Positions 1 through 64,000 of a stretch of 64,000 bases of DNA are shown here, one piece after another. The number at the start of each line of letters is the position of its first letter. The stretch's first letter is position 1. The notes beneath the pieces were generated by a model. The model did not search any database and was not told the DNA's origin. It saw only the letters and a list, made by a program, of their open reading frames with translations. Source of the DNA: a bacterium (GTDB lineage Bacteria; Sumerlaeota; Sumerlaeia; SLMS01; JAHLLQ01); contig JAHLLQ010000008.1 in NCBI GenBank assembly GCA_020444065.1, positions 78,138-142,137 on the forward strand, given 5' to 3'. The translations under genes and the position numbers were made by a program.

Positions 1-53
1 CCCACTACGCCGGGAAGTTCCTCCGCGGGTCGACGCGATGCTGATGTTAAAGC

Positions 54-1175
54 TCAGTCATTTTCCCCCAGCGTCTTCCGTGCGCCCGTGGCGATGTCCA
101 GGCAGATCAGTTCCCCCCGGCTCATTGGGTGTCGCGCAAAGAAATGCCGCTTGCCAAGAAGATAGACCAATTGCCGCTCATCCGGCGATACGGTGAAGGA
201 CGGAAGAAGCCCGCTCTCGTGCGTCAGTCGGCGATCCTCTCCCGTTTGAATATCGTACCGATAGAGATCATAATCGTACGGCGACGCCTTGTCGGAATCG
301 TAGATGAAGGCATCCCCACCTTTCGAAATGATCGTCTTGCTGGCTCCGTGTCGGATTGTCAGGGCTATCGACGTCGATGTGGCTGCATCCTCAGACAGAA
401 GGCAGTAACTCGGCGTGTACGCGATCCCGGTTTCCCTTCGCAGCAGAAGCCGCTCATTTGCCCATCCGACAGTGCTTACTGGATTGGAGTCCGTCAGGAG
501 ATACTCAACCTGGGAAGGGGCTTTGTTGGATAATCGTATCGCGCTCCAGTACTTGCGCCGCTGTATCGCATCGAACTGCGCGGCAGTTGCGAAGAGCCGG
601 CCGCCCTCCGGCGGAAACATCACCGAGTGAATACCCTCTCCGGTTACCCGAACATTCCATTCGTCGTTCGAGTCGATAGCCCGCCAGCAGAGCACATCGC
701 TCTTCGAGGTTCCCTGTACGAATGCCAGAGAGGCGCCATCAGGAGCGAACTTCACCTCTCGACAATGCGAGACATTCGGAAGCAGCCGCTTTGCCGCGCC
801 GCCAGTCGTTAAAACGGAGTAGGGCTCGCCAACATCGGTCTCCCGATCGCTCCAGAACACGATCTCGTCTCCTGACGGAGCGAAGAATGGTCGTGTTTCC
901 CAGAAAGGCGTCGAAGTAACAGCCTTCTGATTTCCTTCCAGATCCGTAATCCAAATATCGGATGATCGTCCGAGTCGGACGTACACAACCAGCCGACCAT
1001 CCGGAGAGAAATCGAGATTCTGCCCATCGAATTCGCCACCGGTCAGATACCGTTGGCCCAGGCCCTTCTTGGGATTGTAATCTCGTCCCTCGGCGAAGAT
1101 CGAGCTACTGCAGAGTCCTGCCAGGAGTACCGCAAGAACGACCCATCGACCTCGTGCAGACATGACCCCCTCCAT
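54..1175 (-). CDS. Exported TolB-like PD40/WD40-like beta-propeller repeat protein
   Basis: 373-aa ORF with a signal peptide (RWVVLAVLLAGLCSSSIFA). Four PD40-type repeats: FSPDGRLVVY, FAPSGDEIVF, FAPDGASLAF, VSPDERQLVY. Confidence 0.7.
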   Translation of the reverse strand: MEGVMSARGRWVVLAVLLAGLCSSSIFAEGRDYNPKKGLGQRYLTGGEFDGQNLDFSPDGRLVVYVRLGRSSDIWITDLEGNQKAVTSTPFWETRPFFAPSGDEIVFWSDRETDVGEPYSVLTTGGAAKRLLPNVSHCREVKFAPDGASLAFVQGTSKSDVLCWRAIDSNDEWNVRVTGEGIHSVMFPPEGGRLFATAAQFDAIQRRKYWSAIRLSNKAPSQVEYLLTDSNPVSTVGWANERLLLRRETGIAYTPSYCLLSEDAATSTSIALTIRHGASKTIISKGGDAFIYDSDKASPYDYDLYRYDIQTGEDRRLTHESGLLPSFTVSPDERQLVYLLGKRHFFARHPMSRGELICLDIATGARKTLGEND

Positions 1176-1239
1176 TCATCCCGCTTAATCTACTGGCGTT
1201 TCTCGCTGTTTGGCAAGCGCACTCCATCTCCCTGCTCAG

Positions 1240-1266
1240 AATCTGTGTAATCTGCGAAATCTGTGG
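1240..1266 (+). repeat. Three tandem 9-bp direct repeats AATCTGTGT-AATCTGCGA-AATCTGTGG
   Basis: Read directly from the sequence. Lies in the divergent intergenic region between the TolB-like start (1175, minus) and the ABC ATPase ATG (1367, plus). Confidence 0.8.
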
Positions 1267-1366
1267 ATGGTGGTTTCACTTGCCGAGCCCCCAAATCCCC
1301 CCTGGACCCGCCGCCTGCCCGTGTGGCAGCAGATTACCCGTCTGTCGACACGCACAGGAGCGCGCT

Positions 1367-2101
1367 ATGCACATCAAGATCGAGGATCTGCACAAATCCT
1401 TTGGGAAAACCGTCGTATTTGACGGGCTGAACCTGGAGATTCCAGCCGGCCAGAAGGCCGTCGTCGTCGGCGGGTCCGGCACCGGCAAGAGCGTGCTGCT
1501 GAAGCACCTCGTCGGCCTGATCAAGCCCGACAAGGGGCGCATCCTGATCGATGGGACGGACATCGTCCCGATGAGCGAACGCGAACTGAACCCGATCCGG
1601 CGTCGATTCGGCATGATCTTCCAGACGGGCGGCCTGCTGCAGTCGCTCTCCGTCGGGCAGAACGTGGCCCTGGCGATGAATGAGCTGACCCACACATCGA
1701 AGGGCGAGATCCGGCGCAAGGTCGCGGAGAAGCTGCAAGATGTCGGCCTGGAGGGGCGCGAGGATCAGATGCCCGGCACGCTGTCCGGCGGCCAGCGCAA
1801 GCGCGCCGCGATTGCCCGCGCCCTGACGCTTGAGACCGAGTGCTTCCTCTTCGACGAGCCCACCGCCGGGCTCGATCCCCCGATGGCGCAGACCGTCGAC
1901 GAGATCGTCCTGCAGGTGAACAAAGACATCGGCGCCACGACCATCCTCGTCACCCACGACCTGGTCAGCGTCTTCGAAGTCGCGGACATCGTGCACATGC
2001 TGCACGAGGGCAAGGTGATCGTCTCCGCAACGCCTGCGGAGTTCCGGGCCTCGACGGACGAACGCGTGCGGCGGTTCCTGGCGCGCGAAATCCCCGCGTG
2101 A
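1367..2101 (+). CDS. ABC transporter ATP-binding protein, MlaF/Mkl-like
   Basis: ORF 1280-2101 trimmed to the internal ATG at 1367 (MHIKIEDLHKSFG). Walker A GGSGTGKS, signature LSGGQRKRAAIARAL, Walker B FLFDEPTAGLD, H-loop VTHD. No fused membrane domain. Confidence 0.85.
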   Translation: MHIKIEDLHKSFGKTVVFDGLNLEIPAGQKAVVVGGSGTGKSVLLKHLVGLIKPDKGRILIDGTDIVPMSERELNPIRRRFGMIFQTGGLLQSLSVGQNVALAMNELTHTSKGEIRRKVAEKLQDVGLEGREDQMPGTLSGGQRKRAAIARALTLETECFLFDEPTAGLDPPMAQTVDEIVLQVNKDIGATTILVTHDLVSVFEVADIVHMLHEGKVIVSATPAEFRASTDERVRRFLAREIPA

Positions 2102-2117
2102 CGCTTCGGCGGCCAAC

Positions 2118-2990
2118 ATGAACATCATCTGTCTGAACGGCGAATTCATCGAGCTGGAAGAAGCGCACATCTCGCCGACCGATGCCGGTTTCATGCACGG
2201 GCACGGCGTCTTCGAAACGATGCGTGCCGAAGAAGGCATCCTGCTGCACGCCGCGGACCACTTCGCGCGGCTGGCTCGCGGGGCACGCGTGCTGGAGATC
2301 CCCTTCCACTTCGCGCCGGAGGAGCTTCTCGCCCTCTGCCAGCAGGTGCTGGACGCGAACGGGCTGGAGGAAGCTCGCCTGCGGCTGACACTGACCGCCG
2401 GGCCTCTCCGGGGCCAGCCGATCGCCAGCCGCGAGGGCGAACCGACACTGGCCATCACGGCGACGGCGCTCGACGACAGCCTGGACGATACCCGAGACCG
2501 CGGTTGGCGAGCTGTCACCGTGCCGATTCCGCGCAACCATCGCTCGCCGCTGGCCACGATCAAGAGCACCAACTACCTCGATTCGATTCTGGCCAAACGG
2601 ATGGCTCGCCAGGCCGGCTTCGACGAGGCCATCCTGCTCAACACGGCGGGACTGCTCGCCGAGGGGTCCATGACGAATCTCTTCGTGGTGCGCGGTGAAC
2701 GCGTGTTGACGCCCCCGATCAGCGACGGCGCGTTGCCAGGTATCCAGCGTTCCCGCATTGCCGGGCTGGCCGGCGCCTGCGGGTTCGATTTCGCCGAGGA
2801 ATCTCTGACCGCCGACGCGTTGGTTTCCGCCGACGAGGCTTTTCTGACCAACGCCGTCATCGAGATCATGCCGCTCGTTGCCATTGGCCAGCACGAAATC
2901 AACGATGGGCAGCCCGGCGAGGCCACCGAGGCCCTGTACACCGCCCACCGGTACGACATCGAGGGACTGTTGGACCAGTCGCGCCACTGA
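2118..2990 (+). CDS. Class IV (fold-type IV) aminotransferase: branched-chain aminotransferase / aminodeoxychorismate lyase family
   Basis: 290 aa. Motifs: SPTDAGFMHGHGVFETMRA, IKSTNYLDSILAKR (catalytic Lys context), EGSMTNLFVV. Confidence 0.8.
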   Translation: MNIICLNGEFIELEEAHISPTDAGFMHGHGVFETMRAEEGILLHAADHFARLARGARVLEIPFHFAPEELLALCQQVLDANGLEEARLRLTLTAGPLRGQPIASREGEPTLAITATALDDSLDDTRDRGWRAVTVPIPRNHRSPLATIKSTNYLDSILAKRMARQAGFDEAILLNTAGLLAEGSMTNLFVVRGERVLTPPISDGALPGIQRSRIAGLAGACGFDFAEESLTADALVSADEAFLTNAVIEIMPLVAIGQHEINDGQPGEATEALYTAHRYDIEGLLDQSRH

Positions 2991-3082
2991 CTCAAAAAAA
3001 CCCTTGCATGGCGGGCGGGGTTGAGCCTACACAACCCCCCTCGTTTGCGGGCGCTAGCCCGCCGACGACCCGCCCTTCAAGT

Positions 3083-3170
3083 GCCGTCGTGGCGGAACTG
3101 GCAGACGCGCACGGTTCAGGTCCGTGTGGGCATTGCGCCCGTGATGGTTCGACTCCATTCGACGGCACCA
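3083..3170 (+). tRNA. tRNA-Leu: tRNA-Leu (anticodon CAG) with long variable arm and encoded CCA
   Basis: Acceptor GCCGTCG pairs with CGACGGC. Anticodon stem CACGG/CCGTG with loop TTCAGGT (anticodon CAG). Long variable arm GGGC..GCCC, T-loop GGTTCGACTCC, 3' end ACCA. Confidence 0.9.
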
Positions 3171-3180
3171 CAGGTTTCCC

Positions 3181-3218
3181 AAACGCCGGGCTCTTCGGAG
3201 TCCGGCGTTTTCTCGTTT
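3181..3218 (+). terminator. Intrinsic terminator after tRNA-Leu
   Basis: AAACGCCGGGCTC-TTCG-GAGTCCGGCGTTT forms a ~13-bp stem (one G.U pair) with a UUCG tetraloop. It is followed by TCTCGTTT. Confidence 0.75.
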
Positions 3219-3296
3219 CGCCCGCTCGAGAGGTTGCCGGTTGACGGAGAGTTGTGAAGCCCTGACCCTGGGGAATCCTCCAGAAGTAGGTCCTTC

Positions 3297-4910
3297 ATGA
3301 GCATATCGTCCCAAACGATCCTGAATCTCCTGATCATCTGCCTGGGCCTCGCCACCTTTCTCCCGGCGGCGTCCGATGAACCTGCGGGCACTCCTATTGC
3401 CGATCCAGCGCTGAGGGTGAAGGTCCGCATCTACGAGCGGCCGGAAAACTACCCGTACTACTCCATCGCTCGCGGCCCGGTGGCGGATCTGATCCGGGTG
3501 GAGGCGACACGGGAGATCGACTTCATCCCCTCCGGCGACGATTTCGTGGTGAAGGTCTTCGTCGAGGATCTGCGCGAAGCCCCACAGGGCGTGTTCGCGA
3601 CTTACGTGGACGTGAATATCAGCGAGGGCGGCGGATCCGCGCAGCTCGTCGAGTCGCTGCCATTTGTGACGTTTCCGAATTCATCCGAATCGACGCCGTA
3701 TCTTCACAATACGGACATCTTCGGAAACGGAGCCTCTCCAACGGCGGGGGAGACCGGGCTGATCGATCCTGACAACGATGGGTTCAAGAATCAGATCGAT
3801 GCGCTCGGTTCATTCTCAGGACAACTCCAGGGGGCGGGTGGCGGCGAGTACGTACTTGCCGAATTCGCCATGACGGCGACCGTTCCCGGGGATCTGACAA
3901 TCGGAGCCGAATCTACTACGGAGTCGGATGATCCCTTCGACGCTGGGCAATCTCCGGCGCGCGATTGCCTGCTCTACGGAGAGAATTCATCCATTTGTCC
4001 ATCGTCCGCCGGCTGCATCTCTTCGATGACCTTCGTTTCGGATACCGTCCGCGTGGTGGACAGCTCCTACGACCTTTGCGAGTCGAATCTCCTCCTCGAT
4101 CCGAGTTTCGAGGTTCCAAGTTGGAGCTCGCCCTGGACAACCAGTTCCACAAACTTCGGGACGCCGATTTGCGATGGAACCTGCTTTGTGGGCACACCGC
4201 AGCCGGGGCACTCCGGCGAGCGCTTCCTCTGGTTCGGCGGCATCGAATCGCCCGGCTCCGAAATCGGTGTTGCTAGCCAGGATGTTCTCTTCGGACTGAA
4301 GCCGTTGGAACTGCGCTTCTTCTTTCGCATGTTCGTGTCCAACGGGTCGACCACTGACTACGTGTCGGTGTTCGTCGACGAGACAGAAGTCTGGAAGGTG
4401 ACAGCAGCTGACGCGAACACCTACGGGAACGACTGGAACGAAGTCGTCTTGGATCTCAGTCAGTTCTCCACATACAGGAATGCGCCGCCTCAGTTGCATA
4501 CGATTCGATTCTACTCAGACGTCAATGGCGACGGGCCGACAAGTATCTTCGTCGACGATGCGAACCTGTGCGAGCGCACCCCTGCCCCCCCCACGATCCA
4601 GCAAGTCGCGCCGATCCTGGGCGTGGACATTCGCAGCCTCACGACCAACGTCGATCAGAAGTACGCCTACTTCTCCTACCTGTGGGAGAGCGATGGCGAC
4701 GATTCTCCCGTTACGCACGGACCGATGGAACTATGGACCGACACCGTGACGGAACTCGGCGATTCCGTGACCTTCACGCCGGGGGAGACCTGGACTGTCA
4801 CGATCACGCCATATGCCTGGCCGAACGAGACTCCTGGAGATCAATGGGTCGTCACGTATCGAATCAACCTGGATGGATCGATCAATGTGATCGGATGGAT
4901 GGCACGTTGA
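3297..4910 (+). CDS. Secreted hypothetical protein (cohesin-like N-terminal region, C-terminal jelly-roll/CBM-like region)
   Basis: 537 aa with a signal peptide (ILNLLIICLGLATFLPAAS). No catalytic motif recognised. The domain guesses come only from beta-rich sequence patterns. Confidence 0.4.
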   Translation: MSISSQTILNLLIICLGLATFLPAASDEPAGTPIADPALRVKVRIYERPENYPYYSIARGPVADLIRVEATREIDFIPSGDDFVVKVFVEDLREAPQGVFATYVDVNISEGGGSAQLVESLPFVTFPNSSESTPYLHNTDIFGNGASPTAGETGLIDPDNDGFKNQIDALGSFSGQLQGAGGGEYVLAEFAMTATVPGDLTIGAESTTESDDPFDAGQSPARDCLLYGENSSICPSSAGCISSMTFVSDTVRVVDSSYDLCESNLLLDPSFEVPSWSSPWTTSSTNFGTPICDGTCFVGTPQPGHSGERFLWFGGIESPGSEIGVASQDVLFGLKPLELRFFFRMFVSNGSTTDYVSVFVDETEVWKVTAADANTYGNDWNEVVLDLSQFSTYRNAPPQLHTIRFYSDVNGDGPTSIFVDDANLCERTPAPPTIQQVAPILGVDIRSLTTNVDQKYAYFSYLWESDGDDSPVTHGPMELWTDTVTELGDSVTFTPGETWTVTITPYAWPNETPGDQWVVTYRINLDGSINVIGWMAR

Positions 4911-4975
4911 TATTGCCCTCGTGGGCAGGGTGTGCGGAACTCGTCCAAATTCTGTGAAGGCGGAGGAGCGATGGC

Positions 4976-5437
4976 ATGATCTTCGACGTGATGGAAAACG
5001 GACCCAAGTACGTTCCCGCGGGATCGCGGCTGGCCCGCGCATTTGAATTCCTGCTCAATGAACTCGATCCAAACGCCCCGGACGGTCGGATAGATGTTGT
5101 CGGCGACGAGGTCTTTGCGCTCGTGCAGTCCTATCCCCCGAAACCGGAGGCCGACTGTCGTTTTGAGGCGCATCGGAAATACATCGACATCCAGGTCGTT
5201 CTCGGAGGAGCCGAAGCCATGGGTTGGGCCCCGGCCGAGGGGCTGAAGGTGGAGACTCCCTATGATGCAGAGACCGACGTCGGGTTCTTCCAAAAGCCCG
5301 AGGCGTACACTCTGCTGAACGGCCTGCCCCAGATGTTTGCGCTCTTCTATCCGCACGATGCCCACATGCCCCAGGTCCGCATCCCGCAAAGCGAAATCGT
5401 CCGCAAAGTCGTGATGAAGGTCCTCGTGGAGGACTAA
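4976..5437 (+). CDS. YhcH/YjgK/YiaL (DUF386, EbgC-like) family protein
   Basis: 153 aa. Family-typical pattern: GRIDVVGDEVFALVQSY...RFEAHRKYIDIQVVLGGAE...FALFYPHDAHMP. GGAGGAG Shine-Dalgarno upstream. Confidence 0.8.
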   Translation: MIFDVMENGPKYVPAGSRLARAFEFLLNELDPNAPDGRIDVVGDEVFALVQSYPPKPEADCRFEAHRKYIDIQVVLGGAEAMGWAPAEGLKVETPYDAETDVGFFQKPEAYTLLNGLPQMFALFYPHDAHMPQVRIPQSEIVRKVVMKVLVED

Positions 5438-5471
5438 CCGGGCACGCAATCTTCGCTCAGATCAAAAGCAT

Positions 5472-5501
5472 AAGGCACTGTCCGCAACGGGACAGTGCCT
5501 T
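5472..5501. terminator. Bidirectional intrinsic terminator between convergent genes
   Basis: AAGGCACTGTCC-gcaacg-GGACAGTGCCTT is a perfect 12-bp stem with T-rich flanks on both strands. Sits between 4976-5437 (+) and 5528-8614 (-). Confidence 0.8.
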
Positions 5502-5527
5502 GATTCCTGCTTGTTTGAACGTCTCGC

Positions 5528-8500
5528 TTACCGGGCGATCTTCAGGTCGTCCAGCCAGAGTGTACCTTCCTTTGGCACTGAGTGCCCATCTTCAAAGACG
5601 ATGAAGAACTGGGTCAGGCGGCTCCAGTCGGTAATCATGCCGCCGAACTGCGTGTACGGAATCGTGAAGTGGCGCCATTCGGTTTCGCTGAGCCCATTTA
5701 GCCGCGCAACGCCCACGCCGCCGGCACCGTGCAATTCGATCTTCAGGTCATTCGGCGTTCCCTTTGCCCAGAACTGAACGGAACGCGCGCCGGAAGCGTC
5801 GATGCCTTCGAGGTCGAACGTCGCCCCACCGAAGGCCAGGTTCGGCGAATCGACATCGTAGTCGATCCGCATCGCTCCGGTCATTGCGCCATCGCGTTGA
5901 ACTTTCTCCAACGAAACATTGAAGTTCACGGTATCGTCGGCCGCATCGCGCTTCCAGGTAACGAGTTGTCCGCCGAGTCGATTGCGCATCGGGTCGGTGC
6001 CTTCGAAGTCGTCGATCAGGATCGATTCAGGACCCGTTGCAGCGGACGCGCCCGGCAGAACCAGTGGACTTGTGTCGCGACGCTTCAGTTCTGCCAACCA
6101 GCCTTGATCGGCAGGCCATGTGAATTCATCGATGGCCGCAAGGCCCTTCTTCACGGTCGGATGGCTCTCGTACAGACGCTGGACAACACCGTCCTCGAGA
6201 ACATTCGCCAGCGAGAAGAAGAGCATTGTCTGGTCGAGGGCGGGCAGGTACTTGTCGCTGACCGCGCCGGTCGTGAGATCGATGCTGTCGCGGAAACCGA
6301 ACTCGCGCATTTCACCATCGATCATCATGGGATCGCGCGCGCCCATCTCTTCAAGCGTACGCAGCGACTCTGCGGCCTTCGCCGGATAATGCATCGCGGC
6401 CATTCCCGCTGCATGCGGTGTGACGACGTTTGCTTCCAGGCCACCCCATCCAAGGTACCGATCGTCCGGCGAGAACGACGCCGACCAGCCCCAGGCCGGC
6501 AGATCGAGCGTCTTCGCATAGAGCATCTGAGCGTACGCGAAGTTTGCCGTCGAGCGCCCGGCCGGCGTCATTTGCTCGTCGAGGAACAAGCCGTCCTGAC
6601 TTTGCATGAACAATCCGCCGCCCATCCATCCGGGGCCGTAGATCTTCAGATCGAAGTGTTCTTCGGTCTTCCGACCGAGATTCTTCCAACTCTCTGCGGG
6701 TGCGACACCGGAAGCGATTGCCCAGAAATGTGCAATGCGTCCGTCTCCGGCGTAATCGCCCACGTGCCAGCCGGGATCCATCTTCTCCGTCGTCATGTTG
6801 TAGCCGCCGTACAAGAGGCCGACGTTTTCATCGTAGAAGGCAGCCCAGTTCATGCCATTCACAATGCGCTCGACCTGCTCGCGCACTTCGGGCAGCGCTT
6901 GGGCCGCGACGACATAGCCCGCGACCATGTTGCCGGAATCGAGAACCGAAATCATTGGGTCGTGGAGCGCACGCTCTCGCGTGTGCACGTTATTCCAGCT
7001 TTCGGAGAAGCCGTTCCATTTCTCGAATTGCTCGTATGAGTCGAGCACGCGACGCACGCGATCGACGGCCTCATCATGGGTGATGTACCCAATCTCTGCG
7101 GCAATTGCACAACTCGCGGCGTAGTACCCAAGGTTCGTGACCGACGAGTAGTCGTCTCGAGTGCTCGTGTCGTAGGGAAGTCCCGTTTCCGGAGCGACGT
7201 AGAACGCGATGCAATCCCACGTGTCCTTCATGACGTCGCGCAAGTACGCCTCATCGTCTTCGGCGACTTGCGGCCATTCGACCTTCGGGCCGAATCCGGC
7301 GCGCTCGAGTCCGGCAGCGATCGCGGGGTGATTCATGAAGTTGTCCCAAACGAGTCCGCTGCGGGCGTTCTCGATGCACAGAATCATCGGACCGTGCGCG
7401 ATGCCAATGACCTGGTCCGAAACCCAACTCTGATCGATGATGAACGAATCCACGAAACCATAGCCACCGTCAGTCGGATCAATCCAGACAGGCTTGCCAT
7501 CGATGACCAGCCCCTTCATGTGGCGAAGAGCTGTGATTGCGTCCGCGGGCATGAACGGCACAGCCATTCCGGCCCCGTAAGGAGCGACAATTCCGCCGCA
7601 GGGATTGTCCCCGGCTTCGCCGCGGGGCTGATGACCGGGAACGGCATAGCTGTCATTCGGAGCAGAGCACGCCGTAATGCCCCAGCGATTCTGTCCATAC
7701 GTTGGGAAATCGCCAGCCATGGAACGACACCAATCGCGATTCGCGCGCGAAGCCATCGCCGTGTTGAAGAACCAGTCCGTACCACCGGGGTCCGGTCCCA
7801 TGCGCGAGAAGTCCGCGAAACACTGCGCGAATATGTAGGTAAACAGCGTGCTCGGCCAACTATACGTGTAATGCAAGTCGCCCAGATCGCCTTCGCGGCG
7901 AACCCAACTGGTCAGATTGCTCGCGGGCAGGCGGTGTTCTTCAATGGGAGCAGAGATTCCGACGATCGAAATCAGAAGCGCTTCATCCGTGTACCAATCC
8001 CACGTCTGCTTGTCGAACTTACCATTCTCCGTCATCTCCCCCCAAACCGCGGGGCGCCAGGCCATATAGACTTGGTTTCTCTCCGGATCCACCCAGGCCT
8101 TCCAATTCATCTCAGCGTAGATTTTGTCGGCCAGCATCCGCGCTTCGCCGCCGAAGTAATTACCGGCAGTGATCATTCCCGCTGCGAGAAGAGCCGTATC
8201 GATCGAGGAGACTTCGCTTTCATATCCCCCCATTGTTACGTTCCCGGTCTTCATGTCGACAAAGTGCGTGAAGATGCCCTCGTGGCGGGCGTTCGATTGA
8301 TCGAGTGCCCGAAGCGAACGCAGCACGCGATCCTCTGCAGCCTTGCGCGTGACCCAGCCGCGCTCCACCGCAACCGGATATGTGGCGAAGGCGAATCCCT
8401 GCGAGGCCACGCTGCAATCGTTGACGCCGGTCTTGTCGCGAACGAGACCGGTTACGGGATCGGCCTCTTGCCAGAAGAACTGAAATGCCGCGGAACTGAT

Positions 8501-8614
8501 TTCCTCCAGCAAGGCATCGTCCTCCGGAGAGAACTTCGAATCGGACTTCTTTGTCGATGGCGTTGCGCACGCACTCAGCAGTGCAATCAGGAGAAACAGG
8601 GGAAGAATCTTCAT
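5528..8614 (-). CDS. Lipoprotein with two (alpha/alpha)6 glucoamylase-like modules (N-terminal one GH144/PF10091-like endo-beta-1,2-glucanase type) and a C-terminal CBM11-like module
   Basis: 1028 aa with lipobox LLSAC. First module: FQFFWQEADPVTGLVRD...GYGFVDSFIIDQSWVSDQVIGIAHGPMILCIENARSGLVW (PF10091-type pattern). Second module: LPYDTSTRDDYSSVTNLGYY...FGFRDSIDL. C-terminus: ILIDDFEG...TLWLDDLKI. Confidence 0.6.
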   Translation of the reverse strand: MKILPLFLLIALLSACATPSTKKSDSKFSPEDDALLEEISSAAFQFFWQEADPVTGLVRDKTGVNDCSVASQGFAFATYPVAVERGWVTRKAAEDRVLRSLRALDQSNARHEGIFTHFVDMKTGNVTMGGYESEVSSIDTALLAAGMITAGNYFGGEARMLADKIYAEMNWKAWVDPERNQVYMAWRPAVWGEMTENGKFDKQTWDWYTDEALLISIVGISAPIEEHRLPASNLTSWVRREGDLGDLHYTYSWPSTLFTYIFAQCFADFSRMGPDPGGTDWFFNTAMASRANRDWCRSMAGDFPTYGQNRWGITACSAPNDSYAVPGHQPRGEAGDNPCGGIVAPYGAGMAVPFMPADAITALRHMKGLVIDGKPVWIDPTDGGYGFVDSFIIDQSWVSDQVIGIAHGPMILCIENARSGLVWDNFMNHPAIAAGLERAGFGPKVEWPQVAEDDEAYLRDVMKDTWDCIAFYVAPETGLPYDTSTRDDYSSVTNLGYYAASCAIAAEIGYITHDEAVDRVRRVLDSYEQFEKWNGFSESWNNVHTRERALHDPMISVLDSGNMVAGYVVAAQALPEVREQVERIVNGMNWAAFYDENVGLLYGGYNMTTEKMDPGWHVGDYAGDGRIAHFWAIASGVAPAESWKNLGRKTEEHFDLKIYGPGWMGGGLFMQSQDGLFLDEQMTPAGRSTANFAYAQMLYAKTLDLPAWGWSASFSPDDRYLGWGGLEANVVTPHAAGMAAMHYPAKAAESLRTLEEMGARDPMMIDGEMREFGFRDSIDLTTGAVSDKYLPALDQTMLFFSLANVLEDGVVQRLYESHPTVKKGLAAIDEFTWPADQGWLAELKRRDTSPLVLPGASAATGPESILIDDFEGTDPMRNRLGGQLVTWKRDAADDTVNFNVSLEKVQRDGAMTGAMRIDYDVDSPNLAFGGATFDLEGIDASGARSVQFWAKGTPNDLKIELHGAGGVGVARLNGLSETEWRHFTIPYTQFGGMITDWSRLTQFFIVFEDGHSVPKEGTLWLDDLKIAR

Positions 8615-10221
8615 GGTTCATCTTTCCGAGGTGTGGGATTGAATCGAACGTGAATGTAATCGCCCGTGCGGCCACGGCCGCGCGGATTTTCCACTCCTGC
8701 TGCGATCGAAACGATGCCACCGTTACCCGGGCCACGCAGAATGACCCGCCCTTTCCCATCGGCATCTGTTACGACATCAGCACCTTCTTCGTACCAGCCA
8801 TTGTGGAGGAATATCTCGACACGAACCTGCTGATTCACGATGGGAGTCCCTTCATTGTCCAGGACCTGAACATCGATCGGCAGATCGGAGCCGAAAAGTT
8901 CCGCACCGTCTTTGGGTGAAAGAACAGCAACTTGATAAGTAGGGACGGAGGCCGATTGTGGCCACACGCGGCATGTCTTCTCGCCGACGGGTTGGCCATC
9001 TGCATCGAGCCCGCGCGTTGCCAGGAGAACCGGATTCGTCGCTCCCTTCTCCATCTTCGCAGTGCCGCGCCACCAGTTTCCTGATCGATCGAGATCTCGC
9101 CAGGCCATCTTGTTTACACGATACTGCACCTGCGCCACATCTGGTCCCCAGACTTCGATGGGGAACTCTCCCTCGACGATCGCCTCGTCGTGCGGAGCCA
9201 CACGGATGGCTTGATTGTAATCTGCAAGCGCGTAGTACACTGGGCGCGGAGTCCCAACGTAGTCGGTCTCTGCCTCCAGCAGACCGTACCACTCCTCAGC
9301 ATGGTCGTTGTGGGTATCGGGATCGTCGCGCTTCCACCAACCATCGATCCACATGAACGCCGCTCCGCCCGTCGCGCCAGAGTTGATCACATCGTCCCAC
9401 AATGCCACGACACCATCGCGTTGCTGCTCGATCGAGTTACCGCCGTAACCGCGACCATCGCCGGTGGGGGAGACAGAGAGGCCGAACTCCGTGATCAGGA
9501 AGGGCTTGTTCGGCGCCAGATCGCGCTTCAACACCTCCAGGTAATGACGATAGCCGAGAGCGCGGCGAATCGTGTCAGGACTGTACGGATAGACATTCTG
9601 GCAGATCACCGGCCAGACATCGGGAGGCAGATAGTCGCCGAATACACAATTCGAGAAGCTGAACGGGCGCCCGGGATCCTCTTCACGAACAACCTCCGCA
9701 AGTCGACCGAAGTAGCTGGCGACGTTCGCCGTACCCGCGCGTTCCATGGCGTCGCCATGCGGTTCGTTCAGCATCAAGTACATCAGGATGTTCGGGTGTT
9801 CAGAGGAGCGCTCGATATTGATGCGCGTTTGCGAGAGTTCATGCTCTTGAAATGCCGGATCGGCGAAGTCGCCACCGGGATCGATCCAGTTCCCCTGGAT
9901 AACCCACAGGCCATACTCTGCGGCCATTTCGAGTTCCCAATCCTTCAGCGGACCCCATGTCCGAATCGTGTTGAAGCCCGCGGCGCGAATGCGCTCAAAA
10001 TCTGCCTGCAGGAGTTGCGGCTGATCGTCATGATCCCACGGAGCACGACCCGGTCGCGCGCCGATTTCGTAGCCCACGGCTACTACCAGAAACCGCTCTC
10101 CATCCACCGTCAGCCAATCGCCATCGATCCCCACCTGGCCGAAGGGAGAGGCACTTTCCGTTGGCGCCGAGGCACAACTCAAGAGTGTCGCTGCGAGAAC
10201 AGCGAGGAATAATGACCGCAT
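8611..10221 (-). CDS. Clan GH-A (beta/alpha)8 glycoside hydrolase lipoprotein (GH5-like / GH2-TIM-like) with C-terminal Ig-like domain
   Basis: 536 aa with signal/lipobox TLLSC. Motifs: FNTIRTWGP, LMLNEPHGD (acid/base NEP), FLITEFGLS (nucleophile), EEWYGLL. ATGA overlap with the downstream gene at 8611-8614. Confidence 0.55.
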   Translation of the reverse strand: MRSLFLAVLAATLLSCASAPTESASPFGQVGIDGDWLTVDGERFLVVAVGYEIGARPGRAPWDHDDQPQLLQADFERIRAAGFNTIRTWGPLKDWELEMAAEYGLWVIQGNWIDPGGDFADPAFQEHELSQTRINIERSSEHPNILMYLMLNEPHGDAMERAGTANVASYFGRLAEVVREEDPGRPFSFSNCVFGDYLPPDVWPVICQNVYPYSPDTIRRALGYRHYLEVLKRDLAPNKPFLITEFGLSVSPTGDGRGYGGNSIEQQRDGVVALWDDVINSGATGGAAFMWIDGWWKRDDPDTHNDHAEEWYGLLEAETDYVGTPRPVYYALADYNQAIRVAPHDEAIVEGEFPIEVWGPDVAQVQYRVNKMAWRDLDRSGNWWRGTAKMEKGATNPVLLATRGLDADGQPVGEKTCRVWPQSASVPTYQVAVLSPKDGAELFGSDLPIDVQVLDNEGTPIVNQQVRVEIFLHNGWYEEGADVVTDADGKGRVILRGPGNGGIVSIAAGVENPRGRGRTGDYIHVRFNPTPRKDEP

Positions 10222-10230
10222 TTGTTTGCC

Positions 10231-10809
10231 TCAAGGTCCGAAGCGATAGATGTTGCCGTCGCTGACCGTACCGTTTGTTGCGTCGTATATCGTCGAAATG
10301 CCCAGGAAGAAATTGTCCGAATCCAGATCCGGCCCCCACGACCAGATCACGTACTGCACAGCCGCGCCGGAACCCGAAGTCACATCCACGAGATCGAACC
10401 CGACACTCGGTTCGCTCCAGAACTCGAAGTAATCCCATCCGTATCCCAGAGGATTCCGCATGTTGTACGGATCGCGCGGGCAACTCGTCAGGTAACTGAT
10501 TGGCGTCGTCAGTCGCGCTGTGTAGGCGAAGTAGCCCCCGCCGATATCATTGAACGGACTGCCCGGAAACTGGGCCGGAAGTTCCTGGCTCAGCGGATAG
10601 TGATTGTTGTCGACGTGATAGCTTTCGACGGCGGTTGCGATTGTGCGCGCATCGGCCTTGATGCGCGAGATCTTCGAGCGTGTCTGCGCTTCCAGAAAAT
10701 TCGGCACGGCAATCGCCGCCAGAATCGCAATAATCGCAACAACGATCAGCAATTCGATCAGCGTGAATCCCATCCCTCTCTTGTGTTTCCTACGGAAAAT
10801 CCTCTTCAT
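10231..10809 (-). CDS. GspG/PulG-like pseudopilin (prepilin-type N-terminal cleavage/methylation domain protein), copy 1
   Basis: ORF 10231-10872 trimmed to the ATG at 10809 (MKRIFRRKHKRGMG|FTLIELLIVVAIIAILAAIAVPNF). Has G-1/F+1/E+5. C-terminus: SWGPDLDSD...YDATNGTVSDGNIYRFGP. Its ATG overlaps the LacI stop (ATGA). Confidence 0.85.
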   Translation of the reverse strand: MKRIFRRKHKRGMGFTLIELLIVVAIIAILAAIAVPNFLEAQTRSKISRIKADARTIATAVESYHVDNNHYPLSQELPAQFPGSPFNDIGGGYFAYTARLTTPISYLTSCPRDPYNMRNPLGYGWDYFEFWSEPSVGFDLVDVTSGSGAAVQYVIWSWGPDLDSDNFFLGISTIYDATNGTVSDGNIYRFGP

Positions 10810-11885
10810 GTTTCGTTCCTTTTCTTCCTCCGCGAATTGCCGTTCAAGTCTCTCGGATCCGGGCAGCCACAAGACTCGCGCGGAACCAGTTGAGCTTTCA
10901 TGATGGTTTTGAATGGGCGCGTGCGCTGACCGGAAATGCGCTCGATCAACATCTCGACGGCTAGAGCGCCAATTTCGCGCAACGGCACGCGCACCGTCGT
11001 CAGGCTAGGTCGTGTCAGGCGAGCCATGCGCGAATCATCGTAGCCAACCACGGCGACGTCATTCGGCACTTCAATACCCGCGCGGGCAAAGGCATCGATG
11101 ACACCCTTCGCCAAGTCATCGTTCGCCGCCACGATTCCCCAATGGCCATCGCGCGATTTTACGCGTTTGGCCAGGTCGCGACCCACTTCATAGCCTGCAT
11201 CGTAATCGTAGTCCGTGTAAACGAACTGATCGTCTTGTGGCGGAATCCCGGCGCTCCGCAGCGCATCGCGGAATCCATCAGCGCGGTCTCGCGTGTCGAT
11301 GTTCAGTTCAGGCCCGCCCAGGAAGATCAAGTCCGTCCGTGCGTGGGCTTTCAGCAGATGATTTGTCATGTCCCGCGCGCCCGTCTTGTTATCCACGAGG
11401 ATGTTGTCGAGGTGGTAGTGACCAACATCTTTGTCGAGGATCACAATCGGCGCAGCCAGGTCGCTCAACATTTCGAGTGTCCGATCGGCGATTTCGGGAA
11501 TCATCAGCACCAATCCATCAACGCGGCCACCCTGCAGGAACTGTTCGGCTGCATTGTGTTCTTCGCGCTCGCCCTGAGCGCGAGTAACCATGAGATGCAG
11601 GCCCTCCTGGCGGGCGCGATCGTCCACGCCTCGCATCAATTCGCCGAAGTAATCGCCGAAGAGATCTGGCAGGATCAGGCCGAGCGTTTCCGAACGTTTG
11701 CGGCTCAGAGCACGCGCGCGGATGTTTGGCTTGTAGTTCAACCGCCGCATCGCGGCCTCAACTCGGTGACGGGTCTTCTCCGCCACGCGACTGGGGCCGT
11801 TCACGACGCGCGAAACTGTCGCGATCGAGACATTCGCCTCACGCGCCACGTCGTGAATCGATGGGCCTTTGCCTAGGGCTGTCAT
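10806..11885 (-). CDS. LacI-family transcriptional regulator
   Basis: 359 aa. HTH: SIHDVAREANVSIATVSRVVNG...YKPNIRARALS. Periplasmic-binding-protein-like effector domain. ATGA overlaps at both ends (11882-11885 and 10806-10809). Confidence 0.9.
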   Translation of the reverse strand: MTALGKGPSIHDVAREANVSIATVSRVVNGPSRVAEKTRHRVEAAMRRLNYKPNIRARALSRKRSETLGLILPDLFGDYFGELMRGVDDRARQEGLHLMVTRAQGEREEHNAAEQFLQGGRVDGLVLMIPEIADRTLEMLSDLAAPIVILDKDVGHYHLDNILVDNKTGARDMTNHLLKAHARTDLIFLGGPELNIDTRDRADGFRDALRSAGIPPQDDQFVYTDYDYDAGYEVGRDLAKRVKSRDGHWGIVAANDDLAKGVIDAFARAGIEVPNDVAVVGYDDSRMARLTRPSLTTVRVPLREIGALAVEMLIERISGQRTRPFKTIMKAQLVPRESCGCPDPRDLNGNSRRKKRNET

Positions 11886-14311
11886 TGTCTTGCTCCCGGG
11901 GATACGGGGCGCCGTGCACGCACCAGAACCTTGCGCACGCGCTTCTCGCCACTTGCCGCGATTGGCTGGCCCGCATCGTGAAGTTCACCATCCACTTCGA
12001 TCTCCCAATCTCCCGATCCAGAGCCCTCGAAAGTGATCTCGAACAGATCGCCACGGAACGGGCGCGTAATCTGCGCCGATTCCCATTCAGCCGGCAAGCA
12101 CGGTGCCACGCGCAAGCCATCATACTCCGGACGAACGCCCAGAATCCACTCCAAACAAATCCGACGCAACCATGCCGCCGAACCAGTGTACCAGGTCCAT
12201 CCGCCTCGGCCGAATCCTGGCGACTCGGGGCCTTCGATATTGCCCGGCGTGACATACGGCTCCACCGCGTAGTGATCCGGCTTGCGGCCACGATTGGGTG
12301 GAGCCAGTCGGCTAAATGCACTCCATGCCGTTTCGGCGCGACCGAGCTTGCACGCCGCCTGGATTGCCCAGATCGCCGCATGCGTGTAGACGCCGCCGTT
12401 TTCTCGCACCGCCGGGGCGTAACGCGTCAAGTAACCCACGCGCGCGTCCGGAGTCGAGTACGCCGGTGTGAAGAGCAGCGGCCCGTACTCCCGCAGCAAA
12501 TGCTCCTCAGCCGCATCCAGCACCTGGTTCGCGCGCTCTTCGTCCGCAGTTCCACTGATGATCGACCACGTCTGCGCGTTCAGGAAGATGCGACCTTCCT
12601 TGCACGATGCGCTGCCGAGAGGCGAACCATCATCCAGAGTCGCCCGCAGATACCAGTCGCCATCCCATCCGTGCGTATTGATCGCCACGCGCAGAGCGTC
12701 GGCTCGTGCCGTCCATTCCGCGGCACGCTCCGATTCGCCGCGCTGCGTCGCCAAGTCGGACCAGTCGCAAAGAACTCCGTACAGGAAGTGCCCGAGCCAA
12801 ATCGACTCGCCCTTGCCGTGCATGCCAGCCGCACTCAGTCCGTCGTTCCAGTCGCCTTCGCCGATCAGCGGCAATCCGCGATCGCTGAAACGCACCAGCA
12901 CACGCTCGATCGCGCGCACGCCGTGCTCCCAAATCGTCACGGCATTATCGTCATCGACGAATGGTTCCGCAAGATCGAGCGCATCGAAGTCGGCCGTTTC
13001 CTTTAGGTACGAGATCATGACAAACGGCAACCACAACAGATCGTCCGTCATTTCGGTGCGCAGGCCAACTTCACTCAGCGGATGCCACCAGTGATAGACT
13101 GTTCCATCCGCGAATTGATGACGCGCGTGCAGGCGAAGCTGCTTCAGGCAACGCGCGGGATCGCTGGGCAGGAAGACCTGGCTGTCCTGCAACTGATCGC
13201 GGAATCCGAATGCACCGGATTGCTGCCAATACCCCGTGCGCCCCCAAAGGCGCGCCGCGATAGCCTGATACATCAACCATGTGTTGTTGAGCAGATTGAA
13301 TGCCGGGTCGGGCGTCTCGACGTGCACGGCTTCGAGCTTCTCCGCCCAGGCCTTCTCGACATCGGCCAGCACGCGATCCATCGCGTTGGTATCGCTGAAT
13401 GGCTCAAGCGCCTCGCGCGGCGAACCGTTCTCTTCCACGGCGCCCAGCGCGAACATCAGGTCGGTCGCTTCCTTCGGCGCCAGTTCGATCGTCGCTGCAA
13501 GAGCCGCGATGCCGTCCGTCAATCGACCGAAGCCGCCGGATTCGCGCTCATCCGCGCCCAGCCAAGCCGGTGCGGAGAAGTCGCCGTGACGGCCGAGGAA
13601 GTACTGATGATCTCCAGCGCCGGCAACGGATGCCGGAACGCCTGCGCCCGGCTGCCAGACTGCGTGGAAAGCGACGTGTGGCCAGTTCGTATTCCAGTGC
13701 CCGTACTTCTCGTCGGGAACTTCCCACAGGCACTTGCGCGCCGTAATCAGACCATCTTCGTAGGCGCTGTCGATAAAGAGTCGATGAAACTCGCGCTTCG
13801 AGTCCGGGGCGGCGCCCAGGCACCACATGAAGTGCGAACAGACAGAAATCTTGCGGGGTTTGACCCCGAGATTCCGAATGCGAACGCGCCACAGTTCCAT
13901 CGCGGCATCAGTTGGAACGGTGATCGTCCATTCCACTTCGATACCATGTGCCTGCGTCGTGATGACCGTATAACCAATGCCGTGGCGGCATTCGTAGTGA
14001 TCCAGCTTCGCGCGAGTCGGCTGCGGCGCGGCGCTCCAGAGCTCTCCCGTTTCTTCGTCCTTCAGATATAGCCACTTGCCCCACGCATCGCGCACCAGGT
14101 CCATCTCCCAGCGCGTCAGTACGCCGAGGGTCGAGTGATCCAGCCACGAGAAACCGCCACCAGCCTGACTGATCGTTGCACCGTAGCGCTCGTTCGCAAT
14201 CACATTCACCCACGGCTTTGGGGTATCGGGACGCGTGATCACATACTCGCGCCCATTGTCGGAGAAGTAGCCGTACTTGCACTCAAAGCGATCGTTCGTC
14301 ACGTCAATCAT
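11882..14311 (-). CDS. GH94 glycoside phosphorylase (cellobiose/cellodextrin/chitobiose/laminaribiose phosphorylase family), copy 1
   Basis: 809 aa with no signal peptide. N-terminus: YGYFSDNGREYVITRPDTPKPWVNVIANE...AGGGFSW. Also GEGDWNDGLSAAGMHGKGESIWLGHF, typical of the cellobiose phosphorylase family. Confidence 0.85.
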   Translation of the reverse strand: MIDVTNDRFECKYGYFSDNGREYVITRPDTPKPWVNVIANERYGATISQAGGGFSWLDHSTLGVLTRWEMDLVRDAWGKWLYLKDEETGELWSAAPQPTRAKLDHYECRHGIGYTVITTQAHGIEVEWTITVPTDAAMELWRVRIRNLGVKPRKISVCSHFMWCLGAAPDSKREFHRLFIDSAYEDGLITARKCLWEVPDEKYGHWNTNWPHVAFHAVWQPGAGVPASVAGAGDHQYFLGRHGDFSAPAWLGADERESGGFGRLTDGIAALAATIELAPKEATDLMFALGAVEENGSPREALEPFSDTNAMDRVLADVEKAWAEKLEAVHVETPDPAFNLLNNTWLMYQAIAARLWGRTGYWQQSGAFGFRDQLQDSQVFLPSDPARCLKQLRLHARHQFADGTVYHWWHPLSEVGLRTEMTDDLLWLPFVMISYLKETADFDALDLAEPFVDDDNAVTIWEHGVRAIERVLVRFSDRGLPLIGEGDWNDGLSAAGMHGKGESIWLGHFLYGVLCDWSDLATQRGESERAAEWTARADALRVAINTHGWDGDWYLRATLDDGSPLGSASCKEGRIFLNAQTWSIISGTADEERANQVLDAAEEHLLREYGPLLFTPAYSTPDARVGYLTRYAPAVRENGGVYTHAAIWAIQAACKLGRAETAWSAFSRLAPPNRGRKPDHYAVEPYVTPGNIEGPESPGFGRGGWTWYTGSAAWLRRICLEWILGVRPEYDGLRVAPCLPAEWESAQITRPFRGDLFEITFEGSGSGDWEIEVDGELHDAGQPIAASGEKRVRKVLVRARRPVSPGARQ

Positions 14312-14335
14312 CCTCTTGGGGAAATAGTTCCTCTC

Positions 14336-15163
14336 TCAGCCCTTCAAGCCAGTCATGGTAACGCCCTCGATGAAGCGTCGTTGCAGTACCAGGAAGACTA
14401 TAGCGATCGGCAGAATCGTCACCGCGGCGCCCGCCATCAGCAGGCCCCATTCGGCGTTGTGCTGGCCGCTCAGATTCGCCAGCGCCACTGGCAGCGTGTA
14501 CATCGATTCCTTCTGCATCACGATCAACGGCATCATGAAGTCGCTCCACACAGCCGTGAACGTAAAGATAGCAAGCGCGGCAATCACCGGCCGGCACAGC
14601 GGCAGAACGATCTGCGCGAAGATCCGGAATTCGCCGCATCCATCGATTCGCGCCGACTCGATGTAGGCATCAGGAACGGAGATCATGAACTGGCGCATCA
14701 GGAAGATCCCAAATACCGATGCAGCGCCCGGTACGATCAATCCCAGGTAATTGTTCAGCAATCCCAGGGACTTCAGAAGCAGGAAGACCGGGATCAAGGT
14801 CACCTGTGCCGGCACCATCAATGTAATGATCATCAAGGCGAACATCGGTCCGCGCAGCGGGAAGTCGAACTTTGCAAACGCGTAGCCGCCCATCGCATTC
14901 ATGAACAAGCTGACGAATGTCACGGCCAGCGTCACCAGCACCGAGTTGAAGAACATCCGTCCGAACGCCATGCGATCGAAGAGCTCATCGTAATGCAACC
15001 ACGTGACCTCGCGGGGAATCCACTCTGGCGGGAACGTGTTGATCGCCTCGACCGTCTTGACCGATGTTGTCAGCGTCCAGACAAACGGCATCACGGCCGC
15101 GACGAAGAGAAGCAGCAGAAGGAACAGGATGACCGCGCGTTCAGTGATCTGGCGAGCGTTCAT
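14336..15163 (-). CDS. Carbohydrate ABC transporter permease (MalG-type, CUT1)
   Basis: ORF 14336-15226 trimmed to the ATG at 15163 (MNARQITERAVILFLLL). Six predicted TM segments and the EAA-type loop ESARIDGCGEFRIFAQIVLPLCRP. One-nt TGATG overlap with the upstream gene. Confidence 0.85.
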   Translation of the reverse strand: MNARQITERAVILFLLLLLFVAAVMPFVWTLTTSVKTVEAINTFPPEWIPREVTWLHYDELFDRMAFGRMFFNSVLVTLAVTFVSLFMNAMGGYAFAKFDFPLRGPMFALMIITLMVPAQVTLIPVFLLLKSLGLLNNYLGLIVPGAASVFGIFLMRQFMISVPDAYIESARIDGCGEFRIFAQIVLPLCRPVIAALAIFTFTAVWSDFMMPLIVMQKESMYTLPVALANLSGQHNAEWGLLMAGAAVTILPIAIVFLVLQRRFIEGVTMTGLKG

Positions 15164-17400
15164 CAGTTCTCCTCCCCGCGCACCCAGCGCATCTGGAAGA
15201 CGCTCAGCACCGCAATCATCACGCACAGCGTATAGGCAATCGCTGACGCGTAGCCGAGATGGAAGAACTTGAAGCCTTCCTTGTAGAGATAAAGCACAAT
15301 AGACAGAGTGCGATTCTGCGGCCCGCCCATGTCAGTCATGACGTACGGCTCGGCGAAGAATTGCATGTAGCCGATCGTTGTGATGATCATGATAAAGACG
15401 GTGGTCGGGCGCAGAAGCGGCAGCGTCACGTTGCGGAATTGCTGCCAACGATTCGCGCCGTCGATCGAAGCGGCCTCGTAGAGCTGGCTTGGGATCGACT
15501 GCAGGCCCGCCAGGAAGATCACCATGCTGTAGCCGAAGTTCTTCCAGATCGCCAAGACGATCAGCGCCGGCAACGCCAGGAGTGGATCCGCCAGCCACTC
15601 CTGCTCGGGAATTCCGACCAACCCCAATCCCCAATTGAGAAGGCCGAACTGCGGCGAGTAGATCCAACGCCATACGACTGCCACAGCCACGAGCGGCGTT
15701 ACGACCGGCAGGAAGAAGCCCGTGCGGAACAGCCCGCGAATCGGCGTCACCTTGCTGTTCAAGAGAATCGCCGCCCCGAGCGCCAGAACGATCGTGAGCG
15801 GTCCCGCCACGATCATGAAGTATCCCGTGTTTAGGACAGACCGCCAGAACAGCGGATCCTGCAGCAGGCGGATGTAGTTCTCGAACCCAACGATTGAAGT
15901 CCGGTGCCAATCGGCGATCGCATAGATGTCGTAGTTCGTGAAGCTCAAAAGGAGGGACGCAGTAATCGGCAGCAGAATGAACAGCGTGAAGTGCAGTAGT
16001 ACCGGAATCAGGAAGACCGCCGGGATTCTGCATCGCTGCAACACATTCTTCTCGTGGCGCAGCTTCCAGGCGATCATCCCGACGAGTATCAGGAGGACCA
16101 GAATTCCGCCGCCGATTACTGTTCCCATCCAATCCTGCACGTTCCCTGGACCGACGCGACGGCGCGAGAGAATCCCCTTCATTCCCTCCTCGATGCGTGT
16201 CGCCGTCGTTTCCGGGCTCACGTCGCCCAGGATCATGTTCTCCATCTCGTTCTTGATGACTTCCGCCATCGCTTCCCACGTTTCCAGCGGCGGAGTCGCC
16301 CGGGCATCCCCCAACTGCCGACGGAAGACGCTCCACGTTGGGCTCTGCGCGAATTCCGGCGCATCCCACGCCACCTTGGCTGCAGGCAGATCGCCGGTGA
16401 TCTTGTACCAATCGATCTGCGTGCGTGGCTGCGAAAGGTACTCGACAAAAGCCCACGCCAGCTCCGGATTCTGTGACGACTTGAAGATCGCCAGGTTGGA
16501 GCCGCCGAGGAACGACGTGCGCGTCTTGCGTCCTGGCAACATGGCTACGGCCCATCGCCCCTCCAGGTCCGGGGCCTTGCGCTGATACTCTCCCACCATC
16601 CAAGGGCCGGTGATCCAGGCTGCGAAGTAGCCGTCGCGGAAGGCCTGGATCGGATCGATCTGTCCGGACACCGCCTCTGTGGAGTAGCCGCGATCGAAAA
16701 TCGATTTGTAGAATGCCATCGCCTCGATCGTCTCCGGCGAAGCGAAGATGCACTCCTTCATGTCATCGCTCATCGCGCGTCCGCCGTTTTGCCAGATGAA
16801 GTCCAGCAGCAAGCCTTCCTCGCGGGCCGAGAAATTGAACGCGTACTGATCCGTGCGACCGTCGCCGTCTTTGTCGCGGGTCAGATCCGCGCCAAATTGC
16901 TCCAACTCATCCCAAGTTTCAGGGAAGCGATCCCAGCCCGCCTCGGCGGCCAGATCCGTCCGATAGAACATCACCCGCGTATCGACGTACCAGGGCAGTG
17001 CGTAGAGCCCGCCCTCCCACTTGCCGGTGCGCAGGGACTGCTCAAAGAAGGCGTCGTTTCCGAGGCTGTCCGAGTTCTCGACCGGGCGGGCGAGGTTTCG
17101 CAGGGCTCCCATGGCGGCGAACTCCGGAACCCAGGTCGTGCCAAGCTGGGTCACATCCGGGGCGATCCCGCCCGCCACGGCCGTGATCAGCCGGTCGTGG
17201 GCGCCTCCCCAGGGCACCGCCTGGGTGTTGATGGTCGTGCCCGGATGATCCTCTTCGAAGGCCCGGGCGAGCTTGGGCAGGTGTGTTCCCTCGGCCCCCA
17301 TCGCCCAGACGGTGATCTCGCCGGACAGTTCGGCGGAGCTTGTCCCGGCGAGGCCGAGAACAAGCAGAAGACCGAGAATTGGCAGGAAAGATCGCTTCAA
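15163..17400 (-). CDS. Fusion protein: extracellular solute-binding protein (family 1, sugar) + extra TM helix + MalF-type ABC permease
   Basis: 745 aa with a TTG start and signal peptide MKRSFLPILGLLLVLGLAGTSSA. Residues ~24-412 are SBP-like (ITVWAMG...AVPWGG...YALPWYVDTRVMFYR). Residues ~425-445 are a TM helix (MGTVIGGGILVLLILVGMIAW). Residues ~455-745 are a permease with EAASIDGANRWQQFRNVTLPLLRP. Confidence 0.8.
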   Translation of the reverse strand: MKRSFLPILGLLLVLGLAGTSSAELSGEITVWAMGAEGTHLPKLARAFEEDHPGTTINTQAVPWGGAHDRLITAVAGGIAPDVTQLGTTWVPEFAAMGALRNLARPVENSDSLGNDAFFEQSLRTGKWEGGLYALPWYVDTRVMFYRTDLAAEAGWDRFPETWDELEQFGADLTRDKDGDGRTDQYAFNFSAREEGLLLDFIWQNGGRAMSDDMKECIFASPETIEAMAFYKSIFDRGYSTEAVSGQIDPIQAFRDGYFAAWITGPWMVGEYQRKAPDLEGRWAVAMLPGRKTRTSFLGGSNLAIFKSSQNPELAWAFVEYLSQPRTQIDWYKITGDLPAAKVAWDAPEFAQSPTWSVFRRQLGDARATPPLETWEAMAEVIKNEMENMILGDVSPETTATRIEEGMKGILSRRRVGPGNVQDWMGTVIGGGILVLLILVGMIAWKLRHEKNVLQRCRIPAVFLIPVLLHFTLFILLPITASLLLSFTNYDIYAIADWHRTSIVGFENYIRLLQDPLFWRSVLNTGYFMIVAGPLTIVLALGAAILLNSKVTPIRGLFRTGFFLPVVTPLVAVAVVWRWIYSPQFGLLNWGLGLVGIPEQEWLADPLLALPALIVLAIWKNFGYSMVIFLAGLQSIPSQLYEAASIDGANRWQQFRNVTLPLLRPTTVFIMIITTIGYMQFFAEPYVMTDMGGPQNRTLSIVLYLYKEGFKFFHLGYASAIAYTLCVMIAVLSVFQMRWVRGEEN

Positions 17401-17425
17401 GAGGGGGAGCCTTTCGCCGGAAAAC

Positions 17426-17439
17426 TGAAAACGTTTTCA
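17426..17439. promoter_or_regulatory. Candidate LacI-family operator O1: TGAAAACGTTTTCA
   Basis: Perfect 14-bp palindrome with a central CG, 26 nt upstream of the TTG start at 17400. On the minus strand a TTGACC -35-like hexamer lies just upstream. Confidence 0.65.
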
Positions 17440-17619
17440 TAAACAATGCGTCGCAGGTCAAGAGGAAATCTTTTCATCGCCGAAAATCTTGATTCTACTG
17501 GAAATGCCAATATAAATAAGGGTTTTAGGAGAAATTGGCGCGCACCCCAAAATCGACCAGATCGCAAAAAACGAGTTGACAACGCGCGGCATTTAGACCG
17601 ATTCAGTGGCGCAGATGGT

Positions 17620-17633
17620 TGAAAACGTTTTCA
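17620..17633. promoter_or_regulatory. Candidate LacI-family operator O2: TGAAAACGTTTTCA
   Basis: Identical 14-bp palindrome, 48 nt upstream of the ATG at 17682 and ~40 nt downstream of a TTGACA hexamer (~17575). Confidence 0.65.
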
Positions 17634-17681
17634 GGTTTTCATTCCAATCCCAACACATCTTTCCCTGGAGGGCCCTCCAAT

Positions 17682-19388
17682 ATGAACGGAAAGCATTTGC
17701 TCCTCGCGGCTGGGGTGACGCTGCTCGCCGGCGCTGCCTCTGCCCAGTCAACAATCGCCGAAAACTACGAAACCCACAACTGGGTCCAGTGGTTCGGCGA
17801 CGCCCCCGTCGTGGGTTACGATGGCACCCACACCACCGAGGGCAGTTCTGCCCTGCACCTGCAATTCAACCCCGCCTCCGGACTGGCCGCAGTGAAGACC
17901 AGCGAGTTTTTGCCGGAAGTCGGCACTGGGCTCAGCACCGGCTTCACGGCCGACGTCTACGTCTCCGGCGGCACGAGCGGCGTGCCGATGTTCAAGCTCG
18001 AAATGAATGGGGAATCCGGCTCGGCCGAATCCGGCGCGGACACTGCGCTCACGCTTGATTCCTGGACGCAGGTCACGATCCCGTCGGGCAATGTCGTCGA
18101 GAACTACAAAGAGTTCCGCCTGATTATTCCGGATAATGGCGCGACCGGCGTGTTCGACATCTGGGTCGACAACATTCAGCGCGAAGGCGCCCTGTGGGAT
18201 GGTTTCGAGCAGGACAACAGCTCGTCCGTCGTCCCGGCGAATGTCGATGGGTTTGCCCGCGGCGATGCAACCGTCGGCGGTTCCGTTCTGACAAGCGCCG
18301 GCCCAGCGCCCACCGAAGGCAGCCTGCTGTGGGCGATGGAATTCAGCGGCGATTCGAACGGCGACGTTGAAATCCAACACTTCTACTCCACGCCGCTCGA
18401 TCTCAGTGGCTACGACGACATCGCGTTCGATCTCTACATCCCGAGCGGCACGACCCTTCCGGTCGCCAGCGCCTTCTTCTGGGATGGCGCTGCCGGTTCC
18501 TTCCACACTGGCCCGACGATCTCGGCCAACGATGCATGGGAAACTGTTTCGCTCGACATCACCGGGCTGGTTCCGGCTGGTGACGAGGCCTCGATCGACG
18601 AACTCAAGATCGTCCTCGGCGGCATCGGCGCGGCCGGCAAGGTCTTCCTCGACAACACGGTCTACACGAACTCGGTTCCGGTCGTGAATTCGATCGTTCG
18701 CGACGACGTGACGCCGACGAGCGCATCGTCCGTGACCTTCACGGTCAGCTTTGACGAGTACGTCAATGGCGTCGATTCCACCGACTTCGCATTCGCGGCG
18801 GGCGCGCCGACCGGCGCCTCCGTCACCAATGTCGATCCCGCCGCCGGCCCTGCCCAGGTCTACACGGTAACTGTCGATACCGGCACGGGCGATGGCGATC
18901 TCGGCTTGAATGTTGTCGATGACGACACGATTCAGGATCTCTCCGGCCTGGCGCTCGGCGGTACCGGCACGGGCAATGGCGATTTCACGGGTGAAGTCTA
19001 CGCCATCGACAAGGCGGCTCCGGGTCTTGCCTCCGGCGGACTTGCTCCCGACAGTGGACAAGCAGATCCGACCGATACGCTTCCCGTTCTCTTTACTGTG
19101 CTGTTCGACGAACCGGTCAATGGCTTCGACGAGAACGCAATCGACTTCACAGGATCGACAGAGGCTGGCTCTCTGAGCGCGGTCGTTACGCTGTCAACAC
19201 GCGGCGAGACTGGACCGTACACGGTTTCGGTCAGTGGCGCGACGGTCGAGGGCGACATCGTTATCGGCATCGTCGATGGGCTCCTGACGGACGATGCGGG
19301 CAACGCGTTCAATTCCGGCGGAGCCACGGCATCAGTTCATTACAATCCCCTGGCCGGGGTAAATGACTGGATGCAGTTCGAATACTAA
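17682..19388 (+). CDS. Secreted protein: two CBM11-like modules followed by two Ig-like (adhesin-type) domains
   Basis: ORF 17619-19388 trimmed to the ATG at 17682 (MNGKHLLLAAGVTLLAGAASA, GGAGGG SD). CBM-like module end VFDIWVDNIQREGALWDGFE. C-terminal Ig-like repeats: SVTFTVSFDEYVNGVDSTDF..., LFTVLFDEPVNGFDENAIDF.... Confidence 0.55.
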   Translation: MNGKHLLLAAGVTLLAGAASAQSTIAENYETHNWVQWFGDAPVVGYDGTHTTEGSSALHLQFNPASGLAAVKTSEFLPEVGTGLSTGFTADVYVSGGTSGVPMFKLEMNGESGSAESGADTALTLDSWTQVTIPSGNVVENYKEFRLIIPDNGATGVFDIWVDNIQREGALWDGFEQDNSSSVVPANVDGFARGDATVGGSVLTSAGPAPTEGSLLWAMEFSGDSNGDVEIQHFYSTPLDLSGYDDIAFDLYIPSGTTLPVASAFFWDGAAGSFHTGPTISANDAWETVSLDITGLVPAGDEASIDELKIVLGGIGAAGKVFLDNTVYTNSVPVVNSIVRDDVTPTSASSVTFTVSFDEYVNGVDSTDFAFAAGAPTGASVTNVDPAAGPAQVYTVTVDTGTGDGDLGLNVVDDDTIQDLSGLALGGTGTGNGDFTGEVYAIDKAAPGLASGGLAPDSGQADPTDTLPVLFTVLFDEPVNGFDENAIDFTGSTEAGSLSAVVTLSTRGETGPYTVSVSGATVEGDIVIGIVDGLLTDDAGNAFNSGGATASVHYNPLAGVNDWMQFEY

Positions 19389-19410
19389 TACTTCCATCCA
19401 CCGGCTATCG

Positions 19411-19451
19411 GCGGCGGGGGAGGATGCGCCTCGCGGCACCTCTCCCGCCGC
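19411..19451 (+). promoter_or_regulatory. Intercistronic GC-rich stem-loop with no U-tract
   Basis: GCGGCGGGGGAGG-(15 nt)-CCTCTCCCGCCGC forms a 13-bp stem with one G.U pair. Lies in the only long (92-nt) gap of the plus-strand operon. Confidence 0.6.
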
Positions 19452-19480
19452 TGAACCGCCAATTCGAAGAAGGAGAAATC

Positions 19481-20854
19481 ATGCGGTTCCTGAAACTTCT
19501 TGCAGCAATCCTTGTGTTCGCGTCGGTTGCCTCATTCGCTTCGGCCGAATGGGTCACTTGGGAGGACTTCAATACGCGTCCCTGGTCGCTGGAACCATGG
19601 CCTATCACCGAAGGATCTCAGATTTCCTTCGACAATCACATGGCTATCTCCGGCTCGACATCCTTGCGCACAACAATCAACGTTGTTGGATGGGGTGGCG
19701 GATTGACGCTGCGCAGCGCACCGATTCTACCTCCGCCCAAGCAGGGACTCACCGTCGCCATTCGCTGCGAGGCGCAGCCGGGAGCAACCGGTGTTCCGAA
19801 TGCGAAGTTTGAGGTCTACTCTCCCGATGGCGGCCCAGCAATGGGCAGCCCCGACACGCCATTGAAGGTCGGCGATTGGACGACGATTCGCCTTCCCGCC
19901 AGCGTTGTCACGAAGGAATGGTCAGGTTGTGGTGTCATCTTCCTGGAAGGCACCGCTAAGGGGAGTTTCAAGATCTGGGTAGATGCAATCACTCTCGATG
20001 GGAAGGTCTGGGAAGACTTTGAGTATAACGGCGGCTTCAATCCTTGGTTCGCCGCGAACATCAACGGTGCATACCGGATGGGCGTCGTAGGATCCGAGTA
20101 CAAGCGCGCCCCGGATCTGGGCAATGGCACGGCGATGTCGCTTGCATGGACCGGCGATACCGACGGCGCTGAACTGAAGACTCGTTTCGAATCGCCAAAG
20201 GACATCAGCGGCTGGAAGCGCATCCGCGTTCGCGTCGCCGTTCCCTCCGATTCCGTTTCTCCCCGCGTCAGCCTTTGGATGTGGGATGGATCGGAAGGCA
20301 GTCTGGCCGTCGGAGATCCCGTGATCCCCACTGGCGATTGGGTGGATCGAGTATTCGATGTTCCGGCAGCGGCTGGCGCCGTGAACCTCCACCATGTCGT
20401 TGATTTTGGACTCGTCTTTCACGAGTACCCGGGCAGCAGCGGCGAAGTCATCGTGGATCGAATCGACGTGGATGGAATTCCCGCGTCCGCGACTCGTTCT
20501 TCGACGCGCGCCAGCGATGGCAAGCCGCAGTGGAGCGCCTACGAACCCAACATGGTGATGCAGGCCGCAAAGACCGAAGGCAAGGCCGTCGTCTACGTTC
20601 GTTCCGCGAAGACGGATCGTTGTCGCGAGTTCGAGAAATCAGTCCTGCAGAATCCCCAGATCGCGAAGGTCCTGGCCGGCATGCCACTGGCCTATCTGAA
20701 TGTGGACTCGCCGGAGAACACGCGCCTCTCTGCTGAGATTGGAGTCGTGCGTGTTCCCGCGCTTGTCATCATCGAAGGCGAGAACAAAGCTCGTCAACTC
20801 GTCGTCGACACCAACACCAGCAATGACGAAGTGATCGCGTTTCTCGCCAACTAA
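19481..20854 (+). CDS. Secreted protein: two CBM11-like modules + C-terminal thioredoxin-fold domain lacking CxxC
   Basis: ORF 19424-20854 trimmed to the ATG at 19481 (MRFLKLLAAILVFASVASFASA, AGGAG SD). SFKIWVDAITLDGKVWEDFE parallels the upstream paralog. C-terminus: KAVVYVRSAKTDRCREFEKSV...VRVPALVIIEG (Trx-like, single Cys). Confidence 0.5.
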   Translation: MRFLKLLAAILVFASVASFASAEWVTWEDFNTRPWSLEPWPITEGSQISFDNHMAISGSTSLRTTINVVGWGGGLTLRSAPILPPPKQGLTVAIRCEAQPGATGVPNAKFEVYSPDGGPAMGSPDTPLKVGDWTTIRLPASVVTKEWSGCGVIFLEGTAKGSFKIWVDAITLDGKVWEDFEYNGGFNPWFAANINGAYRMGVVGSEYKRAPDLGNGTAMSLAWTGDTDGAELKTRFESPKDISGWKRIRVRVAVPSDSVSPRVSLWMWDGSEGSLAVGDPVIPTGDWVDRVFDVPAAAGAVNLHHVVDFGLVFHEYPGSSGEVIVDRIDVDGIPASATRSSTRASDGKPQWSAYEPNMVMQAAKTEGKAVVYVRSAKTDRCREFEKSVLQNPQIAKVLAGMPLAYLNVDSPENTRLSAEIGVVRVPALVIIEGENKARQLVVDTNTSNDEVIAFLAN

Positions 20855-20884
20855 TCCCAACGTTCTCAATCCTCGGAGTTCCCC

Positions 20885-23794
20885 ATGAAGACGCTCTATC
20901 AGAGAGTCATCCCCGCCCTCCTTGTCTCTGCGAGCATGACATTTGCCGCATTCGCGAACGAAATCGCCGCGACTGCGAGTTCCGGAAACGGCGATTATCG
21001 GCCGGAGCATGCCGTCGATTCCGATTCGGGAACGCGCTGGTCGAGCGACTTCAACGACGATCAGTGGCTGCTGCTCGACCTGGGTGCAGAGAAGACAATC
21101 TGCGGTGTTCGACTTCATTGGGAAACGGCTTACGGGCGCGATTACGACATCCAGGTTTCGAGCGATGGGAAGGACTTCCAAACTGTCGCAGAAACAAGGG
21201 ACGGAGATGGCGGCGTCGATGTCGTGTACTTTGGACCACGCAAGACGCGTTACGTTAGGATGGATGGGATCCGCCGCGGGACGGGGTGGGGGTATTCGCT
21301 TTGGGAAGTCGATGTGCTTGGCGACGAGGCTGCGCGCAAACTCACCGCCTCGTCAGCGCAGGCTGATCATGCGTTCGAACTTGCCATGGACGGTTCGCGC
21401 GAAACTGCCTGGCAGTCCGATTCGTCGGACAAGAAACCTTGGCTTCTCATCGAGTTCCCGCAACGCACCGCGTTTGGCGGGGTGCAGATTGTCTGGGCTG
21501 GCGATGCCGTTGGATGGAAAGCGGAGACGCAGGCCTCGGATGGCGCCTGGCACGAGCTGATGCGCTCTCCCGGTGCTGGGCCGGTGGAAGATGCATTCTT
21601 CGATCGGACGGAAGCCGAAGGATTGCGCCTGCAGTTCGAAGGCACTGCCGCAGTGGCGGAAGTCACACTGAAGGGCCCGGACGAAACGTGGAATCCGGAA
21701 CGGCACTTCGAGATGCTGTCGCAGCGCCTTCCGAAGGGCGCCATGCCGCGCTGGCTCTATCGCGAGCAAGCGTTCTGGACCATCGTTGGTCTGCCTCGTT
21801 CGCCGGAGGAGTCGCTTCTCGACGAGGATGGCCGACTGGAGACGCATCAGGGCGGATTCAGTATCACGCCGGTTCTGCTCCTCGATGGGCAGATGAAGAC
21901 AGCAAACGATTTTGCCGTCACGCAGGAACTCCTCGAAGGTTGGGCGCCGATTCCGAGCGTCGAGTGGAATGGCAATGATCTGAAGATTCGAATCGATGCA
22001 GTTGCTGCTGAACCCGGAGCAACGATCGCGCGGACAACACTTACGAATGAAGGCACGATGCCACGAAATCTTTCGTGGCTTCTGGCAGCACGACCGATTC
22101 AACTCAATCCACCGTGGCAGCACGGGGGATTCTCCGAGATTCGTGAAGCGCGTTTTGTCGCCGATGGCGCAGGCCTGATCGTTCACGGCAAAGAGGCCCT
22201 CCGTGTTATCCCGGCGCCATCGGCGACTGCGCTTGTTTCGGCAGGGGAGAGCGACGTACTGAGCACGCTAGTCTCAGGCGGGAACGACAGCGACGTTGTC
22301 ACCGCCACTCCTGGCGTGATCTCTGCCGGGATGCGGTTCGATATGCAACTGGCACCCGGAGAATCGAAGAGCATCCTACTGGAGATCCCTCTTTCCGGCC
22401 GCATCGATGATCTCGCAGCATTCGATTTCGACAATTCTCGCGATGAAGTGTTGGAGCAATGGCGCAGTTGGACCGGCGATTGGGCGATCGATGTTCCGAA
22501 CAAGCGACTCGCCCAACTGGTTCGATCGAATCTTGCCTACCTGCTGCTCAACGCCGACGGACCGAGCATCCAGCCGGGATCTCGCAATTATAACCACGCT
22601 TGGATTCGGGATGGAGCGATGAGCGCCACCGCCATGTTGCGCTTCGATGTTCGTGAACCCATCCGGGACTATGCCAAGTGGTTTGCTGGACTCGTTCACG
22701 ACGATGGGTTTGTCCCTTTCATCGTCGACCCAAAGACGAATGAAATGCCTGGATGGGCGAACGACTGGGCAGAGTATGATTCCTTTGGAGAGCTCGCTTA
22801 TCTTGCCCGTCAGGCGGACGAGTTTCTTGATGACGAGACGCTCAATAATCTGCTCTGGCCGAAGGTCAAAGCCGCGATGTCCTATCAGGAGAACCTGCGC
22901 AAGCAGCGCCTGACAGCCGAGTTCAAGGACACCGAGTTCTACGGAATTCTTCCTCCATCCAACAGTCACGAGGGTTACTTCCCCGGGAAGCACAGCTACT
23001 GGGATGACTTCTGGGCACTGCGCGGGCTGCATGATGCACAGGCTTTTGCTCGCCGCCACGGAGAGGATGAACTGGCCGATCATTACGCAGAAGAAGAAGC
23101 CGCGATGCGCACCGATCTGCTTCAATCCATCGAGCTCGTTCGGCATCGCGACAATCTTGAAACACTCCCCGCGTGCGCAGAGCTTGGCGATTTCGATCCG
23201 ACCTCCACGTCGATTGCGATGATGGTCGGCAACGAGCAGGACAATCTTCCTGCCGACGCATTGAAGGCTACGTACGATCGATATCTGGACGGGATTGAAG
23301 AGAGACGGACCACGAGCCCCAGCAGTTACACGCCGTACGAAGTGCGGACGGTTTCGGCGCTGATTCGGCTCGGACGTCCAGCCGAAGCGCGCGGCCTGCT
23401 GAACTACCTGATCGAGGACGGTGTGCGCCCGAAAGCGTGGAATCACCTTGCCGAAGTCGTGCATCCCGACCCGCGTACACCCAGCTACATCGGCGACATG
23501 CCGCATACGTGGGTTGGCTCTGGGCTGATCAATGCAGTGCGCGACTTGTTCGTCTACGAGAATGGGGAAAAACTCATCGTGGCCGCCGGCGTGCCGGACG
23601 AATGGTACGACGCCGGCGCCTCGGTGAGCAATCTCCCGACATGGTGGGGAGAACTCTCCTATCGCATGAAGAGGAATGAATCTGGAACGCGCATGATCAT
23701 TCTGGAAACAGAGGTTCATCCTCCAGGAGGCGTTGTTGCACCGACAGACGTCCAGATTGTGCACGCAAAAGTGGCAGAGGAAGGCATCAATTAA
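20885..23794 (+). CDS. Secreted hydrolase: two F5/8 type C (discoidin/CBM32-like) domains + beta-sandwich + GH15-related (alpha/alpha)6 domain
   Basis: 969 aa with a signal peptide. Discoidin pattern occurs twice (HAVDSDSGTRWSS...QWLLLDLG...YSLWEVDVLG; MDGSRETAWQS...PWLLIEF). Catalytic-domain-like motifs: NYNHAWIRDGAMS, YWDDFWALRG, MPHTWVGSG. Confidence 0.55.
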   Translation: MKTLYQRVIPALLVSASMTFAAFANEIAATASSGNGDYRPEHAVDSDSGTRWSSDFNDDQWLLLDLGAEKTICGVRLHWETAYGRDYDIQVSSDGKDFQTVAETRDGDGGVDVVYFGPRKTRYVRMDGIRRGTGWGYSLWEVDVLGDEAARKLTASSAQADHAFELAMDGSRETAWQSDSSDKKPWLLIEFPQRTAFGGVQIVWAGDAVGWKAETQASDGAWHELMRSPGAGPVEDAFFDRTEAEGLRLQFEGTAAVAEVTLKGPDETWNPERHFEMLSQRLPKGAMPRWLYREQAFWTIVGLPRSPEESLLDEDGRLETHQGGFSITPVLLLDGQMKTANDFAVTQELLEGWAPIPSVEWNGNDLKIRIDAVAAEPGATIARTTLTNEGTMPRNLSWLLAARPIQLNPPWQHGGFSEIREARFVADGAGLIVHGKEALRVIPAPSATALVSAGESDVLSTLVSGGNDSDVVTATPGVISAGMRFDMQLAPGESKSILLEIPLSGRIDDLAAFDFDNSRDEVLEQWRSWTGDWAIDVPNKRLAQLVRSNLAYLLLNADGPSIQPGSRNYNHAWIRDGAMSATAMLRFDVREPIRDYAKWFAGLVHDDGFVPFIVDPKTNEMPGWANDWAEYDSFGELAYLARQADEFLDDETLNNLLWPKVKAAMSYQENLRKQRLTAEFKDTEFYGILPPSNSHEGYFPGKHSYWDDFWALRGLHDAQAFARRHGEDELADHYAEEEAAMRTDLLQSIELVRHRDNLETLPACAELGDFDPTSTSIAMMVGNEQDNLPADALKATYDRYLDGIEERRTTSPSSYTPYEVRTVSALIRLGRPAEARGLLNYLIEDGVRPKAWNHLAEVVHPDPRTPSYIGDMPHTWVGSGLINAVRDLFVYENGEKLIVAAGVPDEWYDAGASVSNLPTWWGELSYRMKRNESGTRMIILETEVHPPGGVVAPTDVQIVHAKVAEEGIN

Positions 23795-23827
23795 GGCTGA
23801 GTGGAATCTATCAGGGGCAGGTGTACA

Positions 23828-24358
23828 ATGCAGAGTTTGGGCAACAAAAACAGTGGTTTCACCTTGATCGAATTATTAATCGTCGTCGCGATCATTGCAA
23901 TTCTTGCGGCGATTGCCGTTCCGAATTTCCTCGAAGCACAAACGCGGGCGAAGACCTCACGCATCAAGGCGGATGTCAGAACTCTCGCGACGGCGATGGA
24001 GTCTTATCGGGTGACCTTCAACAGGTACCCGCCAGATGCAGGACACGGGGCCCCGCCCTACAGCGGAGTCGAGAGCCTGATCCCGCTTTCGACCCCCGTA
24101 TCCTTCATCACGTCGATTCCGCGCGATCCGTTTCAGGAAGTCGACAACTCATCGTACTTCGGCTACTACTTCTACGTGCATGATCCGGATCTGCGACAGT
24201 TGCCCGCTTCCGAAAATGGAACGCGCTTCTACTGGATTCTGTTCTCGGTCGGTCCCGATCGCGATTCCGATCAGCTCGACTTCTTCCCCGTCACGCACAA
24301 CTACGATCCGACAAACGGCACAATCAGCGACGGAGACATCGGACGGTGGGGGCCATGA
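23828..24358 (+). CDS. GspG/PulG-like pseudopilin (prepilin-type N-terminal cleavage/methylation domain protein), copy 2
   Basis: ORF 23801-24358 trimmed to the ATG at 23828 (MQSLGNKNSG|FTLIELLIVVAIIAILAAIAVPNF). C-terminus: SVGPDRDSD...YDPTNGTISDGDIGRWGP. Its stop overlaps the next ATG (ATGA at 24355-24358). Confidence 0.85.
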   Translation: MQSLGNKNSGFTLIELLIVVAIIAILAAIAVPNFLEAQTRAKTSRIKADVRTLATAMESYRVTFNRYPPDAGHGAPPYSGVESLIPLSTPVSFITSIPRDPFQEVDNSSYFGYYFYVHDPDLRQLPASENGTRFYWILFSVGPDRDSDQLDFFPVTHNYDPTNGTISDGDIGRWGP

Positions 24359-26145
24359 TCAGAAAACGCACACTGACGGTTGTGGCAATTCTGCTACTGA
24401 CAATCCCGCTCGCGTGCTGTGCTCGGGTCAGCCATATCGCGCCCGGCGAGGATGAACCTGCACAGAAGATTCTCGAACTTGTGCTCGCCTCTCAGCCAAC
24501 CCCGCAGTCGTTGCCCGAGGGCAGCACCTACAATTACATCTGGGCAGAGAACATGATGGCCTGGATGGCGGCGGAGCAGTGCGGCTACATGTCTCGCGAA
24601 GAGACCGTCCGCCGTCTGCAGGGCCTGCTTGGCACTGTCGCAGATTATGAGACGCACCACGGTTTCTACTTCGATGGATACGATCCGGCCACCGGCCATG
24701 CCACGACGGACAAGGTCTATTTCCAGGGCTGGTGGCTGTGGGCGCTGATTCTGACGCGCGAGGCCTATCCCGAGGCGGCGCCATTAGCTGAGCGAATCCT
24801 CGAGCGCATCGACTACGACGCCGCAGGCATGGTAAATGCCGATCATACGGCATTGGCGGCCGATGTGTTTGTCGACAGCGGCGGCATGTCCTTCTGGTTT
24901 CGAACCGATGGAGATGTGGCCGGCGAATTGCGCACGGCATTCATTGCATACACGATGCTGACAAACGACCCGCGCCCGTGGCTGATCGAGCACGAGCCCA
25001 ACTTCATCGACGTCATGGGTCACAAGACGCTGGCCGTCTGGCATCACTTCACCTTCGATCCATTCTATGTCCACACATGCTATCCCGAGGTGGGGTACTT
25101 CGCGCACTCCTGGGATGAACTGATTGCAGGCGCACGCAAGCACCGCGAAGCAAATGGCATGGAGTTCTTCGCCACGCGCATGGAGCCCTTGCAGGCCTGG
25201 GACCTGAACCCCGACGAATGGCCGAACACCGAGCATCGCGTCGCCAAGCCATGGAACGCGTGGATCGTGGACCCCGATGCGCCCGTGATGGAACTGGCCT
25301 GGTCGCCGGGCTACGGCGTCACCCAGTACTTCGATAACTGGAACTTCAACTGGGCCGTGGGTGATCGCTACAGCGAGCATCCCAACCCCATCGGCTCGAC
25401 ACTGAATGTCACGGACAGCCGCCTCGGCGCGGACTTCCTTCTCGAGACGTTACCTGGGGATGTCGACGTCCCCAATCCCCCCACCCTTCGGAAGACTCAA
25501 CTGCGCGCCTACCCCGACAGTGAGTTCCCTCCGGACGAGCCGCTGATTGTCGAAGTCAACGGAACGGTAATCGGTAGTATTGGGACACATCGCAAAGGTG
25601 CATTCGAGATTATTCCGAAGGTACCGATAGTCTTGCAGGCGCGGAATCGACTTGAACTGCACTCGCCGGGTTATGGTGCGTGGCGTGTCGAGATGGGCGA
25701 GAAGTCTTATCGCCCCTTCCAAGCGCGCACTGCTGACACCGAATGGGAAGAAACCGAAGCCCCTGCGATCGAGATTCACGTTACCGGCCAGCGCGCCGCC
25801 CGCGAGAATCCCTACGCCTTGCTCGCAAGGCTCTCTGGTATTCACGATTTCCAGGTCTGGCAATTGATGAAGGACAGCGATCTGCTCGCCGATCGTTCCG
25901 TCGCTTGGGTTGGGGATTACTCACAGCAAACTTGGCTCGCTCGCATCGTCCACAATGTCTCCGATCAGCCAGTCTCGGTCAGTCGGACCCTGAAATCAGC
26001 CGAGAAGGATGCCCAGTGGCAAGTCGTCGACTACGCGACGGGGAACGTCATCGATTCCAGCCGAAGCGGCAACGTCTTGCACTGGCGCCAAGGACCTCGG
26101 CAAACCGCTCGCCTTCAGAAGATCAACGCCTCGATTCAGAGATGA
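24355..26145 (+). CDS. Exported hypothetical protein (possible lipoprotein), possibly a glucoamylase-like alpha-helical domain + beta-sandwich
   Basis: Start taken at the ATG at 24355 (MIRKRTLTVVAILLLTIPLACC). Helical N-terminal half (NYIWAENMMAWMAAEQCGYMSREETVRRLQGLLGTV...FYFDGYD) resembles the DUF3131/PF10091 style only loosely. No catalytic motif recognised. Confidence 0.35.
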   Translation: MIRKRTLTVVAILLLTIPLACCARVSHIAPGEDEPAQKILELVLASQPTPQSLPEGSTYNYIWAENMMAWMAAEQCGYMSREETVRRLQGLLGTVADYETHHGFYFDGYDPATGHATTDKVYFQGWWLWALILTREAYPEAAPLAERILERIDYDAAGMVNADHTALAADVFVDSGGMSFWFRTDGDVAGELRTAFIAYTMLTNDPRPWLIEHEPNFIDVMGHKTLAVWHHFTFDPFYVHTCYPEVGYFAHSWDELIAGARKHREANGMEFFATRMEPLQAWDLNPDEWPNTEHRVAKPWNAWIVDPDAPVMELAWSPGYGVTQYFDNWNFNWAVGDRYSEHPNPIGSTLNVTDSRLGADFLLETLPGDVDVPNPPTLRKTQLRAYPDSEFPPDEPLIVEVNGTVIGSIGTHRKGAFEIIPKVPIVLQARNRLELHSPGYGAWRVEMGEKSYRPFQARTADTEWEETEAPAIEIHVTGQRAARENPYALLARLSGIHDFQVWQLMKDSDLLADRSVAWVGDYSQQTWLARIVHNVSDQPVSVSRTLKSAEKDAQWQVVDYATGNVIDSSRSGNVLHWRQGPRQTARLQKINASIQR

Positions 26146-28490
26146 CGCTCATGAATGAACTATGGAAATTCGACGAGGCTGACGGCAGCCTCGTTATCAA
26201 CACGCCCACGCCGCCGCGCCCCTGGGCGAATTACCTGACGAATGGAAAGCACTTTGCCCTGATCACGCAGACGGGCGGTGGCTATTCCTTCTTCGAAAAC
26301 TGTGAGCACGGCCATCTGACCCGGTGGGCGCCGGCGAACTACCTCGCCGATCGACCTGGGCGATGGATCTACATCCGCGACAAGGCGACCGGCGATCTGT
26401 GGACGCCGAACTTCCAACCGACGCAGAATGCCGAGGACTTTCAGGGCCGTCACAGCATCGTAGAAACGACTCTCCAGTCGAAGCGAAACGGCATTCGCGC
26501 CTCCATGACCTATACTGTGCTCACAGAAGATCTGCGCCGCGAGGAGTGGCTCGTTCAAATCATCAACGAAAGCAACAAGAGACGCGAACTGGCCGTCTAC
26601 CCGCTGATCTTCTGGCAACTTGGGCATTACTTCTCCGATCTTGGAACTGCGAACCTGACCGCACTGATGAACCACGGGCGATTTGATCGCGATCGCAATG
26701 CCATCCGCGTCTCGCAGGCGCCTTGGGGAAACAAACCATGGCCGTACGAGGGATACTTCGCTTCCTCGCTGCCGATCGAGGCCTGGGAAATCGATCAGGA
26801 ACTCCTTGCTGGTCCCGGAGGGTCATGGGAACGACCGCATGGAATCACGGCTGGCAAGTTGACCAGCCCGGATTCCATCATGGGCGTTCCGATGGTGGCG
26901 TGCTATCAGCATAATGTGGAACTGGAGCCGGGCGAAGAGTTGGAGTTCACGATCGTACTCGGTGAAGGTGAACCAACGATTCCTCCCTCGCCCAACGAGT
27001 TCCGAGCGCTTCTCGATCAGCGTCGGCGCGAGGCGCGACGCTACTATACCGAGGACAGTTTCCAAATTGAGACGCCGCACGAAGGTTTGAATCAAATCGC
27101 GAACCTGTGGCTGAAACGCCAGGTCGTGATCAATAATCTGCTCGGGCGTAGCGCGACGCTGTACCACGAAGGCGGCGGCGAGTTGGGCTACCGCAACACG
27201 GCCCAGGATGCCTGGGGCATCTTGCCCATGGATGCCGAGTTTGCGCAGCAGCGCCTGGAGAAACTGTGCGAACACCAGCGGTCCTCCGGCCAGCCATTGC
27301 CCGGCTGGACCCCTTTGGTTGGCCCGTCGACGCACGAGCCACCCAGCGATTTCCCCGTCTGGCTTCCAATGCTCGCGCTGGATATCGTGAAGGAAACGGG
27401 GGACGGAGACTTTCTCGACAAGCCGCTTCGATTCTTCGATGGTGGCGAGGCACCGCTGTACGAGCATCTGATTCGCGCCGTCGACTTCCTGCATGCCCGC
27501 GCGCGCAGTCCACGCGGCCTGCCGCTGATGGGCACGCAGGACTGGAACGACGCGTTCGATCGGGTTGGCGCCGGCGGAAAGGGAGAGAGCGTTTGGCTCG
27601 CAATGGCGCATTGTTTTGCTCTGTTACGACTGGAGGAACTCGCGGCGTGGCGCGGCGATGAGGCGACCGCAAAACACTGTCGTCAACTCTGGCAGGAGAC
27701 GCGCGATCTCGTAAATCGACACGCCTGGGATGGTGACTGGTATGTCATCGCATTCGACGACGAGGGCCGCCCGGTTGGCTCAAGAAAGAATGAAGAGGGG
27801 AGGATTCACCTGAATGCTCAGACGTGGGCAATCATGGCGGAGATCCCGGATGCTGAGCAGATAGCAAAGATTCTGCGCGTCATTGACGAGCAACTCGACT
27901 CACCTCTCGGTCCTGTGATGCATGCTCCAGCTTACACAAAGTACAATCCCGCCGTGGGCCGAATCACCGCGTTTGCACCGGGTACGAAAGAGAATGCCGC
28001 GCTGTTTACTCATGCGGGCGCGTTCAAAATCTGGGCGGACTTGAAGCTGGGACGCGCGGAGCAAGCCTGGCGCACGTTTGATGCGCTTCTTCCATCCGGT
28101 CCCCATCGCGACCTGCAGATATATCGCGGCGAACCGCACGTCTTCTGCGAGTACGCGATCGGACCCGGAAACCCGCGGCACGGTGAAGGCACATTTACGT
28201 GGCTGACGGGTTCGGCCGATTGGCTGCTGCGAGCACTGCTGGATCGCATCATCGGAGTCGAACCAGATTTCGATTCTCTCAAAGTCGCGCCATGTCTGCC
28301 CCCTGCATGGAGAAGCGCGCGCTTGCGTCGCCCATGGCGTGGCGCGACTTACGAAATCGAGATTACCAGTCCCACCGGATCATCGCTGCAGATCGCATCT
28401 ATTCGTATCGATGGGAATCGAGCAACCGAACATCGCATCCCGGCCTTCAGAGATGGCCGTACGCACACAATCAAGATTGAGATGGAGTAA
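26142..28490 (+). CDS. GH94 glycoside phosphorylase, copy 2
   Basis: ORF 25743-28490 trimmed to the ATG at 26142 (MTLMNELWKFDEADGSLVINTPTPPRPWANYLTNG...TGGGYSFF), which makes an ATGA overlap with the upstream stop. Also GTQDWNDAFDRVGAGGKGESVWLAM. 782 aa. Confidence 0.85.
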   Translation: MTLMNELWKFDEADGSLVINTPTPPRPWANYLTNGKHFALITQTGGGYSFFENCEHGHLTRWAPANYLADRPGRWIYIRDKATGDLWTPNFQPTQNAEDFQGRHSIVETTLQSKRNGIRASMTYTVLTEDLRREEWLVQIINESNKRRELAVYPLIFWQLGHYFSDLGTANLTALMNHGRFDRDRNAIRVSQAPWGNKPWPYEGYFASSLPIEAWEIDQELLAGPGGSWERPHGITAGKLTSPDSIMGVPMVACYQHNVELEPGEELEFTIVLGEGEPTIPPSPNEFRALLDQRRREARRYYTEDSFQIETPHEGLNQIANLWLKRQVVINNLLGRSATLYHEGGGELGYRNTAQDAWGILPMDAEFAQQRLEKLCEHQRSSGQPLPGWTPLVGPSTHEPPSDFPVWLPMLALDIVKETGDGDFLDKPLRFFDGGEAPLYEHLIRAVDFLHARARSPRGLPLMGTQDWNDAFDRVGAGGKGESVWLAMAHCFALLRLEELAAWRGDEATAKHCRQLWQETRDLVNRHAWDGDWYVIAFDDEGRPVGSRKNEEGRIHLNAQTWAIMAEIPDAEQIAKILRVIDEQLDSPLGPVMHAPAYTKYNPAVGRITAFAPGTKENAALFTHAGAFKIWADLKLGRAEQAWRTFDALLPSGPHRDLQIYRGEPHVFCEYAIGPGNPRHGEGTFTWLTGSADWLLRALLDRIIGVEPDFDSLKVAPCLPPAWRSARLRRPWRGATYEIEITSPTGSSLQIASIRIDGNRATEHRIPAFRDGRTHTIKIEME

Positions 28491-28494
28491 CAGA

Positions 28495-31137
28495 TTGAAG
28501 CCAACAGCACTGAAAACACGGATCGATCTCAATGGCGAGTGGCAATTGGCACCCGGTACGCGCAATGGAAAGCGCGTGCCGAAGCGCTGGAGTTTCAGTC
28601 TGCCCGTGCCCGGGCTTGTCGATCTTGCTGAAGGCTATGAGTACGGCAAGCGGCGCTATCATTTCTACCGGCGCGTAATCGACCTTCCAGCAACACCGAG
28701 CGGCACGGAAGTCGATCTTGTTCTGGAGCAGAGCATGTGGACGACCGCCGTCTGGTGCAACGGGCACGCGGTCGGCGAATCAGACGATTGTTACCTGCCG
28801 CAACGCTTTGACCTGACTCCTCATTTGCGCACCGGCCGAAATGAGATCGCCGTTCGCATCGGCGGATACGATACTTTGCCAGAGGATCACGTTGGGGGAA
28901 AAGACCACGAGCGCATCGAATGGATTCCCGGCATCTGGGGCGATGCTTTCCTGCATATCTTCCGTCGCGCTCGCATAGAGAGTATCCAAGTCCTTCCTGA
29001 TGACGATTTGCGCGGATGCCGGTTGCTCGCGCGCATCGAGAATCGCAGTGGCCAGCGTCTGAATGCCACTGTTCGCGCTGAAGTGGCGGAGTTCAAATCG
29101 AATGCGGTCGTCCAGTCTCAAAGCGAACCTGTCCGACTGCAATCGGGCAAAACGAGGGAAGTCGAACTGCAACTCCGCTGGAACAATGCGAAGCGATGGT
29201 CGCCGGAGTCCCCGTTCCTCTACCTTGCCAATGTCACGTTGATCGAAGACGACGAGATCCTCGATGGAAGCTCTGCCCGCTTTGGCCTTCGCAAGATTGA
29301 GATTCGCGGAAATCAGTTCTATCTGAATGGAACGAAGAGACCTCTGCGCGGTGGAAACATCGCGTTTCATCGATTTCTCGGCGACGTCTCGCGCCGCGAT
29401 TTGCCCTGGAACATGAAATGGGTACGGCGCGTTTTCGCGACCATTCCCAAAGCGCATCACATGACGTTCTTCCGCGCGCACATCGGCCTCATGTATCGAT
29501 GTTGGTACGATATCGCGGACGAGGAAGGCATTCTGCTGCAGGACGAATGGCCGTTCTGGGGTGTGTCGGCGTCGATGCCGCGCGTACGCGATGCATTCAT
29601 CAAGTGGCTTCGAGCGCATGGGAATCATCCATCGATCATCCTTTGGGATCCGGGAAATGAATGCGACCTCTCAGAGGTTGGGCGGCGCGCGATTCCCGCA
29701 ATGAAGAAGCTCGATCCCACGCGTCCATGGTGCCATGTCGACACCCACGAAGAGCACCCCTACCATTGGTCTCTAACGCCGGTGTGGCCCGAGCGCGCGA
29801 TGGGGCATGCGCGCTCACCAGAGGACATTCGCGACTCCGATGTCCCGGCGATTATCAATGAGTTTGTCTGGTTCTGGCTGGATTCAAAGGGCGATACCAC
29901 GGTTCTGACAGACATGGTGATCGAGCGCTGGCTCGGCACGAATGTACCGAAGAAGCAGCGTCTCGAATACCAGGCCTGGCTCGCGCGTGAGTGCATCGAA
30001 GTCTGGCGTCGGCTGGACATCGCAGCGATACAACCCTTCGTTTACCTGAGCGCCGACGGGGGATGTACGGCGAACTGGTTCGATGGAGACTTGACGAAGG
30101 CGAAACCAAAGCCCGTGTTGCGCGCCGTGAAAGAAGCGCTCGCGCCACTAGGCGTCAGCATCGACCTGTGGGACAGGCACTTCTTCCCGGGAGAGCGCCG
30201 GACAATACCTGTGCACGTCTTCAATGACTATCCCACCGCCAAGACAATGCGATTGGAATTCGGATTTGCATCGAAGGCGCGGCGCTGGCTGAACGAGCCA
30301 GACGTGCAGCAGCTCAAGCTGTCTGCCGCGACTCATCGCGTGTTGCGCATCCCGATCGAAATGCCAACGCGCGGCGATGCGATCCTGCTGGCGAAGTGCT
30401 TCACCGAGGACGGACAAGAGATGGGCGTCAGCGAGAAGACCATCCACATTCTTCCGAAGCCCGTTGCACCAACAAAGATTCGCAAACTGCGAGTTGCTAT
30501 GATCGATCCGCGCGGAGAAATGCACGATTGGACTGAGAGACAAGGGCTTTCCACTGGTCAGCCAACGCCCGAGTCGCTCTCTGGCTACCAGGTTCTGTGG
30601 CTTGGCGAAGGCGCGCTTCAGTCAAAGGAGTTTGTGGACATCCAACCCAAGCTGCGAACCTTCGTGCGCAGTGGGGGACTGCTGATCGTTCAGGAGCCGG
30701 AGTTCGAACGTGACAACCAGGAAGAGATCGAATTCTTTCCAGGCACAAAGATCGTCGCCGGGCCGCGAAACGATGTCGACAAGGGCGGGTACGACGCTGT
30801 CGTTCATCCGACCGCGGAGTGTCCGCAGGAGTTGCTTCACGGCCTGAAGCCCAAGCATCTCTCATACTTCAGTGGCGGCACGCCCGGCATGGTCGTCTCC
30901 GAAGGTGTGGCGGAAATCACGGGGCGCGGCGAAGTCTGGATGCGGTGCGGGATTAGACTCAAGATCCCGGCGTTGTCAGCGAAGCGAATCGGCGACGGCG
31001 TTGTTATCGTAAATCGAGTGCAACTTCGCGGTCGCCTGCTTGGCGAAAAGACAGGGTCTTGGCCGCGTCGACCCGATCCCGTGGCACAGAAGTTAGCATT
31101 GAATCTGCTGGCATTTGCAGGACGGCAAACGCGCTGA
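28495..31137 (+). CDS. GH2-family glycoside hydrolase (beta-mannosidase/beta-galactosidase-like), cytoplasmic
   Basis: Start uncertain: TTG at 28495 (GGAG 8 nt upstream) or ATG at 28453 (38-nt overlap). GH2 sugar-binding N-domain (IDLNGEWQL...VWCNGHAVGESDDCYLPQRFDLT), ILWDPGNECDL (acid/base), IINEFVWFWLD (nucleophile region). Confidence 0.7.
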   Translation: MKPTALKTRIDLNGEWQLAPGTRNGKRVPKRWSFSLPVPGLVDLAEGYEYGKRRYHFYRRVIDLPATPSGTEVDLVLEQSMWTTAVWCNGHAVGESDDCYLPQRFDLTPHLRTGRNEIAVRIGGYDTLPEDHVGGKDHERIEWIPGIWGDAFLHIFRRARIESIQVLPDDDLRGCRLLARIENRSGQRLNATVRAEVAEFKSNAVVQSQSEPVRLQSGKTREVELQLRWNNAKRWSPESPFLYLANVTLIEDDEILDGSSARFGLRKIEIRGNQFYLNGTKRPLRGGNIAFHRFLGDVSRRDLPWNMKWVRRVFATIPKAHHMTFFRAHIGLMYRCWYDIADEEGILLQDEWPFWGVSASMPRVRDAFIKWLRAHGNHPSIILWDPGNECDLSEVGRRAIPAMKKLDPTRPWCHVDTHEEHPYHWSLTPVWPERAMGHARSPEDIRDSDVPAIINEFVWFWLDSKGDTTVLTDMVIERWLGTNVPKKQRLEYQAWLARECIEVWRRLDIAAIQPFVYLSADGGCTANWFDGDLTKAKPKPVLRAVKEALAPLGVSIDLWDRHFFPGERRTIPVHVFNDYPTAKTMRLEFGFASKARRWLNEPDVQQLKLSAATHRVLRIPIEMPTRGDAILLAKCFTEDGQEMGVSEKTIHILPKPVAPTKIRKLRVAMIDPRGEMHDWTERQGLSTGQPTPESLSGYQVLWLGEGALQSKEFVDIQPKLRTFVRSGGLLIVQEPEFERDNQEEIEFFPGTKIVAGPRNDVDKGGYDAVVHPTAECPQELLHGLKPKHLSYFSGGTPGMVVSEGVAEITGRGEVWMRCGIRLKIPALSAKRIGDGVVIVNRVQLRGRLLGEKTGSWPRRPDPVAQKLALNLLAFAGRQTR

Positions 31138-31140
31138 GGC

Positions 31141-32454
31141 TCAGTCGATTCTGTGCAATGTCCAGTTCGTCGGTGGAGCGATAGCGGTTTCGGTAAATGG
31201 AAGGTCCGTCAAGGTCCGGAAGGTCAACGTATCCTCGGCACGATCCAGCACAACCGGCGGTTCATCGTCGGTGATCAGCGCTGCAGAGAGCGACATCTCC
31301 GCGCGCAACATTGGCCAATTTGGAACATCGTAAACCACCTGCGGGTTCTCCCCAGGGGCAAGCATCTCCGTTTGATCCTCAAACAGCCCCTGGCCATCGC
31401 GCCAGCGGATGCAAATCGCAAGGCGGTAGGGGATTTCCACACCATTCTCATCCAGATCGAAGACAAACCGGCAGGGATCGCCGGTGCGCACGGAGTCGAC
31501 AGATTCTCCTTCTGCGTTCTCCAGGCGCACATTGCGGAATCGGGGCACTGACTTCCCGATGTATTCGTCCAACTTCTTCTCACGCAACTCCGCCTCATCC
31601 CCGTTGGCGACGATCGCCTGCGTCGGTGCAAGAAAATGGGTCGGCAGAATGGAACGCTGAGACATGAACTTAAGATATGCCTGAGAAACATCCCGCGACG
31701 CACCGGTCATCTTCACGATTCCGTGATCAACCCACAGCAAGCGATCGCATAGATCACGAGCTGTGGCTGTCTCGTGCGTGACCAGAACGATCGTCGTTCC
31801 TTTCTCATGGAGTTCCAGCACCTTCATCATGCCGCGCTGTTGAAACTCCGCATCGCCGACCGCCAGAATCTCATCGACGAGGAGAATCTCGGAGTCCAAG
31901 TGAAACGCGACACTGCACGCCAAGCGCGCATACATTCCGCTGGAGTAGTGCTTCACTGGCTCGTAGATGAACTTGCGCAGACCCGAGAACTCGATGATTT
32001 CCTGAAGCTTCTCCAGCAGCTTCTGGCGCGGCATTCCGAGGAGCGCGCCGTTGTAGAAGATGTTCTCCATCCCCGTCAGTTCGGGGTGAAAGCCGACCCC
32101 GAGTTCCAGCATTGACGTCACACGACCGTTGACATGGATCGAGCCGGACGTCGGCTGCGTGATGCCCGCGACCAGCTTGAGGATCGTCGACTTGCCGGCT
32201 CCGTTTGCACCGACAAACCCAACCATCTCGCCCCTCGAAACGCGGAAGGAGACATCCGAAAGCGCGTGAAACGGTTCGCGTTTCAGGTACTCGAAGAGCT
32301 TGCTGACAAACCACGAGCCGAACCGTGGCGCGGCGCGCTGCTGGATCTGGTAGACCTTCGAGACATTGCAGAACTCCACCGCGGCCACATCATGATCGAT
32401 GCGCGATCGGCGGCGAATCTGAACATCAATGTCTTCCTGGGTCAGTTTTTCCAT
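31141..32454 (-). CDS. Wzt/TagH-type polysaccharide-export ABC ATPase with C-terminal Wzt_C-like beta-sandwich; no partner permease nearby
   Basis: ORF trimmed to the ATG at 32454 (MEKLTQEDIDV). Motifs: GANGAGKSTILKL, YSSGMYARLACSVAF, LLVDEILAVGD, VTHE. ~190-aa C-terminal extension. Confidence 0.75.
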   Translation of the reverse strand: MEKLTQEDIDVQIRRRSRIDHDVAAVEFCNVSKVYQIQQRAAPRFGSWFVSKLFEYLKREPFHALSDVSFRVSRGEMVGFVGANGAGKSTILKLVAGITQPTSGSIHVNGRVTSMLELGVGFHPELTGMENIFYNGALLGMPRQKLLEKLQEIIEFSGLRKFIYEPVKHYSSGMYARLACSVAFHLDSEILLVDEILAVGDAEFQQRGMMKVLELHEKGTTIVLVTHETATARDLCDRLLWVDHGIVKMTGASRDVSQAYLKFMSQRSILPTHFLAPTQAIVANGDEAELREKKLDEYIGKSVPRFRNVRLENAEGESVDSVRTGDPCRFVFDLDENGVEIPYRLAICIRWRDGQGLFEDQTEMLAPGENPQVVYDVPNWPMLRAEMSLSAALITDDEPPVVLDRAEDTLTFRTLTDLPFTETAIAPPTNWTLHRID

Positions 32455-32586
32455 GGGCGCCTGAACGCAGGTTTTCCTCCCTGCGAGTTTCGTCAATCGT
32501 GAACCAGACAAATAACCCCGGGCAACCAAAGTCGCCCGGGAGAGGGGTTTCATTTCCAGAGGTTTCGGCAGGAGTCCACGTACGGA

Positions 32587-34452
32587 CTACTCCTTGTCCT
32601 TCTCTTCCTCTTCCTTCTTCTTCATCGTGCTCTTGATCTTCAGTTCCTTCAGCGAGCGCTCCGGAACCGAACTCGGCGCTGCCGTCAATGGGCAGTATCC
32701 AGTCTGAGTCTTCGGGAACGCGATGACGTCGCGAATGCTGTCCGTCCCGGTCATCAGCATTACCATGCGGTCGAATCCGAATGCGATGCCGCCGTGCGGG
32801 GGCGCGCCGAACTGCAGCGCTTCGAGCAGGAAGCCGAACTTCTCTTGCGCTTCTTCCTCGCCGATGCCGATCGCGCTGAAGACCTTCTCCTGGACATCGG
32901 AACGGTGAATACGAATCGATCCGCCGCCGATCTCCTCGCCGTTGAGCGCAAGGTCGTAAGCCAGCGAGCGAACCTCGCCCTGCTTGTCGGTTCCGAACAG
33001 AGCCAGATCCTCTTCGTTCACATTCGTGAACGGATGGTGCAGCGGATCCCAACGCTTCTCGTCCTCGTTCCACTCGAACGCCGGGAAATCGACGATCCAG
33101 ACGAATCGCCACAGGCCTTCGTCGATCAGACCCATCTCGCGGCCGAGCAGCAGACGCAGCCGTCCCAGGTGTTCCGCCGCCGTCGCGGCCTTCTCGTTGG
33201 CGACCAGGAAGATGATGTCGCCCGGCTTGCCGTTCATGCGCTTGCAGATTTCCGCCAGCGGCTCCGGATCGAAGAACTTCGATATGCTGCTCTCGAGTTC
33301 GCCGGCCTCGTTCACCTTGAACCACGCATAGGCACGAATGCCCGTCTCGCGCGTCACTTGCTGGCTGAATTTGCTGTCCGGGCGAAGCTGCATATTGCTG
33401 AACTCGGACGCCTTGCCCGGCACGCACAATGCGCGCACCACGCCACCTTCCTTCACCAGTTTGTTGAAGACTTGGAAGTTACAGCCCTTCGACTTCATGA
33501 TGTCTGTCAGATCTTCGATTTCGAGTCCAAATCGCAGGTCCGGCTTGTCGCTGCCATAACGCAGGATCGCCTCGGCGTAACTCATTCGCGCCATCGGCAA
33601 CGGCACGTCCACGCCCAGGCATTCCTTCCACAGGTGCGCGACAAGGCCTTCCATCGTCTCGATGATATCCTCGACTGTCACGAACGACATCTCGAGGTCG
33701 ATCTGCGTGAATTCCGGCTGACGATTCGCGCGCAAGTCCTCATCGCGGAAGCAACGCGCGATCTGGAAGTAGCGCTCGAACCCGGAGACCATCAGCAGCT
33801 GTTTGAACAACTGCGGCGACTGGGGCAGGGCGTAGAACTTCCCCGGATCCAGGCGTGACGGCACGATGAAGTCGCGTGCGCCTTCGGGCGTCGCCTTCGT
33901 CAGGATCGGCGTTTCGAATTCCACAAAGCCATTGTTCGCCAGGTAACCGCGCGTCGCCTGGTACATGCGGTGACGCATCAGGAAGTTCTTCTGAATCTCC
34001 TCGCGGCGCAGGTCCAGATAGCGATAGCGCAGCCGGATATCTTCGCTGACGTGGCTGTACTCGTCGATCTGGAAAGGCAGCGGCTTACTGGGCGAGAGTA
34101 CCTCGACCTCGTGCGCTACGATCTCGACGTTACCGGTCGGCAGCTTCGGATTCTCCGTGCCTTCTGGGCGACGCGTCAGTTCTCCGCTCACGGCCAGAAC
34201 GAACTCGCTCCGCATGGCGTGCAACTGCTCATACACATCATCCGGAACGTCGCCGGGATTGATGCGGATCTGCAGAATGCCGGAGCGATCGCGCAGATCG
34301 AAGAAGACGATTCCTCCCAAGTCCCGGCGCCTGTGCAGCCAGCCCTTCGCGACCACAGTCTGGCCGATGTGCTCTTCGCGGAATTCTCCGCAGTAGTGTG
34401 TTCGTTTTGCAGCTTGCAATGACGTCATGGAATTGCTTTCCGTTTCTTCCAT
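32587..34452 (-). CDS. aspS: Aspartate--tRNA ligase
   Basis: 621 aa. Motifs: RTHYCGEF...GWLHRRRDLGGIVFFDLRDRSG, class II motifs FRDEDLRANRQPEFTQIDLEMSF and GGGSIRIH...PPHGGIAFGFDR. The start could be M9 (34428). Lys/Glu-rich C-terminal tail. Confidence 0.95.
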   Translation of the reverse strand: MEETESNSMTSLQAAKRTHYCGEFREEHIGQTVVAKGWLHRRRDLGGIVFFDLRDRSGILQIRINPGDVPDDVYEQLHAMRSEFVLAVSGELTRRPEGTENPKLPTGNVEIVAHEVEVLSPSKPLPFQIDEYSHVSEDIRLRYRYLDLRREEIQKNFLMRHRMYQATRGYLANNGFVEFETPILTKATPEGARDFIVPSRLDPGKFYALPQSPQLFKQLLMVSGFERYFQIARCFRDEDLRANRQPEFTQIDLEMSFVTVEDIIETMEGLVAHLWKECLGVDVPLPMARMSYAEAILRYGSDKPDLRFGLEIEDLTDIMKSKGCNFQVFNKLVKEGGVVRALCVPGKASEFSNMQLRPDSKFSQQVTRETGIRAYAWFKVNEAGELESSISKFFDPEPLAEICKRMNGKPGDIIFLVANEKAATAAEHLGRLRLLLGREMGLIDEGLWRFVWIVDFPAFEWNEDEKRWDPLHHPFTNVNEEDLALFGTDKQGEVRSLAYDLALNGEEIGGGSIRIHRSDVQEKVFSAIGIGEEEAQEKFGFLLEALQFGAPPHGGIAFGFDRMVMLMTGTDSIRDVIAFPKTQTGYCPLTAAPSSVPERSLKELKIKSTMKKKEEEEKDKE

Positions 34453-34479
34453 TCAGATTGTGAGTATTTGGTCGACCGC

Positions 34480-35766
34480 TTATGCGCTCGCGCCGGGCGA
34501 CGAGTGCGGCTCGAAGGCCTGGTGGATTACGCGCACCGCGTGCTCCATGTCCTTCTCGTCAATCAGGACAGAAATCTTGATCTCCGACGTAGCGATCATC
34601 TCGATATTGATGCCCGCATCGGACAGGGCCTTGAACATCTTCGAGGCCACACCGCTGTGGCTGCGCATTCCGACGCCGACGGCGCTGACTTTTGCGATCG
34701 ACTCATCCGTCTGGTATCCGAGCGCGCCAACTTCCTTCACAAGGAGCTCGCACAGCTTCTTCGTGCGCCCGAAATCCTTCTTGCCGACCGTGAATGAAAT
34801 GTCGTTCCGGCCTTCCTTGGATTCGTTCTGGATGATCATGTCGACCACGATATCGTCCTGGCCCAGGCGAGAGAACACTTCCGCCGCAACGCCCGGCTTA
34901 TCCGGCAGGCCCTGCAACGTCACTCGTGCTTCGTCGCGATTGAAGGCGACTCCACTGACAACGACTTCTTCCATTTCTTTCTCCTCGGCAATCACGAAGG
35001 TTCCCGGCTTGTCGTGCAGGAAGCTGCGAACATGCAGCGGCACGCGATAGTTCTTGGCGAATTCCACGGAACGCGAATGCAGCACTCCGGCTCCGAGGCT
35101 CGCAAGCTCGAGCATTTCATCGTAGCTGATGCGATCGATCTTGCGCGCCGTCGGACAGACCCGGGGATCTGTCGTCATGATGCCGTCCACGTCCTTGTAG
35201 AACTCGCAGCAGTCCGCATTCAGGACCGCCGCCAGCGCCACGGCCGTGATGTCGCTGCCGCCGCGTCCCAACGTTGTGATCTCGTCATGTTCCGATGCGC
35301 CTTGGAAACCGGCCACGATCGGAATCTTGCCTTCATCGATCGCTTTCTTCAGTCGTTCGCAATGAATCTCCTTGATTCGAGATCGCCCGAACAACTCGTC
35401 CGTACGTATACCGACCTGCGGACCTGTGAAGCTCACGCCCTGGCCGCCGGCAGCACTGATCGCAATTGCAAGAAGGGCGATCGACTGCTGCTCGCCTGTC
35501 GCCATCAGCATGTCCAACTCGCGCAGTTCCGGCTCAGGCATCAGCGCATTCGCCATCCGCAGCAGCCGGTTTGTTGTGTCGCCCATTGCCGACACCACCA
35601 CCACGACCTGGTTGCCTGCCTTCTGCGACTCTACCGCCAGCCGAGCGACGTGCTGGAACTTCTCGACAAGGAACTCCGCACCACGCAGTTCATTCAGGTG
35701 GTCGGTCTTTCCCTTGCCCTTATCGCCCAGGGCGTCGCCTCCGTATTTTTGAACGATCAATGCCAT
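34480..35766 (-). CDS. lysC: Aspartate kinase (monofunctional, two ACT domains) with atypical N-terminal motif
   Basis: 428 aa. Motifs: MALIVQKYGG..., VVVVVSAMGDTT, TTLGRGGSDITAVALAA, C-terminal ACT pair (VTLQGLPDKPGVAAEVF; VSAVGVGMRSHSGVASKMF). GAGGAG SD upstream. Confidence 0.9.
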   Translation of the reverse strand: MALIVQKYGGDALGDKGKGKTDHLNELRGAEFLVEKFQHVARLAVESQKAGNQVVVVVSAMGDTTNRLLRMANALMPEPELRELDMLMATGEQQSIALLAIAISAAGGQGVSFTGPQVGIRTDELFGRSRIKEIHCERLKKAIDEGKIPIVAGFQGASEHDEITTLGRGGSDITAVALAAVLNADCCEFYKDVDGIMTTDPRVCPTARKIDRISYDEMLELASLGAGVLHSRSVEFAKNYRVPLHVRSFLHDKPGTFVIAEEKEMEEVVVSGVAFNRDEARVTLQGLPDKPGVAAEVFSRLGQDDIVVDMIIQNESKEGRNDISFTVGKKDFGRTKKLCELLVKEVGALGYQTDESIAKVSAVGVGMRSHSGVASKMFKALSDAGINIEMIATSEIKISVLIDEKDMEHAVRVIHQAFEPHSSPGASA

Positions 35767-35907
35767 AGATGTTTATCACTCCTCGTCTTGCGAAGAGGGC
35801 TATCCCGTGCATAGAGCCGCCGAATGTCAAGGTCAGAGCCTCGACTGTGCCCGACCTATGGCACAAATCCGTCATAGTGAACGGGCATCCGGCGGCGTTA
35901 TCTGATT

Positions 35908-37299
35908 TCAGTCCTTGTCCAGCCCGAACCGCTTGATCATCCGGTAGAGCGTCGCCCGGTCGATCCCGAGAGCCTCCGCCGCCTCCTGCTTGCGCCACTG
36001 GCGTTCATCCAGCATCCGCAGCACGTAGCGCTTGGTCATCTCGTCGATGAAGTCGCTCAGCTTCAGGTGAGACAACTCCGACGGGATATTCGTTGCCCCG
36101 CTCTTGGGCGACGCCAGCGGCGAATCAGACGGTGTCAGCCACAGATCGTCCGCCTCGATTCGCTCTCCCCGGGAAAGGATCACGGCGCGCTCGATCGTGT
36201 TCTCCAGTTCGCGGACATTCCCTCGCCAGTCCTCGTTCTCCAGCAGCTTGATGGCCTCGTCGGCCAACTCGCGCTTCGGCAGGCCGTTCTCCTGGCAAGC
36301 CTTGACCACGAAGTGCTGTGCCAGCGGCGCGATGTCGCTCCGGCGCTGGCGCAGCGGCGGGATCTCCAGCGGAACCACCTGGAGGCGGTAGAACAGATCC
36401 TCGCGGAACTCGCCCCGGTCGACCATTCCCTTCAGGTCCTTGTTCGTCGCCGCGATCACGCGGGCATCGACCTTGATGGGATCGTTTCCGCCGACCCGGA
36501 CCAGGACGCCTTCCTGCAGCACGCGCAGCAGCTTCGTCTGGAAATTGTTCGACGTTTCACCGATTTCATCCAGGAAGATCGTGCCGCCGTCCGCCTCCTC
36601 GAACTTGCCCCGATGCGATCGGCTGGCGCCCGTGAATGCGCCCTTTTCGTGGCCGAACAGTTCGCTTTCCAGCAGCGTCTCCGTCAGGGCGGCGCAGTTC
36701 AGCGCCACGAACGGCTCGCCTGCCCGCGAGCTGCGCTGGTGGATTGCCCGGGCCACTACCTCCTTGCCGACGCCGCTTTCGCCAGTGATTAGAACGGTCG
36801 CCTTCGTCGGCGCCACGCGCTCCACCATGTTGAAAACCGCCTGCATCTCGCGGCTTTCGCCAATCAGGTTATCGGGCTTGTAGCGGCGTCCAAGTTCCGC
36901 GCGCAGTTCCTTGTTCTCCGTGCGCAGATCCCGATGTTCGGTCGCTCGATCGATCGTCAGGCGAAGCTCATCGTTGTCGAACGGCTTCATGATATAGTCG
37001 AAGGCGCCCGCTTTCATCGCCTCAACCGCGCTCTTCACGGTCGCGTGCGCGGTCATCATGATGACCATCGCGTCCGGATAGCGCGCTCGGACCTCGCGCA
37101 GCAACTCATCGCCGCCCATTCCCGGCATCTTCAGATCGCTGACCACCACCTCGGCGGGGAAATCGTTCAGGACCTCCAACGCATCGCGGCCGCTCTGGGC
37201 CGTGCGCACTTCGTACCCCCAGCGTGTCGCCAGCAGGTTCAAAACCTGGCACATCCGAGGCTCATCATCTACGATCAGCAGTCTGTATTTCGGCTTCAT
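35908..37299 (-). CDS. Sigma-54-dependent response regulator (NtrC/AtoC family)
   Basis: 463 aa. REC domain (LLIVDDEP...VVVSDLKMPGMGG), AAA+ domain (GESGVGKEVVARAIH, GAFTGA, FLDEIGE), C-terminal Fis-type HTH (AAEALGIDRATLYRMIKRFG). Confidence 0.9.
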   Translation of the reverse strand: MKPKYRLLIVDDEPRMCQVLNLLATRWGYEVRTAQSGRDALEVLNDFPAEVVVSDLKMPGMGGDELLREVRARYPDAMVIMMTAHATVKSAVEAMKAGAFDYIMKPFDNDELRLTIDRATEHRDLRTENKELRAELGRRYKPDNLIGESREMQAVFNMVERVAPTKATVLITGESGVGKEVVARAIHQRSSRAGEPFVALNCAALTETLLESELFGHEKGAFTGASRSHRGKFEEADGGTIFLDEIGETSNNFQTKLLRVLQEGVLVRVGGNDPIKVDARVIAATNKDLKGMVDRGEFREDLFYRLQVVPLEIPPLRQRRSDIAPLAQHFVVKACQENGLPKRELADEAIKLLENEDWRGNVRELENTIERAVILSRGERIEADDLWLTPSDSPLASPKSGATNIPSELSHLKLSDFIDEMTKRYVLRMLDERQWRKQEAAEALGIDRATLYRMIKRFGLDKD

Positions 37300-37304
37300 T
37301 CACT

Positions 37305-38699
37305 TCACCCTGTTGGATTTTCAGCCACCTGCGCCGACTTCTGGTACTCGCCGCTCTCAATCTGTTCTCGAACGTGCTCCTGCGGCGTCCGGAGAAGCAA
37401 GTGGACTGTCGTTCCTTTCCCCTTCTCGCTATCCACGTAAGCCGAACCGCTCATGCCTTCCATCAACTGCTGCACCACCGGCAGCCCAAGGCCGGAGCCG
37501 TGCGTCTTCGTCGTGTAGAATGGCTCGTAGACCTGATTCAGCGTCTCCTCGTCCATCCCTGGGCCATCGTCTCGGATTGTCAGGAACACGCCGTGGCGCC
37601 CGGCTTCCTCGGTTTGGATCTGGATCCGGCCGCCTTCGCCGCGATCGTTGATCGCATCGCGCGCGTTCCAGATTACGTTCAGGAAGACCTGGTAGAGCTG
37701 GTCCGAATCGACGATCACTTCCGAGATCGCCGGATCGATCTCCACATCCAGATCGATCCCGTACTTGTCCATCTCCTCCTGGATACGCGGCATCCAGGCA
37801 TTCACGAGTTGATTCAGCCGATGCATCTCAAGGCGCGGCGGTTTTGGCCGCGCGAAGTTCAGCAACTCGTTGATGATGTTGTTCAGGCGGCTGACTTCCT
37901 CGCGGATCAGATCGATAGCCTGCAACTGGGGGCTGCCCGGATCCAGGTCTTCCGCCACCATCCCGGCCGACGACATGATGATCGTCATCGGGTTGCGGAT
38001 TTCATGCGCCAGCGTCGCCGACATGCGTCCGATCGAGGCCAGCTTCTCCGCCGCCAGCAGCTTGGACTGGGCCTGCTGCAGCTCATCCAGGTAGTTCTGC
38101 GCCTCGTTGACCTTGCGCTCCAGTTCCTCGTTCAGATCGCGGAGACGACGGTTTTGCTCGTCGATCACCCCCGATGCCGCTCGATCTCGGGCACGCAGAT
38201 ACAGCGCCAACGCAATGATGCAAGAGATCGCCATGTTCAGGAAAATCCGATAACTGAACACAATCGTGTAGTCGCCAATGTTCAGCCGAACCGCCCAGTC
38301 GAGCGGGCCCAGGTTCTCGTCCTCCAGCTTGCGCTGGAATCGATCAATCACCTTCTCCGCCGTATAATAATCCTCGAGAGAAATCCCCAGTTCGCGGGCC
38401 AGTTCCCGTTCGTTGACCGATACCGGAGCGCGCGTCGCGAACGGACGCTGGCGCTGGTACATGCGCTGAAGCCGTAGGAACCCGGATTCCTCCTGGTGAA
38501 AGACCTGCACGGATCCGATCGAGAACAGCAGCGTGAACAGGAAGAAGTACAACACATAGCGCCGCTTGTGAACTCGGCTGCGGCGTTCGGGATCGGTGAT
38601 CTGATCCACGTGCTCCAGCAACTTCTCCGGGTTTCTTGCCCATTCGTCGACCTGGTCGCGACTGGGTGTCGTCGGCTTGGGTGTGGGCTCTTCGGTCAT
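37305..38699 (-). CDS. Sensor histidine kinase (two TM segments, HisKA + HATPase_c)
   Basis: ORF trimmed to the ATG at 38699 (MTEEPTP, GAGGTG SD). H-box SIGRMSATLAHEIRNPMT, N-box VFLNVIWNARDA, G-boxes DDGPGM and GSGLGL. Five-nt gap to the response regulator gene. Confidence 0.85.
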   Translation of the reverse strand: MTEEPTPKPTTPSRDQVDEWARNPEKLLEHVDQITDPERRSRVHKRRYVLYFFLFTLLFSIGSVQVFHQEESGFLRLQRMYQRQRPFATRAPVSVNERELARELGISLEDYYTAEKVIDRFQRKLEDENLGPLDWAVRLNIGDYTIVFSYRIFLNMAISCIIALALYLRARDRAASGVIDEQNRRLRDLNEELERKVNEAQNYLDELQQAQSKLLAAEKLASIGRMSATLAHEIRNPMTIIMSSAGMVAEDLDPGSPQLQAIDLIREEVSRLNNIINELLNFARPKPPRLEMHRLNQLVNAWMPRIQEEMDKYGIDLDVEIDPAISEVIVDSDQLYQVFLNVIWNARDAINDRGEGGRIQIQTEEAGRHGVFLTIRDDGPGMDEETLNQVYEPFYTTKTHGSGLGLPVVQQLMEGMSGSAYVDSEKGKGTTVHLLLRTPQEHVREQIESGEYQKSAQVAENPTG

Positions 38700-38829
38700 G
38701 CCAATCCACCTCGCCACCAGCAAACAGCGACGTGGCAGGCGAAGGCGAGGAGAAAGTCATTCAGTGGGGCCTGCCAGGCAGAGAGCCCATGCCTGCCCGT
38801 CCCGGCTCTGGACTCCCCGAAATGCGAAA

Positions 38830-38854
38830 GGGGCGACACTTTGCGTGCCGCCCC
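38830..38854 (-). terminator. Possible intrinsic terminator downstream of the flavoprotein gene
   Basis: On the minus strand: GGGGCG-(13 nt)-CGCCCC followed by TTTCGCATTTC. Short stem with a long loop. Confidence 0.35.
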
Positions 38855-38883
38855 GAGAAATCGGAAGGGAGGAAACTCGCCTC

Positions 38884-40533
38884 CTACTTCTGTCGCATGT
38901 ATTCGTTCATGCCGCCGCTGAGGTTGCGGGCATCGATGCCATTCTGGCGCAGGACACGGACAGCGTAATACGACCGCTGCCCGACGCCGCAGTGGCACCA
39001 GACTTCCCGGTCCTTCGGCAGCTCATCCAGGCGATCGCGCATCTGGCTGAGCGGGACATTAATGGCTCCTTCGACGTGCCCGGCTTCGAATTCCTCGGGC
39101 TCGCGCACGTCGACGATCAGGGGATCGCCTTCCGCCTCTGCCACGTCATCCCAATGCGTCAGTGGCGAATCGCCCCTCAGGTGATTGGCCGCAATGAAGC
39201 CGGCCATGTTCACCGGGTCTTTTGCGGCGCCGAATTGCGGCGCGTAGCACAACTCGACCTCTTCCATGTCGAACACCGTTCCGCCCATCTGGATCAGCGT
39301 CGCAATCACGTCGATGCGCTTCTCGACACCCGCGCGTCCCACGGCCTGGGCGCTGAGCAATTGCCCGTCTTTGGGCCGGAACAGGACCTTCAAGTGAATC
39401 GGCTGGGCGCCAGGGTAGTACCCGACGTGATTCCCTGGGAAGAGATAGACCTTCTGGAACGGCACGCCGGCGCGGCGCAGTTGTTTCTCGCTGCTGCCCG
39501 TCGTAGCCACCGTTAAATCGAACACGCCAACGACCGCCGTGCTCTGAGCGCCGCGGAACTTCGCTTCGCGGCCCGCGATCACATCCGCCGCAACGCGGCC
39601 CTGGCGATTGGCCGGACCCGCCAGTGGGACCAGGGCCTTCCGGCCAGTGATCGAATCCTTTATTTCCGCCACGTCGCCGACCGCAAAGACGTTCGGATCG
39701 GAGGTCCGCATCTGGTCGTCCGTGGCGACGCCGCCGGTGGTGCCGATTTCCAGCCCGGCCGCCTTCGCCAGGTCCGTGTTCGGGCGACCGCCGACCGCCA
39801 TGATGGCCAGATCTGCTTCGAGCTCCTCGCCGGTGCCCAGGCGAACGGTCAGCGGACCGCCCTCGGGGCCGTCGATTTCCTGAACCTGCGCGCCCAGGCG
39901 GAGGTGAATCCCCTTCTCCTGCAGATGCGCGTGGACCTCGGTCATCATCTCCGGATCGAGCAGCGGCATCACCTGCGGCTGCATTTCCACGAGCATCACT
40001 TCCAGCCCGCGGTGACGCAGGTTCTCGGCCATTTCCAGCCCGATATACCCGCCGCCAATCACGACGGCGCTGCGGGCCTGGCGCGAAACGATCCACTCGC
40101 GAATCGCCTTCGTGTCCGGAATCGTGAGGCAACGGAACACGCCTTCTCGATCCACGCCCTTGATTGGCGGGATGATCGGCTTGCTGCCCGGAGAAAGCAC
40201 GAGCGTATCGTAGCTCTCCGTCGTCACTTCGCCGGAGTGCGTGTCGCACACCTCGACCGTCTTGGCCTCGCGATCGATCGCAGTGACCTCGTGATTGACC
40301 CGAACGTCGATGTTGAATCGGTTGCGGAACAGCGTCGGATTGGCCACCTGGAGGCTGCCTTCCTCCTTGATCACATCACCCACGTGATAGGGCAAACCGC
40401 AGTTCGCAAAGGACACGTAGGGGCCCTTCTCGAACATCACGATTTCCGCTTCTTCGTCCATCCGGCGCAGCCGCGCCGCACAGGACGCTCCTCCGGCCAC
40501 ACCTCCGACGATCAGTACGCGCTTTGATGCCAT
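38884..40533 (-). CDS. Pyridine nucleotide-disulfide oxidoreductase of the CoA-disulfide reductase/NADH oxidase type with C-terminal rhodanese domain
   Basis: ORF trimmed to the ATG at 40533 (MASKRVLIVGGVAGGASCAARL, AGGGAGA SD). Redox Cys context SFANCGLPY, second Rossmann fold AVVIGGGYIGLE, rhodanese active-site loop CHCGVGQRS. Confidence 0.8.
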   Translation of the reverse strand: MASKRVLIVGGVAGGASCAARLRRMDEEAEIVMFEKGPYVSFANCGLPYHVGDVIKEEGSLQVANPTLFRNRFNIDVRVNHEVTAIDREAKTVEVCDTHSGEVTTESYDTLVLSPGSKPIIPPIKGVDREGVFRCLTIPDTKAIREWIVSRQARSAVVIGGGYIGLEMAENLRHRGLEVMLVEMQPQVMPLLDPEMMTEVHAHLQEKGIHLRLGAQVQEIDGPEGGPLTVRLGTGEELEADLAIMAVGGRPNTDLAKAAGLEIGTTGGVATDDQMRTSDPNVFAVGDVAEIKDSITGRKALVPLAGPANRQGRVAADVIAGREAKFRGAQSTAVVGVFDLTVATTGSSEKQLRRAGVPFQKVYLFPGNHVGYYPGAQPIHLKVLFRPKDGQLLSAQAVGRAGVEKRIDVIATLIQMGGTVFDMEEVELCYAPQFGAAKDPVNMAGFIAANHLRGDSPLTHWDDVAEAEGDPLIVDVREPEEFEAGHVEGAINVPLSQMRDRLDELPKDREVWCHCGVGQRSYYAVRVLRQNGIDARNLSGGMNEYMRQK

Positions 40534-40621
40534 ATCTTGAATCTCCCTCTTGGATTGCAAAACTCGAAGGGACCGGCTTGCGAAATCTGGTCCATAAGCA
40601 TATTCCGATACTGCAAAACCG

Positions 40622-40906
40622 CTACCGAATTCGGCGGCTCTTCTTCGTGAAGACCCGCGACCGCGGCTTCCGTTGTGTCACCCACTCCACCCATCGTCGC
40701 ATCGCCTCGGTTTCAAGCAATGCCTCGATGGTGTTGTAGTGCCGCTCGAGTTCCTTCTCGGCAAAAAGTGCATGAATCTGCTTGTGGCAATGCACGCAGA
40801 TGTCGACGACCTCGCGCCCCTTCCGGCTCTTCGGCACCAAGTGGTGCCGAGTGATTTCTTCATCCGGATACGAGTGCCGGCAAATGGGACAACGTTGGGG
40901 CGACAT
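40622..40906 (-). CDS. Small HNH-family nuclease-like protein
   Basis: 94 aa. Pattern CPICRH...RHHLVPKSRKG...CVHCHKQIH (CxxC...HH...CxxCH..IH zinc-HNH), then a basic C-terminal tail. Nine-nt gap to the upstream pgpH-like gene. Confidence 0.7.
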   Translation of the reverse strand: MSPQRCPICRHSYPDEEITRHHLVPKSRKGREVVDICVHCHKQIHALFAEKELERHYNTIEALLETEAMRRWVEWVTQRKPRSRVFTKKSRRIR

Positions 40907-40915
40907 GGGATTGCA

Positions 40916-43255
40916 TCAGGCGGCGCCGTCGGCTTCGCGAGCCTCCTTGCGCGGCGCGGGTTTTTCCTCGCGCGCTTTTTCTTTCTTAGCCGATGCATCC
41001 TTCTTCGATGGGTAGTCGATGCGCGAATGGAAGCGACTGCGCAGCACCTTCACGAAGCACTCGCGGATCGTATTCAAGTCGCGCAGCGTCATGTTACAGT
41101 GATCGAACTGGCCGTCGTTGAACTTGTCGAAGATCGCATTCCGGACGAGCATCCGGATGTCGTCCTCGCGCACGGTCCGTCCGCTCAGCTTCGCGGTCGC
41201 GGTCGCTTCCACCGTATCGGCCAGCATCACGATCGCGGCCTCAATGGACTGTGGCTTCGGCCCGGGATAGCGATAGTCGTCTTCGCGCACCGGTTCCTTG
41301 CTGTCTCCCGACTCGGCCGCCGTCAGCGCCTTGTGATAGAAGTACTGGATCAGGCTCGTGCCGTGGTGCTGCGGAATGAACTCGATGATCTGGCGCGGCA
41401 GTTTGTACTGCTTGGCCAGCTCGATGCCTTCCTTCACGTGATTGCGAATGATCAGCGTCGACATCTGCGGCTTCAGTTCCGCATGGCGGCGCTTGTCCTC
41501 CGGCGTCAGTTGATTCTCTGTGAAGTACTCCGCGCGCCCCATCTTGCCAACGTCGTGGAAGTAACAACCCGTACGCACCAGCAGGTAGTTGACGCCGATC
41601 TCGCTGGCGGCGGATTCGGCCAGCTTCGTCACGTTCAGCGTGTGCTGCCACGTGCCTGGGGCCGTTTCCTCCAACTTGCGCAACAGCGGGTGCTGCAGGC
41701 CACTGAGCTCCAGCAGGCGCATGTCCGTGGTGATATGGAAGAGCACCTCGAACACGGGCAGGATAGCGAACGAGATCAGGGGGCACATCACGCCGGAGAG
41801 TGCGCCGACCAGGGCTGCTGCCGCTGCGTTCGCCGTCGGATCGTGAATGTACGTGATGATCAGGATGATCGATGCGTTCACCAGGCCGATGAACAAACCT
41901 GCGTAGAGAACCTCGCGTCGCTCGCGGAACGTGTACAACGCCGCAACCGCCGTATAGCCGCCGAACAGGCCAACGATGACGTACTGGTAGTCCAGATTCA
42001 CTTCGAGCCCGAACAGCAGACATCCCCACGTCACCGTCAGAAGCGCCATGCGCACATCGAGCAGCAGCACACCCAGAATGCCGATGACGCCGGCCGGGAA
42101 TGCAAAGCCCATGTACGAGATGTCTTCGCCCATCAGGAACAGCAGCATGCGTCCGATCGCCAGTGCGAGAAGCACCGGCAATCCGATCAGCAGAACGGTC
42201 TGGCTTGTAAACTCATGCTCGCGGCTGAACTTCATGACGAAGAACGCCACGATCAGGAACGCGATCAGGATGAAGAGCAACTGCGCCATGAACTTCATCA
42301 GGTTACGTTGCAGCAGCTTGTTCCAGTACACCGCGAGCAGATCCGCCTCATCGTCGGAGAGAATCGTGACCTCGCCTTCCTTTCCGACAAGAACCGTTCC
42401 CTGTTCAATCACACGCTGTGTGCCTTGCGAAGGCTGATAGCTGTCGTACGACTCCTGAGAGGCCTTCTCATCCTTGTAGAAGTTCGGTTCCAGCACCATC
42501 ATGACAAGCCGCAATCCGGCCTGCGCGCGCGCGGCTTGTTCCTGCGAGAACTCCTGCAACTTCTGGCGCAGGCGCTCTCGCACAATACCATCGATCTCAT
42601 CCGGATACTTGACGATCCGATCCAGATCGAAAGCCTGCGTCCCCAGGTCCGGTGGCTGATTCAGGATCAGCTCACGCGCGACCTCATTCTTGCGATCGCC
42701 AAGGTACTCGGCCTTGTCGCGCGTCAGCAGATAGTCGCGGTAGACGTTGTCAACGAGTTGAACGATGAAGCGGCGGAATCGCTGGTCCTTTGCTAGCATC
42801 ACCAGATCGCGCACTTCACTCGCGGACCAGTGCTCGAGTTGCGGATCGACCTTCGTCAGTTCCTTCTTCCAACTCTCCGGGTCGTCCTGACCCGTCGTCT
42901 GGATTCCGCGCGCCGCATCGATAACGTCTTCCAGGCGATCCTTCGCCTCCATCTGCCGCCCATAATCGTAGGCATAGATGCGCGGGTAATTCGCCTGGCG
43001 TTCTTCCTCGAGCAACTGCTCCGCCCGGGGACTCGTGTATTCGAATGTCAGTTCGGAGACGACTTGGCCGTCGAGACGTTTCCCCGGCTCGTGGGGGATG
43101 GTATCGCGCCAGAACATCGGCGCTGTGACCAGAACGATCAGGATGAAGATCGACCCGAGCGCAACCCAGCGCGCACTGCGCCGCGGGCGGGTCTGGAGGA
43201 CCTCGCGTCCGCGCGACAACTCACGCGCTCGCCTTGCCAGCGGAACAACCTTCAC
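40916..43255 (-). CDS. pgpH: 7TM-receptor HD-domain phosphohydrolase (PgpH/YqfF family)
   Basis: 779 aa. N-terminal TM plus extracytoplasmic domain, seven-TM block, HD domain (WQHTLNVTKLAE...CYFHDVGK...IPQHHGTSLIQYFY). Confidence 0.8.
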   Translation of the reverse strand: MKVVPLARRARELSRGREVLQTRPRRSARWVALGSIFILIVLVTAPMFWRDTIPHEPGKRLDGQVVSELTFEYTSPRAEQLLEEERQANYPRIYAYDYGRQMEAKDRLEDVIDAARGIQTTGQDDPESWKKELTKVDPQLEHWSASEVRDLVMLAKDQRFRRFIVQLVDNVYRDYLLTRDKAEYLGDRKNEVARELILNQPPDLGTQAFDLDRIVKYPDEIDGIVRERLRQKLQEFSQEQAARAQAGLRLVMMVLEPNFYKDEKASQESYDSYQPSQGTQRVIEQGTVLVGKEGEVTILSDDEADLLAVYWNKLLQRNLMKFMAQLLFILIAFLIVAFFVMKFSREHEFTSQTVLLIGLPVLLALAIGRMLLFLMGEDISYMGFAFPAGVIGILGVLLLDVRMALLTVTWGCLLFGLEVNLDYQYVIVGLFGGYTAVAALYTFRERREVLYAGLFIGLVNASIILIITYIHDPTANAAAAALVGALSGVMCPLISFAILPVFEVLFHITTDMRLLELSGLQHPLLRKLEETAPGTWQHTLNVTKLAESAASEIGVNYLLVRTGCYFHDVGKMGRAEYFTENQLTPEDKRRHAELKPQMSTLIIRNHVKEGIELAKQYKLPRQIIEFIPQHHGTSLIQYFYHKALTAAESGDSKEPVREDDYRYPGPKPQSIEAAIVMLADTVEATATAKLSGRTVREDDIRMLVRNAIFDKFNDGQFDHCNMTLRDLNTIRECFVKVLRSRFHSRIDYPSKKDASAKKEKAREEKPAPRKEAREADGAA

Positions 43256-43276
43256 GCCATCGTCATCCTTTTGGAT

Positions 43277-44368
43277 TTACCCCGCCTGCTGCTTTGACAC
43301 GCGTGGGGATCGACTGCGTCCCCGCTCTTCCGCCTTGGCCTGTTCGTAAGCCTGAATGATCTTCATGATCAGCGGATGGCGAACCACGTCTCGCCCTGTG
43401 AACTGCACAAACTCAATCCCTGCGATGCTATTCAACACGCGCTGCGAGTTCACCAGGCCCGATTCCTGGCCGTGGGGCAAGTCCACCTGCGTGATGTCGC
43501 CGGTGATGACCGCTTTCGAATCGAATCCCAACCGCGTCAGGAACATCTTCATTTGCTCGACCGACGTGTTCTGGCCTTCGTCCAGGATCACAAAGGCATT
43601 GTTCAACGTTCGCCCGCGCATGAATGCCAACGGCGCGATTTCGATCACGCCTGTCTCGATGTGGGAACGGATCTTCTCCGAGTCCATCATCTCGTACAGA
43701 GCATCCCACAACGGCCGCACAAATGGGTCGAACTTCTGCGCCAGATCGCCGGGCAGGAATCCCAGGCGTTCGCCGGCCTCGACCGCCGGTCGACACAAGA
43801 TGATACGGTTCACGTCGCCTTCAACAAGCGCGGTCACCGCCATTGCCATCGCGAGGTAAGTCTTGCCCGTTCCCGCAGGCCCGATTCCGAAGACGATGTC
43901 GTTGCCCCGGATCGCGCGCACGTAGCGGCGCTGGTTGGCCGTGAGCGGTGTCAGACGGCGGCGTTTCAGCGGCACCGGAATCTCATCCAGGTACAATTCG
44001 CTCAAGGTATCCTCCCGTGGCGCGCCCTCGCCCTCGTCAGTCTGGGGCCCCTCGGGGCCGGGGGGCATGCCCTGGCGGGCACGATCCGCCGCATAGCGCA
44101 TCGCGCCCCGGAACTGCTCCTCCGTCAGGCGCCCGCCCTTACGCAGGACGTTCAGCATTTCATGAATCACATGGGTGGTGCGCTTCACATCGTCCGGCTT
44201 GCCGATGATCTTCAGCTTGTTCCCGCGCACAACCAGACGCGCATCCAGGTGAGACTGGAGCCGGCGGATTTTCTCGTCGTTCACCCCGCAGAAATCGAGG
44301 ATCTCACTTTGGCTGAGGACGACGACGTTTTCGTGCTGTTCTGGCAAAACGACTCCGTTTCCATGCAT
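43277..44368 (-). CDS. phoH: PhoH-like ATPase (PhoH/YbeZ)
   Basis: ORF trimmed to the ATG at 44368 (start uncertain). Walker A GPAGTGKTYLAMA, plus AGERLGFLPGDLAQKFDPF, LNNAFVILDEGQN, VITGDITQVDLP. Confidence 0.9.
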   Translation of the reverse strand: MHGNGVVLPEQHENVVVLSQSEILDFCGVNDEKIRRLQSHLDARLVVRGNKLKIIGKPDDVKRTTHVIHEMLNVLRKGGRLTEEQFRGAMRYAADRARQGMPPGPEGPQTDEGEGAPREDTLSELYLDEIPVPLKRRRLTPLTANQRRYVRAIRGNDIVFGIGPAGTGKTYLAMAMAVTALVEGDVNRIILCRPAVEAGERLGFLPGDLAQKFDPFVRPLWDALYEMMDSEKIRSHIETGVIEIAPLAFMRGRTLNNAFVILDEGQNTSVEQMKMFLTRLGFDSKAVITGDITQVDLPHGQESGLVNSQRVLNSIAGIEFVQFTGRDVVRHPLIMKIIQAYEQAKAEERGRSRSPRVSKQQAG

Positions 44369-44554
44369 TAAGATACGATCCGGAGGGCTCGGCCACCGGC
44401 GTCGATATGTTCCGGCGGCTGAGCGGAGGCTGTCAATGCCAAGGGGGGTGACTTTGCATGCGTCATTGGATCGGTTCACCGCTTGCGTTCCGCCCCACGA
44501 TCAGCCAGCCTGCTGCAGAATTCGAGACTGGCGGGCGGGGGGAACGGCAGCAAG

Positions 44555-45835
44555 ATGCACGCAACCAAGTGGATTGGCGCCCTTCTGACGGCGTTGTTGC
44601 TGACAACTGGGGCATATGCGCAGGAAGTTCAGGTCGACCATAATCCTGCCTTCGAGTCCCTCGAAGACGAGCGCTCGCACATCGTTGAGCCCCCCCCGAC
44701 ACCAGAGCCCGTCGAAGCCGAATTCCGAGGATCCGCCGTGTTCCGCGGCTCCATCGTGGGACTTTCGCCAACCCAGAAACTGACACTTGTCGCCCCCGAG
44801 CCCGGCAGCAACTCCGCCGTCCGCAAGCAGTGGGACCTGCCCGTCTCCGAGAGCCGCACTTTCGGTAAGATGAGCATGGCCGACGGACGCTATCTGCTCC
44901 GGATCGTGGATGAAGCCGGGAAGCTCCCCCCCGAGGAGTACCAGTTGGGCTTCCTCGGCGTTCTGGAATTTCAGACGAACGTGAACGAACGCGTTCGCGT
45001 CGGCGGTTCGGTCGCCATCAACGGACGCCCCGTTCCCAACGATCGCGTTCGTCTTGGGCTGATGCCGAAGGGCGATGTCCAGGTCATCGTTCGGCTGTTG
45101 CCGACCGAGGGCAACACCGTCCAGGCATTCGTTTCTCCCGGCGAGTACGAACTCGTGGTCTTTCACGAACTATTCGGCATGACCCGGACCGGACTTGATT
45201 ACCGGATCGGCGCGCAGCCCAAGACCCAGCGCCTTGCGCTCGATTTGCCCGCTTCGGACGTCCAAGTACAGATTCAATTGCCGCCCGGCGCCTCCGACCA
45301 GTCCGGCGACCTGGTCTTCGATTTCATGACGCCGCTGTCGCTGGAGGAACGTCGCATCCCGTACATCGGCCAAGCGATTCATCTGGCCGACATTTACCCC
45401 GGCAGCTACTTCTTCGGCTTCGAGACTCCCAGCGGCCTGATGGCGCACGTAGCCCTCACCGATCTACAACCGGGACAGACGCGCACGATGACTCTGTTGC
45501 CGACAGATCATCCGCCGAAAAACTACGAACTGACGATCCAACTGCCCCCCGGGTCCTACCAGTACAAACTCTACCTGCCGCCCAATAGTTGGTTCATCGA
45601 TCCATTGAATCCCGAGGCCGGCACCCAAGGCGGCGTTGCGAATTCTGTCTTCCGAGTCCCCGGCGGAGCGAATAACCCCGACGGATCGCGCGCGAAATAC
45701 CCCGCCGTGAATGACCAGACAAACGAAGTCACGTTCCGCTACGAGAGCCCCACCCCCGGCGCAAAGCCCTACGTGCGAGGCTCTTTCAACCACTGGAATA
45801 TCGAGCAGAAGTGGAGACTGCGGGCGGCGGACTGA
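44555..45835 (+). CDS. Exported hypothetical protein with beta-sandwich repeats and CBM48/AMPK-glycogen-binding-like half motifs at the C-terminus
   Basis: ORF trimmed to the ATG at 44555 (MHATKWIGALLTALLLTTGAYA). C-terminus: LPPGSYQYKLYLPPNSWFIDPLNPE, then VTFRYESPTPGAKPYVRGSFNHWN, then a stop 11 aa later. Confidence 0.4.
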   Translation: MHATKWIGALLTALLLTTGAYAQEVQVDHNPAFESLEDERSHIVEPPPTPEPVEAEFRGSAVFRGSIVGLSPTQKLTLVAPEPGSNSAVRKQWDLPVSESRTFGKMSMADGRYLLRIVDEAGKLPPEEYQLGFLGVLEFQTNVNERVRVGGSVAINGRPVPNDRVRLGLMPKGDVQVIVRLLPTEGNTVQAFVSPGEYELVVFHELFGMTRTGLDYRIGAQPKTQRLALDLPASDVQVQIQLPPGASDQSGDLVFDFMTPLSLEERRIPYIGQAIHLADIYPGSYFFGFETPSGLMAHVALTDLQPGQTRTMTLLPTDHPPKNYELTIQLPPGSYQYKLYLPPNSWFIDPLNPEAGTQGGVANSVFRVPGGANNPDGSRAKYPAVNDQTNEVTFRYESPTPGAKPYVRGSFNHWNIEQKWRLRAAD

Positions 45836-46696
45836 TCACTCCGGCCAGGTCGGCGTTGCATTCCATCTCGGATCGGGCGTTCGCCAGACGGGGTGCGGAT
45901 TCCAGTCGGCTGGGGTTACCTGAGATTCCAGTTCTTCCTCTTCATTGTCCGGCAGCGCGGGAAAGAAATCCCAACCCGTCATTCGCTCAATTTCATCAAT
46001 CGTCGTGGCGCAGTCATACCACGGCGGAACCACACGCGAGTTGGGCAGCACGAAGCTCACCGCCGTCAGTGAACCATCCGCCTTTCGATCGACGATGATC
46101 TTCCAGAAATGCGTCGGGATCGGCAAGCCACCCCGGATTGTCTTCTCAGGTGTGCCGGGTTCAAACGCCGGGCCGGTCAGAACCCACAGCTCGCCGCGGC
46201 CCTCCAGAAGGCTGCGCACATGATTTTCCAGCGCCACCCATTCGCCACGATTCAGTTCCTCCATCTGTGGAGCGATGTTCGACAGATAGTAGGATGAGTG
46301 AAACGTGCGCAGGTTCTTCTTCATGTCCGCCGCCGGTGCCAGGTGCCCGCGGTCATACCCGTCCGCCTCGCCGTAGAACCAATCCTCCGCCCGATGATGG
46401 GGATCGAGCGCCGGGTCGCCCTGGAACACACCGGCCTCTCGATCGTCGTAGTCGATTCCACGCCGATCTTCTGGATCCAGCCGATACGCCACCCAGGCGG
46501 CGAGTCGTCGTTCATCGTTATGAAAGAGGACGTAGCCTTCGCGGACGATCAGCGTGCCGGTCGTCTCGGATGACTCGGGCACGCCAAACGGCAGATGTTC
46601 CGCCTGCCATTGCGCCTCGATGGGGGAGGAGAATGCACAGATCGCCAGCAGAACGAACGGACAAAGGAAGACGAGAGTATTGCCACTTCTCCTCAT
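45836..46696 (-). CDS. Secreted DNA/RNA non-specific endonuclease (Serratia NucA / EndoG family)
   Basis: 286 aa with a signal peptide. beta-beta-alpha-Me motif DRGHLAPAADM, plus YYLSNIAPQMEELNRGEW. Confidence 0.85.
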   Translation of the reverse strand: MRRSGNTLVFLCPFVLLAICAFSSPIEAQWQAEHLPFGVPESSETTGTLIVREGYVLFHNDERRLAAWVAYRLDPEDRRGIDYDDREAGVFQGDPALDPHHRAEDWFYGEADGYDRGHLAPAADMKKNLRTFHSSYYLSNIAPQMEELNRGEWVALENHVRSLLEGRGELWVLTGPAFEPGTPEKTIRGGLPIPTHFWKIIVDRKADGSLTAVSFVLPNSRVVPPWYDCATTIDEIERMTGWDFFPALPDNEEEELESQVTPADWNPHPVWRTPDPRWNATPTWPE

Positions 46697-46709
46697 GGCA
46701 ACCTCCCGA

Positions 46710-48263
46710 TTAGTCTGCGGTATTCACGACGAAGATCGCCGCGGTTCTTGCCGGCAGCGTCAATACGATGTGGCTGTCCTGGACAGTGGCCTGGCCGCCA
46801 TGGAGCCCATCGGTCAGCACCGTGCCGTCTGGCAGACCGGTGCGGACATTCAGCTCCTGCGGGGTGTGCCAGTTGTTGAACATCACGATGGCTGCGTTGT
46901 TTCCATCGCGCCGTTCGTAAGCATACGTGGCGTAATCGGCCAGGCGCTCATAGAACGTTCCCTTGCGCAGCGCGGAGTTCTCGCGACGCAGCTCATTCAA
47001 GCGCGCAACGTAGTGATACAGCGGATGATCGGGATTGAAGACCATGTCCTCGCGATTGTCCGGATCGTGCCCGCCACTGAAGGCTTGTTCGGTTCCGTAG
47101 TACATTACGGGGAAACCGCGGGCCGTGAAGACCAGTGTCAGCGCCAGTTCCAGCTTCGGCCAGTTCGCTTCCTGGCCACCGCCCGCACTGCTCAGAAAAC
47201 GTGGCATGTCGTGGTTGTCGACAAACAGCCCGAGCAGCTTCGGATTCACATACGCGTGATCTGTCGCGAACGCCTGAGAAAGCTGTTTTGGTGAGCCCTG
47301 CTGGGCAAACACCTTGATCATCGTGAAATACAGCGGGAAGTCCAGCACGCTCGGCATGTACTTCTGGTAGTCGCCCACATAGCTTGGCGAACCGTGAAGT
47401 ACCTCGCCCATGCAGAACACGCCGGCGGCGTCCACGTACTTCTTCCAGAAATCCTTCGGCACGTGCCGCACCGTATCGAGCCGGAACCCGTCGCATTGCG
47501 TCTTCTCGCGCAGCCACGCAATGTTGCGGCACAACTCGGCCGCGGCTTCCGGATTCGACTGATCGATATCATCCAGGCCACCGCCGATGTCGCCGACCTC
47601 GATCGAATGCTGATCGTCGTAGTTCGCGATCTGGCCCTGGTTGTGGAACCACTCCGGATTGTCGAACGGCGGCGCAGCCCGCTCGAAGTACCCGGTCGGC
47701 TCGTACACAAAATCGCCCGTGTGATTTGCCACCACATCGACCATCAGCAACATACCGCGGCGATCGAGTTCCTCACGCAGGCGCGCCATGTCGTCCCACG
47801 TGCCGAAGTGGCCATCGATGTCGTAGAAATCCCAAGGCCAGTACCCGTGATAGGATCCCTGCTTGCGCTGCTCATAGATCGGGCTGATCCAGATCGCGTC
47901 GAAGCCCATGCCCTGGATGTAATCGAGCTTATCGATAATCCCGGCGATATCGCCGCCATGCCACCCGCGCGGATCGTCGGGACGCGCCTCGAAACCGCCC
48001 CAGTCATCGTTCGAGGGATCGCCATTGTAGAAGCGATCGATCATCAGAAAGTAGATGCTCTTCTCCGACCATTCCTCGTTTGTCGGAACGTCGCGAGTCG
48101 GAACCGCCGGCGGATCGACGCGCGAGACCTCGGGCTTCGGTTTGGACGGTGGGGGAGGCATGGGCGTTGCCTCCAGCGATGGCTCGGATCGGCAACCCGC
48201 CGACGCCAGCAACACCGCAAAGATCATCCCTCCGGCAATCCGCACGCGCGAACTCAAGCCCAT
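46710..48263 (-). CDS. GH13 alpha-amylase family enzyme (probable lipoprotein)
   Basis: 517 aa; LLASAGC. Conserved regions I-IV: FDAIWISP / VVANHTG, GFRLDTVRHV, FCMGEV, FVDNHDMPRF. Confidence 0.9.
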   Translation of the reverse strand: MGLSSRVRIAGGMIFAVLLASAGCRSEPSLEATPMPPPPSKPKPEVSRVDPPAVPTRDVPTNEEWSEKSIYFLMIDRFYNGDPSNDDWGGFEARPDDPRGWHGGDIAGIIDKLDYIQGMGFDAIWISPIYEQRKQGSYHGYWPWDFYDIDGHFGTWDDMARLREELDRRGMLLMVDVVANHTGDFVYEPTGYFERAAPPFDNPEWFHNQGQIANYDDQHSIEVGDIGGGLDDIDQSNPEAAAELCRNIAWLREKTQCDGFRLDTVRHVPKDFWKKYVDAAGVFCMGEVLHGSPSYVGDYQKYMPSVLDFPLYFTMIKVFAQQGSPKQLSQAFATDHAYVNPKLLGLFVDNHDMPRFLSSAGGGQEANWPKLELALTLVFTARGFPVMYYGTEQAFSGGHDPDNREDMVFNPDHPLYHYVARLNELRRENSALRKGTFYERLADYATYAYERRDGNNAAIVMFNNWHTPQELNVRTGLPDGTVLTDGLHGGQATVQDSHIVLTLPARTAAIFVVNTAD

Positions 48264-48349
48264 GTACGCTTTCTCCCTGGTGACAGGCTGGCGAAATCAT
48301 GACCACGCCGGAATCGGCGGGGCAACCCCCGTTGCATTCTGGGAAACGA

Positions 48350-48721
48350 TCAGTCCATTTCCCGCCGCGCCATGACAAGTGTGCAAATGTACGCGACAGA
48401 CGGCAAGAACGCCGCGGCAACTCCCAGGACTCGCCACAGCGGTGTCGGCGCAGTCCCGAGTGCCCCCGCGGTGATGGCGCCGCTCAGCGCCAACGCAATC
48501 GCCGCCCAGAGCACCAGTCCCGCAGCACGCCACCGAGGCGACGCATACGTGGCGGAATACAGCGCCCCTCCATACACGCCGGCCGCGCCGAGTACAGCGG
48601 AGACCAGCGGGACCCAAGTGGCCTCGCGATCCGTGCCTTTTAGAGCATCCGTCACCACGGGCGCGATTATAGCCCCCGAAAGGCCCACGCACGCCCACAT
48701 GATGTTCTTCTCTAGCAACAT
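48350..48721 (-). CDS. Small hydrophobic membrane protein (about 4 TM), function unknown
   Basis: 123 aa, Ala/Gly/Leu-rich with hydrophobic segments. The ATG lies 2 nt after the kinase TAA stop (48724-48726). Confidence 0.5.
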   Translation of the reverse strand: MLLEKNIMWACVGLSGAIIAPVVTDALKGTDREATWVPLVSAVLGAAGVYGGALYSATYASPRWRAAGLVLWAAIALALSGAITAGALGTAPTPLWRVLGVAAAFLPSVAYICTLVMARREMD

Positions 48722-48723
48722 GG

Positions 48724-51700
48724 TTATTCCGGCTCGGGTCCTTCGGTTTTCGGAGCGTCGGTATCTTTCCTAATGCCGTGCTTCTCCGCGAGTTCCTCCA
48801 GTCGCGGATATGTCGCACCAGCCTTCCAGATCAGTTCCAACGCCGGCTTTGCCTCATCGACACGTCCCAGGAAAAGCAGTGCCTCGGCATACGTATCCAG
48901 GACGTCCGGATGCAGACTTCCGATATCGGCGACGAGCGGTTGCATTAACTCCACCGCTTCTTCCCATGCCGCAGTGGCTTCCTCCGATTCCCCCGTGTGT
49001 TCGTGTGCTGCGCCGATCTGAACGAGATCCCACGCCGCGCGGTTTCGCCGGTTCGCATCCTCCGGGTTCTTTGCGATGTGACCCTTTTGAATTTGAAGGT
49101 CGCGCTCGTACAGATCGCGTGCGTGTCGGTAATTGCCGGTCTCCAAACTCAAGTTGCCATATTGATCGAGAATGGAGGACAACTCATCCTGCCATTCCAC
49201 GTTGGTGGCATCGTGTTTGACGAGCGCCTCCATGATTTCCAGCGCGCGTTCATACGAAGACTCCGCATCGCGAATCTGCCCAACTTGCGACAGGAAACCC
49301 GCAAGGTTGTAGTTCGCCATCGCAAGACTGTGCTGACTGTCGAGATTCGAGTCATCGATCGCGGCGATTTTCTCGAACGTCGAGAGAGCCGCGCGGAACA
49401 TCTGCTCCGTCTTTCCATACTCTTGCAGCGCGATGTAGAGATAGCCCAGGTTGTTCTGGCTCGCGGCAAGATCGCCCATCCAAACGACGTTCGTGGGATC
49501 GAGTTCAACGAGTTGCTTGCGCACCTCGAGGCCTTCCTCGAACAGCGTCCTTGCTTTGCCGAGGTTCCCGTTACGCGCCGCCAAGGCCGCCAGACGTTCT
49601 TTCGCCACAGCCAGATCGCGAATCCAGGACTGGTTTTCGGGCTCGTCCTCTGTCAGCTTCTCCAGAACGCCTTCGGCGGATTCGTAACTCTTCTCCGCGT
49701 TCTCTGTCTGTCCGAGCGCTTCCTGAGCCTTGCCCGTCTTCTGGTATGCCAGCGCCAGCTTGTGTTTCCAAAGACGATTTGTCTCGTCGAACTCGACCAT
49801 CTTCTCGAGCCGATCGCGCGCGTCGGTGTACTCCGCGAGCGCTTCTTCGTTTTCGCCCTGAGCCATCTGAATATCGGCGATATCCATCAAGCTGTCCGCG
49901 ACCAGTTCTTGCCAGTGGCGATTGAGTGGATCGTATTCGGAAAGACGCTGGCGAATCGTCAGCGCCGTCGTCATCGTCTTCAGCGCCGCGGGCAGATCGC
50001 CTTGCGCCTCCTGGATCTTGCCAATGCGGAACAGAGCCGTCGCTGTGTCGCGGCGGTGATGCACACTGTCCGGCTCCAGAGCGCGAAGCCGCTCCAGAAT
50101 ATCGAGACTGCTCTCGAATGACTCAAGGGCCGCCGTCAGCTTTCCTTGCTTTTCCTGGACGCGCCCAAGTCGATCGAATGTGTTGGCAAGGCCGAACAGA
50201 TAATCTGGCTCCTCGTGTCCAGGCCCGTATGCCATCCGGCGGCTGAGTTGCAGCGTCTCTTCAAGCACGTCCGCAGCCTTGGCCAACTCGCCGCGTTCTT
50301 CGTGCACATTGGCGATGTCCTGCAGCGTGTAGACGTACGTCTCGATGCTCTTCCAATCCGTGCTGTTGGCATCGACGAGCGGCTTCATGAGATCCGCAGC
50401 CTTCTGATAGTGCGCCATCGCCTGGGCCAGATCGCCCTGTCGTGTCGAAATAAATCCGAGGTTATTCAGCGAATCCGCAAGCAGCCGAATGTCCTCCGCC
50501 TGAGAGCCGGGCCGCCGAGACAGTTGCTCCGCGATGCGGTTGTAACTGGCGTAGGCTTCCTGCGCCTGCGTCAGATCGCCTTCACCGCGATGCACATCGC
50601 CGATTCCCTTCAGCGACATCGCCGCGCGCCGAAGCGTTCCATCGTCCGCATCCGGGCCGACGGACTTCATGTAGTACTCTTCTGCTTGCCCAACCACGCC
50701 GCCCAGTAGGCGTAACTGGCCCAACGGTTCGAGGTCCTTGCGAAGTTCCGTGATCAGGAAGTTCATCGCGTTTTCGGCCTCGGCCCGTGCCGTTTCCGCC
50801 AGCCTGCGCTGCTTCTGCGCTTCTACAGCGCGCTGGTAGGCCCAAACGGCGAGCACGCTCGCGATGACCATCAGAGCGACCGTCGCACGGAAGAAAACGC
50901 GCCGCTGCCGGCGGATGCGACGCAGATGCTCCTCGCGTTCATCCACTTCACGCAGAAGCCCCTCGCGCTCCTCGCCAGCCTCCAGGCGAGAAGCTTCCAT
51001 GCGCGCGAGAACAAGATCCCCGTTTGCGATCGCCGTTCGCGCCAACTGGTAATGAACCAGGCGTGTCAACGCCGGCAGCGAAGGGTTCTGCGGCCACAGT
51101 TCGCGCGCGCGCTCAACCAGGTCCTGCCCGGCACGCAGCGACTGGTAATCGCTACCGGATTCGCCGAGTTTGCTCTCAGCCTGCTCCGTTAGTGCGCGCG
51201 ATTCCCGGCGCTGAGACGAACCAGAGAGATAGTCCTGAAGCTCTGTCACAAATGCGCCGGCGCCAGGCGTGCGGCTTTCCGGTTCCGGAGCCAGTGCCCG
51301 CATGCAAATCTCTTCCAACTCGCGCGGAATGTCTCGATCTTCGGCGGCAATGCTCGGCGGCAGCACATCGCCAAGACGAGCGCGCGCAAACGACTCGAGG
51401 GTCGTCTCGGCAACGTACGGCGGCCGACCCGTCAGAAGGTAGTACAGCGTACCTCCGAGCAGGAACACGTCCGTGTGCGGACCGAGATCGTCTGCCGTCG
51501 GGCTGGCCTGTTCCGGAGCCATGAAGGCTAACGTGCCCGATGGACTCGTCGCAGTTTCTTTTGTCGGGAACAACGATGTCAGTTGCGGAGGAATTCCATG
51601 ATCGTTGGCCAGCTTCGCATCGTGCAGAAGGGCCAGGCCCCAATCCATCAGCAGGACTTCGCCGAATTCCCCGACCATCACCTGTCCAGGCTTGAGGTCC

Positions 51701-52383
51701 CGGTGAATGATGCCGCGCGAATGCGCGAAGGCAACGGCCTGGGCGACATCGATCAGAATCGCGACGTGCTTGCTCAGGAAATCATCGTAGGAGAGCTTCT
51801 TGTCGCGGCGAATGATTCGATCCCAAGGTTCGCCGCGCACAATCTTCATCGCCAAGTGCGGGCGCCCATCGTCGTCGATTCCCATGTCGTAAATCGGAAC
51901 GATGTTGGGATGTTCGAGGGCCGCCGTCACGAGCGCTTCCTGGCGGAAGAGCTCCTCCATGTACGCTTTCCAGCCGGGCGATTTTGACTTAGATTTCTCC
52001 GGATCGTCTCGCTGGCGTTTCAGTGCCACCATGCGGCCCAGCGAACCTTGAATCGCTTCCCAAACCTCGCCGAATCCACCCTGGCCGAGAAACTGCGTCA
52101 GGGTGAATGCGACCTTCGGTGCCTCTTGATCGATCGACTCGTCTTCGGATTGGTCAACAATCCCGCGTCCACGGATCTTCCAGACGACGATGCTGGAGGC
52201 GTAATCCTCGATATGCGACGCCGTCGGAGGCGGTGCCGCTTCGGTCGCAAACTGCGTGAAGAGTTGCCGCGTTCGATCCTTGTCGTAGGTCTCGAGCGGA
52301 TCTTCTGGAAAGTCCTCCGTCGCAAACGACGCCTGAAGCTCAGCCATCGTCTCGTCAGGGATTTGTCGATTCTCGTCGGACAT
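48724..52383 (-). CDS. Ser/Thr protein kinase with one TM segment and a ~700-aa TPR-repeat extracytoplasmic region
   Basis: ORF trimmed to the ATG at 52383; the upstream extension would run through a terminator hairpin. Hanks motifs GQGGFGEVW, VALKR, HRDLKPGQV, DWGLA, GTLAFMAPE. TM: FFRATVALMVIASVLAVWAY. Many TPR-like repeats follow. Confidence 0.9.
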   Translation of the reverse strand: MSDENRQIPDETMAELQASFATEDFPEDPLETYDKDRTRQLFTQFATEAAPPPTASHIEDYASSIVVWKIRGRGIVDQSEDESIDQEAPKVAFTLTQFLGQGGFGEVWEAIQGSLGRMVALKRQRDDPEKSKSKSPGWKAYMEELFRQEALVTAALEHPNIVPIYDMGIDDDGRPHLAMKIVRGEPWDRIIRRDKKLSYDDFLSKHVAILIDVAQAVAFAHSRGIIHRDLKPGQVMVGEFGEVLLMDWGLALLHDAKLANDHGIPPQLTSLFPTKETATSPSGTLAFMAPEQASPTADDLGPHTDVFLLGGTLYYLLTGRPPYVAETTLESFARARLGDVLPPSIAAEDRDIPRELEEICMRALAPEPESRTPGAGAFVTELQDYLSGSSQRRESRALTEQAESKLGESGSDYQSLRAGQDLVERARELWPQNPSLPALTRLVHYQLARTAIANGDLVLARMEASRLEAGEEREGLLREVDEREEHLRRIRRQRRVFFRATVALMVIASVLAVWAYQRAVEAQKQRRLAETARAEAENAMNFLITELRKDLEPLGQLRLLGGVVGQAEEYYMKSVGPDADDGTLRRAAMSLKGIGDVHRGEGDLTQAQEAYASYNRIAEQLSRRPGSQAEDIRLLADSLNNLGFISTRQGDLAQAMAHYQKAADLMKPLVDANSTDWKSIETYVYTLQDIANVHEERGELAKAADVLEETLQLSRRMAYGPGHEEPDYLFGLANTFDRLGRVQEKQGKLTAALESFESSLDILERLRALEPDSVHHRRDTATALFRIGKIQEAQGDLPAALKTMTTALTIRQRLSEYDPLNRHWQELVADSLMDIADIQMAQGENEEALAEYTDARDRLEKMVEFDETNRLWKHKLALAYQKTGKAQEALGQTENAEKSYESAEGVLEKLTEDEPENQSWIRDLAVAKERLAALAARNGNLGKARTLFEEGLEVRKQLVELDPTNVVWMGDLAASQNNLGYLYIALQEYGKTEQMFRAALSTFEKIAAIDDSNLDSQHSLAMANYNLAGFLSQVGQIRDAESSYERALEIMEALVKHDATNVEWQDELSSILDQYGNLSLETGNYRHARDLYERDLQIQKGHIAKNPEDANRRNRAAWDLVQIGAAHEHTGESEEATAAWEEAVELMQPLVADIGSLHPDVLDTYAEALLFLGRVDEAKPALELIWKAGATYPRLEELAEKHGIRKDTDAPKTEGPEPE

Positions 52384-52427
52384 GGAATTGCGGCCTGGCT
52401 GAGGTCGTCTGGCACGGCGGAGAACGC

Positions 52428-52459
52428 AAAGGCGCACTCCCAGTCAGGAGTGCGCCTTT
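52428..52459 (-). terminator. Intrinsic terminator after the tandem-repeat protein gene
   Basis: AAAGGCGCACTCC-cagtca-GGAGTGCGCCTTT is a perfect 13-bp stem. On the minus strand it is followed by GCGTTCTCC. Confidence 0.65.
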
Positions 52460-52472
52460 GGACAGAATGATG

Positions 52473-54557
52473 TCAATGCAACATCCAGTAATCCGCCGTC
52501 GGAGTCCGGAAGTCGAACGTGATCTGTGGCTCGAGCGGAGCGAAATTCTGCCAGTTGCCTGCGTTGTCGAGAGCCAGTGTCCAGACCTCGTAGACGCCTT
52601 CGCCGCCGGTCTGGCTTGTGTCGAAGTTAATCGCCGCTCGACGGCCCGGCGTGAACTCGCCGTTGTATTGCTCGGGCGCATCGCCGTCCTTCGAGTAGAT
52701 CACTTTAATGCTCTGCACACCGCTGGCGCGTTCGTGCTTGGTCAATCTGAGCTCATCCGTGTATTCGTAGAGCAACGGAACGATGGGATCCTCCTGGGCA
52801 ACGAGACCGACAGGCGATTCGGCAGCGCTGAATGGATCGATACGATCGAGCTCAATCGAAGCGTTAACCGTTTGCCCAGCGCCGGCGCTGTTGCGCGCGC
52901 GTGCGTACAATGTATGCACACCTTCCACATCGGAAAGGGCGAACATCGTGTTGTTCTGGCCTGTGTAGGTCAGACTTGTGACGCCCGTCTCGAAGGAGGG
53001 ATCCTCGCTGAACTGAACCTCATCCGGTTCGTTTTCCAGGTCCACAAGGAAGTAGGCACGGACAATCCGGTTGTTCGTGTATTTCGTCGGATCGGCGTTG
53101 TCTGTCGGCGTGTAGTCATAGAGAGCGACTCCGCGCAGATCCGATGGCGTCGTATTCGTTCGCGTGAAGTTGAAGGAGACATCCGGTGTCGTCGGATCCG
53201 ATTCCCAATTGCCGGCCACGTCCCGCGTGATGGTCCACAAGCGGAAGTAGCCGCTTCCACCGACGCGCGACGTGTCGAAGTTGATCAAGCCTGAAGCACG
53301 TCCGGAACCCGGGGTAAACTCGCCGTTGTACTGCTGCGGTGCGTCGCCGTCCTTCGAATAAATCAACACTACCGAAGAGACGCCGCTTGCGCGATCTCCT
53401 CTTCCCTTCTGGTCGGTGAAATCGTACTGAACCGGCACGACAGGATCGGGTTGTTCAACGTCCTTGCTGGGTTCGAAGACCAACGATGCCGGATTCGTAC
53501 GATCCAACTCGATATCCCATGTCACGACATTGCTCTGTCCCGAATCGCCGGCCGCGCGGCAATAGAGCGTATAGACTCCATCTGCCGACGGAAGATCATA
53601 GGTGATCATCTGGCTCGATGCGTAGGCGTAAGTGGCGGCCGTTTGGAACTCGGGATCGATCGCGAGCTGAATCTCTTTCGGGAACTCGCTCGAAGCCAGC
53701 GAGTAGTGGACGACGATCCGTCGGTTGTTTGTGAAGTGGGTTGGATCGGCATTGCCGGTTGGATCGCTGTCCGACGGAATGATCCCCGCAAGGCTTGGCG
53801 TACCGCTGCCTTGCACGCGCCGGTAGTCGAACGCAATATCGGCTTTCGAGGGCTCCTCTTCTCTGTTGCCCGCTCTATCCCTTGCGACTGACCAGACTTC
53901 GTAGTGTCCGTCCCCGCCCGTTTCGCGAGTATCGAATGGAATGCCGGCGCGGTAGCCGGCTCGCCCGGGCGTGAATTCGCCGTTGTATTGCTGAGGCGGC
54001 TCGCCGTCCTTCGAGTAGATGATCACCACGCCACCGACACCACTGGCGCGGACATCGGTCGGATCGCCCACCTCAAACCCCAGGTCTATTATGGGATCGA
54101 ACTGCTCGATAGAGCCGTTTGGTGACAGCAAGTCCGACTTCGGCGGAATCGGGTCGTACTCGATCTCGGCCGTAGTGGTGTTGCTTACGCCGGCCAGATT
54201 GGCAGCACGCGCGTATATCGTGGCCAGGCGTGGGCCCTTGTCGACGATCTTGAAATCGAAGATCGTCTCTCCATTGAAGACGTACTGCTCGTAGCTTCCG
54301 AAGTCAGAGTCTTCGGAGATTTGGACGAGCTTCGGAATCCCGTAGCCGCCGAACTTCAATTCAACTGTTACGTCGACCTCATTCGTGTAGGCGTTGGGAT
54401 TGTCATTCCCGTCCGGTCTCGCATCGCTTACGGTCATGGTGGCGATGAAGGGAGGCTCGGCCGCTGTTGCAGGCGCAGCCAGCCAAAGGCACAGCGCCAT
54501 CAGGGAGAAAACGATAAGGCGACAATTAAGGGCAGCATGGCCCGGAAGGATTTTCAT
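52473..54557 (-). CDS. Secreted protein composed of three ~220-aa tandem repeat modules (Ig-like/beta-sandwich pairs), function unknown
   Basis: 694 aa with a signal peptide (LIVFSLMALCLWLAAPATA). Recurring block: IYSKDG(E/D)(P/A)P(Q/E)QYNGEFTPG...FDT(R/S)..GG.G.(Y/F).(V/L)W....D.AGN. Confidence 0.7.
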   Translation of the reverse strand: MKILPGHAALNCRLIVFSLMALCLWLAAPATAAEPPFIATMTVSDARPDGNDNPNAYTNEVDVTVELKFGGYGIPKLVQISEDSDFGSYEQYVFNGETIFDFKIVDKGPRLATIYARAANLAGVSNTTTAEIEYDPIPPKSDLLSPNGSIEQFDPIIDLGFEVGDPTDVRASGVGGVVIIYSKDGEPPQQYNGEFTPGRAGYRAGIPFDTRETGGDGHYEVWSVARDRAGNREEEPSKADIAFDYRRVQGSGTPSLAGIIPSDSDPTGNADPTHFTNNRRIVVHYSLASSEFPKEIQLAIDPEFQTAATYAYASSQMITYDLPSADGVYTLYCRAAGDSGQSNVVTWDIELDRTNPASLVFEPSKDVEQPDPVVPVQYDFTDQKGRGDRASGVSSVVLIYSKDGDAPQQYNGEFTPGSGRASGLINFDTSRVGGSGYFRLWTITRDVAGNWESDPTTPDVSFNFTRTNTTPSDLRGVALYDYTPTDNADPTKYTNNRIVRAYFLVDLENEPDEVQFSEDPSFETGVTSLTYTGQNNTMFALSDVEGVHTLYARARNSAGAGQTVNASIELDRIDPFSAAESPVGLVAQEDPIVPLLYEYTDELRLTKHERASGVQSIKVIYSKDGDAPEQYNGEFTPGRRAAINFDTSQTGGEGVYEVWTLALDNAGNWQNFAPLEPQITFDFRTPTADYWMLH
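52476..54458 (-). repeat. Three diverged tandem coding repeats, period ~660 bp
   Basis: The DNA motif GTGAA(C/T)TCGCCGTTGTA(T/C)TGCT...TCGCCGTCCTTCGA(G/A)TA(G/A)AT recurs at ~52651, ~53313 and ~53971. Confidence 0.75.
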
Positions 54558-54740
54558 AATGCCGGCACCCGAGAAAAATATGGATGAACTATATCGGTAT
54601 TATGGTGCCGGTATGCGCACGCTGGCAAGTGGCGTGTGAAAAACTCGCCCCTCAGCCTGCCGACTGATCCTCTTTGTGCACAGACCTTTGTGTTGGACAC
54701 CTGGTTATTTCTAGCCGGGAAGCCAATCTATCTCCAATGA

Positions 54741-54774
54741 AGAGAGGCCCCTGGCGCGTACCAGGGGCCTCTCT
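54741..54774 (-). terminator. Strong hairpin downstream of katG (possible terminator)
   Basis: AGAGAGGCCCCTGG-cgcgta-CCAGGGGCCTCTCT forms a 14-bp stem. The flanking T-tract is weak. Confidence 0.5.
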
Positions 54775-54805
54775 CTTCATTGCCAGCACTCTGTTCGTCG
54801 GGAGA

Positions 54806-57001
<2,196 letters not shown>

Positions 57002-57090
57002 TTATGGGAATCAAGGCTGTGCCGGCGCCAGAAGCTTCCTGCTCGCCATCAACCACTTGCGTGCTAGCACCCCATGTGCCTATAAGTGAA

Positions 57091-57126
57091 ATACAAGTTT
57101 CCTAAGAGGCGATAGGCAGAGCCTAT
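57091..57126. promoter_or_regulatory. Candidate OxyR/LysR-type box: ATACaagtttcCTAA-gaggcg-ATAGgcagagcCTAT
   Basis: The second half-site matches ATAG-N7-CTAT exactly and the first is degenerate. It ends 4 nt before the oxyR ATG, in the katG-oxyR divergent region. Confidence 0.45.
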
Positions 57127-57130
57127 AGTT

Positions 57131-58051
57131 ATGGATATTCAACGATTACGGTATTTCCTCGAAGTTGCCCGACAGAAAAACTTCTCCCGAGCGGCCGAGA
57201 TTTGTCATGTTTCGCAACCGTCTCTCAGTCAGCAGATCAAGAAACTGGAAGAGGAGGTCGATGGGCCGCTCTTCCTGCGCAACCGCGGCCGCATTACGCT
57301 CTCGCCGCTGGGGGAGTCTTTTCTAAAGTATGCGCAAACCATTATGGCGAGCGTCGCTTCCGCCGAGGAGTTTGTTGCCGAGACCCGATCAAATGCCCGC
57401 CGAACGATCCGCTTCGGCGCCATCCCCACCATCGCGCCCTACATAGTGCCTCAGATCTTCGCTGCTGTTTCCAAGAGCGTGCCGGGCATCAAGTTCGAGC
57501 TGCTGGAGAGTCAGACCGAGTTTTTGACCGAGGCGCTCACCATCGGCACGATTGATTTTGCGATCATGAGCCCTCCCACCAGCATCGACAACATCTGCGA
57601 TCACCTGACACTCCGCCGCGACGAGCTCTTGCTGACGCTCCCAGCGAACCATCCCCTGGCAAAGGCCCGGAGCATCACGCCGGCAAAGCTCAATGAGGAG
57701 TCCATCATCATGCTCGAAGACTCCCACTGCCTCGCGCGCCAGGTGTCGGCCTACTGCGCGACAGCCGGCCTCACGCCGGACGTCAGCATCCGCGGCTCTC
57801 AGATCGAGACGCTCCTCCGACTCGTCGAACTCGGCTTCGGCCTCACTTTCACGCCGCGAATCGCAGTCGATGACAGCAAGAAACGGAAGCTCGTCTTCCG
57901 CCAGATTTCTAAAGACCCCTGCTACCGCGAGATTCGCCTTGTGTGGCTGCAGCAACCCATCCTGGCGCGATCACAGAAACTCACCATCAATGCCATTGAA
58001 GAATTCTTCGGCTTGGCAGAGCCAGTATCTGCTCTCCCCAAGCCGCATTGA
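57131..58051 (+). CDS. oxyR: LysR-family peroxide-sensing regulator OxyR
   Basis: 306 aa. HTH: FSRAAEICHVSQPSLSQQIKKLEEE. Redox Cys pair in the E. coli-like context MLEDSHCLARQVSAYCATAG (two Cys 9 residues apart). Divergent from katG. Confidence 0.85.
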   Translation: MDIQRLRYFLEVARQKNFSRAAEICHVSQPSLSQQIKKLEEEVDGPLFLRNRGRITLSPLGESFLKYAQTIMASVASAEEFVAETRSNARRTIRFGAIPTIAPYIVPQIFAAVSKSVPGIKFELLESQTEFLTEALTIGTIDFAIMSPPTSIDNICDHLTLRRDELLLTLPANHPLAKARSITPAKLNEESIIMLEDSHCLARQVSAYCATAGLTPDVSIRGSQIETLLRLVELGFGLTFTPRIAVDDSKKRKLVFRQISKDPCYREIRLVWLQQPILARSQKLTINAIEEFFGLAEPVSALPKPH

Positions 58052-58145
58052 AGCCAGAGAACTCGAGTTCGCCACTAACAAGCGGCGACCCGCGCCCTCC
58101 CACCATGGCAGGTTTTGGGCGCGGGCTACCGGCAACGGAGATGCC

Positions 58146-58883
58146 TTAGTGGTGAGTCAGTTCTGAAACCGCCCCAGACATCGCCTCGACTGCCTCCGCT
58201 GTGGAAAAGACATGGCTGGCAATCATGCGGAAGTTGACGCATGCCGCAACAAACCCATCCATGCCCGGGACCTTAGCTGCTGCGGTAGCATCGGCGACCA
58301 CCGCGACTTCGAAGCCCTGCTCGACGAGATCTCGCAGATGTGATTCTACGCACAGATTCGCGGACATTCCGGCAAGGAGAACCTTGCTGATGCCACGCTT
58401 GCGAAGCTGGAGCGTCAGATCATTGTTTTGAGGGCCGTAGACTTTGTGGGGACTCGTGATCACCGTCTCAGCCCTGTTGATGTATGGTTTGTAGCGCTGG
58501 AGCCAGTCGGCTCCACTGCCATCCATGCCTTCCATACTCAGTGCCCCGGGCCGATCGAACATGCCGATCGAGTGCATCAACCTCTCGAGGGCGCCTTCGA
58601 ATTTCCAACCGTGATCGTGTGGGAAGTAGTAGTGTGGGCTGATGAAGAGTTGAATTCCATTCTGGTAAGCGGTCATCATTAGAAGCTCGATGTTCCCGAC
58701 GGCTTGATTTTCCCGAACGCTTTCGCCGACGACACCGAATGCCGCGCCGTTTTCATGCAGGAAGTCATTCTGTGGATCGACGACGAGGAGTGCGGTAACT
58801 CCTGCTGTTATTGTGAAGCTCGGATCTGGGATTCCCGAGTCGGGGAGTGACGCGCGCATTGCTTCAAAGTACGTGGGATTCAT
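58146..58883 (-). CDS. Isochorismatase-family cysteine hydrolase
   Basis: ORF trimmed to the ATG at 58883 (MNPTYFE, AGGAGA SD). Motifs: ALLVVDPQNDF (Asp), catalytic Cys context LLAGMSANLCVESHLRD. Confidence 0.8.
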   Translation of the reverse strand: MNPTYFEAMRASLPDSGIPDPSFTITAGVTALLVVDPQNDFLHENGAAFGVVGESVRENQAVGNIELLMMTAYQNGIQLFISPHYYFPHDHGWKFEGALERLMHSIGMFDRPGALSMEGMDGSGADWLQRYKPYINRAETVITSPHKVYGPQNNDLTLQLRKRGISKVLLAGMSANLCVESHLRDLVEQGFEVAVVADATAAAKVPGMDGFVAACVNFRMIASHVFSTAEAVEAMSGAVSELTHH

Positions 58884-58985
58884 AAGATATCTCCTGAGTG
58901 CATCTGGATTTGTTGCATGGATTGTCCGCTGTTGCTGAGACGTCAGCATGAGGGGAGTGGTCCCCCCATGCTGTACGATCGGGAC

Positions 58986-59528
58986 TCAACAGGCGCACTG
59001 CACCGGTTCGACTTTCGGGAAATCCACTTCGGTTTCGGCAACGTTGTTGAAAAGGTTCGTGTAGAAGTTGAGTGCAACGTTGGCGACGACTTCCGCGATT
59101 TGCGCCTCAGTGAGTTCAGCCTTAGCCGCTTCGATCTGTTCGGCGGGCACGCGTCCGCGATCGCGAGCGATGGCAGTCGCAAGCTCGACGACGGCCCGCT
59201 GACGCGGCGTGGTGCCGAGACCCTGGCGTGCGGCCAGGATGACGTCTTCCTTCAGGCCGACCATCTTGGCCAAGGCGCTGTGCGCGGAGGCGCAATACTC
59301 GCAGCCGTTCACCTCGGCAACCGCCAGGCTGATGAGTTCGCGTTCCCGAGCGTCGAGGGTGCCGGCAACCAGGGTGCTGAAGCTCAGGTAGCCCTCGAGC
59401 ACCGGCGTCGAGGCGGCCATCGTCTTGACCATATTCGGGACAAGGCCCAGCTTCGATTTGACGGCGCCGTAGAGCTCGCTGGTGTGGCCTGTCGCTTCGG
59501 ACTCGGAGATTGGAGTGATTCTCTGCAT
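58986..59528 (-). CDS. Carboxymuconolactone decarboxylase / AhpD-family alkylhydroperoxidase-like protein
   Basis: 180 aa. AhpD-core motif EVNGCEYCASAH (CxxC...H). Confidence 0.8.
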   Translation of the reverse strand: MQRITPISESEATGHTSELYGAVKSKLGLVPNMVKTMAASTPVLEGYLSFSTLVAGTLDARERELISLAVAEVNGCEYCASAHSALAKMVGLKEDVILAARQGLGTTPRQRAVVELATAIARDRGRVPAEQIEAAKAELTEAQIAEVVANVALNFYTNLFNNVAETEVDFPKVEPVQCAC

Positions 59529-59593
59529 TGTTCTGATTCCTTTTGGTGGGGAGTTTGTTTGTCCCGCGAATCGGCGTGACGCCGGCTTCTAGT

Positions 59594-59609
59594 TGCGGAG
59601 ACTGTGCCG
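59594..59609 (-). promoter_or_regulatory. Candidate sigma-54 promoter (-24 cGGCAC / -12 ccGCA)
   Basis: Minus-strand sequence CGGCACAGTCTCCGCA has the GG and GC dinucleotides at the canonical spacing. It lies ~66 nt upstream of the AhpD-like ATG (59528). The -12 box is degenerate compared with TTGCA. Confidence 0.4.
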
Positions 59610-59680
59610 CCAGGCTGGGCCTGTATGGATGGCTGATTTTGTTGGATTTGCGAGGTGGGGTGGCCGCGTCTTTGCGGAAC

Positions 59681-59728
59681 GCATTTGCGTTTTTTGCGCT
59701 TTTGCGTTGCGTGATCCAGCGCAAATGC
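59681..59728. promoter_or_regulatory. Inverted repeat GCATTTGCG...CGCAAATGC plus reiterated TTTGCG motifs (candidate enhancer/UAS)
   Basis: 9-bp arms at 59681-59689 and 59720-59728. Between 59668 and 59712 the TTGCG core occurs five times (four as TTTGCG). Lies between the sigma-54 activator gene and the candidate -24/-12 promoter. Confidence 0.4.
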
Positions 59729-59759
59729 ATTTCATTCCACAGGGTACATTTCCCGAAAG

Positions 59760-61355
59760 GTGTCGAGTCTCTTGAACATTGATACCCTGCAACTCGTCAT
59801 GGTCGCCGTGACTGGAGAACGGTCTCCCGAACGCGTACTCCAGAGCATCGTCAGTGGCCTGACGAGCCCGGTCGGCTTCGCTCTGACGCGCGTCTGGGTT
59901 CTCGGTCCGGGAGATCTTTGCGAGACTTGCCGCCTGGCAAGAGCCTGCTCCGACAAGAGCCAGTGCCTGCACCTGGCCGCCAGCGCAGGACGTTCGGGCA
60001 ATGATCCATCGATCACTTGGGACAAAATCGATGGTGATTTCGCGCGCTTCCCGCTCAACTACCGCAAGATCGGCCACATCGGGGCGACGGGTGAAGCGCT
60101 GCTGATCGAGAATGTCGCCGACGATACGCAATGGATGATCGACCAGGATTGGGCCGCGAACGAAGGAATCCGCAGCTTCGCCGGTCAACCCCTCGTTTTT
60201 CGTGGCGATGTTCTCGGCGTGCTGGGGATATTCTGTCGAGAGCACATCACCACGGAAGAATTCCGTTGGCTGCGGATCTTCGCGGATCAAGCTGCAGTCG
60301 CGTTGGCGAACGCTCGAGCGTTTGCCGAGATCGAGCGCTTGAAGGCAGAGCTCGAGGACGAGAACGCTCTCTTGCGCGAAGAGGTGACAGGATTCGATGC
60401 GCACCAGGAATTGCTCGGTCAAAGCCCGGCGATGCGGCACTTATTGGAGCAGGTGGAACTCGTGGCGCCGACAGACGCCGCCATCCTGATTCTCGGCGAA
60501 TCTGGATCCGGCAAGGAATTGGCCGCCCGCGCGGTGCATCGTCGAAGTCGTCGTGCCGATCGGCCACTCGTTCGAGTCAACTGCGCGGCGATCCCACGCG
60601 AGCTCTTCGAGAGCGAGTTCTTTGGCCATGTGAAGGGGGCATTCACTGGCGCGGTCAGAGATCGCGTTGGGCGGTTTCAACTCGCGGATCGGGGGACGCT
60701 TTTTCTCGATGAAATCGGGGAGATCCCGCTCGACCTGCAGAGCAAACTTCTCCGCGTCCTGCAGGAAGGCGAGTTCGAACGCATTGGCGAAGCGACGACA
60801 CGAAAGGTTTCCGTCCGAATCATTGCTGCCACGAATCGCGACCTAAAGGCGGAAGTTCTAAAGGGAAGATTTCGCGAGGATCTCTACTATCGGCTGAGTG
60901 TTTTTCCAGTCAGTGTGCCGCCGTTGCGGGAACGGAGAGAAGACATCCCCATGCTCCTTGCGCATTTCGTTCGAGAAGCCACGCATCGACTTGGAGTGAA
61001 AGCCCCATCTGTCTCCGCGCGCGAAGTCTCTCGCCTTCAGCATTACAATTGGCCTGGGAACGTGCGCGAACTCGGACATGTTGTGGAACGTGCCGTGATC
61101 ATGGCTCGAGGCGGAAAGGCCGACTTCTCCTTTGTCACCTCCAGCACTCCGGGGCTTTCGAAGGAGGAGAATTCCAAGAGTAGCCCCGACGTTCTCCGAG
61201 ACAAGGAACTCCGCGCCGAGCAGATCGCGAATATTCGCCGAGCCCTCGATGAGACCGGCGGCCGGATCTATGGCGCCGGCGGAGCCGCAGAACTCCTCGG
61301 CATTCCGCCCAGCACGCTCACCTCGCGGATCCGCCGATGGAAGATCCGAAACTGA
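59760..61355 (+). CDS. Sigma-54-dependent transcriptional activator with N-terminal GAF domain carrying a 4-Cys insert
   Basis: 531 aa with a GTG start (uncertain; ATG at 59799 is the alternative). GAF-like region to ~residue 190, AAA+ domain ([29 protein letters not shown]), [22 protein letters not shown]. Insert: [16 protein letters not shown] at residues 54-69. Confidence 0.85.
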
Positions 61356-61388
61356 AGAGCATGACTGGCGAATCCCCAAGGCTACATG

Positions 61389-62405
61389 TCAGTAGCTGAA
61401 GTGATCCAGCTTCACCTTCCCTCGGAAGATCCAGTAGATTGAAATGGTGTACGCTAGAACGCACGGCATTCCAATGATTGCAATGGTCAGCATGATCTTC
61501 AATGTCTTCTGTGACGACGCCGCAGTGTAGATCGTCAGGTTATTCGCCTCGTTCAGCGAGGAGACGATCATGTTTGGGTACATCCCGATGCCAAAGAGAG
61601 CGATCAGCGCCGCGATCGCGATACACGAGGAGATGAACGCGTGCCCCGGCTTGTGGACGTACACGGATCTTGGAATGTTGGCCACGGCCAGGACATTCAG
61701 AATCACAATTCCCCACACCCACGGAAAGTGCGAGAAGTTCGCGGTCATGGAAGGCACTTGCGTCAATGTGGCAATCGTAACGATCATGTAGAGGACGACG
61801 AAAATGGCAGTGCTGTGGATGATCCACCGCTTCGCTTTCTCATGCAGATCCCCCTCGGTCTTCAGGTAGATATAAATCGCCCCGTGCATCGTGAACATAC
61901 TGAGATTAAACAAGCCAACCAGCAGTGCGTACGGGCTCAACAGGTTGAAGAAGCCGCCCGTGTACTCCATGTCGGCTCCGATGGGAATTCCGATAACCAG
62001 ATTGCCCACTGCCACGCCAAATAGAATAGACGCGACAATACTGGCTACGCTGAACGCAATATCCCAGGACCGGCGCCACCACCTCATGGGCTCCTTGCTG
62101 CGGAACTCGATCGACACGGCACGGAAGATCAGCATGAAGAGCAGGATCATGAACGGAAGATAGAACGCGCTGAAGGCCGTTGCGTACGCGTTTGGGAAAG
62201 CGGCAAAGAGCGCACCGCCGGCCGTCACCAGCCACACCTCGTTGCCATCCCACACCGGGCCGATCGCATTGAGCATCGTGCGCCGCTCGATATCTCCGCG
62301 GGAGAAGAGATGGAGTGCCCCGACCCCCAGATCGAACCCGTCGAGGATTGCATAGCCAATCAGCAGGATGCCGAGCAGGGCGAACCAGACTACATTGAGA
62401 TCCAT
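61389..62405 (-). CDS. cydB: Cytochrome bd ubiquinol oxidase subunit II
   Basis: 338 aa. N-terminus VWFALLGILLIGYAILDGFDLGVGAL. Polytopic. One-nt overlap with cydA. Confidence 0.9.
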   Translation of the reverse strand: MDLNVVWFALLGILLIGYAILDGFDLGVGALHLFSRGDIERRTMLNAIGPVWDGNEVWLVTAGGALFAAFPNAYATAFSAFYLPFMILLFMLIFRAVSIEFRSKEPMRWWRRSWDIAFSVASIVASILFGVAVGNLVIGIPIGADMEYTGGFFNLLSPYALLVGLFNLSMFTMHGAIYIYLKTEGDLHEKAKRWIIHSTAIFVVLYMIVTIATLTQVPSMTANFSHFPWVWGIVILNVLAVANIPRSVYVHKPGHAFISSCIAIAALIALFGIGMYPNMIVSSLNEANNLTIYTAASSQKTLKIMLTIAIIGMPCVLAYTISIYWIFRGKVKLDHFSY

Positions 62406-63844
62406 CAGGTCTTCCCTTCTTCAGTCGGTGGAGTCTGCGATTCCAACATGTCGGCCCCAGCTTTTCGTTTGCCGGCGGCGGCCGCGAATCCCGCCTCTGC
62501 CATCCCGCGGTCGTCGTGCTCTGCCGATGGCCCAGCCTTGATCTTCCGATCAAGGAGGAAAAGAAACAGCAAGAGAAGCAGGAAGTAGATCAGGGTGAAG
62601 AGAATCAGCGAAGCGAGCACCGCCTCGGCGGCGACTGCCTTCGAAACACCATCAGTCGTTCGCAACAGCCCATACACAATCCACGGCTGGCGCCCCACCT
62701 CCGCCGCGACCCAGCCCGCCTGGTTGGCCAGGATTGGCCCCACCACGGAAAGAACAAAGATCCACAGCAGCCAGCGCATCCGGAAGATCCGGTCCCCTCG
62801 AAGTAGGAACACCGACAACCACGTAAGCCCGATGAAGTACATTCCCAGGGCGATCATCAGATGATATGTCTGAAACGGAATCTGCACGGGAGGGCGATCC
62901 TCCGGCGCCACTTGATCCATACCGGTTACCGGAGTCGTGAGATTCCAATGCACCAGAAAGCTTAGCCCGCCGGGAATCGGGATCCCAAAGCGAACTTCTT
63001 CCGCTTCGTTATCCGGAACTCCCATCAGGTAGATCGGGGTCGACTCTCTCGTTTCGTAAACGCCTTCAAACGCCGCGAGTTTCGCAGGCTGATACTCCGC
63101 CACGATTTCGGCACTCTTGTGGCCCACCAACAACTGGCTTACTGATGCGATCGCCGCGACAAACAGCGCGATCTTGAAACTCCTTCGCGCAAACTCGACG
63201 TGTTTTCCTTTCAGCAGGTACCACGCGCTGATGCTGAGGGCCAGGAACGCGCCTTGAAGGAACGCGCCAATCAGAACGTGGGTCAGCCGCGTCATGCTCG
63301 ATGGGTTGAAGACCATCGCCCAGAAATCCAGAATCTCGGCCCGCGCCATCAGGCCTTCGCCCACAATATGGAACCCCGCCGGCGTTTGCTGCCAACTATT
63401 GGCCACCACAATCCAGACAGCCGAAAACACGGAGCCCAAAAACACCATCACGGTGCTGAAGAAGTGCATCTTGGGACTGACCTTGTCCCAGCCAAACAAC
63501 AGAATCGCGAGGAACCCGGACTCCAGGAAAAAAGCAAAGATCCCCTCCGCCGCCAGCGCAGAACCGAACACGTCGCCCACGAACCGCGAATATGTGGCCC
63601 AGTTCGTTCCGAACTCGAACTCCATCACGATCCCGGTGGCCACACCCAACCCGAAGGTCAGTCCGAACACTCTCACCCAGAACTTGGTCAGTTGCTCGTA
63701 CAACGGGTCTTTCGTCCTCAGATAGAGCCCTTCCATGATCACGATCAACAACCCGAGACCGATGCTGAATGGGGGATAAAGGTAGTGGAACATCGCAGTG
63801 AGCGCGAATTGAACACGAGACAGGAAGACGACATCTAATTCCAT
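62405..63844 (-). CDS. cydA: Cytochrome bd ubiquinol oxidase subunit I
   Basis: 479 aa. N-terminus [24 protein letters not shown], plus [20 protein letters not shown]. ~45-aa hydrophilic C-terminal extension. Confidence 0.9.
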
Positions 63845-64000
63845 TGGAGCATACCTTGATCAAATCGTCGGCCTCAGCCGCATCACGGCGCCGCAAAATC
63901 CACACCCGCAAGCACACTTCTATCGGAAGTGCTTAGCCCGCAACTAGGATCGACCGGCCATGTGGGCAGGAAGTGAAGTTCTTGCAACTTGCCTGGGATC

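Follow-up and report, generated by a model that had tools for sequence, protein, structure and literature searches.

A GspG-like pseudopilin gene conserved within a predicted beta-1,2-glucan operon of Sumerlaeota

In the Klebsiella pullulanase secreton, pulA is encoded together with pulC-O under MalT regulation, so that the whole machine is present at the locus, with one PulG. Classical type II secretion systems (T2SS) recognise their cargo through tip minor pseudopilins, GspC and the secretin, and not through variants of the major pseudopilin. In TcpF/TcpB of V. cholerae and CofJ/CofB of ETEC, a soluble exported protein bound to a pilin leaves the cell via a type IVb filament machine. Expanded prepilin-type families are a feature of Planctomycetes, Verrucomicrobia and Lentisphaerae (DUF1559 = PF07596, H-X9-DG TIGR04294, and the Verru_Chthon cassettes), and the Sulfolobus bindosome is made of sugar-binding proteins with class III signals. 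According to reports on Caldicellulosiruptor bescii (bioRxiv 10.1101/614800) and Ruminococcus (PMC3672088), pilin expression there is tied to polysaccharide degradation, and the genes lie near glucan-degradation loci. The gene compared here with these systems comes from a 64-kb stretch of the genome of an uncultured Candidatus Sumerlaeota (BRC1) bacterium, hereafter the window. A literature search found no description of its pilin family or of its gene arrangement; a Sumerlaeota genome paper mentions on this subject only that every MAG has genes for type IV pili.

The gene (10231-10809, minus strand) encodes a prepilin-type, GspG-like pseudopilin of 192 aa, with a mature form of 178 aa containing one Cys. 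The translation starts MKRIFRRKHKRGMG|FTLIELLIVVAIIAILAAIAVPNF... and has the C-terminus ...SWGPDLDSDNFFLGISTIYDATNGTVSDGNIYRFGP. The leader (10768-10809, minus strand) consists of 14 residues of the basic type with Gly-1 at its end, and is followed by F+1 (10767-10765) and E+5 (10755-10753), which makes it a class III signal peptide with the cleavage region MKRIFRRKHKRGMG|FTLIE; the canonical prepilin-peptidase site named in the original prediction can be read directly from the translation. The ATG is preceded, at a distance of about 10 nt, by a purine-rich AAGGA. The codon-usage log-odds per codon is 0.21, next to 0.20 for the LacI gene and 0.21 for the downstream glycoside hydrolase (GH), and a shadow ORF on the plus strand, longer than the pilin ORF, has a negative score. 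Pfam N_methyl (PF07963) matches at 9e-6, and NCBIfam IV_pilin_GFxxxE (TIGR02532) reaches 28.5, its cut-off being 16.3. Six-frame translation of the whole window contains the class III signal motif only twice, and since both ORFs concerned match the family HMM described below (1.6e-74 and 2e-63), the motif is not a chance match.

The AF2 model (pLDDT 88.7) has a helix at residues 17-68 and three strands, and both the model and Foldseek indicate the long N-terminal helix with a small beta-sheet head that characterises pilins; every meaningful Foldseek match is a pilin or a pseudopilin. With the full-length model the matches are weak and helix-dominated, the best being the ETEC type IVb pilus, and with the globular head the top ten are EpsG/GspG (probability 0.87-0.96, TM 0.52-0.60, but E no better than 0.03-0.08). 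A PDB sequence search with the whole pilin yields matches confined to the N-terminal helix; when a profile of the globular part was used instead, GspG and Geopilin chains were the only matches, the best being 2kep with E = 1.6e-4 and an alignment limited to the alpha1C span. PF08334 (T2SSG) scores 20.2 bits, below its cut-off of 21, and TIGR01710 scores 54.3, below 88.85, with only residues 14-85 aligned; some relatives in the family exceed the PF08334 cut-off with about 38 bits. PF07596 (DUF1559) and TIGR04294 (H-X9-DG) give no match to the pilin at E <= 0.01. The resemblance of the globular part to GspG/PulG, as first proposed, thus stands insofar as GspG is the closest fold and profile, if weakly, and it does not reach the curated thresholds. 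We regard it as well supported that the product belongs to the GspG (major pseudopilin) lineage and is a genuine subunit of type IV filaments. With GspG/PulG/EpsG/XcpT it shares the class III signal with G-1, F+1 and E+5, as well as P22, the lack of a disulfide and, probably, the alpha1C signature 'K..D...l..AL..Y..DN..YP'; its best, if weak, fold and profile matches are also to this group. It differs from them in being about 40-60 residues bigger, with insertions in the head, in staying under the TIGR01710 and PF08334 cut-offs, in being encoded outside any gsp operon and inside a catabolic one, and in having tens of paralogues per genome.

The surrounding operon 1, on the minus strand, has the order SBP-permease, permease, GH94, LacI, pilin, GH2-like, GH144-like. 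Its first gene (15163-17400) encodes a 745-aa solute-binding protein (SBP) fused to an ABC permease, with a Sec-type signal ending SSA|E, and is followed by an ABC permease subunit (14336-15226, start uncertain). The cytoplasmic GH94 phosphorylase (11882-14311) has the GH94 domain of cyclic beta-1,2-glucan synthase as its closest solved relative (520 bits, versus 384 for cellobiose phosphorylase). The stop (10808-10806) of the LacI-family repressor gene (10806-11885) shares the tetranucleotide ATGA with the pilin ATG (10809-10807), and the pilin stop (10233-10231) is separated by 9 nt from the ATG (10221) of a 536-aa exported protein with signal peptide, lipobox and a GH2-type TIM barrel (8611-10221); both junctions are as originally described. 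The last gene (5528-8614) encodes an exported lipobox protein of 1028 aa, with an N-half that is GH144-like (endo-beta-1,2-glucanase; PDB matches 5gzh, an endo-beta-1,2-glucanase, at 1.9e-34 and 8xul at 2e-38) and a C-half resembling the middle domain of cyclic glucan synthase. Past this gene by 27 nt is a terminator-like hairpin with a 12-bp stem (5472-5501, minus strand), and no second hairpin of comparable strength occurs within operon 1. Across phyla, about 60 of 80 loci have GH94 paired with GH144, and the export signals of the enzymes partnering the pilin are Sec, lipobox or Tat-like (SRRQLFK). Judging from these sequence relatives, operon 1 is probably a beta-1,2-glucan utilisation locus, its substrate specificity being a prediction.

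A perfect 14-bp palindrome, TGAAAACGTTTTCA, is found at 17426-17439, 26 nt upstream of operon 1, and is a putative operator of LacI/CcpA type. An identical copy (17620-17633) is at the head of the divergent operon 2 (17619-31137, plus strand), so the two perfect putative operators flank the divergent promoter region, one per operon. The palindromes were spotted by eye and confirmed by pattern search, and an inverted-repeat tool returned nothing for the divergent intergenic region. The exact operator is absent from the other loci compared; a degenerate version was found in L005/L092 only, and the operator-like site of L005 is in the place equivalent to that in the window. The ATGA overlap, the 9-nt gap, the single strong terminator after the last gene and the paired operators together place the pilin in operon 1.

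Operon 2 has a pilin of its own. Its genes encode two exported proteins of no assigned family, a 969-aa F5/8-type-C protein, pilin 2 (23828-24358, plus strand; 176 aa, 48% identical to pilin 1), a conserved exported protein of 599 aa, likewise of no assigned family, a second GH94 (26142-28490) and a GH2 (28495-31137). For the operon 2 proteins of no assigned family, no relatives were found in the PDB. The pilin 2 stop overlaps the ATG of the 599-aa protein (ATGA at 24355-24358), coupling the two. Pilin 2 had been overlooked in the original prediction.

According to the original prediction, these 64 kb contain no secretin, assembly ATPase, platform protein or prepilin peptidase, and a Pfam scan of every sizeable ORF in the window agrees in finding none. 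Nor does the window contain gsp genes, the neighbours of the pilin being LacI and a glycoside hydrolase, or any gene of the TonB-dependent or SusC/D kind. Machine genes appear near relatives of the pilin: in locus L087 of another Sumerlaeota genome, a family member adjoins T2SSE-T2SSF-secretin-PilT, and in L005 there are T2SSE genes near the orthologous locus. Peptidase_A24 was found neither in the window nor in the scanned loci, including those beside the pilus ATPases of L012 and L087.

How firmly the pilin belongs with the glucanase can be judged from relatives. An orthologue lies within the GH144 locus in all eight lineages that have context (the window, L001, L002/L128, L005/L092, L007, L173, L174 and L175), so the possibility that orthologous loci lack the pseudopilin, raised beforehand as a refutation, did not materialise. 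In seven of the eight the orthologue is immediately upstream of an exported GH; L173 has an isolated pilin-GH144 pair with a 4-nt overlap, and in L002 GH94 and LacI intervene between the orthologue and GH144. A neighbour-joining tree unites the orthologues in one clade with 90 other paralogues outside it. Cross-lineage identity is 46-62% for the pilin head, 47-59% for LacI, 50-61% for GH144 and 60-65% for GH94. In Omnitrophota, Planctomycetia and others, the homologous GH94/GH144 loci have no pilin gene. It is well supported, then, that the pilin is a fixed cistron of operon 1, co-inherited with the gene of the exported GH144-type glucanase. This bears out two parts of the original prediction, that the gene forms an integral part of a LacI-type glycan operon and does not belong to a pil/gsp cluster, and that it is dedicated to its locus. 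It also suggests that glycan use and pilus-type machines are linked in a way not described before.

The pilin family as a whole is large and Sumerlaeota-specific, with roughly tens of copies per genome, most of them scattered and without CAZyme or sugar-transporter neighbours; a family-wide link to CAZymes was searched for and none was found. The original prediction held that many scattered genes with no CAZyme enrichment would make the association incidental. That distribution is indeed what the family shows, but clade-level synteny shows that the association at this locus is more than incidental. Members were collected with an HMM, a strict prepilin-motif regular expression having missed many, and genes were called with a codon-usage caller with best-suffix starts that reproduced database calls, three other callers being dropped (shadow ORFs, lost genes). 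An 11-fold repeat match of the pilin head in the 2330-aa protein P0227 is an Ig-repeat artefact. Among 60 members, 39 have an identical 28-residue mature N-terminus, which is expected if all members fit one filament core. Half of the family have no Cys, like GspG, and the family has the C-terminal motif Y-D-x-T-N-G-T-x-S-x-G. Signal-peptide-like N-termini were found in 22 of 39 co-directional downstream neighbours compared with 128 of 503 controls (odds ratio 3.8, p = 1e-4), as scored by a crude home-made predictor on the output of a home-made gene caller. The partners are diverse and mostly unannotated, with few CAZymes, and such diversity fits a role with a protein partner better than a shared glycan ligand. 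Across the family, the data speak more for a role with a protein partner than for one as a lectin.

Set against the described systems, the locus resembles the pullulanase secreton, where a sugar regulator co-induces a pseudopilin and an exported, lipidated glycan hydrolase, as we infer here from the genes, and where that hydrolase must cross the outer membrane. The Sumerlaeota operon differs in having a single pseudopilin paralogue, with the machine predicted to be elsewhere. As in type IVb pilus secretion, the exported protein is encoded beside the pilin gene, and the ETEC pilus is the top full-length fold match; those systems, however, use a tip minor pilin and a complete pilus operon, belong to pathogens, and have neither enzyme cargo nor paralogue expansion. 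The prepilin families of Planctomycetes and their allies resemble the present one in having dozens of scattered genes per genome with no adjoining machinery and no assigned function, but the Sumerlaeota head is different and has its own C-terminal motif. The pili of cellulolytic Firmicutes belong to monoderms with complete pilus loci and do not include a pilin cistron between repressor and hydrolase. The bindosome analogy of the original prediction, a class III signal on a protein associated with sugar uptake, has to be given up: the protein has a pilin fold and the Pfam scan finds no SBP domain in it, and the SBP of the locus, fused to a permease, carries an ordinary Sec signal.

The reading we prefer, with a probability of roughly 0.4, is that of a cargo-coupled, substrate-inducible pseudopilin serving glucanase export or display. 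Beta-1,2-gluco-oligosaccharides would lift LacI repression, and the prepilin would be made alongside the Sec/Tat-exported glucanases and cleaved by a prepilin peptidase encoded elsewhere. The mature pilin would then enter the pseudopilus of a secretin-containing type IV filament machine, also encoded elsewhere in the genome, and its clade-specific head would link the co-encoded enzyme or enzymes to this machine, which would push them through the secretin or present them at the cell surface. The polymer would be cut outside the cell, the ABC system would import the oligosaccharides, and GH94 would phosphorolyse them. We know of no direct precedent for an adaptor role of a major pseudopilin variant, because T2SS cargo is not recognised by such variants; moreover, the PilT-like ATPase in L087 points to a retractile pilus and not to a pure secreton. 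The separation of the orthologue from GH144 in L002, and the failure to find a prepilin peptidase in the window and the scanned loci, also count against this reading.

Glycan capture or hydrolase display/secretion, as originally proposed, remains the right set of hypotheses. For capture, the inducible pilin would be part of surface pili or pseudopili, with the head binding beta-1,2-glucan and tethering polymer or cell near the lipoprotein glucanases. The clade-conserved, aromatic-rich stretch GWDYFEFW in the head could equally be a sugar-binding platform; the pilin shares the regulation of a glycan operon and is conserved within it, both paralogues of the window are within glycan operons, and work on cellulolytic Firmicutes (bioRxiv 10.1101/614800; PMC3672088) gives a precedent in type IV pili that are polysaccharide-regulated or carbohydrate-binding. 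Most family members, however, are far from CAZymes and sugar transporters, the strongest conserved trait is an exported-protein neighbour and not glycan function in general, and neither the Pfam scan nor the PDB profile search detects a carbohydrate-binding module of known type in the pilin. We consider capture possible but doubtful.

The class III signal might instead do nothing more than anchor a small periplasmic domain in the inner membrane, where, without polymerising, it would assist the exported enzyme encoded with it as a chaperone or scaffold. Tens of scattered paralogues without machinery alongside, paired with exported partners, would suit such an anchor, and archaeal class III signals do serve non-pilus proteins, as in the Sulfolobus bindosome. 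E+5 and the near-invariant 28-residue helix, kept across paralogues and genomes, are nonetheless what filament packing would call for and an anchor would not need, and one paralogue adjoins a complete machine (L087), which leaves this alternative improbable.

DNA-uptake competence pili provide the model for a further reading, in which a retractile pilin filament would pull glucan through the secretin into the periplasm, where the exported glucanases would cut it, in place of SusC/D-type import. The PilT-like retraction ATPase and secretin adjoining the family member in L087, the lack of TonB-dependent or SusC/D genes in the window, glucanase signals compatible with the periplasm, and ComGC among the weak NCBIfam matches of the pilin are all in keeping with it. 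The reading proceeds by analogy, though, and loci of other phyla without SusC/D also have no pilin, lipobox enzymes could equally face outward, and the many paralogues coupled to non-glycan partners would be left unexplained; we hold it to be quite improbable. Nor is the pilin supported as an analogue of SusC/D or TonB receptors, the role first suggested for it, and a pilin of 178 residues cannot by itself form an outer-membrane channel. That the gene is an incidental neighbour with no part in glucan use, one of many scattered paralogues mostly unlinked to CAZymes at a kind of locus that other phyla manage without a pilin, is already disfavoured and very improbable, with the orthologue clade kept at the locus in all eight lineages through rearrangements and a sequence divergence of about 50%, the pilin as conserved as the enzymes, and the start/stop overlaps retained.

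How polymers, or the enzymes that cut them, pass the outer membrane of diderm bacteria other than Bacteroidota and Proteobacteria, candidate phyla such as Sumerlaeota included, is a gap, and a stable, co-regulated pseudopilin cistron in a defined glycan operon is a concrete, testable handle on it; a paralogue family that preferentially precedes exported proteins is another. At present, annotation of such genes goes no further than 'prepilin-type N-terminal cleavage/methylation domain protein' or 'GspG', and they are overlooked when metabolism is reconstructed from genomes. Speculatively, and with small odds, one retractile secretin-containing type IV filament machine might be a general modular port in Sumerlaeota with dozens of interchangeable pseudopilins, each co-expressed with its own exported partner; the glucan-specific pilin here would export glucanase or reel beta-1,2-glucan into the periplasm, a pilus-based alternative to SusC/D or TonB. 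If the pilin indeed serves a shared machine as a module specific to its cargo or substrate, this would be a new principle for T2SS and type IV pili, with specificity achieved via swappable major-type subunits, and polysaccharide utilisation loci would gain a new class of component.

The open reading frame at 10231-10809 on the minus strand encodes a 192-aa prepilin-type protein, here pilin 1, as the original prediction described; it has a basic leader of 14 residues that ends in Gly, then FTLIELLIVVAIIAILAAIAVPNF, and a C-terminus reading ...SWGPDLDSD...YDATNGTVSDGNIYRFGP. The predicted couplings are also present: the stop of the upstream LacI gene and the pilin ATG overlap as ATGA, and the next ATG, that of a 536-aa protein carrying a lipobox signal, follows the pilin stop after 9 bases. 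Pilin 1 and its neighbors have the same codon usage, and the longer ORF opposite to it gets a negative score. Pilin 1 matches Pfam N_methyl and NCBIfam TIGR02532, while GspG models stay below cut-off with a match confined to the N-terminal 70-85 residues; among longer relatives, some do exceed the Pfam T2SSG threshold. AF2 models the protein with confidence (pLDDT 88.7) as a helix of 52 residues, a long loop region and a small sheet. Foldseek with the full-length model finds pilins and pseudopilins exclusively, with weak matches, and with the globular head (residues ~40-192, model pLDDT 74) its ten best matches are the T2SS major pseudopilins EpsG/GspG (prob 0.87-0.96, TM 0.52-0.60, E 0.03-0.08). 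A PDB search with the head profile returns GspG and Geopilin chains only, by way of the alpha1C 'Y..DN..YP' signature. Pilin 1 is a genuine prepilin-type gene, probably from the GspG lineage, and we file it as a divergent pseudopilin of that lineage rather than an orthologue of GspG.

By protein and genome searches, pilin 1 belongs to Candidatus Sumerlaeota (BRC1), in a large family of that phylum whose filament-core helix is uniform. Its matches among database proteins exceed 8000, and species-representative genomes hold at least 578 confirmed stretches, almost all of those listed being from Sumerlaeota MAGs with several loci per genome. The 1.2 Mb of DNA flanking 80 loci contains 14 further copies, about 1 per 86 kb, which suggests, as a rough estimate, tens of copies per genome. 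Among 60 members, the 28-residue mature N-terminus is identical in 39, a C-terminal Y-[DN]-x-[TS]-N-G-[TI]-x-S-x-G motif is found in 56, and half are cysteine-free. A search with the head alone gives 327 clusters at 50% identity (E <= 1e-3), of which one, the pilin 1 orthologues, is left at E <= 1e-30.

Operon 1 runs from 17400 to 5528 on the minus strand and encodes a solute-binding protein (SBP)-ABC permease fusion, a second permease, a GH94 phosphorylase, LacI, pilin 1, a GH2-type lipoprotein and a 1028-aa lipoprotein; there is no ABC ATPase gene in it. The SBP is N-terminal in a single 745-aa polypeptide (15163-17400, minus strand), a fusion retained in the orthologous Sumerlaeota loci; long single SBP-permease matches also occur in some Clostridia and Elusimicrobia loci (L115, L127). 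Of solved structures, the best relative of the 536-aa TIM-barrel lipoprotein (8611-10221, minus strand) is 9fz9, at 230 bits, an uncharacterised 'GH2 catalytic domain protein'; the lipoprotein also matches GH158 weakly. The N-terminal half of the 1028-aa protein (5528-8614, minus strand) matches solved GH144 endo-beta-1,2-glucanases, and its C-terminal half resembles the middle, cyclase-type domain of cyclic beta-1,2-glucan synthase (8wy1; 8rf9 residues 1228-1492). In other lineages these two parts are separate genes, or a GH144 of ~460 aa stands alone. GH94 is nearest to the GH94 domain of cyclic beta-1,2-glucan synthase (520 bits, versus 384 for cellobiose phosphorylase), and GH94 and GH144 occur as a pair in ~60 of the 80 homologous loci, which span many phyla. 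Because of the GH144 match, the GH94 affinity and the recurrent pairing, operon 1 is, judged by homology, very probably a beta-1,2-glucan utilisation operon. Its last gene is followed by the only strong terminator-like hairpin.

The original prediction tied the pseudopilin to the CAZyme operon, an association that does not extend to the family as a whole but does hold for pilin 1. Downstream neighbors of 81 paralogues fall into 122 different Pfam families (MreB, LpxK, PTA and others), none seen more than twice; a LacI homologue is nearby in ~5 of 80 family loci and a sugar ABC system in ~4. Every pilin 1 orthologue with readable context, in contrast, is in a GH144 locus. Gene order is exactly that of the window in L175/176 (66% identical), which alone share the GH2-type insertion between pilin and GH144; L001 (66%) and L007 (57%) have the order minus that gene, L005/L092 (53%) and L174 (50%) keep LacI-pilin-GH144, L173 (54%) has an isolated pilin-GH144 pair with a 4-nt overlap, and in L002/L128 (58%) the pilin has shifted upstream of GH94, still within the locus. 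By neighbor-joining the orthologues form one clade, with 90 other paralogues outside; one clade member, P0019 (49%), sits elsewhere, as the first of three tandem pilins (L008 10001-12055) with no glycan gene nearby. Across the orthologous lineages, identity to the window is 46-62% for the pilin head, 47-59% for LacI, 50-61% for the GH144 domain and 60-65% for GH94. Pilin 1 is an integral cistron of operon 1 that has been conserved, coupled to the gene for a predicted exported beta-1,2-glucanase. None of 80 GH94 loci from other phyla contains a family member, in contrast to the two loci from Sumerlaeota; given this and the kept synteny, pilin 1 is specific to its lineage but stably fixed there, as an addition to an operon that is widespread otherwise.

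The window contains a second family copy that the original prediction had missed, pilin 2 (23828-24358, plus strand, 176 aa), 48% identical to pilin 1 overall and 40% in the head. It lies in the divergent operon 2 on the plus strand, which encodes two exported unknowns, an F5/8-type-C protein, pilin 2, an exported 599-aa unknown, a second GH94 (782 aa, 26142-28490, masked in simple longest-ORF calling by overlapping minus-strand shadow ORFs) and GH2 (28495-31137), an order matched in L089. The pilin 2 TGA overlaps the ATG (24355) of the 599-aa protein; the pairing is kept in L089 and L172, and a 66% orthologue of pilin 2 is again joined by overlap to this partner. Three exported operon 2 proteins, the partner of pilin 2 included (about 570-589, 476 and 599 aa; 17619-20854 and 24346-26145, plus strand), lack both a Pfam family and a relative by sequence in the PDB, and are candidates for new families that act on glycans or bind them. 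A perfect 14-bp palindrome, TGAAAACGTTTTCA, a putative cre/LacI-type operator, occurs exactly twice in the 64 kb, at 17426-17439 in front of operon 1 and at 17620-17633 in front of operon 2, flanking a 218-bp divergent promoter region. The identical palindrome heading both operons suggests that both, with their pilin genes, belong to one predicted LacI regulon.

The family shows a preference for an exported neighbor. Directly 3' of the GH144-locus orthologues, the gene encodes an exported product in seven of eight lineages (in L002, GH94 and LacI lie between the pilin and GH144). The signal is Sec-type, a lipobox, or in the L173 GH144 orthologue a Tat-like SRRQLFK (L173 3602-3750), so the partner's export route varies while the pairing is kept. 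Family-wide, with co-directional genes up to 150 nt downstream counted, 22 of 39 have signal-peptide-like N-termini, versus 128 of 503 controls from the same loci (odds ratio 3.8, p = 1.1e-4, by a crude signal predictor). These partners are diverse and mostly without a Pfam match; a minority has domains related to glycans (for example GHL10, CBM4_9, CBM11, BNR or F5/8C).

A Pfam scan of all sizeable window ORFs finds no secretin, T2SSE/T2SSF protein or prepilin peptidase, in agreement with the original prediction. Elsewhere in the window, a Ser/Thr protein kinase of 1237 aa carries a long fused TPR array (48724-52437, minus strand); beside it are an exported protein with Ig-like domains and a GH13 alpha-amylase (46710-48263), the latter without a pilin neighbor. 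Oxygen tolerance in this lineage is suggested by a catalase-peroxidase, accompanied by a divergent LysR regulator, and by subunits I and II of cytochrome bd oxidase (54806-58051 and 61389-63844). In another genome, L087 has a type IV filament cluster (258-10600) of two unknowns, T2SSE with an MshEN domain, T2SSF, a 169-aa protein, secretin, a TPR protein, a PilT-like ATPase and a family pilin, with no prepilin peptidase within 20 kb; in L005, PilB/PilT-like genes lie 3 kb from the orthologous locus. LpxK and secretin indicate a diderm envelope. According to a published analysis of Sumerlaeota, every MAG has type IV pilus genes; the family goes unmentioned there.

For this uncultured phylum, we infer the function of pilin 1. 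The reading we prefer, at a probability of roughly 0.4, is a cargo-coupled, inducible pseudopilin that would promote secretion or surface display of the glucanases, since the family signal is the exported neighbor, not glycan, and Sec/Tat-exported hydrolases are classical T2SS cargo. A glucan-binding filament subunit would suit the fixed GH144 linkage of the orthologues; it is doubtful, the family's neighbors being so diverse. A non-polymerising membrane anchor or chaperone, set beside the uniform filament-core helix, is unlikely, and pilus-driven polymer uptake, for all the PilT-like genes, slightly more so. Coincidence, against the kept synteny, is very improbable. The bindosome analogy fails, and the comparative data do not require the supposed replacement of SusC/D by pilin 1. 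Already known are pseudopilins, glycanases secreted by T2SS and, in PVC phyla, expanded prepilin families; in the literature searched we found no description of this family, nor of a pseudopilin fixed inside a glycan-utilisation operon. The family paralogues would serve, as alternative subunits, a single machine whose genes lie elsewhere, and each would be expressed together with an exported partner of its own.

What the first reader, a model, noticed from the sequence alone, without database searches (positions are those of the whole stretch)
23828..24358. Second pseudopilin paralog in the opposite operon arm, with an N-terminus conserved despite many synonymous changes
Copy 2 (MQSLGNKNSG|FTLIELL...) shares an identical 31-residue stretch with copy 1: GFTLIELLIVVAIIAILAAIAVPNFLEAQTR. 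By my reading, roughly half of those 31 codons differ synonymously between the copies (for example gga/ggt, acg/acc, ctg/ttg, gtt/gtc, cag/caa, cgc/cgg). This points to purifying selection rather than recent gene conversion. The globular parts have diverged but keep three shared motifs: TP(I/V)S(Y/F)(L/I)TS.PRDP(Y/F), GPD.DSD and YD.TNGT(V/I)SDG(N/D)I.R(F/W)GP. Copy 2 is also embedded by coupling: its stop overlaps the ATG of the next exported protein (ATGA at 24355-24358), and that protein in turn overlaps GH94 copy 2 (ATGA at 26142-26145). Two arm-specific pseudopilins suggest substrate-specific or partner-specific variants of one pilin scaffold.
Basis: seen in the sequence. Interest (0 to 1): 0.7.

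Follow-up and report, generated by a model that had tools for sequence, protein, structure and literature searches.

The report
Pseudopilin paralogs inside beta-glucan operons
Two small pilin-like genes sit inside two separate sugar-polymer (beta-glucan) degradation operons of a probable Sumerlaeota bacterium. They are ordinary members of a very large pilin-like gene family, but each belongs to its own branch that has stayed with its operon across several genomes, which hints at a still unknown role in sugar-polymer use.

Summary
Copy 2 (23828-24358, +) and copy 1 (10231-10809, -) share an identical 31-residue N-terminus, and 17 of its 31 codons differ synonymously. The three C-terminal motifs and the ATGA overlaps are present.

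Synonymous sites are saturated everywhere (pS about 0.70), so recent gene conversion is excluded. However, the identical helix is simply the family consensus: 74 of the 120 best relatives carry it verbatim. All three "shared motifs" are also generic to a very large family. The head domain alone finds 2205 clusters at 50% identity, mostly named Sumerlaeota. The motifs therefore define no CAZyme-linked subfamily, and family members in general have heterogeneous neighbours.

The two copies are no closer to each other than to random family members. Each belongs to its own clade with clade-specific conserved inserts, and each clade keeps its operon in other genomes:
- Copy-1 type sits in GH94-LacI-pilin-GH144 operons.
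- Copy-2 type sits upstream of a rare 596-aa GH144-like protein, followed by GH94.

The predicted fold is GspG-like. No secretion or pilus machinery lies within the 64 kb.

The most likely reading is operon-specific subunits of a shared type IV filament or T2SS machine. This is a new member of a known kind and of moderate interest.

The parts
23828..24358 (+). Copy 2: 176-aa prepilin-type, GspG-like pseudopilin. It has a 10-residue leader, a G|FTLIELL cleavage motif with E+5 and P+22, and no cysteine.
   Evidence: Translation. Pfam N_methyl 38.3 bits and T2SSG 20.4 bits, just under the cut-off. NCBIfam TIGR02532 35 bits and GspG 54.8 bits against a cut-off of 88.85. AF2 pLDDT 79. The best Foldseek matches to the whole head are EpsG/GspG.
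23855..23947 (+). Coding region of the 31-residue stretch (residues 10-40) that is identical to copy 1. It covers the cleavage site plus the hydrophobic alpha1-N helix.
   Evidence: 17 of 31 codons differ synonymously. pS is 0.715 and dN is 0. The same 30-residue string occurs verbatim in 74 of the 120 top relatives and in 33 of 140 diverse representatives found with a head-only query.
10231..10809 (-). Copy 1: 192-aa paralogue of the same family, from a different clade. Its ATG overlaps the stop of the LacI gene.
   Evidence: Orthologues of 58-66% identity sit in the same operon type in L091, L092/L093 and L094/L095.
10678..10770 (-). Coding region of the identical 31-residue stretch in copy 1 (residues 14-44).
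24355..26145 (+). 596-aa exported protein directly downstream of copy 2 (alternative GTG start at 24346). It belongs to a rare family with no Pfam or NCBIfam model and a predicted GH144-like (alpha/alpha)6 domain plus beta-sandwich domains.
   Evidence: No Pfam or NCBIfam family. Only 17 relatives in 5.8 billion proteins. AF2 pLDDT 88. Foldseek top hits are the endo-beta-1,2-glucanases 5gzk and 8xul. A pilin-like gene lies within two genes upstream in 5 of 6 contexts seen.
26142..28490 (+). GH94 copy 2, a cytoplasmic phosphorylase. The start is 26142 or 26151.
   Evidence: Pfam GH94 domains. The best PDB match is cellobiose phosphorylase, E 1e-116. It is 63-68% identical to the GH94 downstream of the 596-aa family in L088, L090 and L004.
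28495..31137 (+). GH2-like protein that closes the plus-strand operon.
   Evidence: Pfam GH2 domains. Start taken from the gene call in L001. 42% identical to the gene at the same position in L088.
17619..23794 (+). Three exported proteins upstream of copy 2. Two are paralogues without any Pfam domain (17619-19388 and 19424-20854). The third is a 969-aa protein with two F5/8 type C domains (20885-23794).
   Evidence: Pfam. Homologues of the 589-aa protein lie directly upstream of the pseudopilin in L088 and L090. The L088 homologue shows a match to the SGBP_B_XBD model.
10806..14311 (-). GH94 copy 1 (11882-14311) and a LacI-family regulator (10806-11885), directly upstream of copy 1. All junctions are ATGA overlaps.
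   Evidence: Pfam. The best PDB match of GH94 copy 1 is the GH94 domain of cyclic beta-1,2-glucan synthase, E 8e-155. Junction sequences are shown.
5528..10221 (-). Two signal-peptide proteins (lipobox-like N-termini, read by eye) downstream of copy 1: a 536-aa GH2_C-type TIM-barrel protein (8611-10221) and a 1028-aa GH144 endo-beta-1,2-glucanase-like protein (5528-8614).
   Evidence: Pfam Glyco_hydro_2_C and Glycoamylase PF10091. PDB matches 8xul at 2e-38 and 5gzh at 2e-34. Orthologues occupy the same positions in L091 and L094.
14336..17400 (-). ABC importer at the head of the minus-strand operon: a solute-binding protein fused to a permease (15163-17400), plus a second permease (14336-15226).
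   Evidence: Pfam SBP_bac_1/8 plus BPD_transp_1. The same fusion is found in L088, L092 and L095.

Best explanation
Both genes encode small type IV pilin-like proteins with a GspG-type (major pseudopilin) head. They belong to a very large family that is expanded in Sumerlaeota and a few neighbouring lineages.

Shown:
- Both have a class III signal peptide with G-1/F+1/E+5/P+22.
- The alpha1-N helix is held identical by family-wide purifying selection.
- The head has a GspG-like predicted fold with clade-specific conserved inserts.
- The two copies fall in two different orthologous clades. Each clade has stayed inside its own beta-1,2-glucan/beta-glucan utilisation operon in several genomes.
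- No assembly machinery lies nearby.

Inferred:
- The proteins are cut and N-methylated by a prepilin peptidase.
- They are transcribed together with their operon, under the LacI-type regulator in the case of copy 1.
- They are fed into one shared type IV filament machine (T2SS-like or T4P) encoded elsewhere. This would explain why thousands of paralogues must keep the same polymerisation helix.
- The variable head adapts that common filament to the operon's extracellular step.

Within this last inference I lean slightly towards export or surface display of the operon's exported glycanases and binding proteins, following the PulG/pullulanase paradigm (about 0.35). The alternative is direct capture of the glycan (about 0.25).
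For: Identity of the protein:
- Pfam N_methyl and TIGR02532 score above their cut-offs in both copies.
- The AF2 model shows a long alpha1 helix plus a small alpha/beta head.
- The best Foldseek matches to the whole head are the major pseudopilins 3gn9, 4lw9, 3fu1 and 3g20, with target-normalised TM-score 0.57-0.66 and probability 0.96-1.0.

Family-wide constraint:
- In the consensus of 120 relatives, F11-L17, P32, Y159, D160, N163, G164, S167 and G169 are invariant.
- The exact helix string is present in 74/120, 65/102 and 33/140 sequences of three sets.
- pS is saturated in both the helix and the head, dN in the helix is 0, and omega in the head is about 0.3.

Family size:
- Full-length searches saturate at 8000 hits.
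- A head-only search finds 2205 clusters at 50% identity with E<=1e-3.
- Several loci occur per genome, with tandem arrays of up to 5 genes.

Operon fidelity:
- Copy-1 orthologues sit in GH94-LacI-pilin-(GH2_C)-GH144 operons in L091, L094/L095 and L092/L093.
- Copy-2-type pilins sit upstream of the 596-aa family in L004, L090 and L088.
- The flanking genes are orthologous at 42-68% identity.
- The clades are clean: 9 of 9 and 18 of 18 members have their best head match inside their own clade.
- The clade-specific inserts are conserved.

No machinery nearby:
- About 36 window ORFs were scanned and none is a T2SS or T4P gene.
- No T2SS/T4P family shows up in the listed Pfam families of 42 operonic neighbours (25 of 47 families listed), and none among 10 array neighbours scanned individually.

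Literature:
- T4P genes are reported in all Sumerlaeota MAGs studied (PMC8092238).
- In a Verrucomicrobiota isolate, a pulG-like pseudopilin with 67 paralogues lies inside an alginate utilisation cluster, most of whose genes were over-expressed on alginate (PMC13274419).
Against: - There are no expression data, so co-transcription is inferred only from gene overlaps and gaps of 33 nt or less.
- Neither curated GspG model reaches its cut-off, and only the N-terminal half aligns.
- Foldseek E-values are weak (0.01-0.1), and the variable inserts are modelled with low confidence, pLDDT 50-68.
- No assembly machine was seen, so assembly into a filament is an assumption.
- Many family members elsewhere sit next to cytoplasmic or housekeeping genes. 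A strictly cargo-linked role does not explain this.
- In one context (L089) the 596-aa family gene has no pilin-like neighbour.
- The tree is neighbour-joining without bootstrap support.
Confidence: 0.6

Rival explanations
1. Glycan-capture or uptake fibre. The operon-specific heads bind beta-glucan chains or oligosaccharides directly. A retractile type IV filament then holds them at the surface or pulls them through the outer layer to the membrane-tethered ABC importer. This would be analogous to DNA uptake by competence pseudopili and to the dextran-binding fibres of Planctomycetes.
For: - The clade-specific inserts are aromatic-rich. W/Y/F make up 16-18% of the head in the two copies (for example GWDYFEFWSEP and SYFGYYFYVH), against a family mean of 14%.
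- The operons contain no TonB/SusCD-type outer-membrane importer.
- Their solute-binding protein is fused to the permease.
- Elsewhere, family members neighbour sugar transporters and catabolic enzymes such as SSF, MFS and fucose isomerase.
- Pili-like fibres of Planctomycetes bind dextran (PMC5394234).
Against: - There are no binding data.
- The head is small (about 130 residues) and no known carbohydrate-binding module was detected in it.
- The aromatic content is only modestly above the family mean.
- The envelope architecture of the organism is unknown.
Confidence: 0.25
2. Not a filament subunit. The prepilin-type helix serves only as a membrane anchor, and the head acts in the periplasm as an accessory of the operon. 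This would resemble the class III signal peptide sugar-binding proteins and small pilin-like Bas proteins of the Sulfolobus bindosome (recalled from my own knowledge, not tested here), or a chaperone or anchor for the lipoprotein glycanases.
For: - No assembly genes lie near any family member examined.
- The family is dispersed among catabolic and transport genes.
- The related DUF1559 expansion of Planctomycetes has been described as a family of solute-binding proteins (PMC2754498).
Against: - The polymerisation helix, including E+5 and P+22, is conserved almost to the residue across the family. This is far more than a membrane anchor requires.
- The head has the major-pseudopilin fold.
Confidence: 0.1
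3. Passenger paralogues. The genes are generic copies of an expanding family that landed in these operons and have no operon-specific function.
For: - The family is very large.
- Members have heterogeneous neighbours, including housekeeping genes such as LytB, RF-1 and SMC.
- The shared motifs are generic.
Against: - Both lineages keep their position in orthologous operons across genomes whose flanking proteins are only 42-68% identical.
- The clade-specific head inserts are conserved, and omega in the head is about 0.3.
- In L096 a pilin-like gene of a different type lies two genes upstream of a 596-aa family gene.
Confidence: 0.08
4. A recent local duplication, or gene conversion between the two arms, keeps the N-termini identical.
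For: The 31 residues are identical.
Against: - 17 of 31 codons differ, and pS in the helix (0.715) equals that of the rest of the gene (0.703), near saturation.
- Copy 1 is only the 63rd best hit of copy 2.
- The two copies fall in different clades.
- The flanking GH94 genes are only 34% identical.
Confidence: 0.01

Closest known systems
GspG / PulG / EpsG, the major pseudopilin of the type II secretion system (PDB 3gn9, 4lw9, 3fu1, 3g20, 1t92)
   Same: - Prepilin leader with G-1/F+1/E+5, and P+22 in a long alpha1 helix.
- A small head with a short helix and a three-stranded sheet.
- No stabilising disulfide.
- Conserved acidic and Asn/Ser/Gly residues in the C-terminal loop, in the region where GspG binds calcium (my reading; not tested).
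- These structures are the best Foldseek matches to the whole head.
- In the classical Pul system the pseudopilin is also genetically linked to a lipoprotein glycanase, pullulanase (recalled from my own knowledge).
   Different: - Below the curated cut-offs of TIGR01710 and PF08334, with only the N-terminal half aligning.
- The head carries clade-specific inserts of about 30-50 residues.
- The gene is encoded alone inside catabolic operons, not in a gspC-M operon.
- It occurs as many paralogues per genome.
PulG-like pseudopilin paralogues of Verrucomicrobiota, e.g. pgaptmp_000050 in the alginate utilisation cluster of Verruconatronum alginivorum (PMC13274419)
   Same: An orphan PulG-like gene lies inside a polysaccharide utilisation cluster and has dozens of paralogues in the genome (67 reported). 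Most genes of that cluster were over-expressed on alginate, and a separate pseudopilin outside the two clusters was among the over-expressed genes. The T2SS operon itself lies elsewhere.
   Different: - Different phylum and different substrate.
- Sequence relationship to the present family was not tested.
- Here the link is shown by conserved synteny of two separate clades rather than by expression.
DUF1559 (PF07596) / H-X9-DG (TIGR04294) prepilin-type families of Planctomycetota, Lentisphaerota and Verrucomicrobiota
   Same: Large lineage-specific expansions of proteins with the same prepilin-type N-terminus and a variable head. They are scattered over the genome, and their function is unknown. 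R. baltica has 74 copies.
   Different: - Neither copy matches PF07596 or TIGR04294 at E<=0.01.
- The heads here are shorter (about 130 aa).
- They end in YDPTNGTxSxGDIxRxGP rather than H-X9-DG.
Type IVa major pilins (Geobacter PilA, Myxococcus PilA, Neisseria PilE)
   Same: The alpha1-N helix is almost identical. Geobacter pilin is the best PDB sequence match, and the match covers only the helix. The best NCBIfam match is Myxococcus PilA at 66 bits, N-terminus only.
   Different: - No C-terminal disulfide-bonded D-region: copy 2 has no cysteine and copy 1 has one.
- The head is not T4a-like.
- Scores are far below the family cut-off (66 against 400 bits).

Membership tests
Type IV pilin-like superfamily (prepilin-type N-terminal cleavage/methylation domain; PF07963, TIGR02532) | Score above the curated cut-off of the N-terminal domain models | tested here: met
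   PF07963 scores 38.3 and 25.5 bits against a cut-off of 21.2. TIGR02532 scores 35.0 and 28.5 bits against 16.3.
Type IV pilin-like superfamily (prepilin-type N-terminal cleavage/methylation domain; PF07963, TIGR02532) | Short basic leader, Gly at -1, Phe at +1, Glu at +5, then about 20 hydrophobic residues | tested here: met
   MQSLGNKNSG|FTLIELLIVVAIIAILAAIAVP and MKRIFRRKHKRGMG|FTLIELL.... F, E and P are invariant in 120 relatives.
Type IV pilin-like superfamily (prepilin-type N-terminal cleavage/methylation domain; PF07963, TIGR02532) | Cleavage and N-methylation by a prepilin peptidase | not testable with these tools
   No peptidase gene lies in the window. This needs the whole genome and biochemistry.
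GspG, T2SS major pseudopilin (TIGR01710, PF08334) | Score above the curated cut-off over the whole domain | tested here: not met
   TIGR01710 scores 54.8 and 54.3 bits against 88.85, covering profile positions 1-66/73 of 134. PF08334 scores 20.4 and 20.2 bits against 21, covering positions 2-41/52 of 108.
GspG, T2SS major pseudopilin (TIGR01710, PF08334) | GspG-type fold of the globular head | tested here: met
   AF2 model with pLDDT 79. The whole-head Foldseek matches are 3gn9, 4lw9, 3fu1 and 3g20, with target-normalised TM-score 0.57-0.66 and probability 0.96-1.0, though E-values are only 0.017-0.1.
GspG, T2SS major pseudopilin (TIGR01710, PF08334) | Encoded in a gsp operon with the ATPase, platform, secretin and minor pseudopilins | tested here: not met
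   No such gene occurs among about 36 ORFs of the 64-kb window. No such family shows up in the listed Pfam families of 42 operonic neighbours (25 of 47 listed), and none among 10 array neighbours scanned individually.
GspG, T2SS major pseudopilin (TIGR01710, PF08334) | Calcium-binding C-terminal loop instead of a disulfide | not testable with these tools
   There is no disulfide-capable cysteine pair. D160, N163, G164, S167 and G169 are invariant and would be compatible with a metal site, but coordination was not modelled.
DUF1559 / H-X9-DG prepilin-type family (PF07596, TIGR04294) | Match to the head-domain or C-terminal motif models | tested here: not met
   Neither model matches either copy at E<=0.01.
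Verru_Chthon cassette protein D (TIGR02596) | Score above the cut-off | tested here: not met
   26.7 and 24.3 bits against a cut-off of 70, N-terminus only.
Type IVa major pilin (e.g. NF041775 PilA) | Score above the cut-off, and a disulfide-bonded C-terminal D-region | tested here: not met
   66.3 and 64.4 bits against a cut-off of 400, N-terminus only. Copy 2 has no Cys and copy 1 has one.
Uncurated 'YDPTNGTxSxGDI' pseudopilin family of Sumerlaeota and neighbouring lineages (defined here) | Consensus helix plus LTTPxxYxTS, DPF, GPD and YDPTNGTxSxGDIxRxGP; at least 140 bits against the family HMM | tested here: met
   Both copies score 246 and 278 bits, whereas generic pilins score below 110. 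Motif frequencies in three sequence sets are given.

The most novel reading that the evidence does not exclude
The huge, unexplained expansions of orphan pseudopilin genes in Sumerlaeota (and, by analogy, in PVC phyla) may be a modular system. In it, each catabolic operon brings its own head-variant subunit for one shared type IV filament machine.

The filament would then act as a substrate-induced, glycan-specific capture and uptake device, or as an enzyme-docking device. This would be a SusCD-independent 'pilus-type' polysaccharide utilisation locus.

The two clades described here, each locked to a beta-1,2-glucan/beta-glucan operon, would be the first pairs in which a head variant can be matched to a defined substrate.
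Probability: 0.25. Interest if true: 0.8.

Novelty: new member of a known kind. Interest (0 to 1): 0.4.

Why it matters
Orphan pilin-like genes number in the dozens to hundreds per genome in several environmental phyla, and their function is unknown.

This locus does not reveal a new kind of protein. It does offer two clean test cases:
- Two separate clades of the family are each conserved inside a defined operon, probably for beta-1,2-glucan use.
- One clade is paired with a very rare, unannotated GH144-like enzyme family.

This makes it possible to test experimentally whether operon-embedded pseudopilins serve that operon's secretion, display or substrate capture. A purified head, a defined glycan and a defined partner protein would be enough to start.

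Tried and rejected
- **Gene conversion or recent duplication:** rejected, because synonymous sites are saturated and the copies fall in different clades.
- **A CAZyme-linked subfamily defined by the three motifs:** rejected, because the motifs are family-generic.
- **Family-wide CAZyme linkage:** not supported. Among 42 same-strand neighbours within 150 bp, only Laminin_G_3 recurs (3 times). The rest are singletons and include housekeeping genes. Neighbours of tandem arrays are mixed. This used a crude longest-ORF gene call and had no matched control set.
- **DUF1559 / H-X9-DG, Verru_Chthon cassette and T4a pilin membership:** rejected by model scores.
- **PDB search by sequence profile:** matched only the alpha1 helix and was uninformative for the head.
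- **Promoter and terminator scans:** at or below the shuffled expectation, so uninformative.
- **Literature on Sumerlaeota pilins, or on pseudopilins with CAZymes:** nothing specific was found except the Verruconatronum paper.
- **Pilin-like ORF upstream of the 596-aa family gene in L096:** it looks like an H-X9-DG-type protein by eye, but neither library confirmed this.
- **Paralogue number per genome:** could not be counted. The genome scan was cut at 600 pattern matches and 80 loci, and the source genome is not among the representatives.
- **Taxonomic assignment:** rests only on the names attached to the closest relatives.
Full report
**1. The observation**

The ORF at 23828-24358 (+) translates to a 176-aa protein beginning MQSLGNKNSGFTLIELL. 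A six-frame motif scan finds only one other such gene in the window, on the minus strand at 10231-10809, 192 aa.

The two proteins are 55% identical overall (93/169) and share the identical 31-residue stretch GFTLIELLIVVAIIAILAAIAVPNFLEAQTR. Within it, 17 of 31 codons differ, all synonymously. The three C-terminal motifs are present in both copies.

The ATGA sequences at 24355-24358 and 26142-26145 are real. Alternative starts exist: GTG at 24346 for the downstream gene and ATG at 26151 for GH94. An automatic gene call on an identical public contig uses both. Copy 1 is packed in the same way, with ATGA overlaps at GH94/LacI, LacI/pilin and 536-aa/1028-aa.

**2. Selection versus conversion**

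I calculated Nei-Gojobori estimates on the codon alignment. In the 31-codon helix pS is 0.715 and dN is 0. In the head pS is 0.703, pN is 0.42 and omega is about 0.3.

Synonymous sites are therefore equally saturated along the whole gene. There is no locally homogenised tract, the paralogues are old, and the helix is under absolute purifying selection.

**3. The helix and the motifs are generic**

A protein search with copy 2 saturates at 8000 hits. The named ones are 'prepilin-type N-terminal cleavage/methylation domain-containing protein' or 'type II secretion system protein G' from Sumerlaeota/Sumerlaeia MAGs.

The consensus of the best 120 is GFTLIELLIVVAIIAILAAIAVPNFLEAQTRSKVSRVKADMR..ATALEAYRVD.N.YPPD...LTTPVAY.TS.P.DPF...W.L.S.GPD...YDPTNGT.S.GDI.R.GP. 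F11-L17, P32, Y159, D160, N163, G164, S167 and G169 are invariant.

The exact 30-residue helix string occurs in 74 of these 120 sequences and in 65 of 102 further relatives of copy 1. It also occurs in 33 of 140 diverse representatives that were found with a query lacking the helix.

That head-only query (132 aa) finds 2205 clusters at 50% identity with E<=1e-3 among 1.84 billion representatives. Of these, 171 have E<=1e-10 and only 2 have E<=1e-30. YD.[TS]NG is present in 137 of the 140 listed representatives.

Much of the helix is generic even to type IVa pilins, since Geobacter and Myxococcus PilA are the best sequence matches.

**4. What kind of protein**

Pfam and NCBIfam recognise only the N-terminal methylation domain (above cut-off) and the first 40-70 positions of the GspG models (below cut-off). 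There is no match to DUF1559 or H-X9-DG.

AlphaFold2 with the 120-sequence alignment gives pLDDT 79 and pTM 0.74. The model shows an alpha1 helix (13-64), a short helix and three strands. The inserts at 73-77 and 107-111 have low confidence.

The Foldseek matches that cover the whole head are the T2SS major pseudopilins of Vibrio and EHEC. Target-normalised TM-scores are 0.57-0.66 and probabilities 0.96-1.0, though E-values are only 0.017-0.1.

Copy 2 has no cysteine and copy 1 has one, so there is no T4a-type disulfide. The protein is thus a GspG-like pseudopilin by fold and N-terminus, but it is not a curated GspG equivalog.

**5. No machinery nearby, and the family is dispersed**

About 36 ORFs of the window were scanned, and none is a T2SS or T4P component or a prepilin peptidase.

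A scan of species-representative genomes returned 80 loci. Full-length relatives are almost all in Sumerlaeota, unnamed MAGs or MAGs labelled Omnitrophota. One genome contributes up to 6 loci, although the scan was truncated.

An HMM of the family separates members (140 bits or more) from generic pilins (below 110 bits). It finds 85 members in these loci, including tandem arrays of up to five.

The 42 same-strand neighbours within 150 bp are heterogeneous. Laminin_G_3 occurs three times. The rest are singletons, including LacI, MFS, SSF, fucose isomerase, FGE-sulfatase and GFO/IDH/MocA, but also LytB, RF-1 and SMC. Neighbours of the arrays are equally mixed. Two of the three more distant homologues inspected individually are singletons among unrelated genes. 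The family as a whole is not CAZyme-specific.

**6. The two lineages are faithful to their operons**

*Copy 1.* Relatives of 58-66% identity lie in GH94-LacI-pilin-GH144 (L091), SBP::permease-permease-GH94-LacI-pilin-GH2_C-GH144 (L094/L095), and a rearranged pilin-GH94-LacI-GH144-GH1 (L092/L093).

*Copy 2.* The downstream 596-aa protein has only 17 relatives in 5.8 billion proteins. A family pseudopilin lies directly upstream of it in the window, L004 and L090, and one gene away in L088. It is absent in L089. In L096 a truncated pilin-like ORF of another type lies two genes upstream. It scores 29 bits to the family HMM and was not confirmed by Pfam or NCBIfam.

*Flanking genes.* They are orthologous: GH94 63-68%, GH2-like 42%, GH144 57-60%, GH2_C 51% and the SBP::permease fusion 49%. 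Homologues of the exported 589-aa protein lie upstream of the pilin in L088 and L090. By contrast, the two GH94 genes of the window are only 34% identical to each other.

*Tree.* In a neighbour-joining tree of 226 family members, the copy-2-type pilins form a clade of 9 and the copy-1-type a clade of 18. Every member has its best head match inside its own clade. Copy 1 ranks 116 of 225 in distance from copy 2, and their head identity (0.51) is about the family median.

*Inserts.* Each clade has its own conserved insert segments. In the copy-2 clade these include DAGHGAPPYSG and FGYxFYVHxPxxRQL. In the copy-1 clade they include ETPxxFPGSPFxxIGGGYFAY and GWDxYEYWSEPxxGFD. These positions are gaps or variable in the rest of the family.

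The two genes are therefore not 'variants made for the two arms'. They are two old orthologous lineages, each locked to a different operon.

**7. What the operons do**

The minus-strand arm encodes:
- an ABC importer whose binding protein is fused to a permease;
- a GH94 phosphorylase whose best solved relative is the GH94 domain of cyclic beta-1,2-glucan synthase, E 8e-155;
- a LacI regulator and the pseudopilin;
- a GH2_C-type protein with a lipobox-like signal peptide;
- a 1028-aa protein, likewise with a lipobox-like signal peptide, whose N-terminal domain matches GH144 endo-beta-1,2-glucanases, with 8xul at 2e-38 and 5gzh at 2e-34.

The plus-strand arm encodes:
- exported proteins of unknown family and an F5/8-type-C protein;
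- the pseudopilin;
- the 596-aa protein, whose AF2 model (pLDDT 88) best matches GH144 endo-beta-1,2-glucanases and PF10091 structures, with probability 1.0 and target-normalised TM-score 0.39-0.49;
- a GH94 closest to cellobiose phosphorylase;
- a GH2-like protein.

This fits the established scheme of beta-1,2-glucan use: extracellular endo-glucanase, ABC import, then cytoplasmic GH94 phosphorolysis (recalled from my own knowledge of the GH144 and GH94 systems). Substrate assignment of the plus arm is less certain.

**8. Mechanism**

*Shown:* the class III signal peptide, a family-wide invariant polymerisation helix, a GspG-like head with clade-specific conserved surfaces, conserved operon membership, and the absence of local machinery.

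*Inferred:*
- The proteins are processed by a prepilin peptidase.
- They are expressed with the operon.
- They are assembled by a shared type IV filament machine encoded elsewhere.

The need for all paralogues to fit one peptidase, one platform and one filament core explains the observation that prompted the finding. T4P genes were reported in all Sumerlaeota MAGs studied (PMC8092238).

For the head, I lean slightly towards export or surface display of the operon's exported enzymes and binding proteins, and less towards direct glycan capture. The available evidence does not separate the two.

There are two precedents:
- In Verruconatronum alginivorum, a pulG-like pseudopilin with 67 paralogues lies inside an alginate utilisation cluster, most of whose genes were over-expressed on alginate. 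The T2SS operon itself lies elsewhere (PMC13274419).
- Pili-like fibres of Planctomycetes bind dextran (PMC5394234).

**9. Verdict**

It is partly wrong: the motifs and the helix are generic, and the two copies are not a special pair.

This is a new member of a known kind, namely orphan GspG-like pseudopilin paralogues in glycan-utilisation clusters, and the function is unresolved. Interest is moderate. It comes from the clean clade-to-operon correspondence and from the rare GH144-like partner family.

**Caveats**
- Neighbour analysis used simple ORF calling and had no matched control.
- The tree has no bootstrap support.
- The genome scan was truncated.
- Taxonomy is inferred from the names of relatives.
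- There are no expression or binding data.

Noticed in passing
window 24355-26145 (+): A 596-aa exported protein without any Pfam or NCBIfam family and with only 17 relatives in 5.8 billion proteins. A confident AF2 model (pLDDT 88) has an N-terminal (alpha/alpha)6 domain that best matches GH144 endo-beta-1,2-glucanases (5gzk, 8xul) and PF10091 'putative glucoamylase' structures, followed by beta-sandwich domains. It is a candidate new, very rare GH144-like glycoside hydrolase family.
   Followed up: partly
window 5528-8614 (-): A 1028-aa protein with a lipobox-like signal peptide. It has an N-terminal GH144 endo-beta-1,2-glucanase domain. A second region matches PDB 8wy1 ('Glycosyltransferase 36') and residues 1228-1492 of cyclic beta-1,2-glucan synthase. 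This two-domain architecture is conserved in L091 and L094.
   Followed up: partly
window 11882-14311 (-) and 26142-28490 (+): The two GH94 genes are only 34% identical. Copy 1 is closest to the GH94 domain of cyclic beta-1,2-glucan synthase (8e-155) and copy 2 to cellobiose phosphorylase (1e-116). Each is 62-68% identical to its orthologue in other genomes. The two arms are therefore distinct, old operons that may act on different beta-glucans.
   Followed up: partly
window 15163-17400 (-): An ABC solute-binding protein fused in one polypeptide to a permease (SBP_bac_1/8 plus BPD_transp_1, 745 aa). The same fusion is conserved in related loci L088, L092/L093 and L095.
   Followed up: partly
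window 17619-19388 and 19424-20854 (+): Two paralogous exported proteins (27% identical) without any Pfam domain. Proteins with the same ~340-aa domain lie directly upstream of the pseudopilin in L088 and L090, and the L088 one shows a match to the SGBP_B_XBD model. They may be glycan-binding proteins of an undescribed family.
   Followed up: partly
L096:2-793 (+), two genes upstream of a 596-aa family gene: A truncated ORF starting ...VIAIIAILAAILFPVF and ending ...FQDGHAKRL. It is a pilin-like protein of a different type, resembling H-X9-DG by eye, next to the same rare enzyme family in another lineage. It scores 29 bits to the family HMM, but neither Pfam nor NCBIfam recognises it.
   Followed up: partly
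L014:3725-8664 (+); also L020, L025: Tandem arrays of three to five family pseudopilin genes in other MAGs, without adjacent T2SS or T4P genes. Neighbours include a sugar transferase, a PMT-type glycosyltransferase, a GFO/IDH/MocA oxidoreductase and an SSF transporter.
   Followed up: partly
window 3297-4910 (+): A 537-aa protein with a signal-peptide-like N-terminus and no Pfam family. It lies just beyond the end of the minus-strand operon.
   Followed up: no
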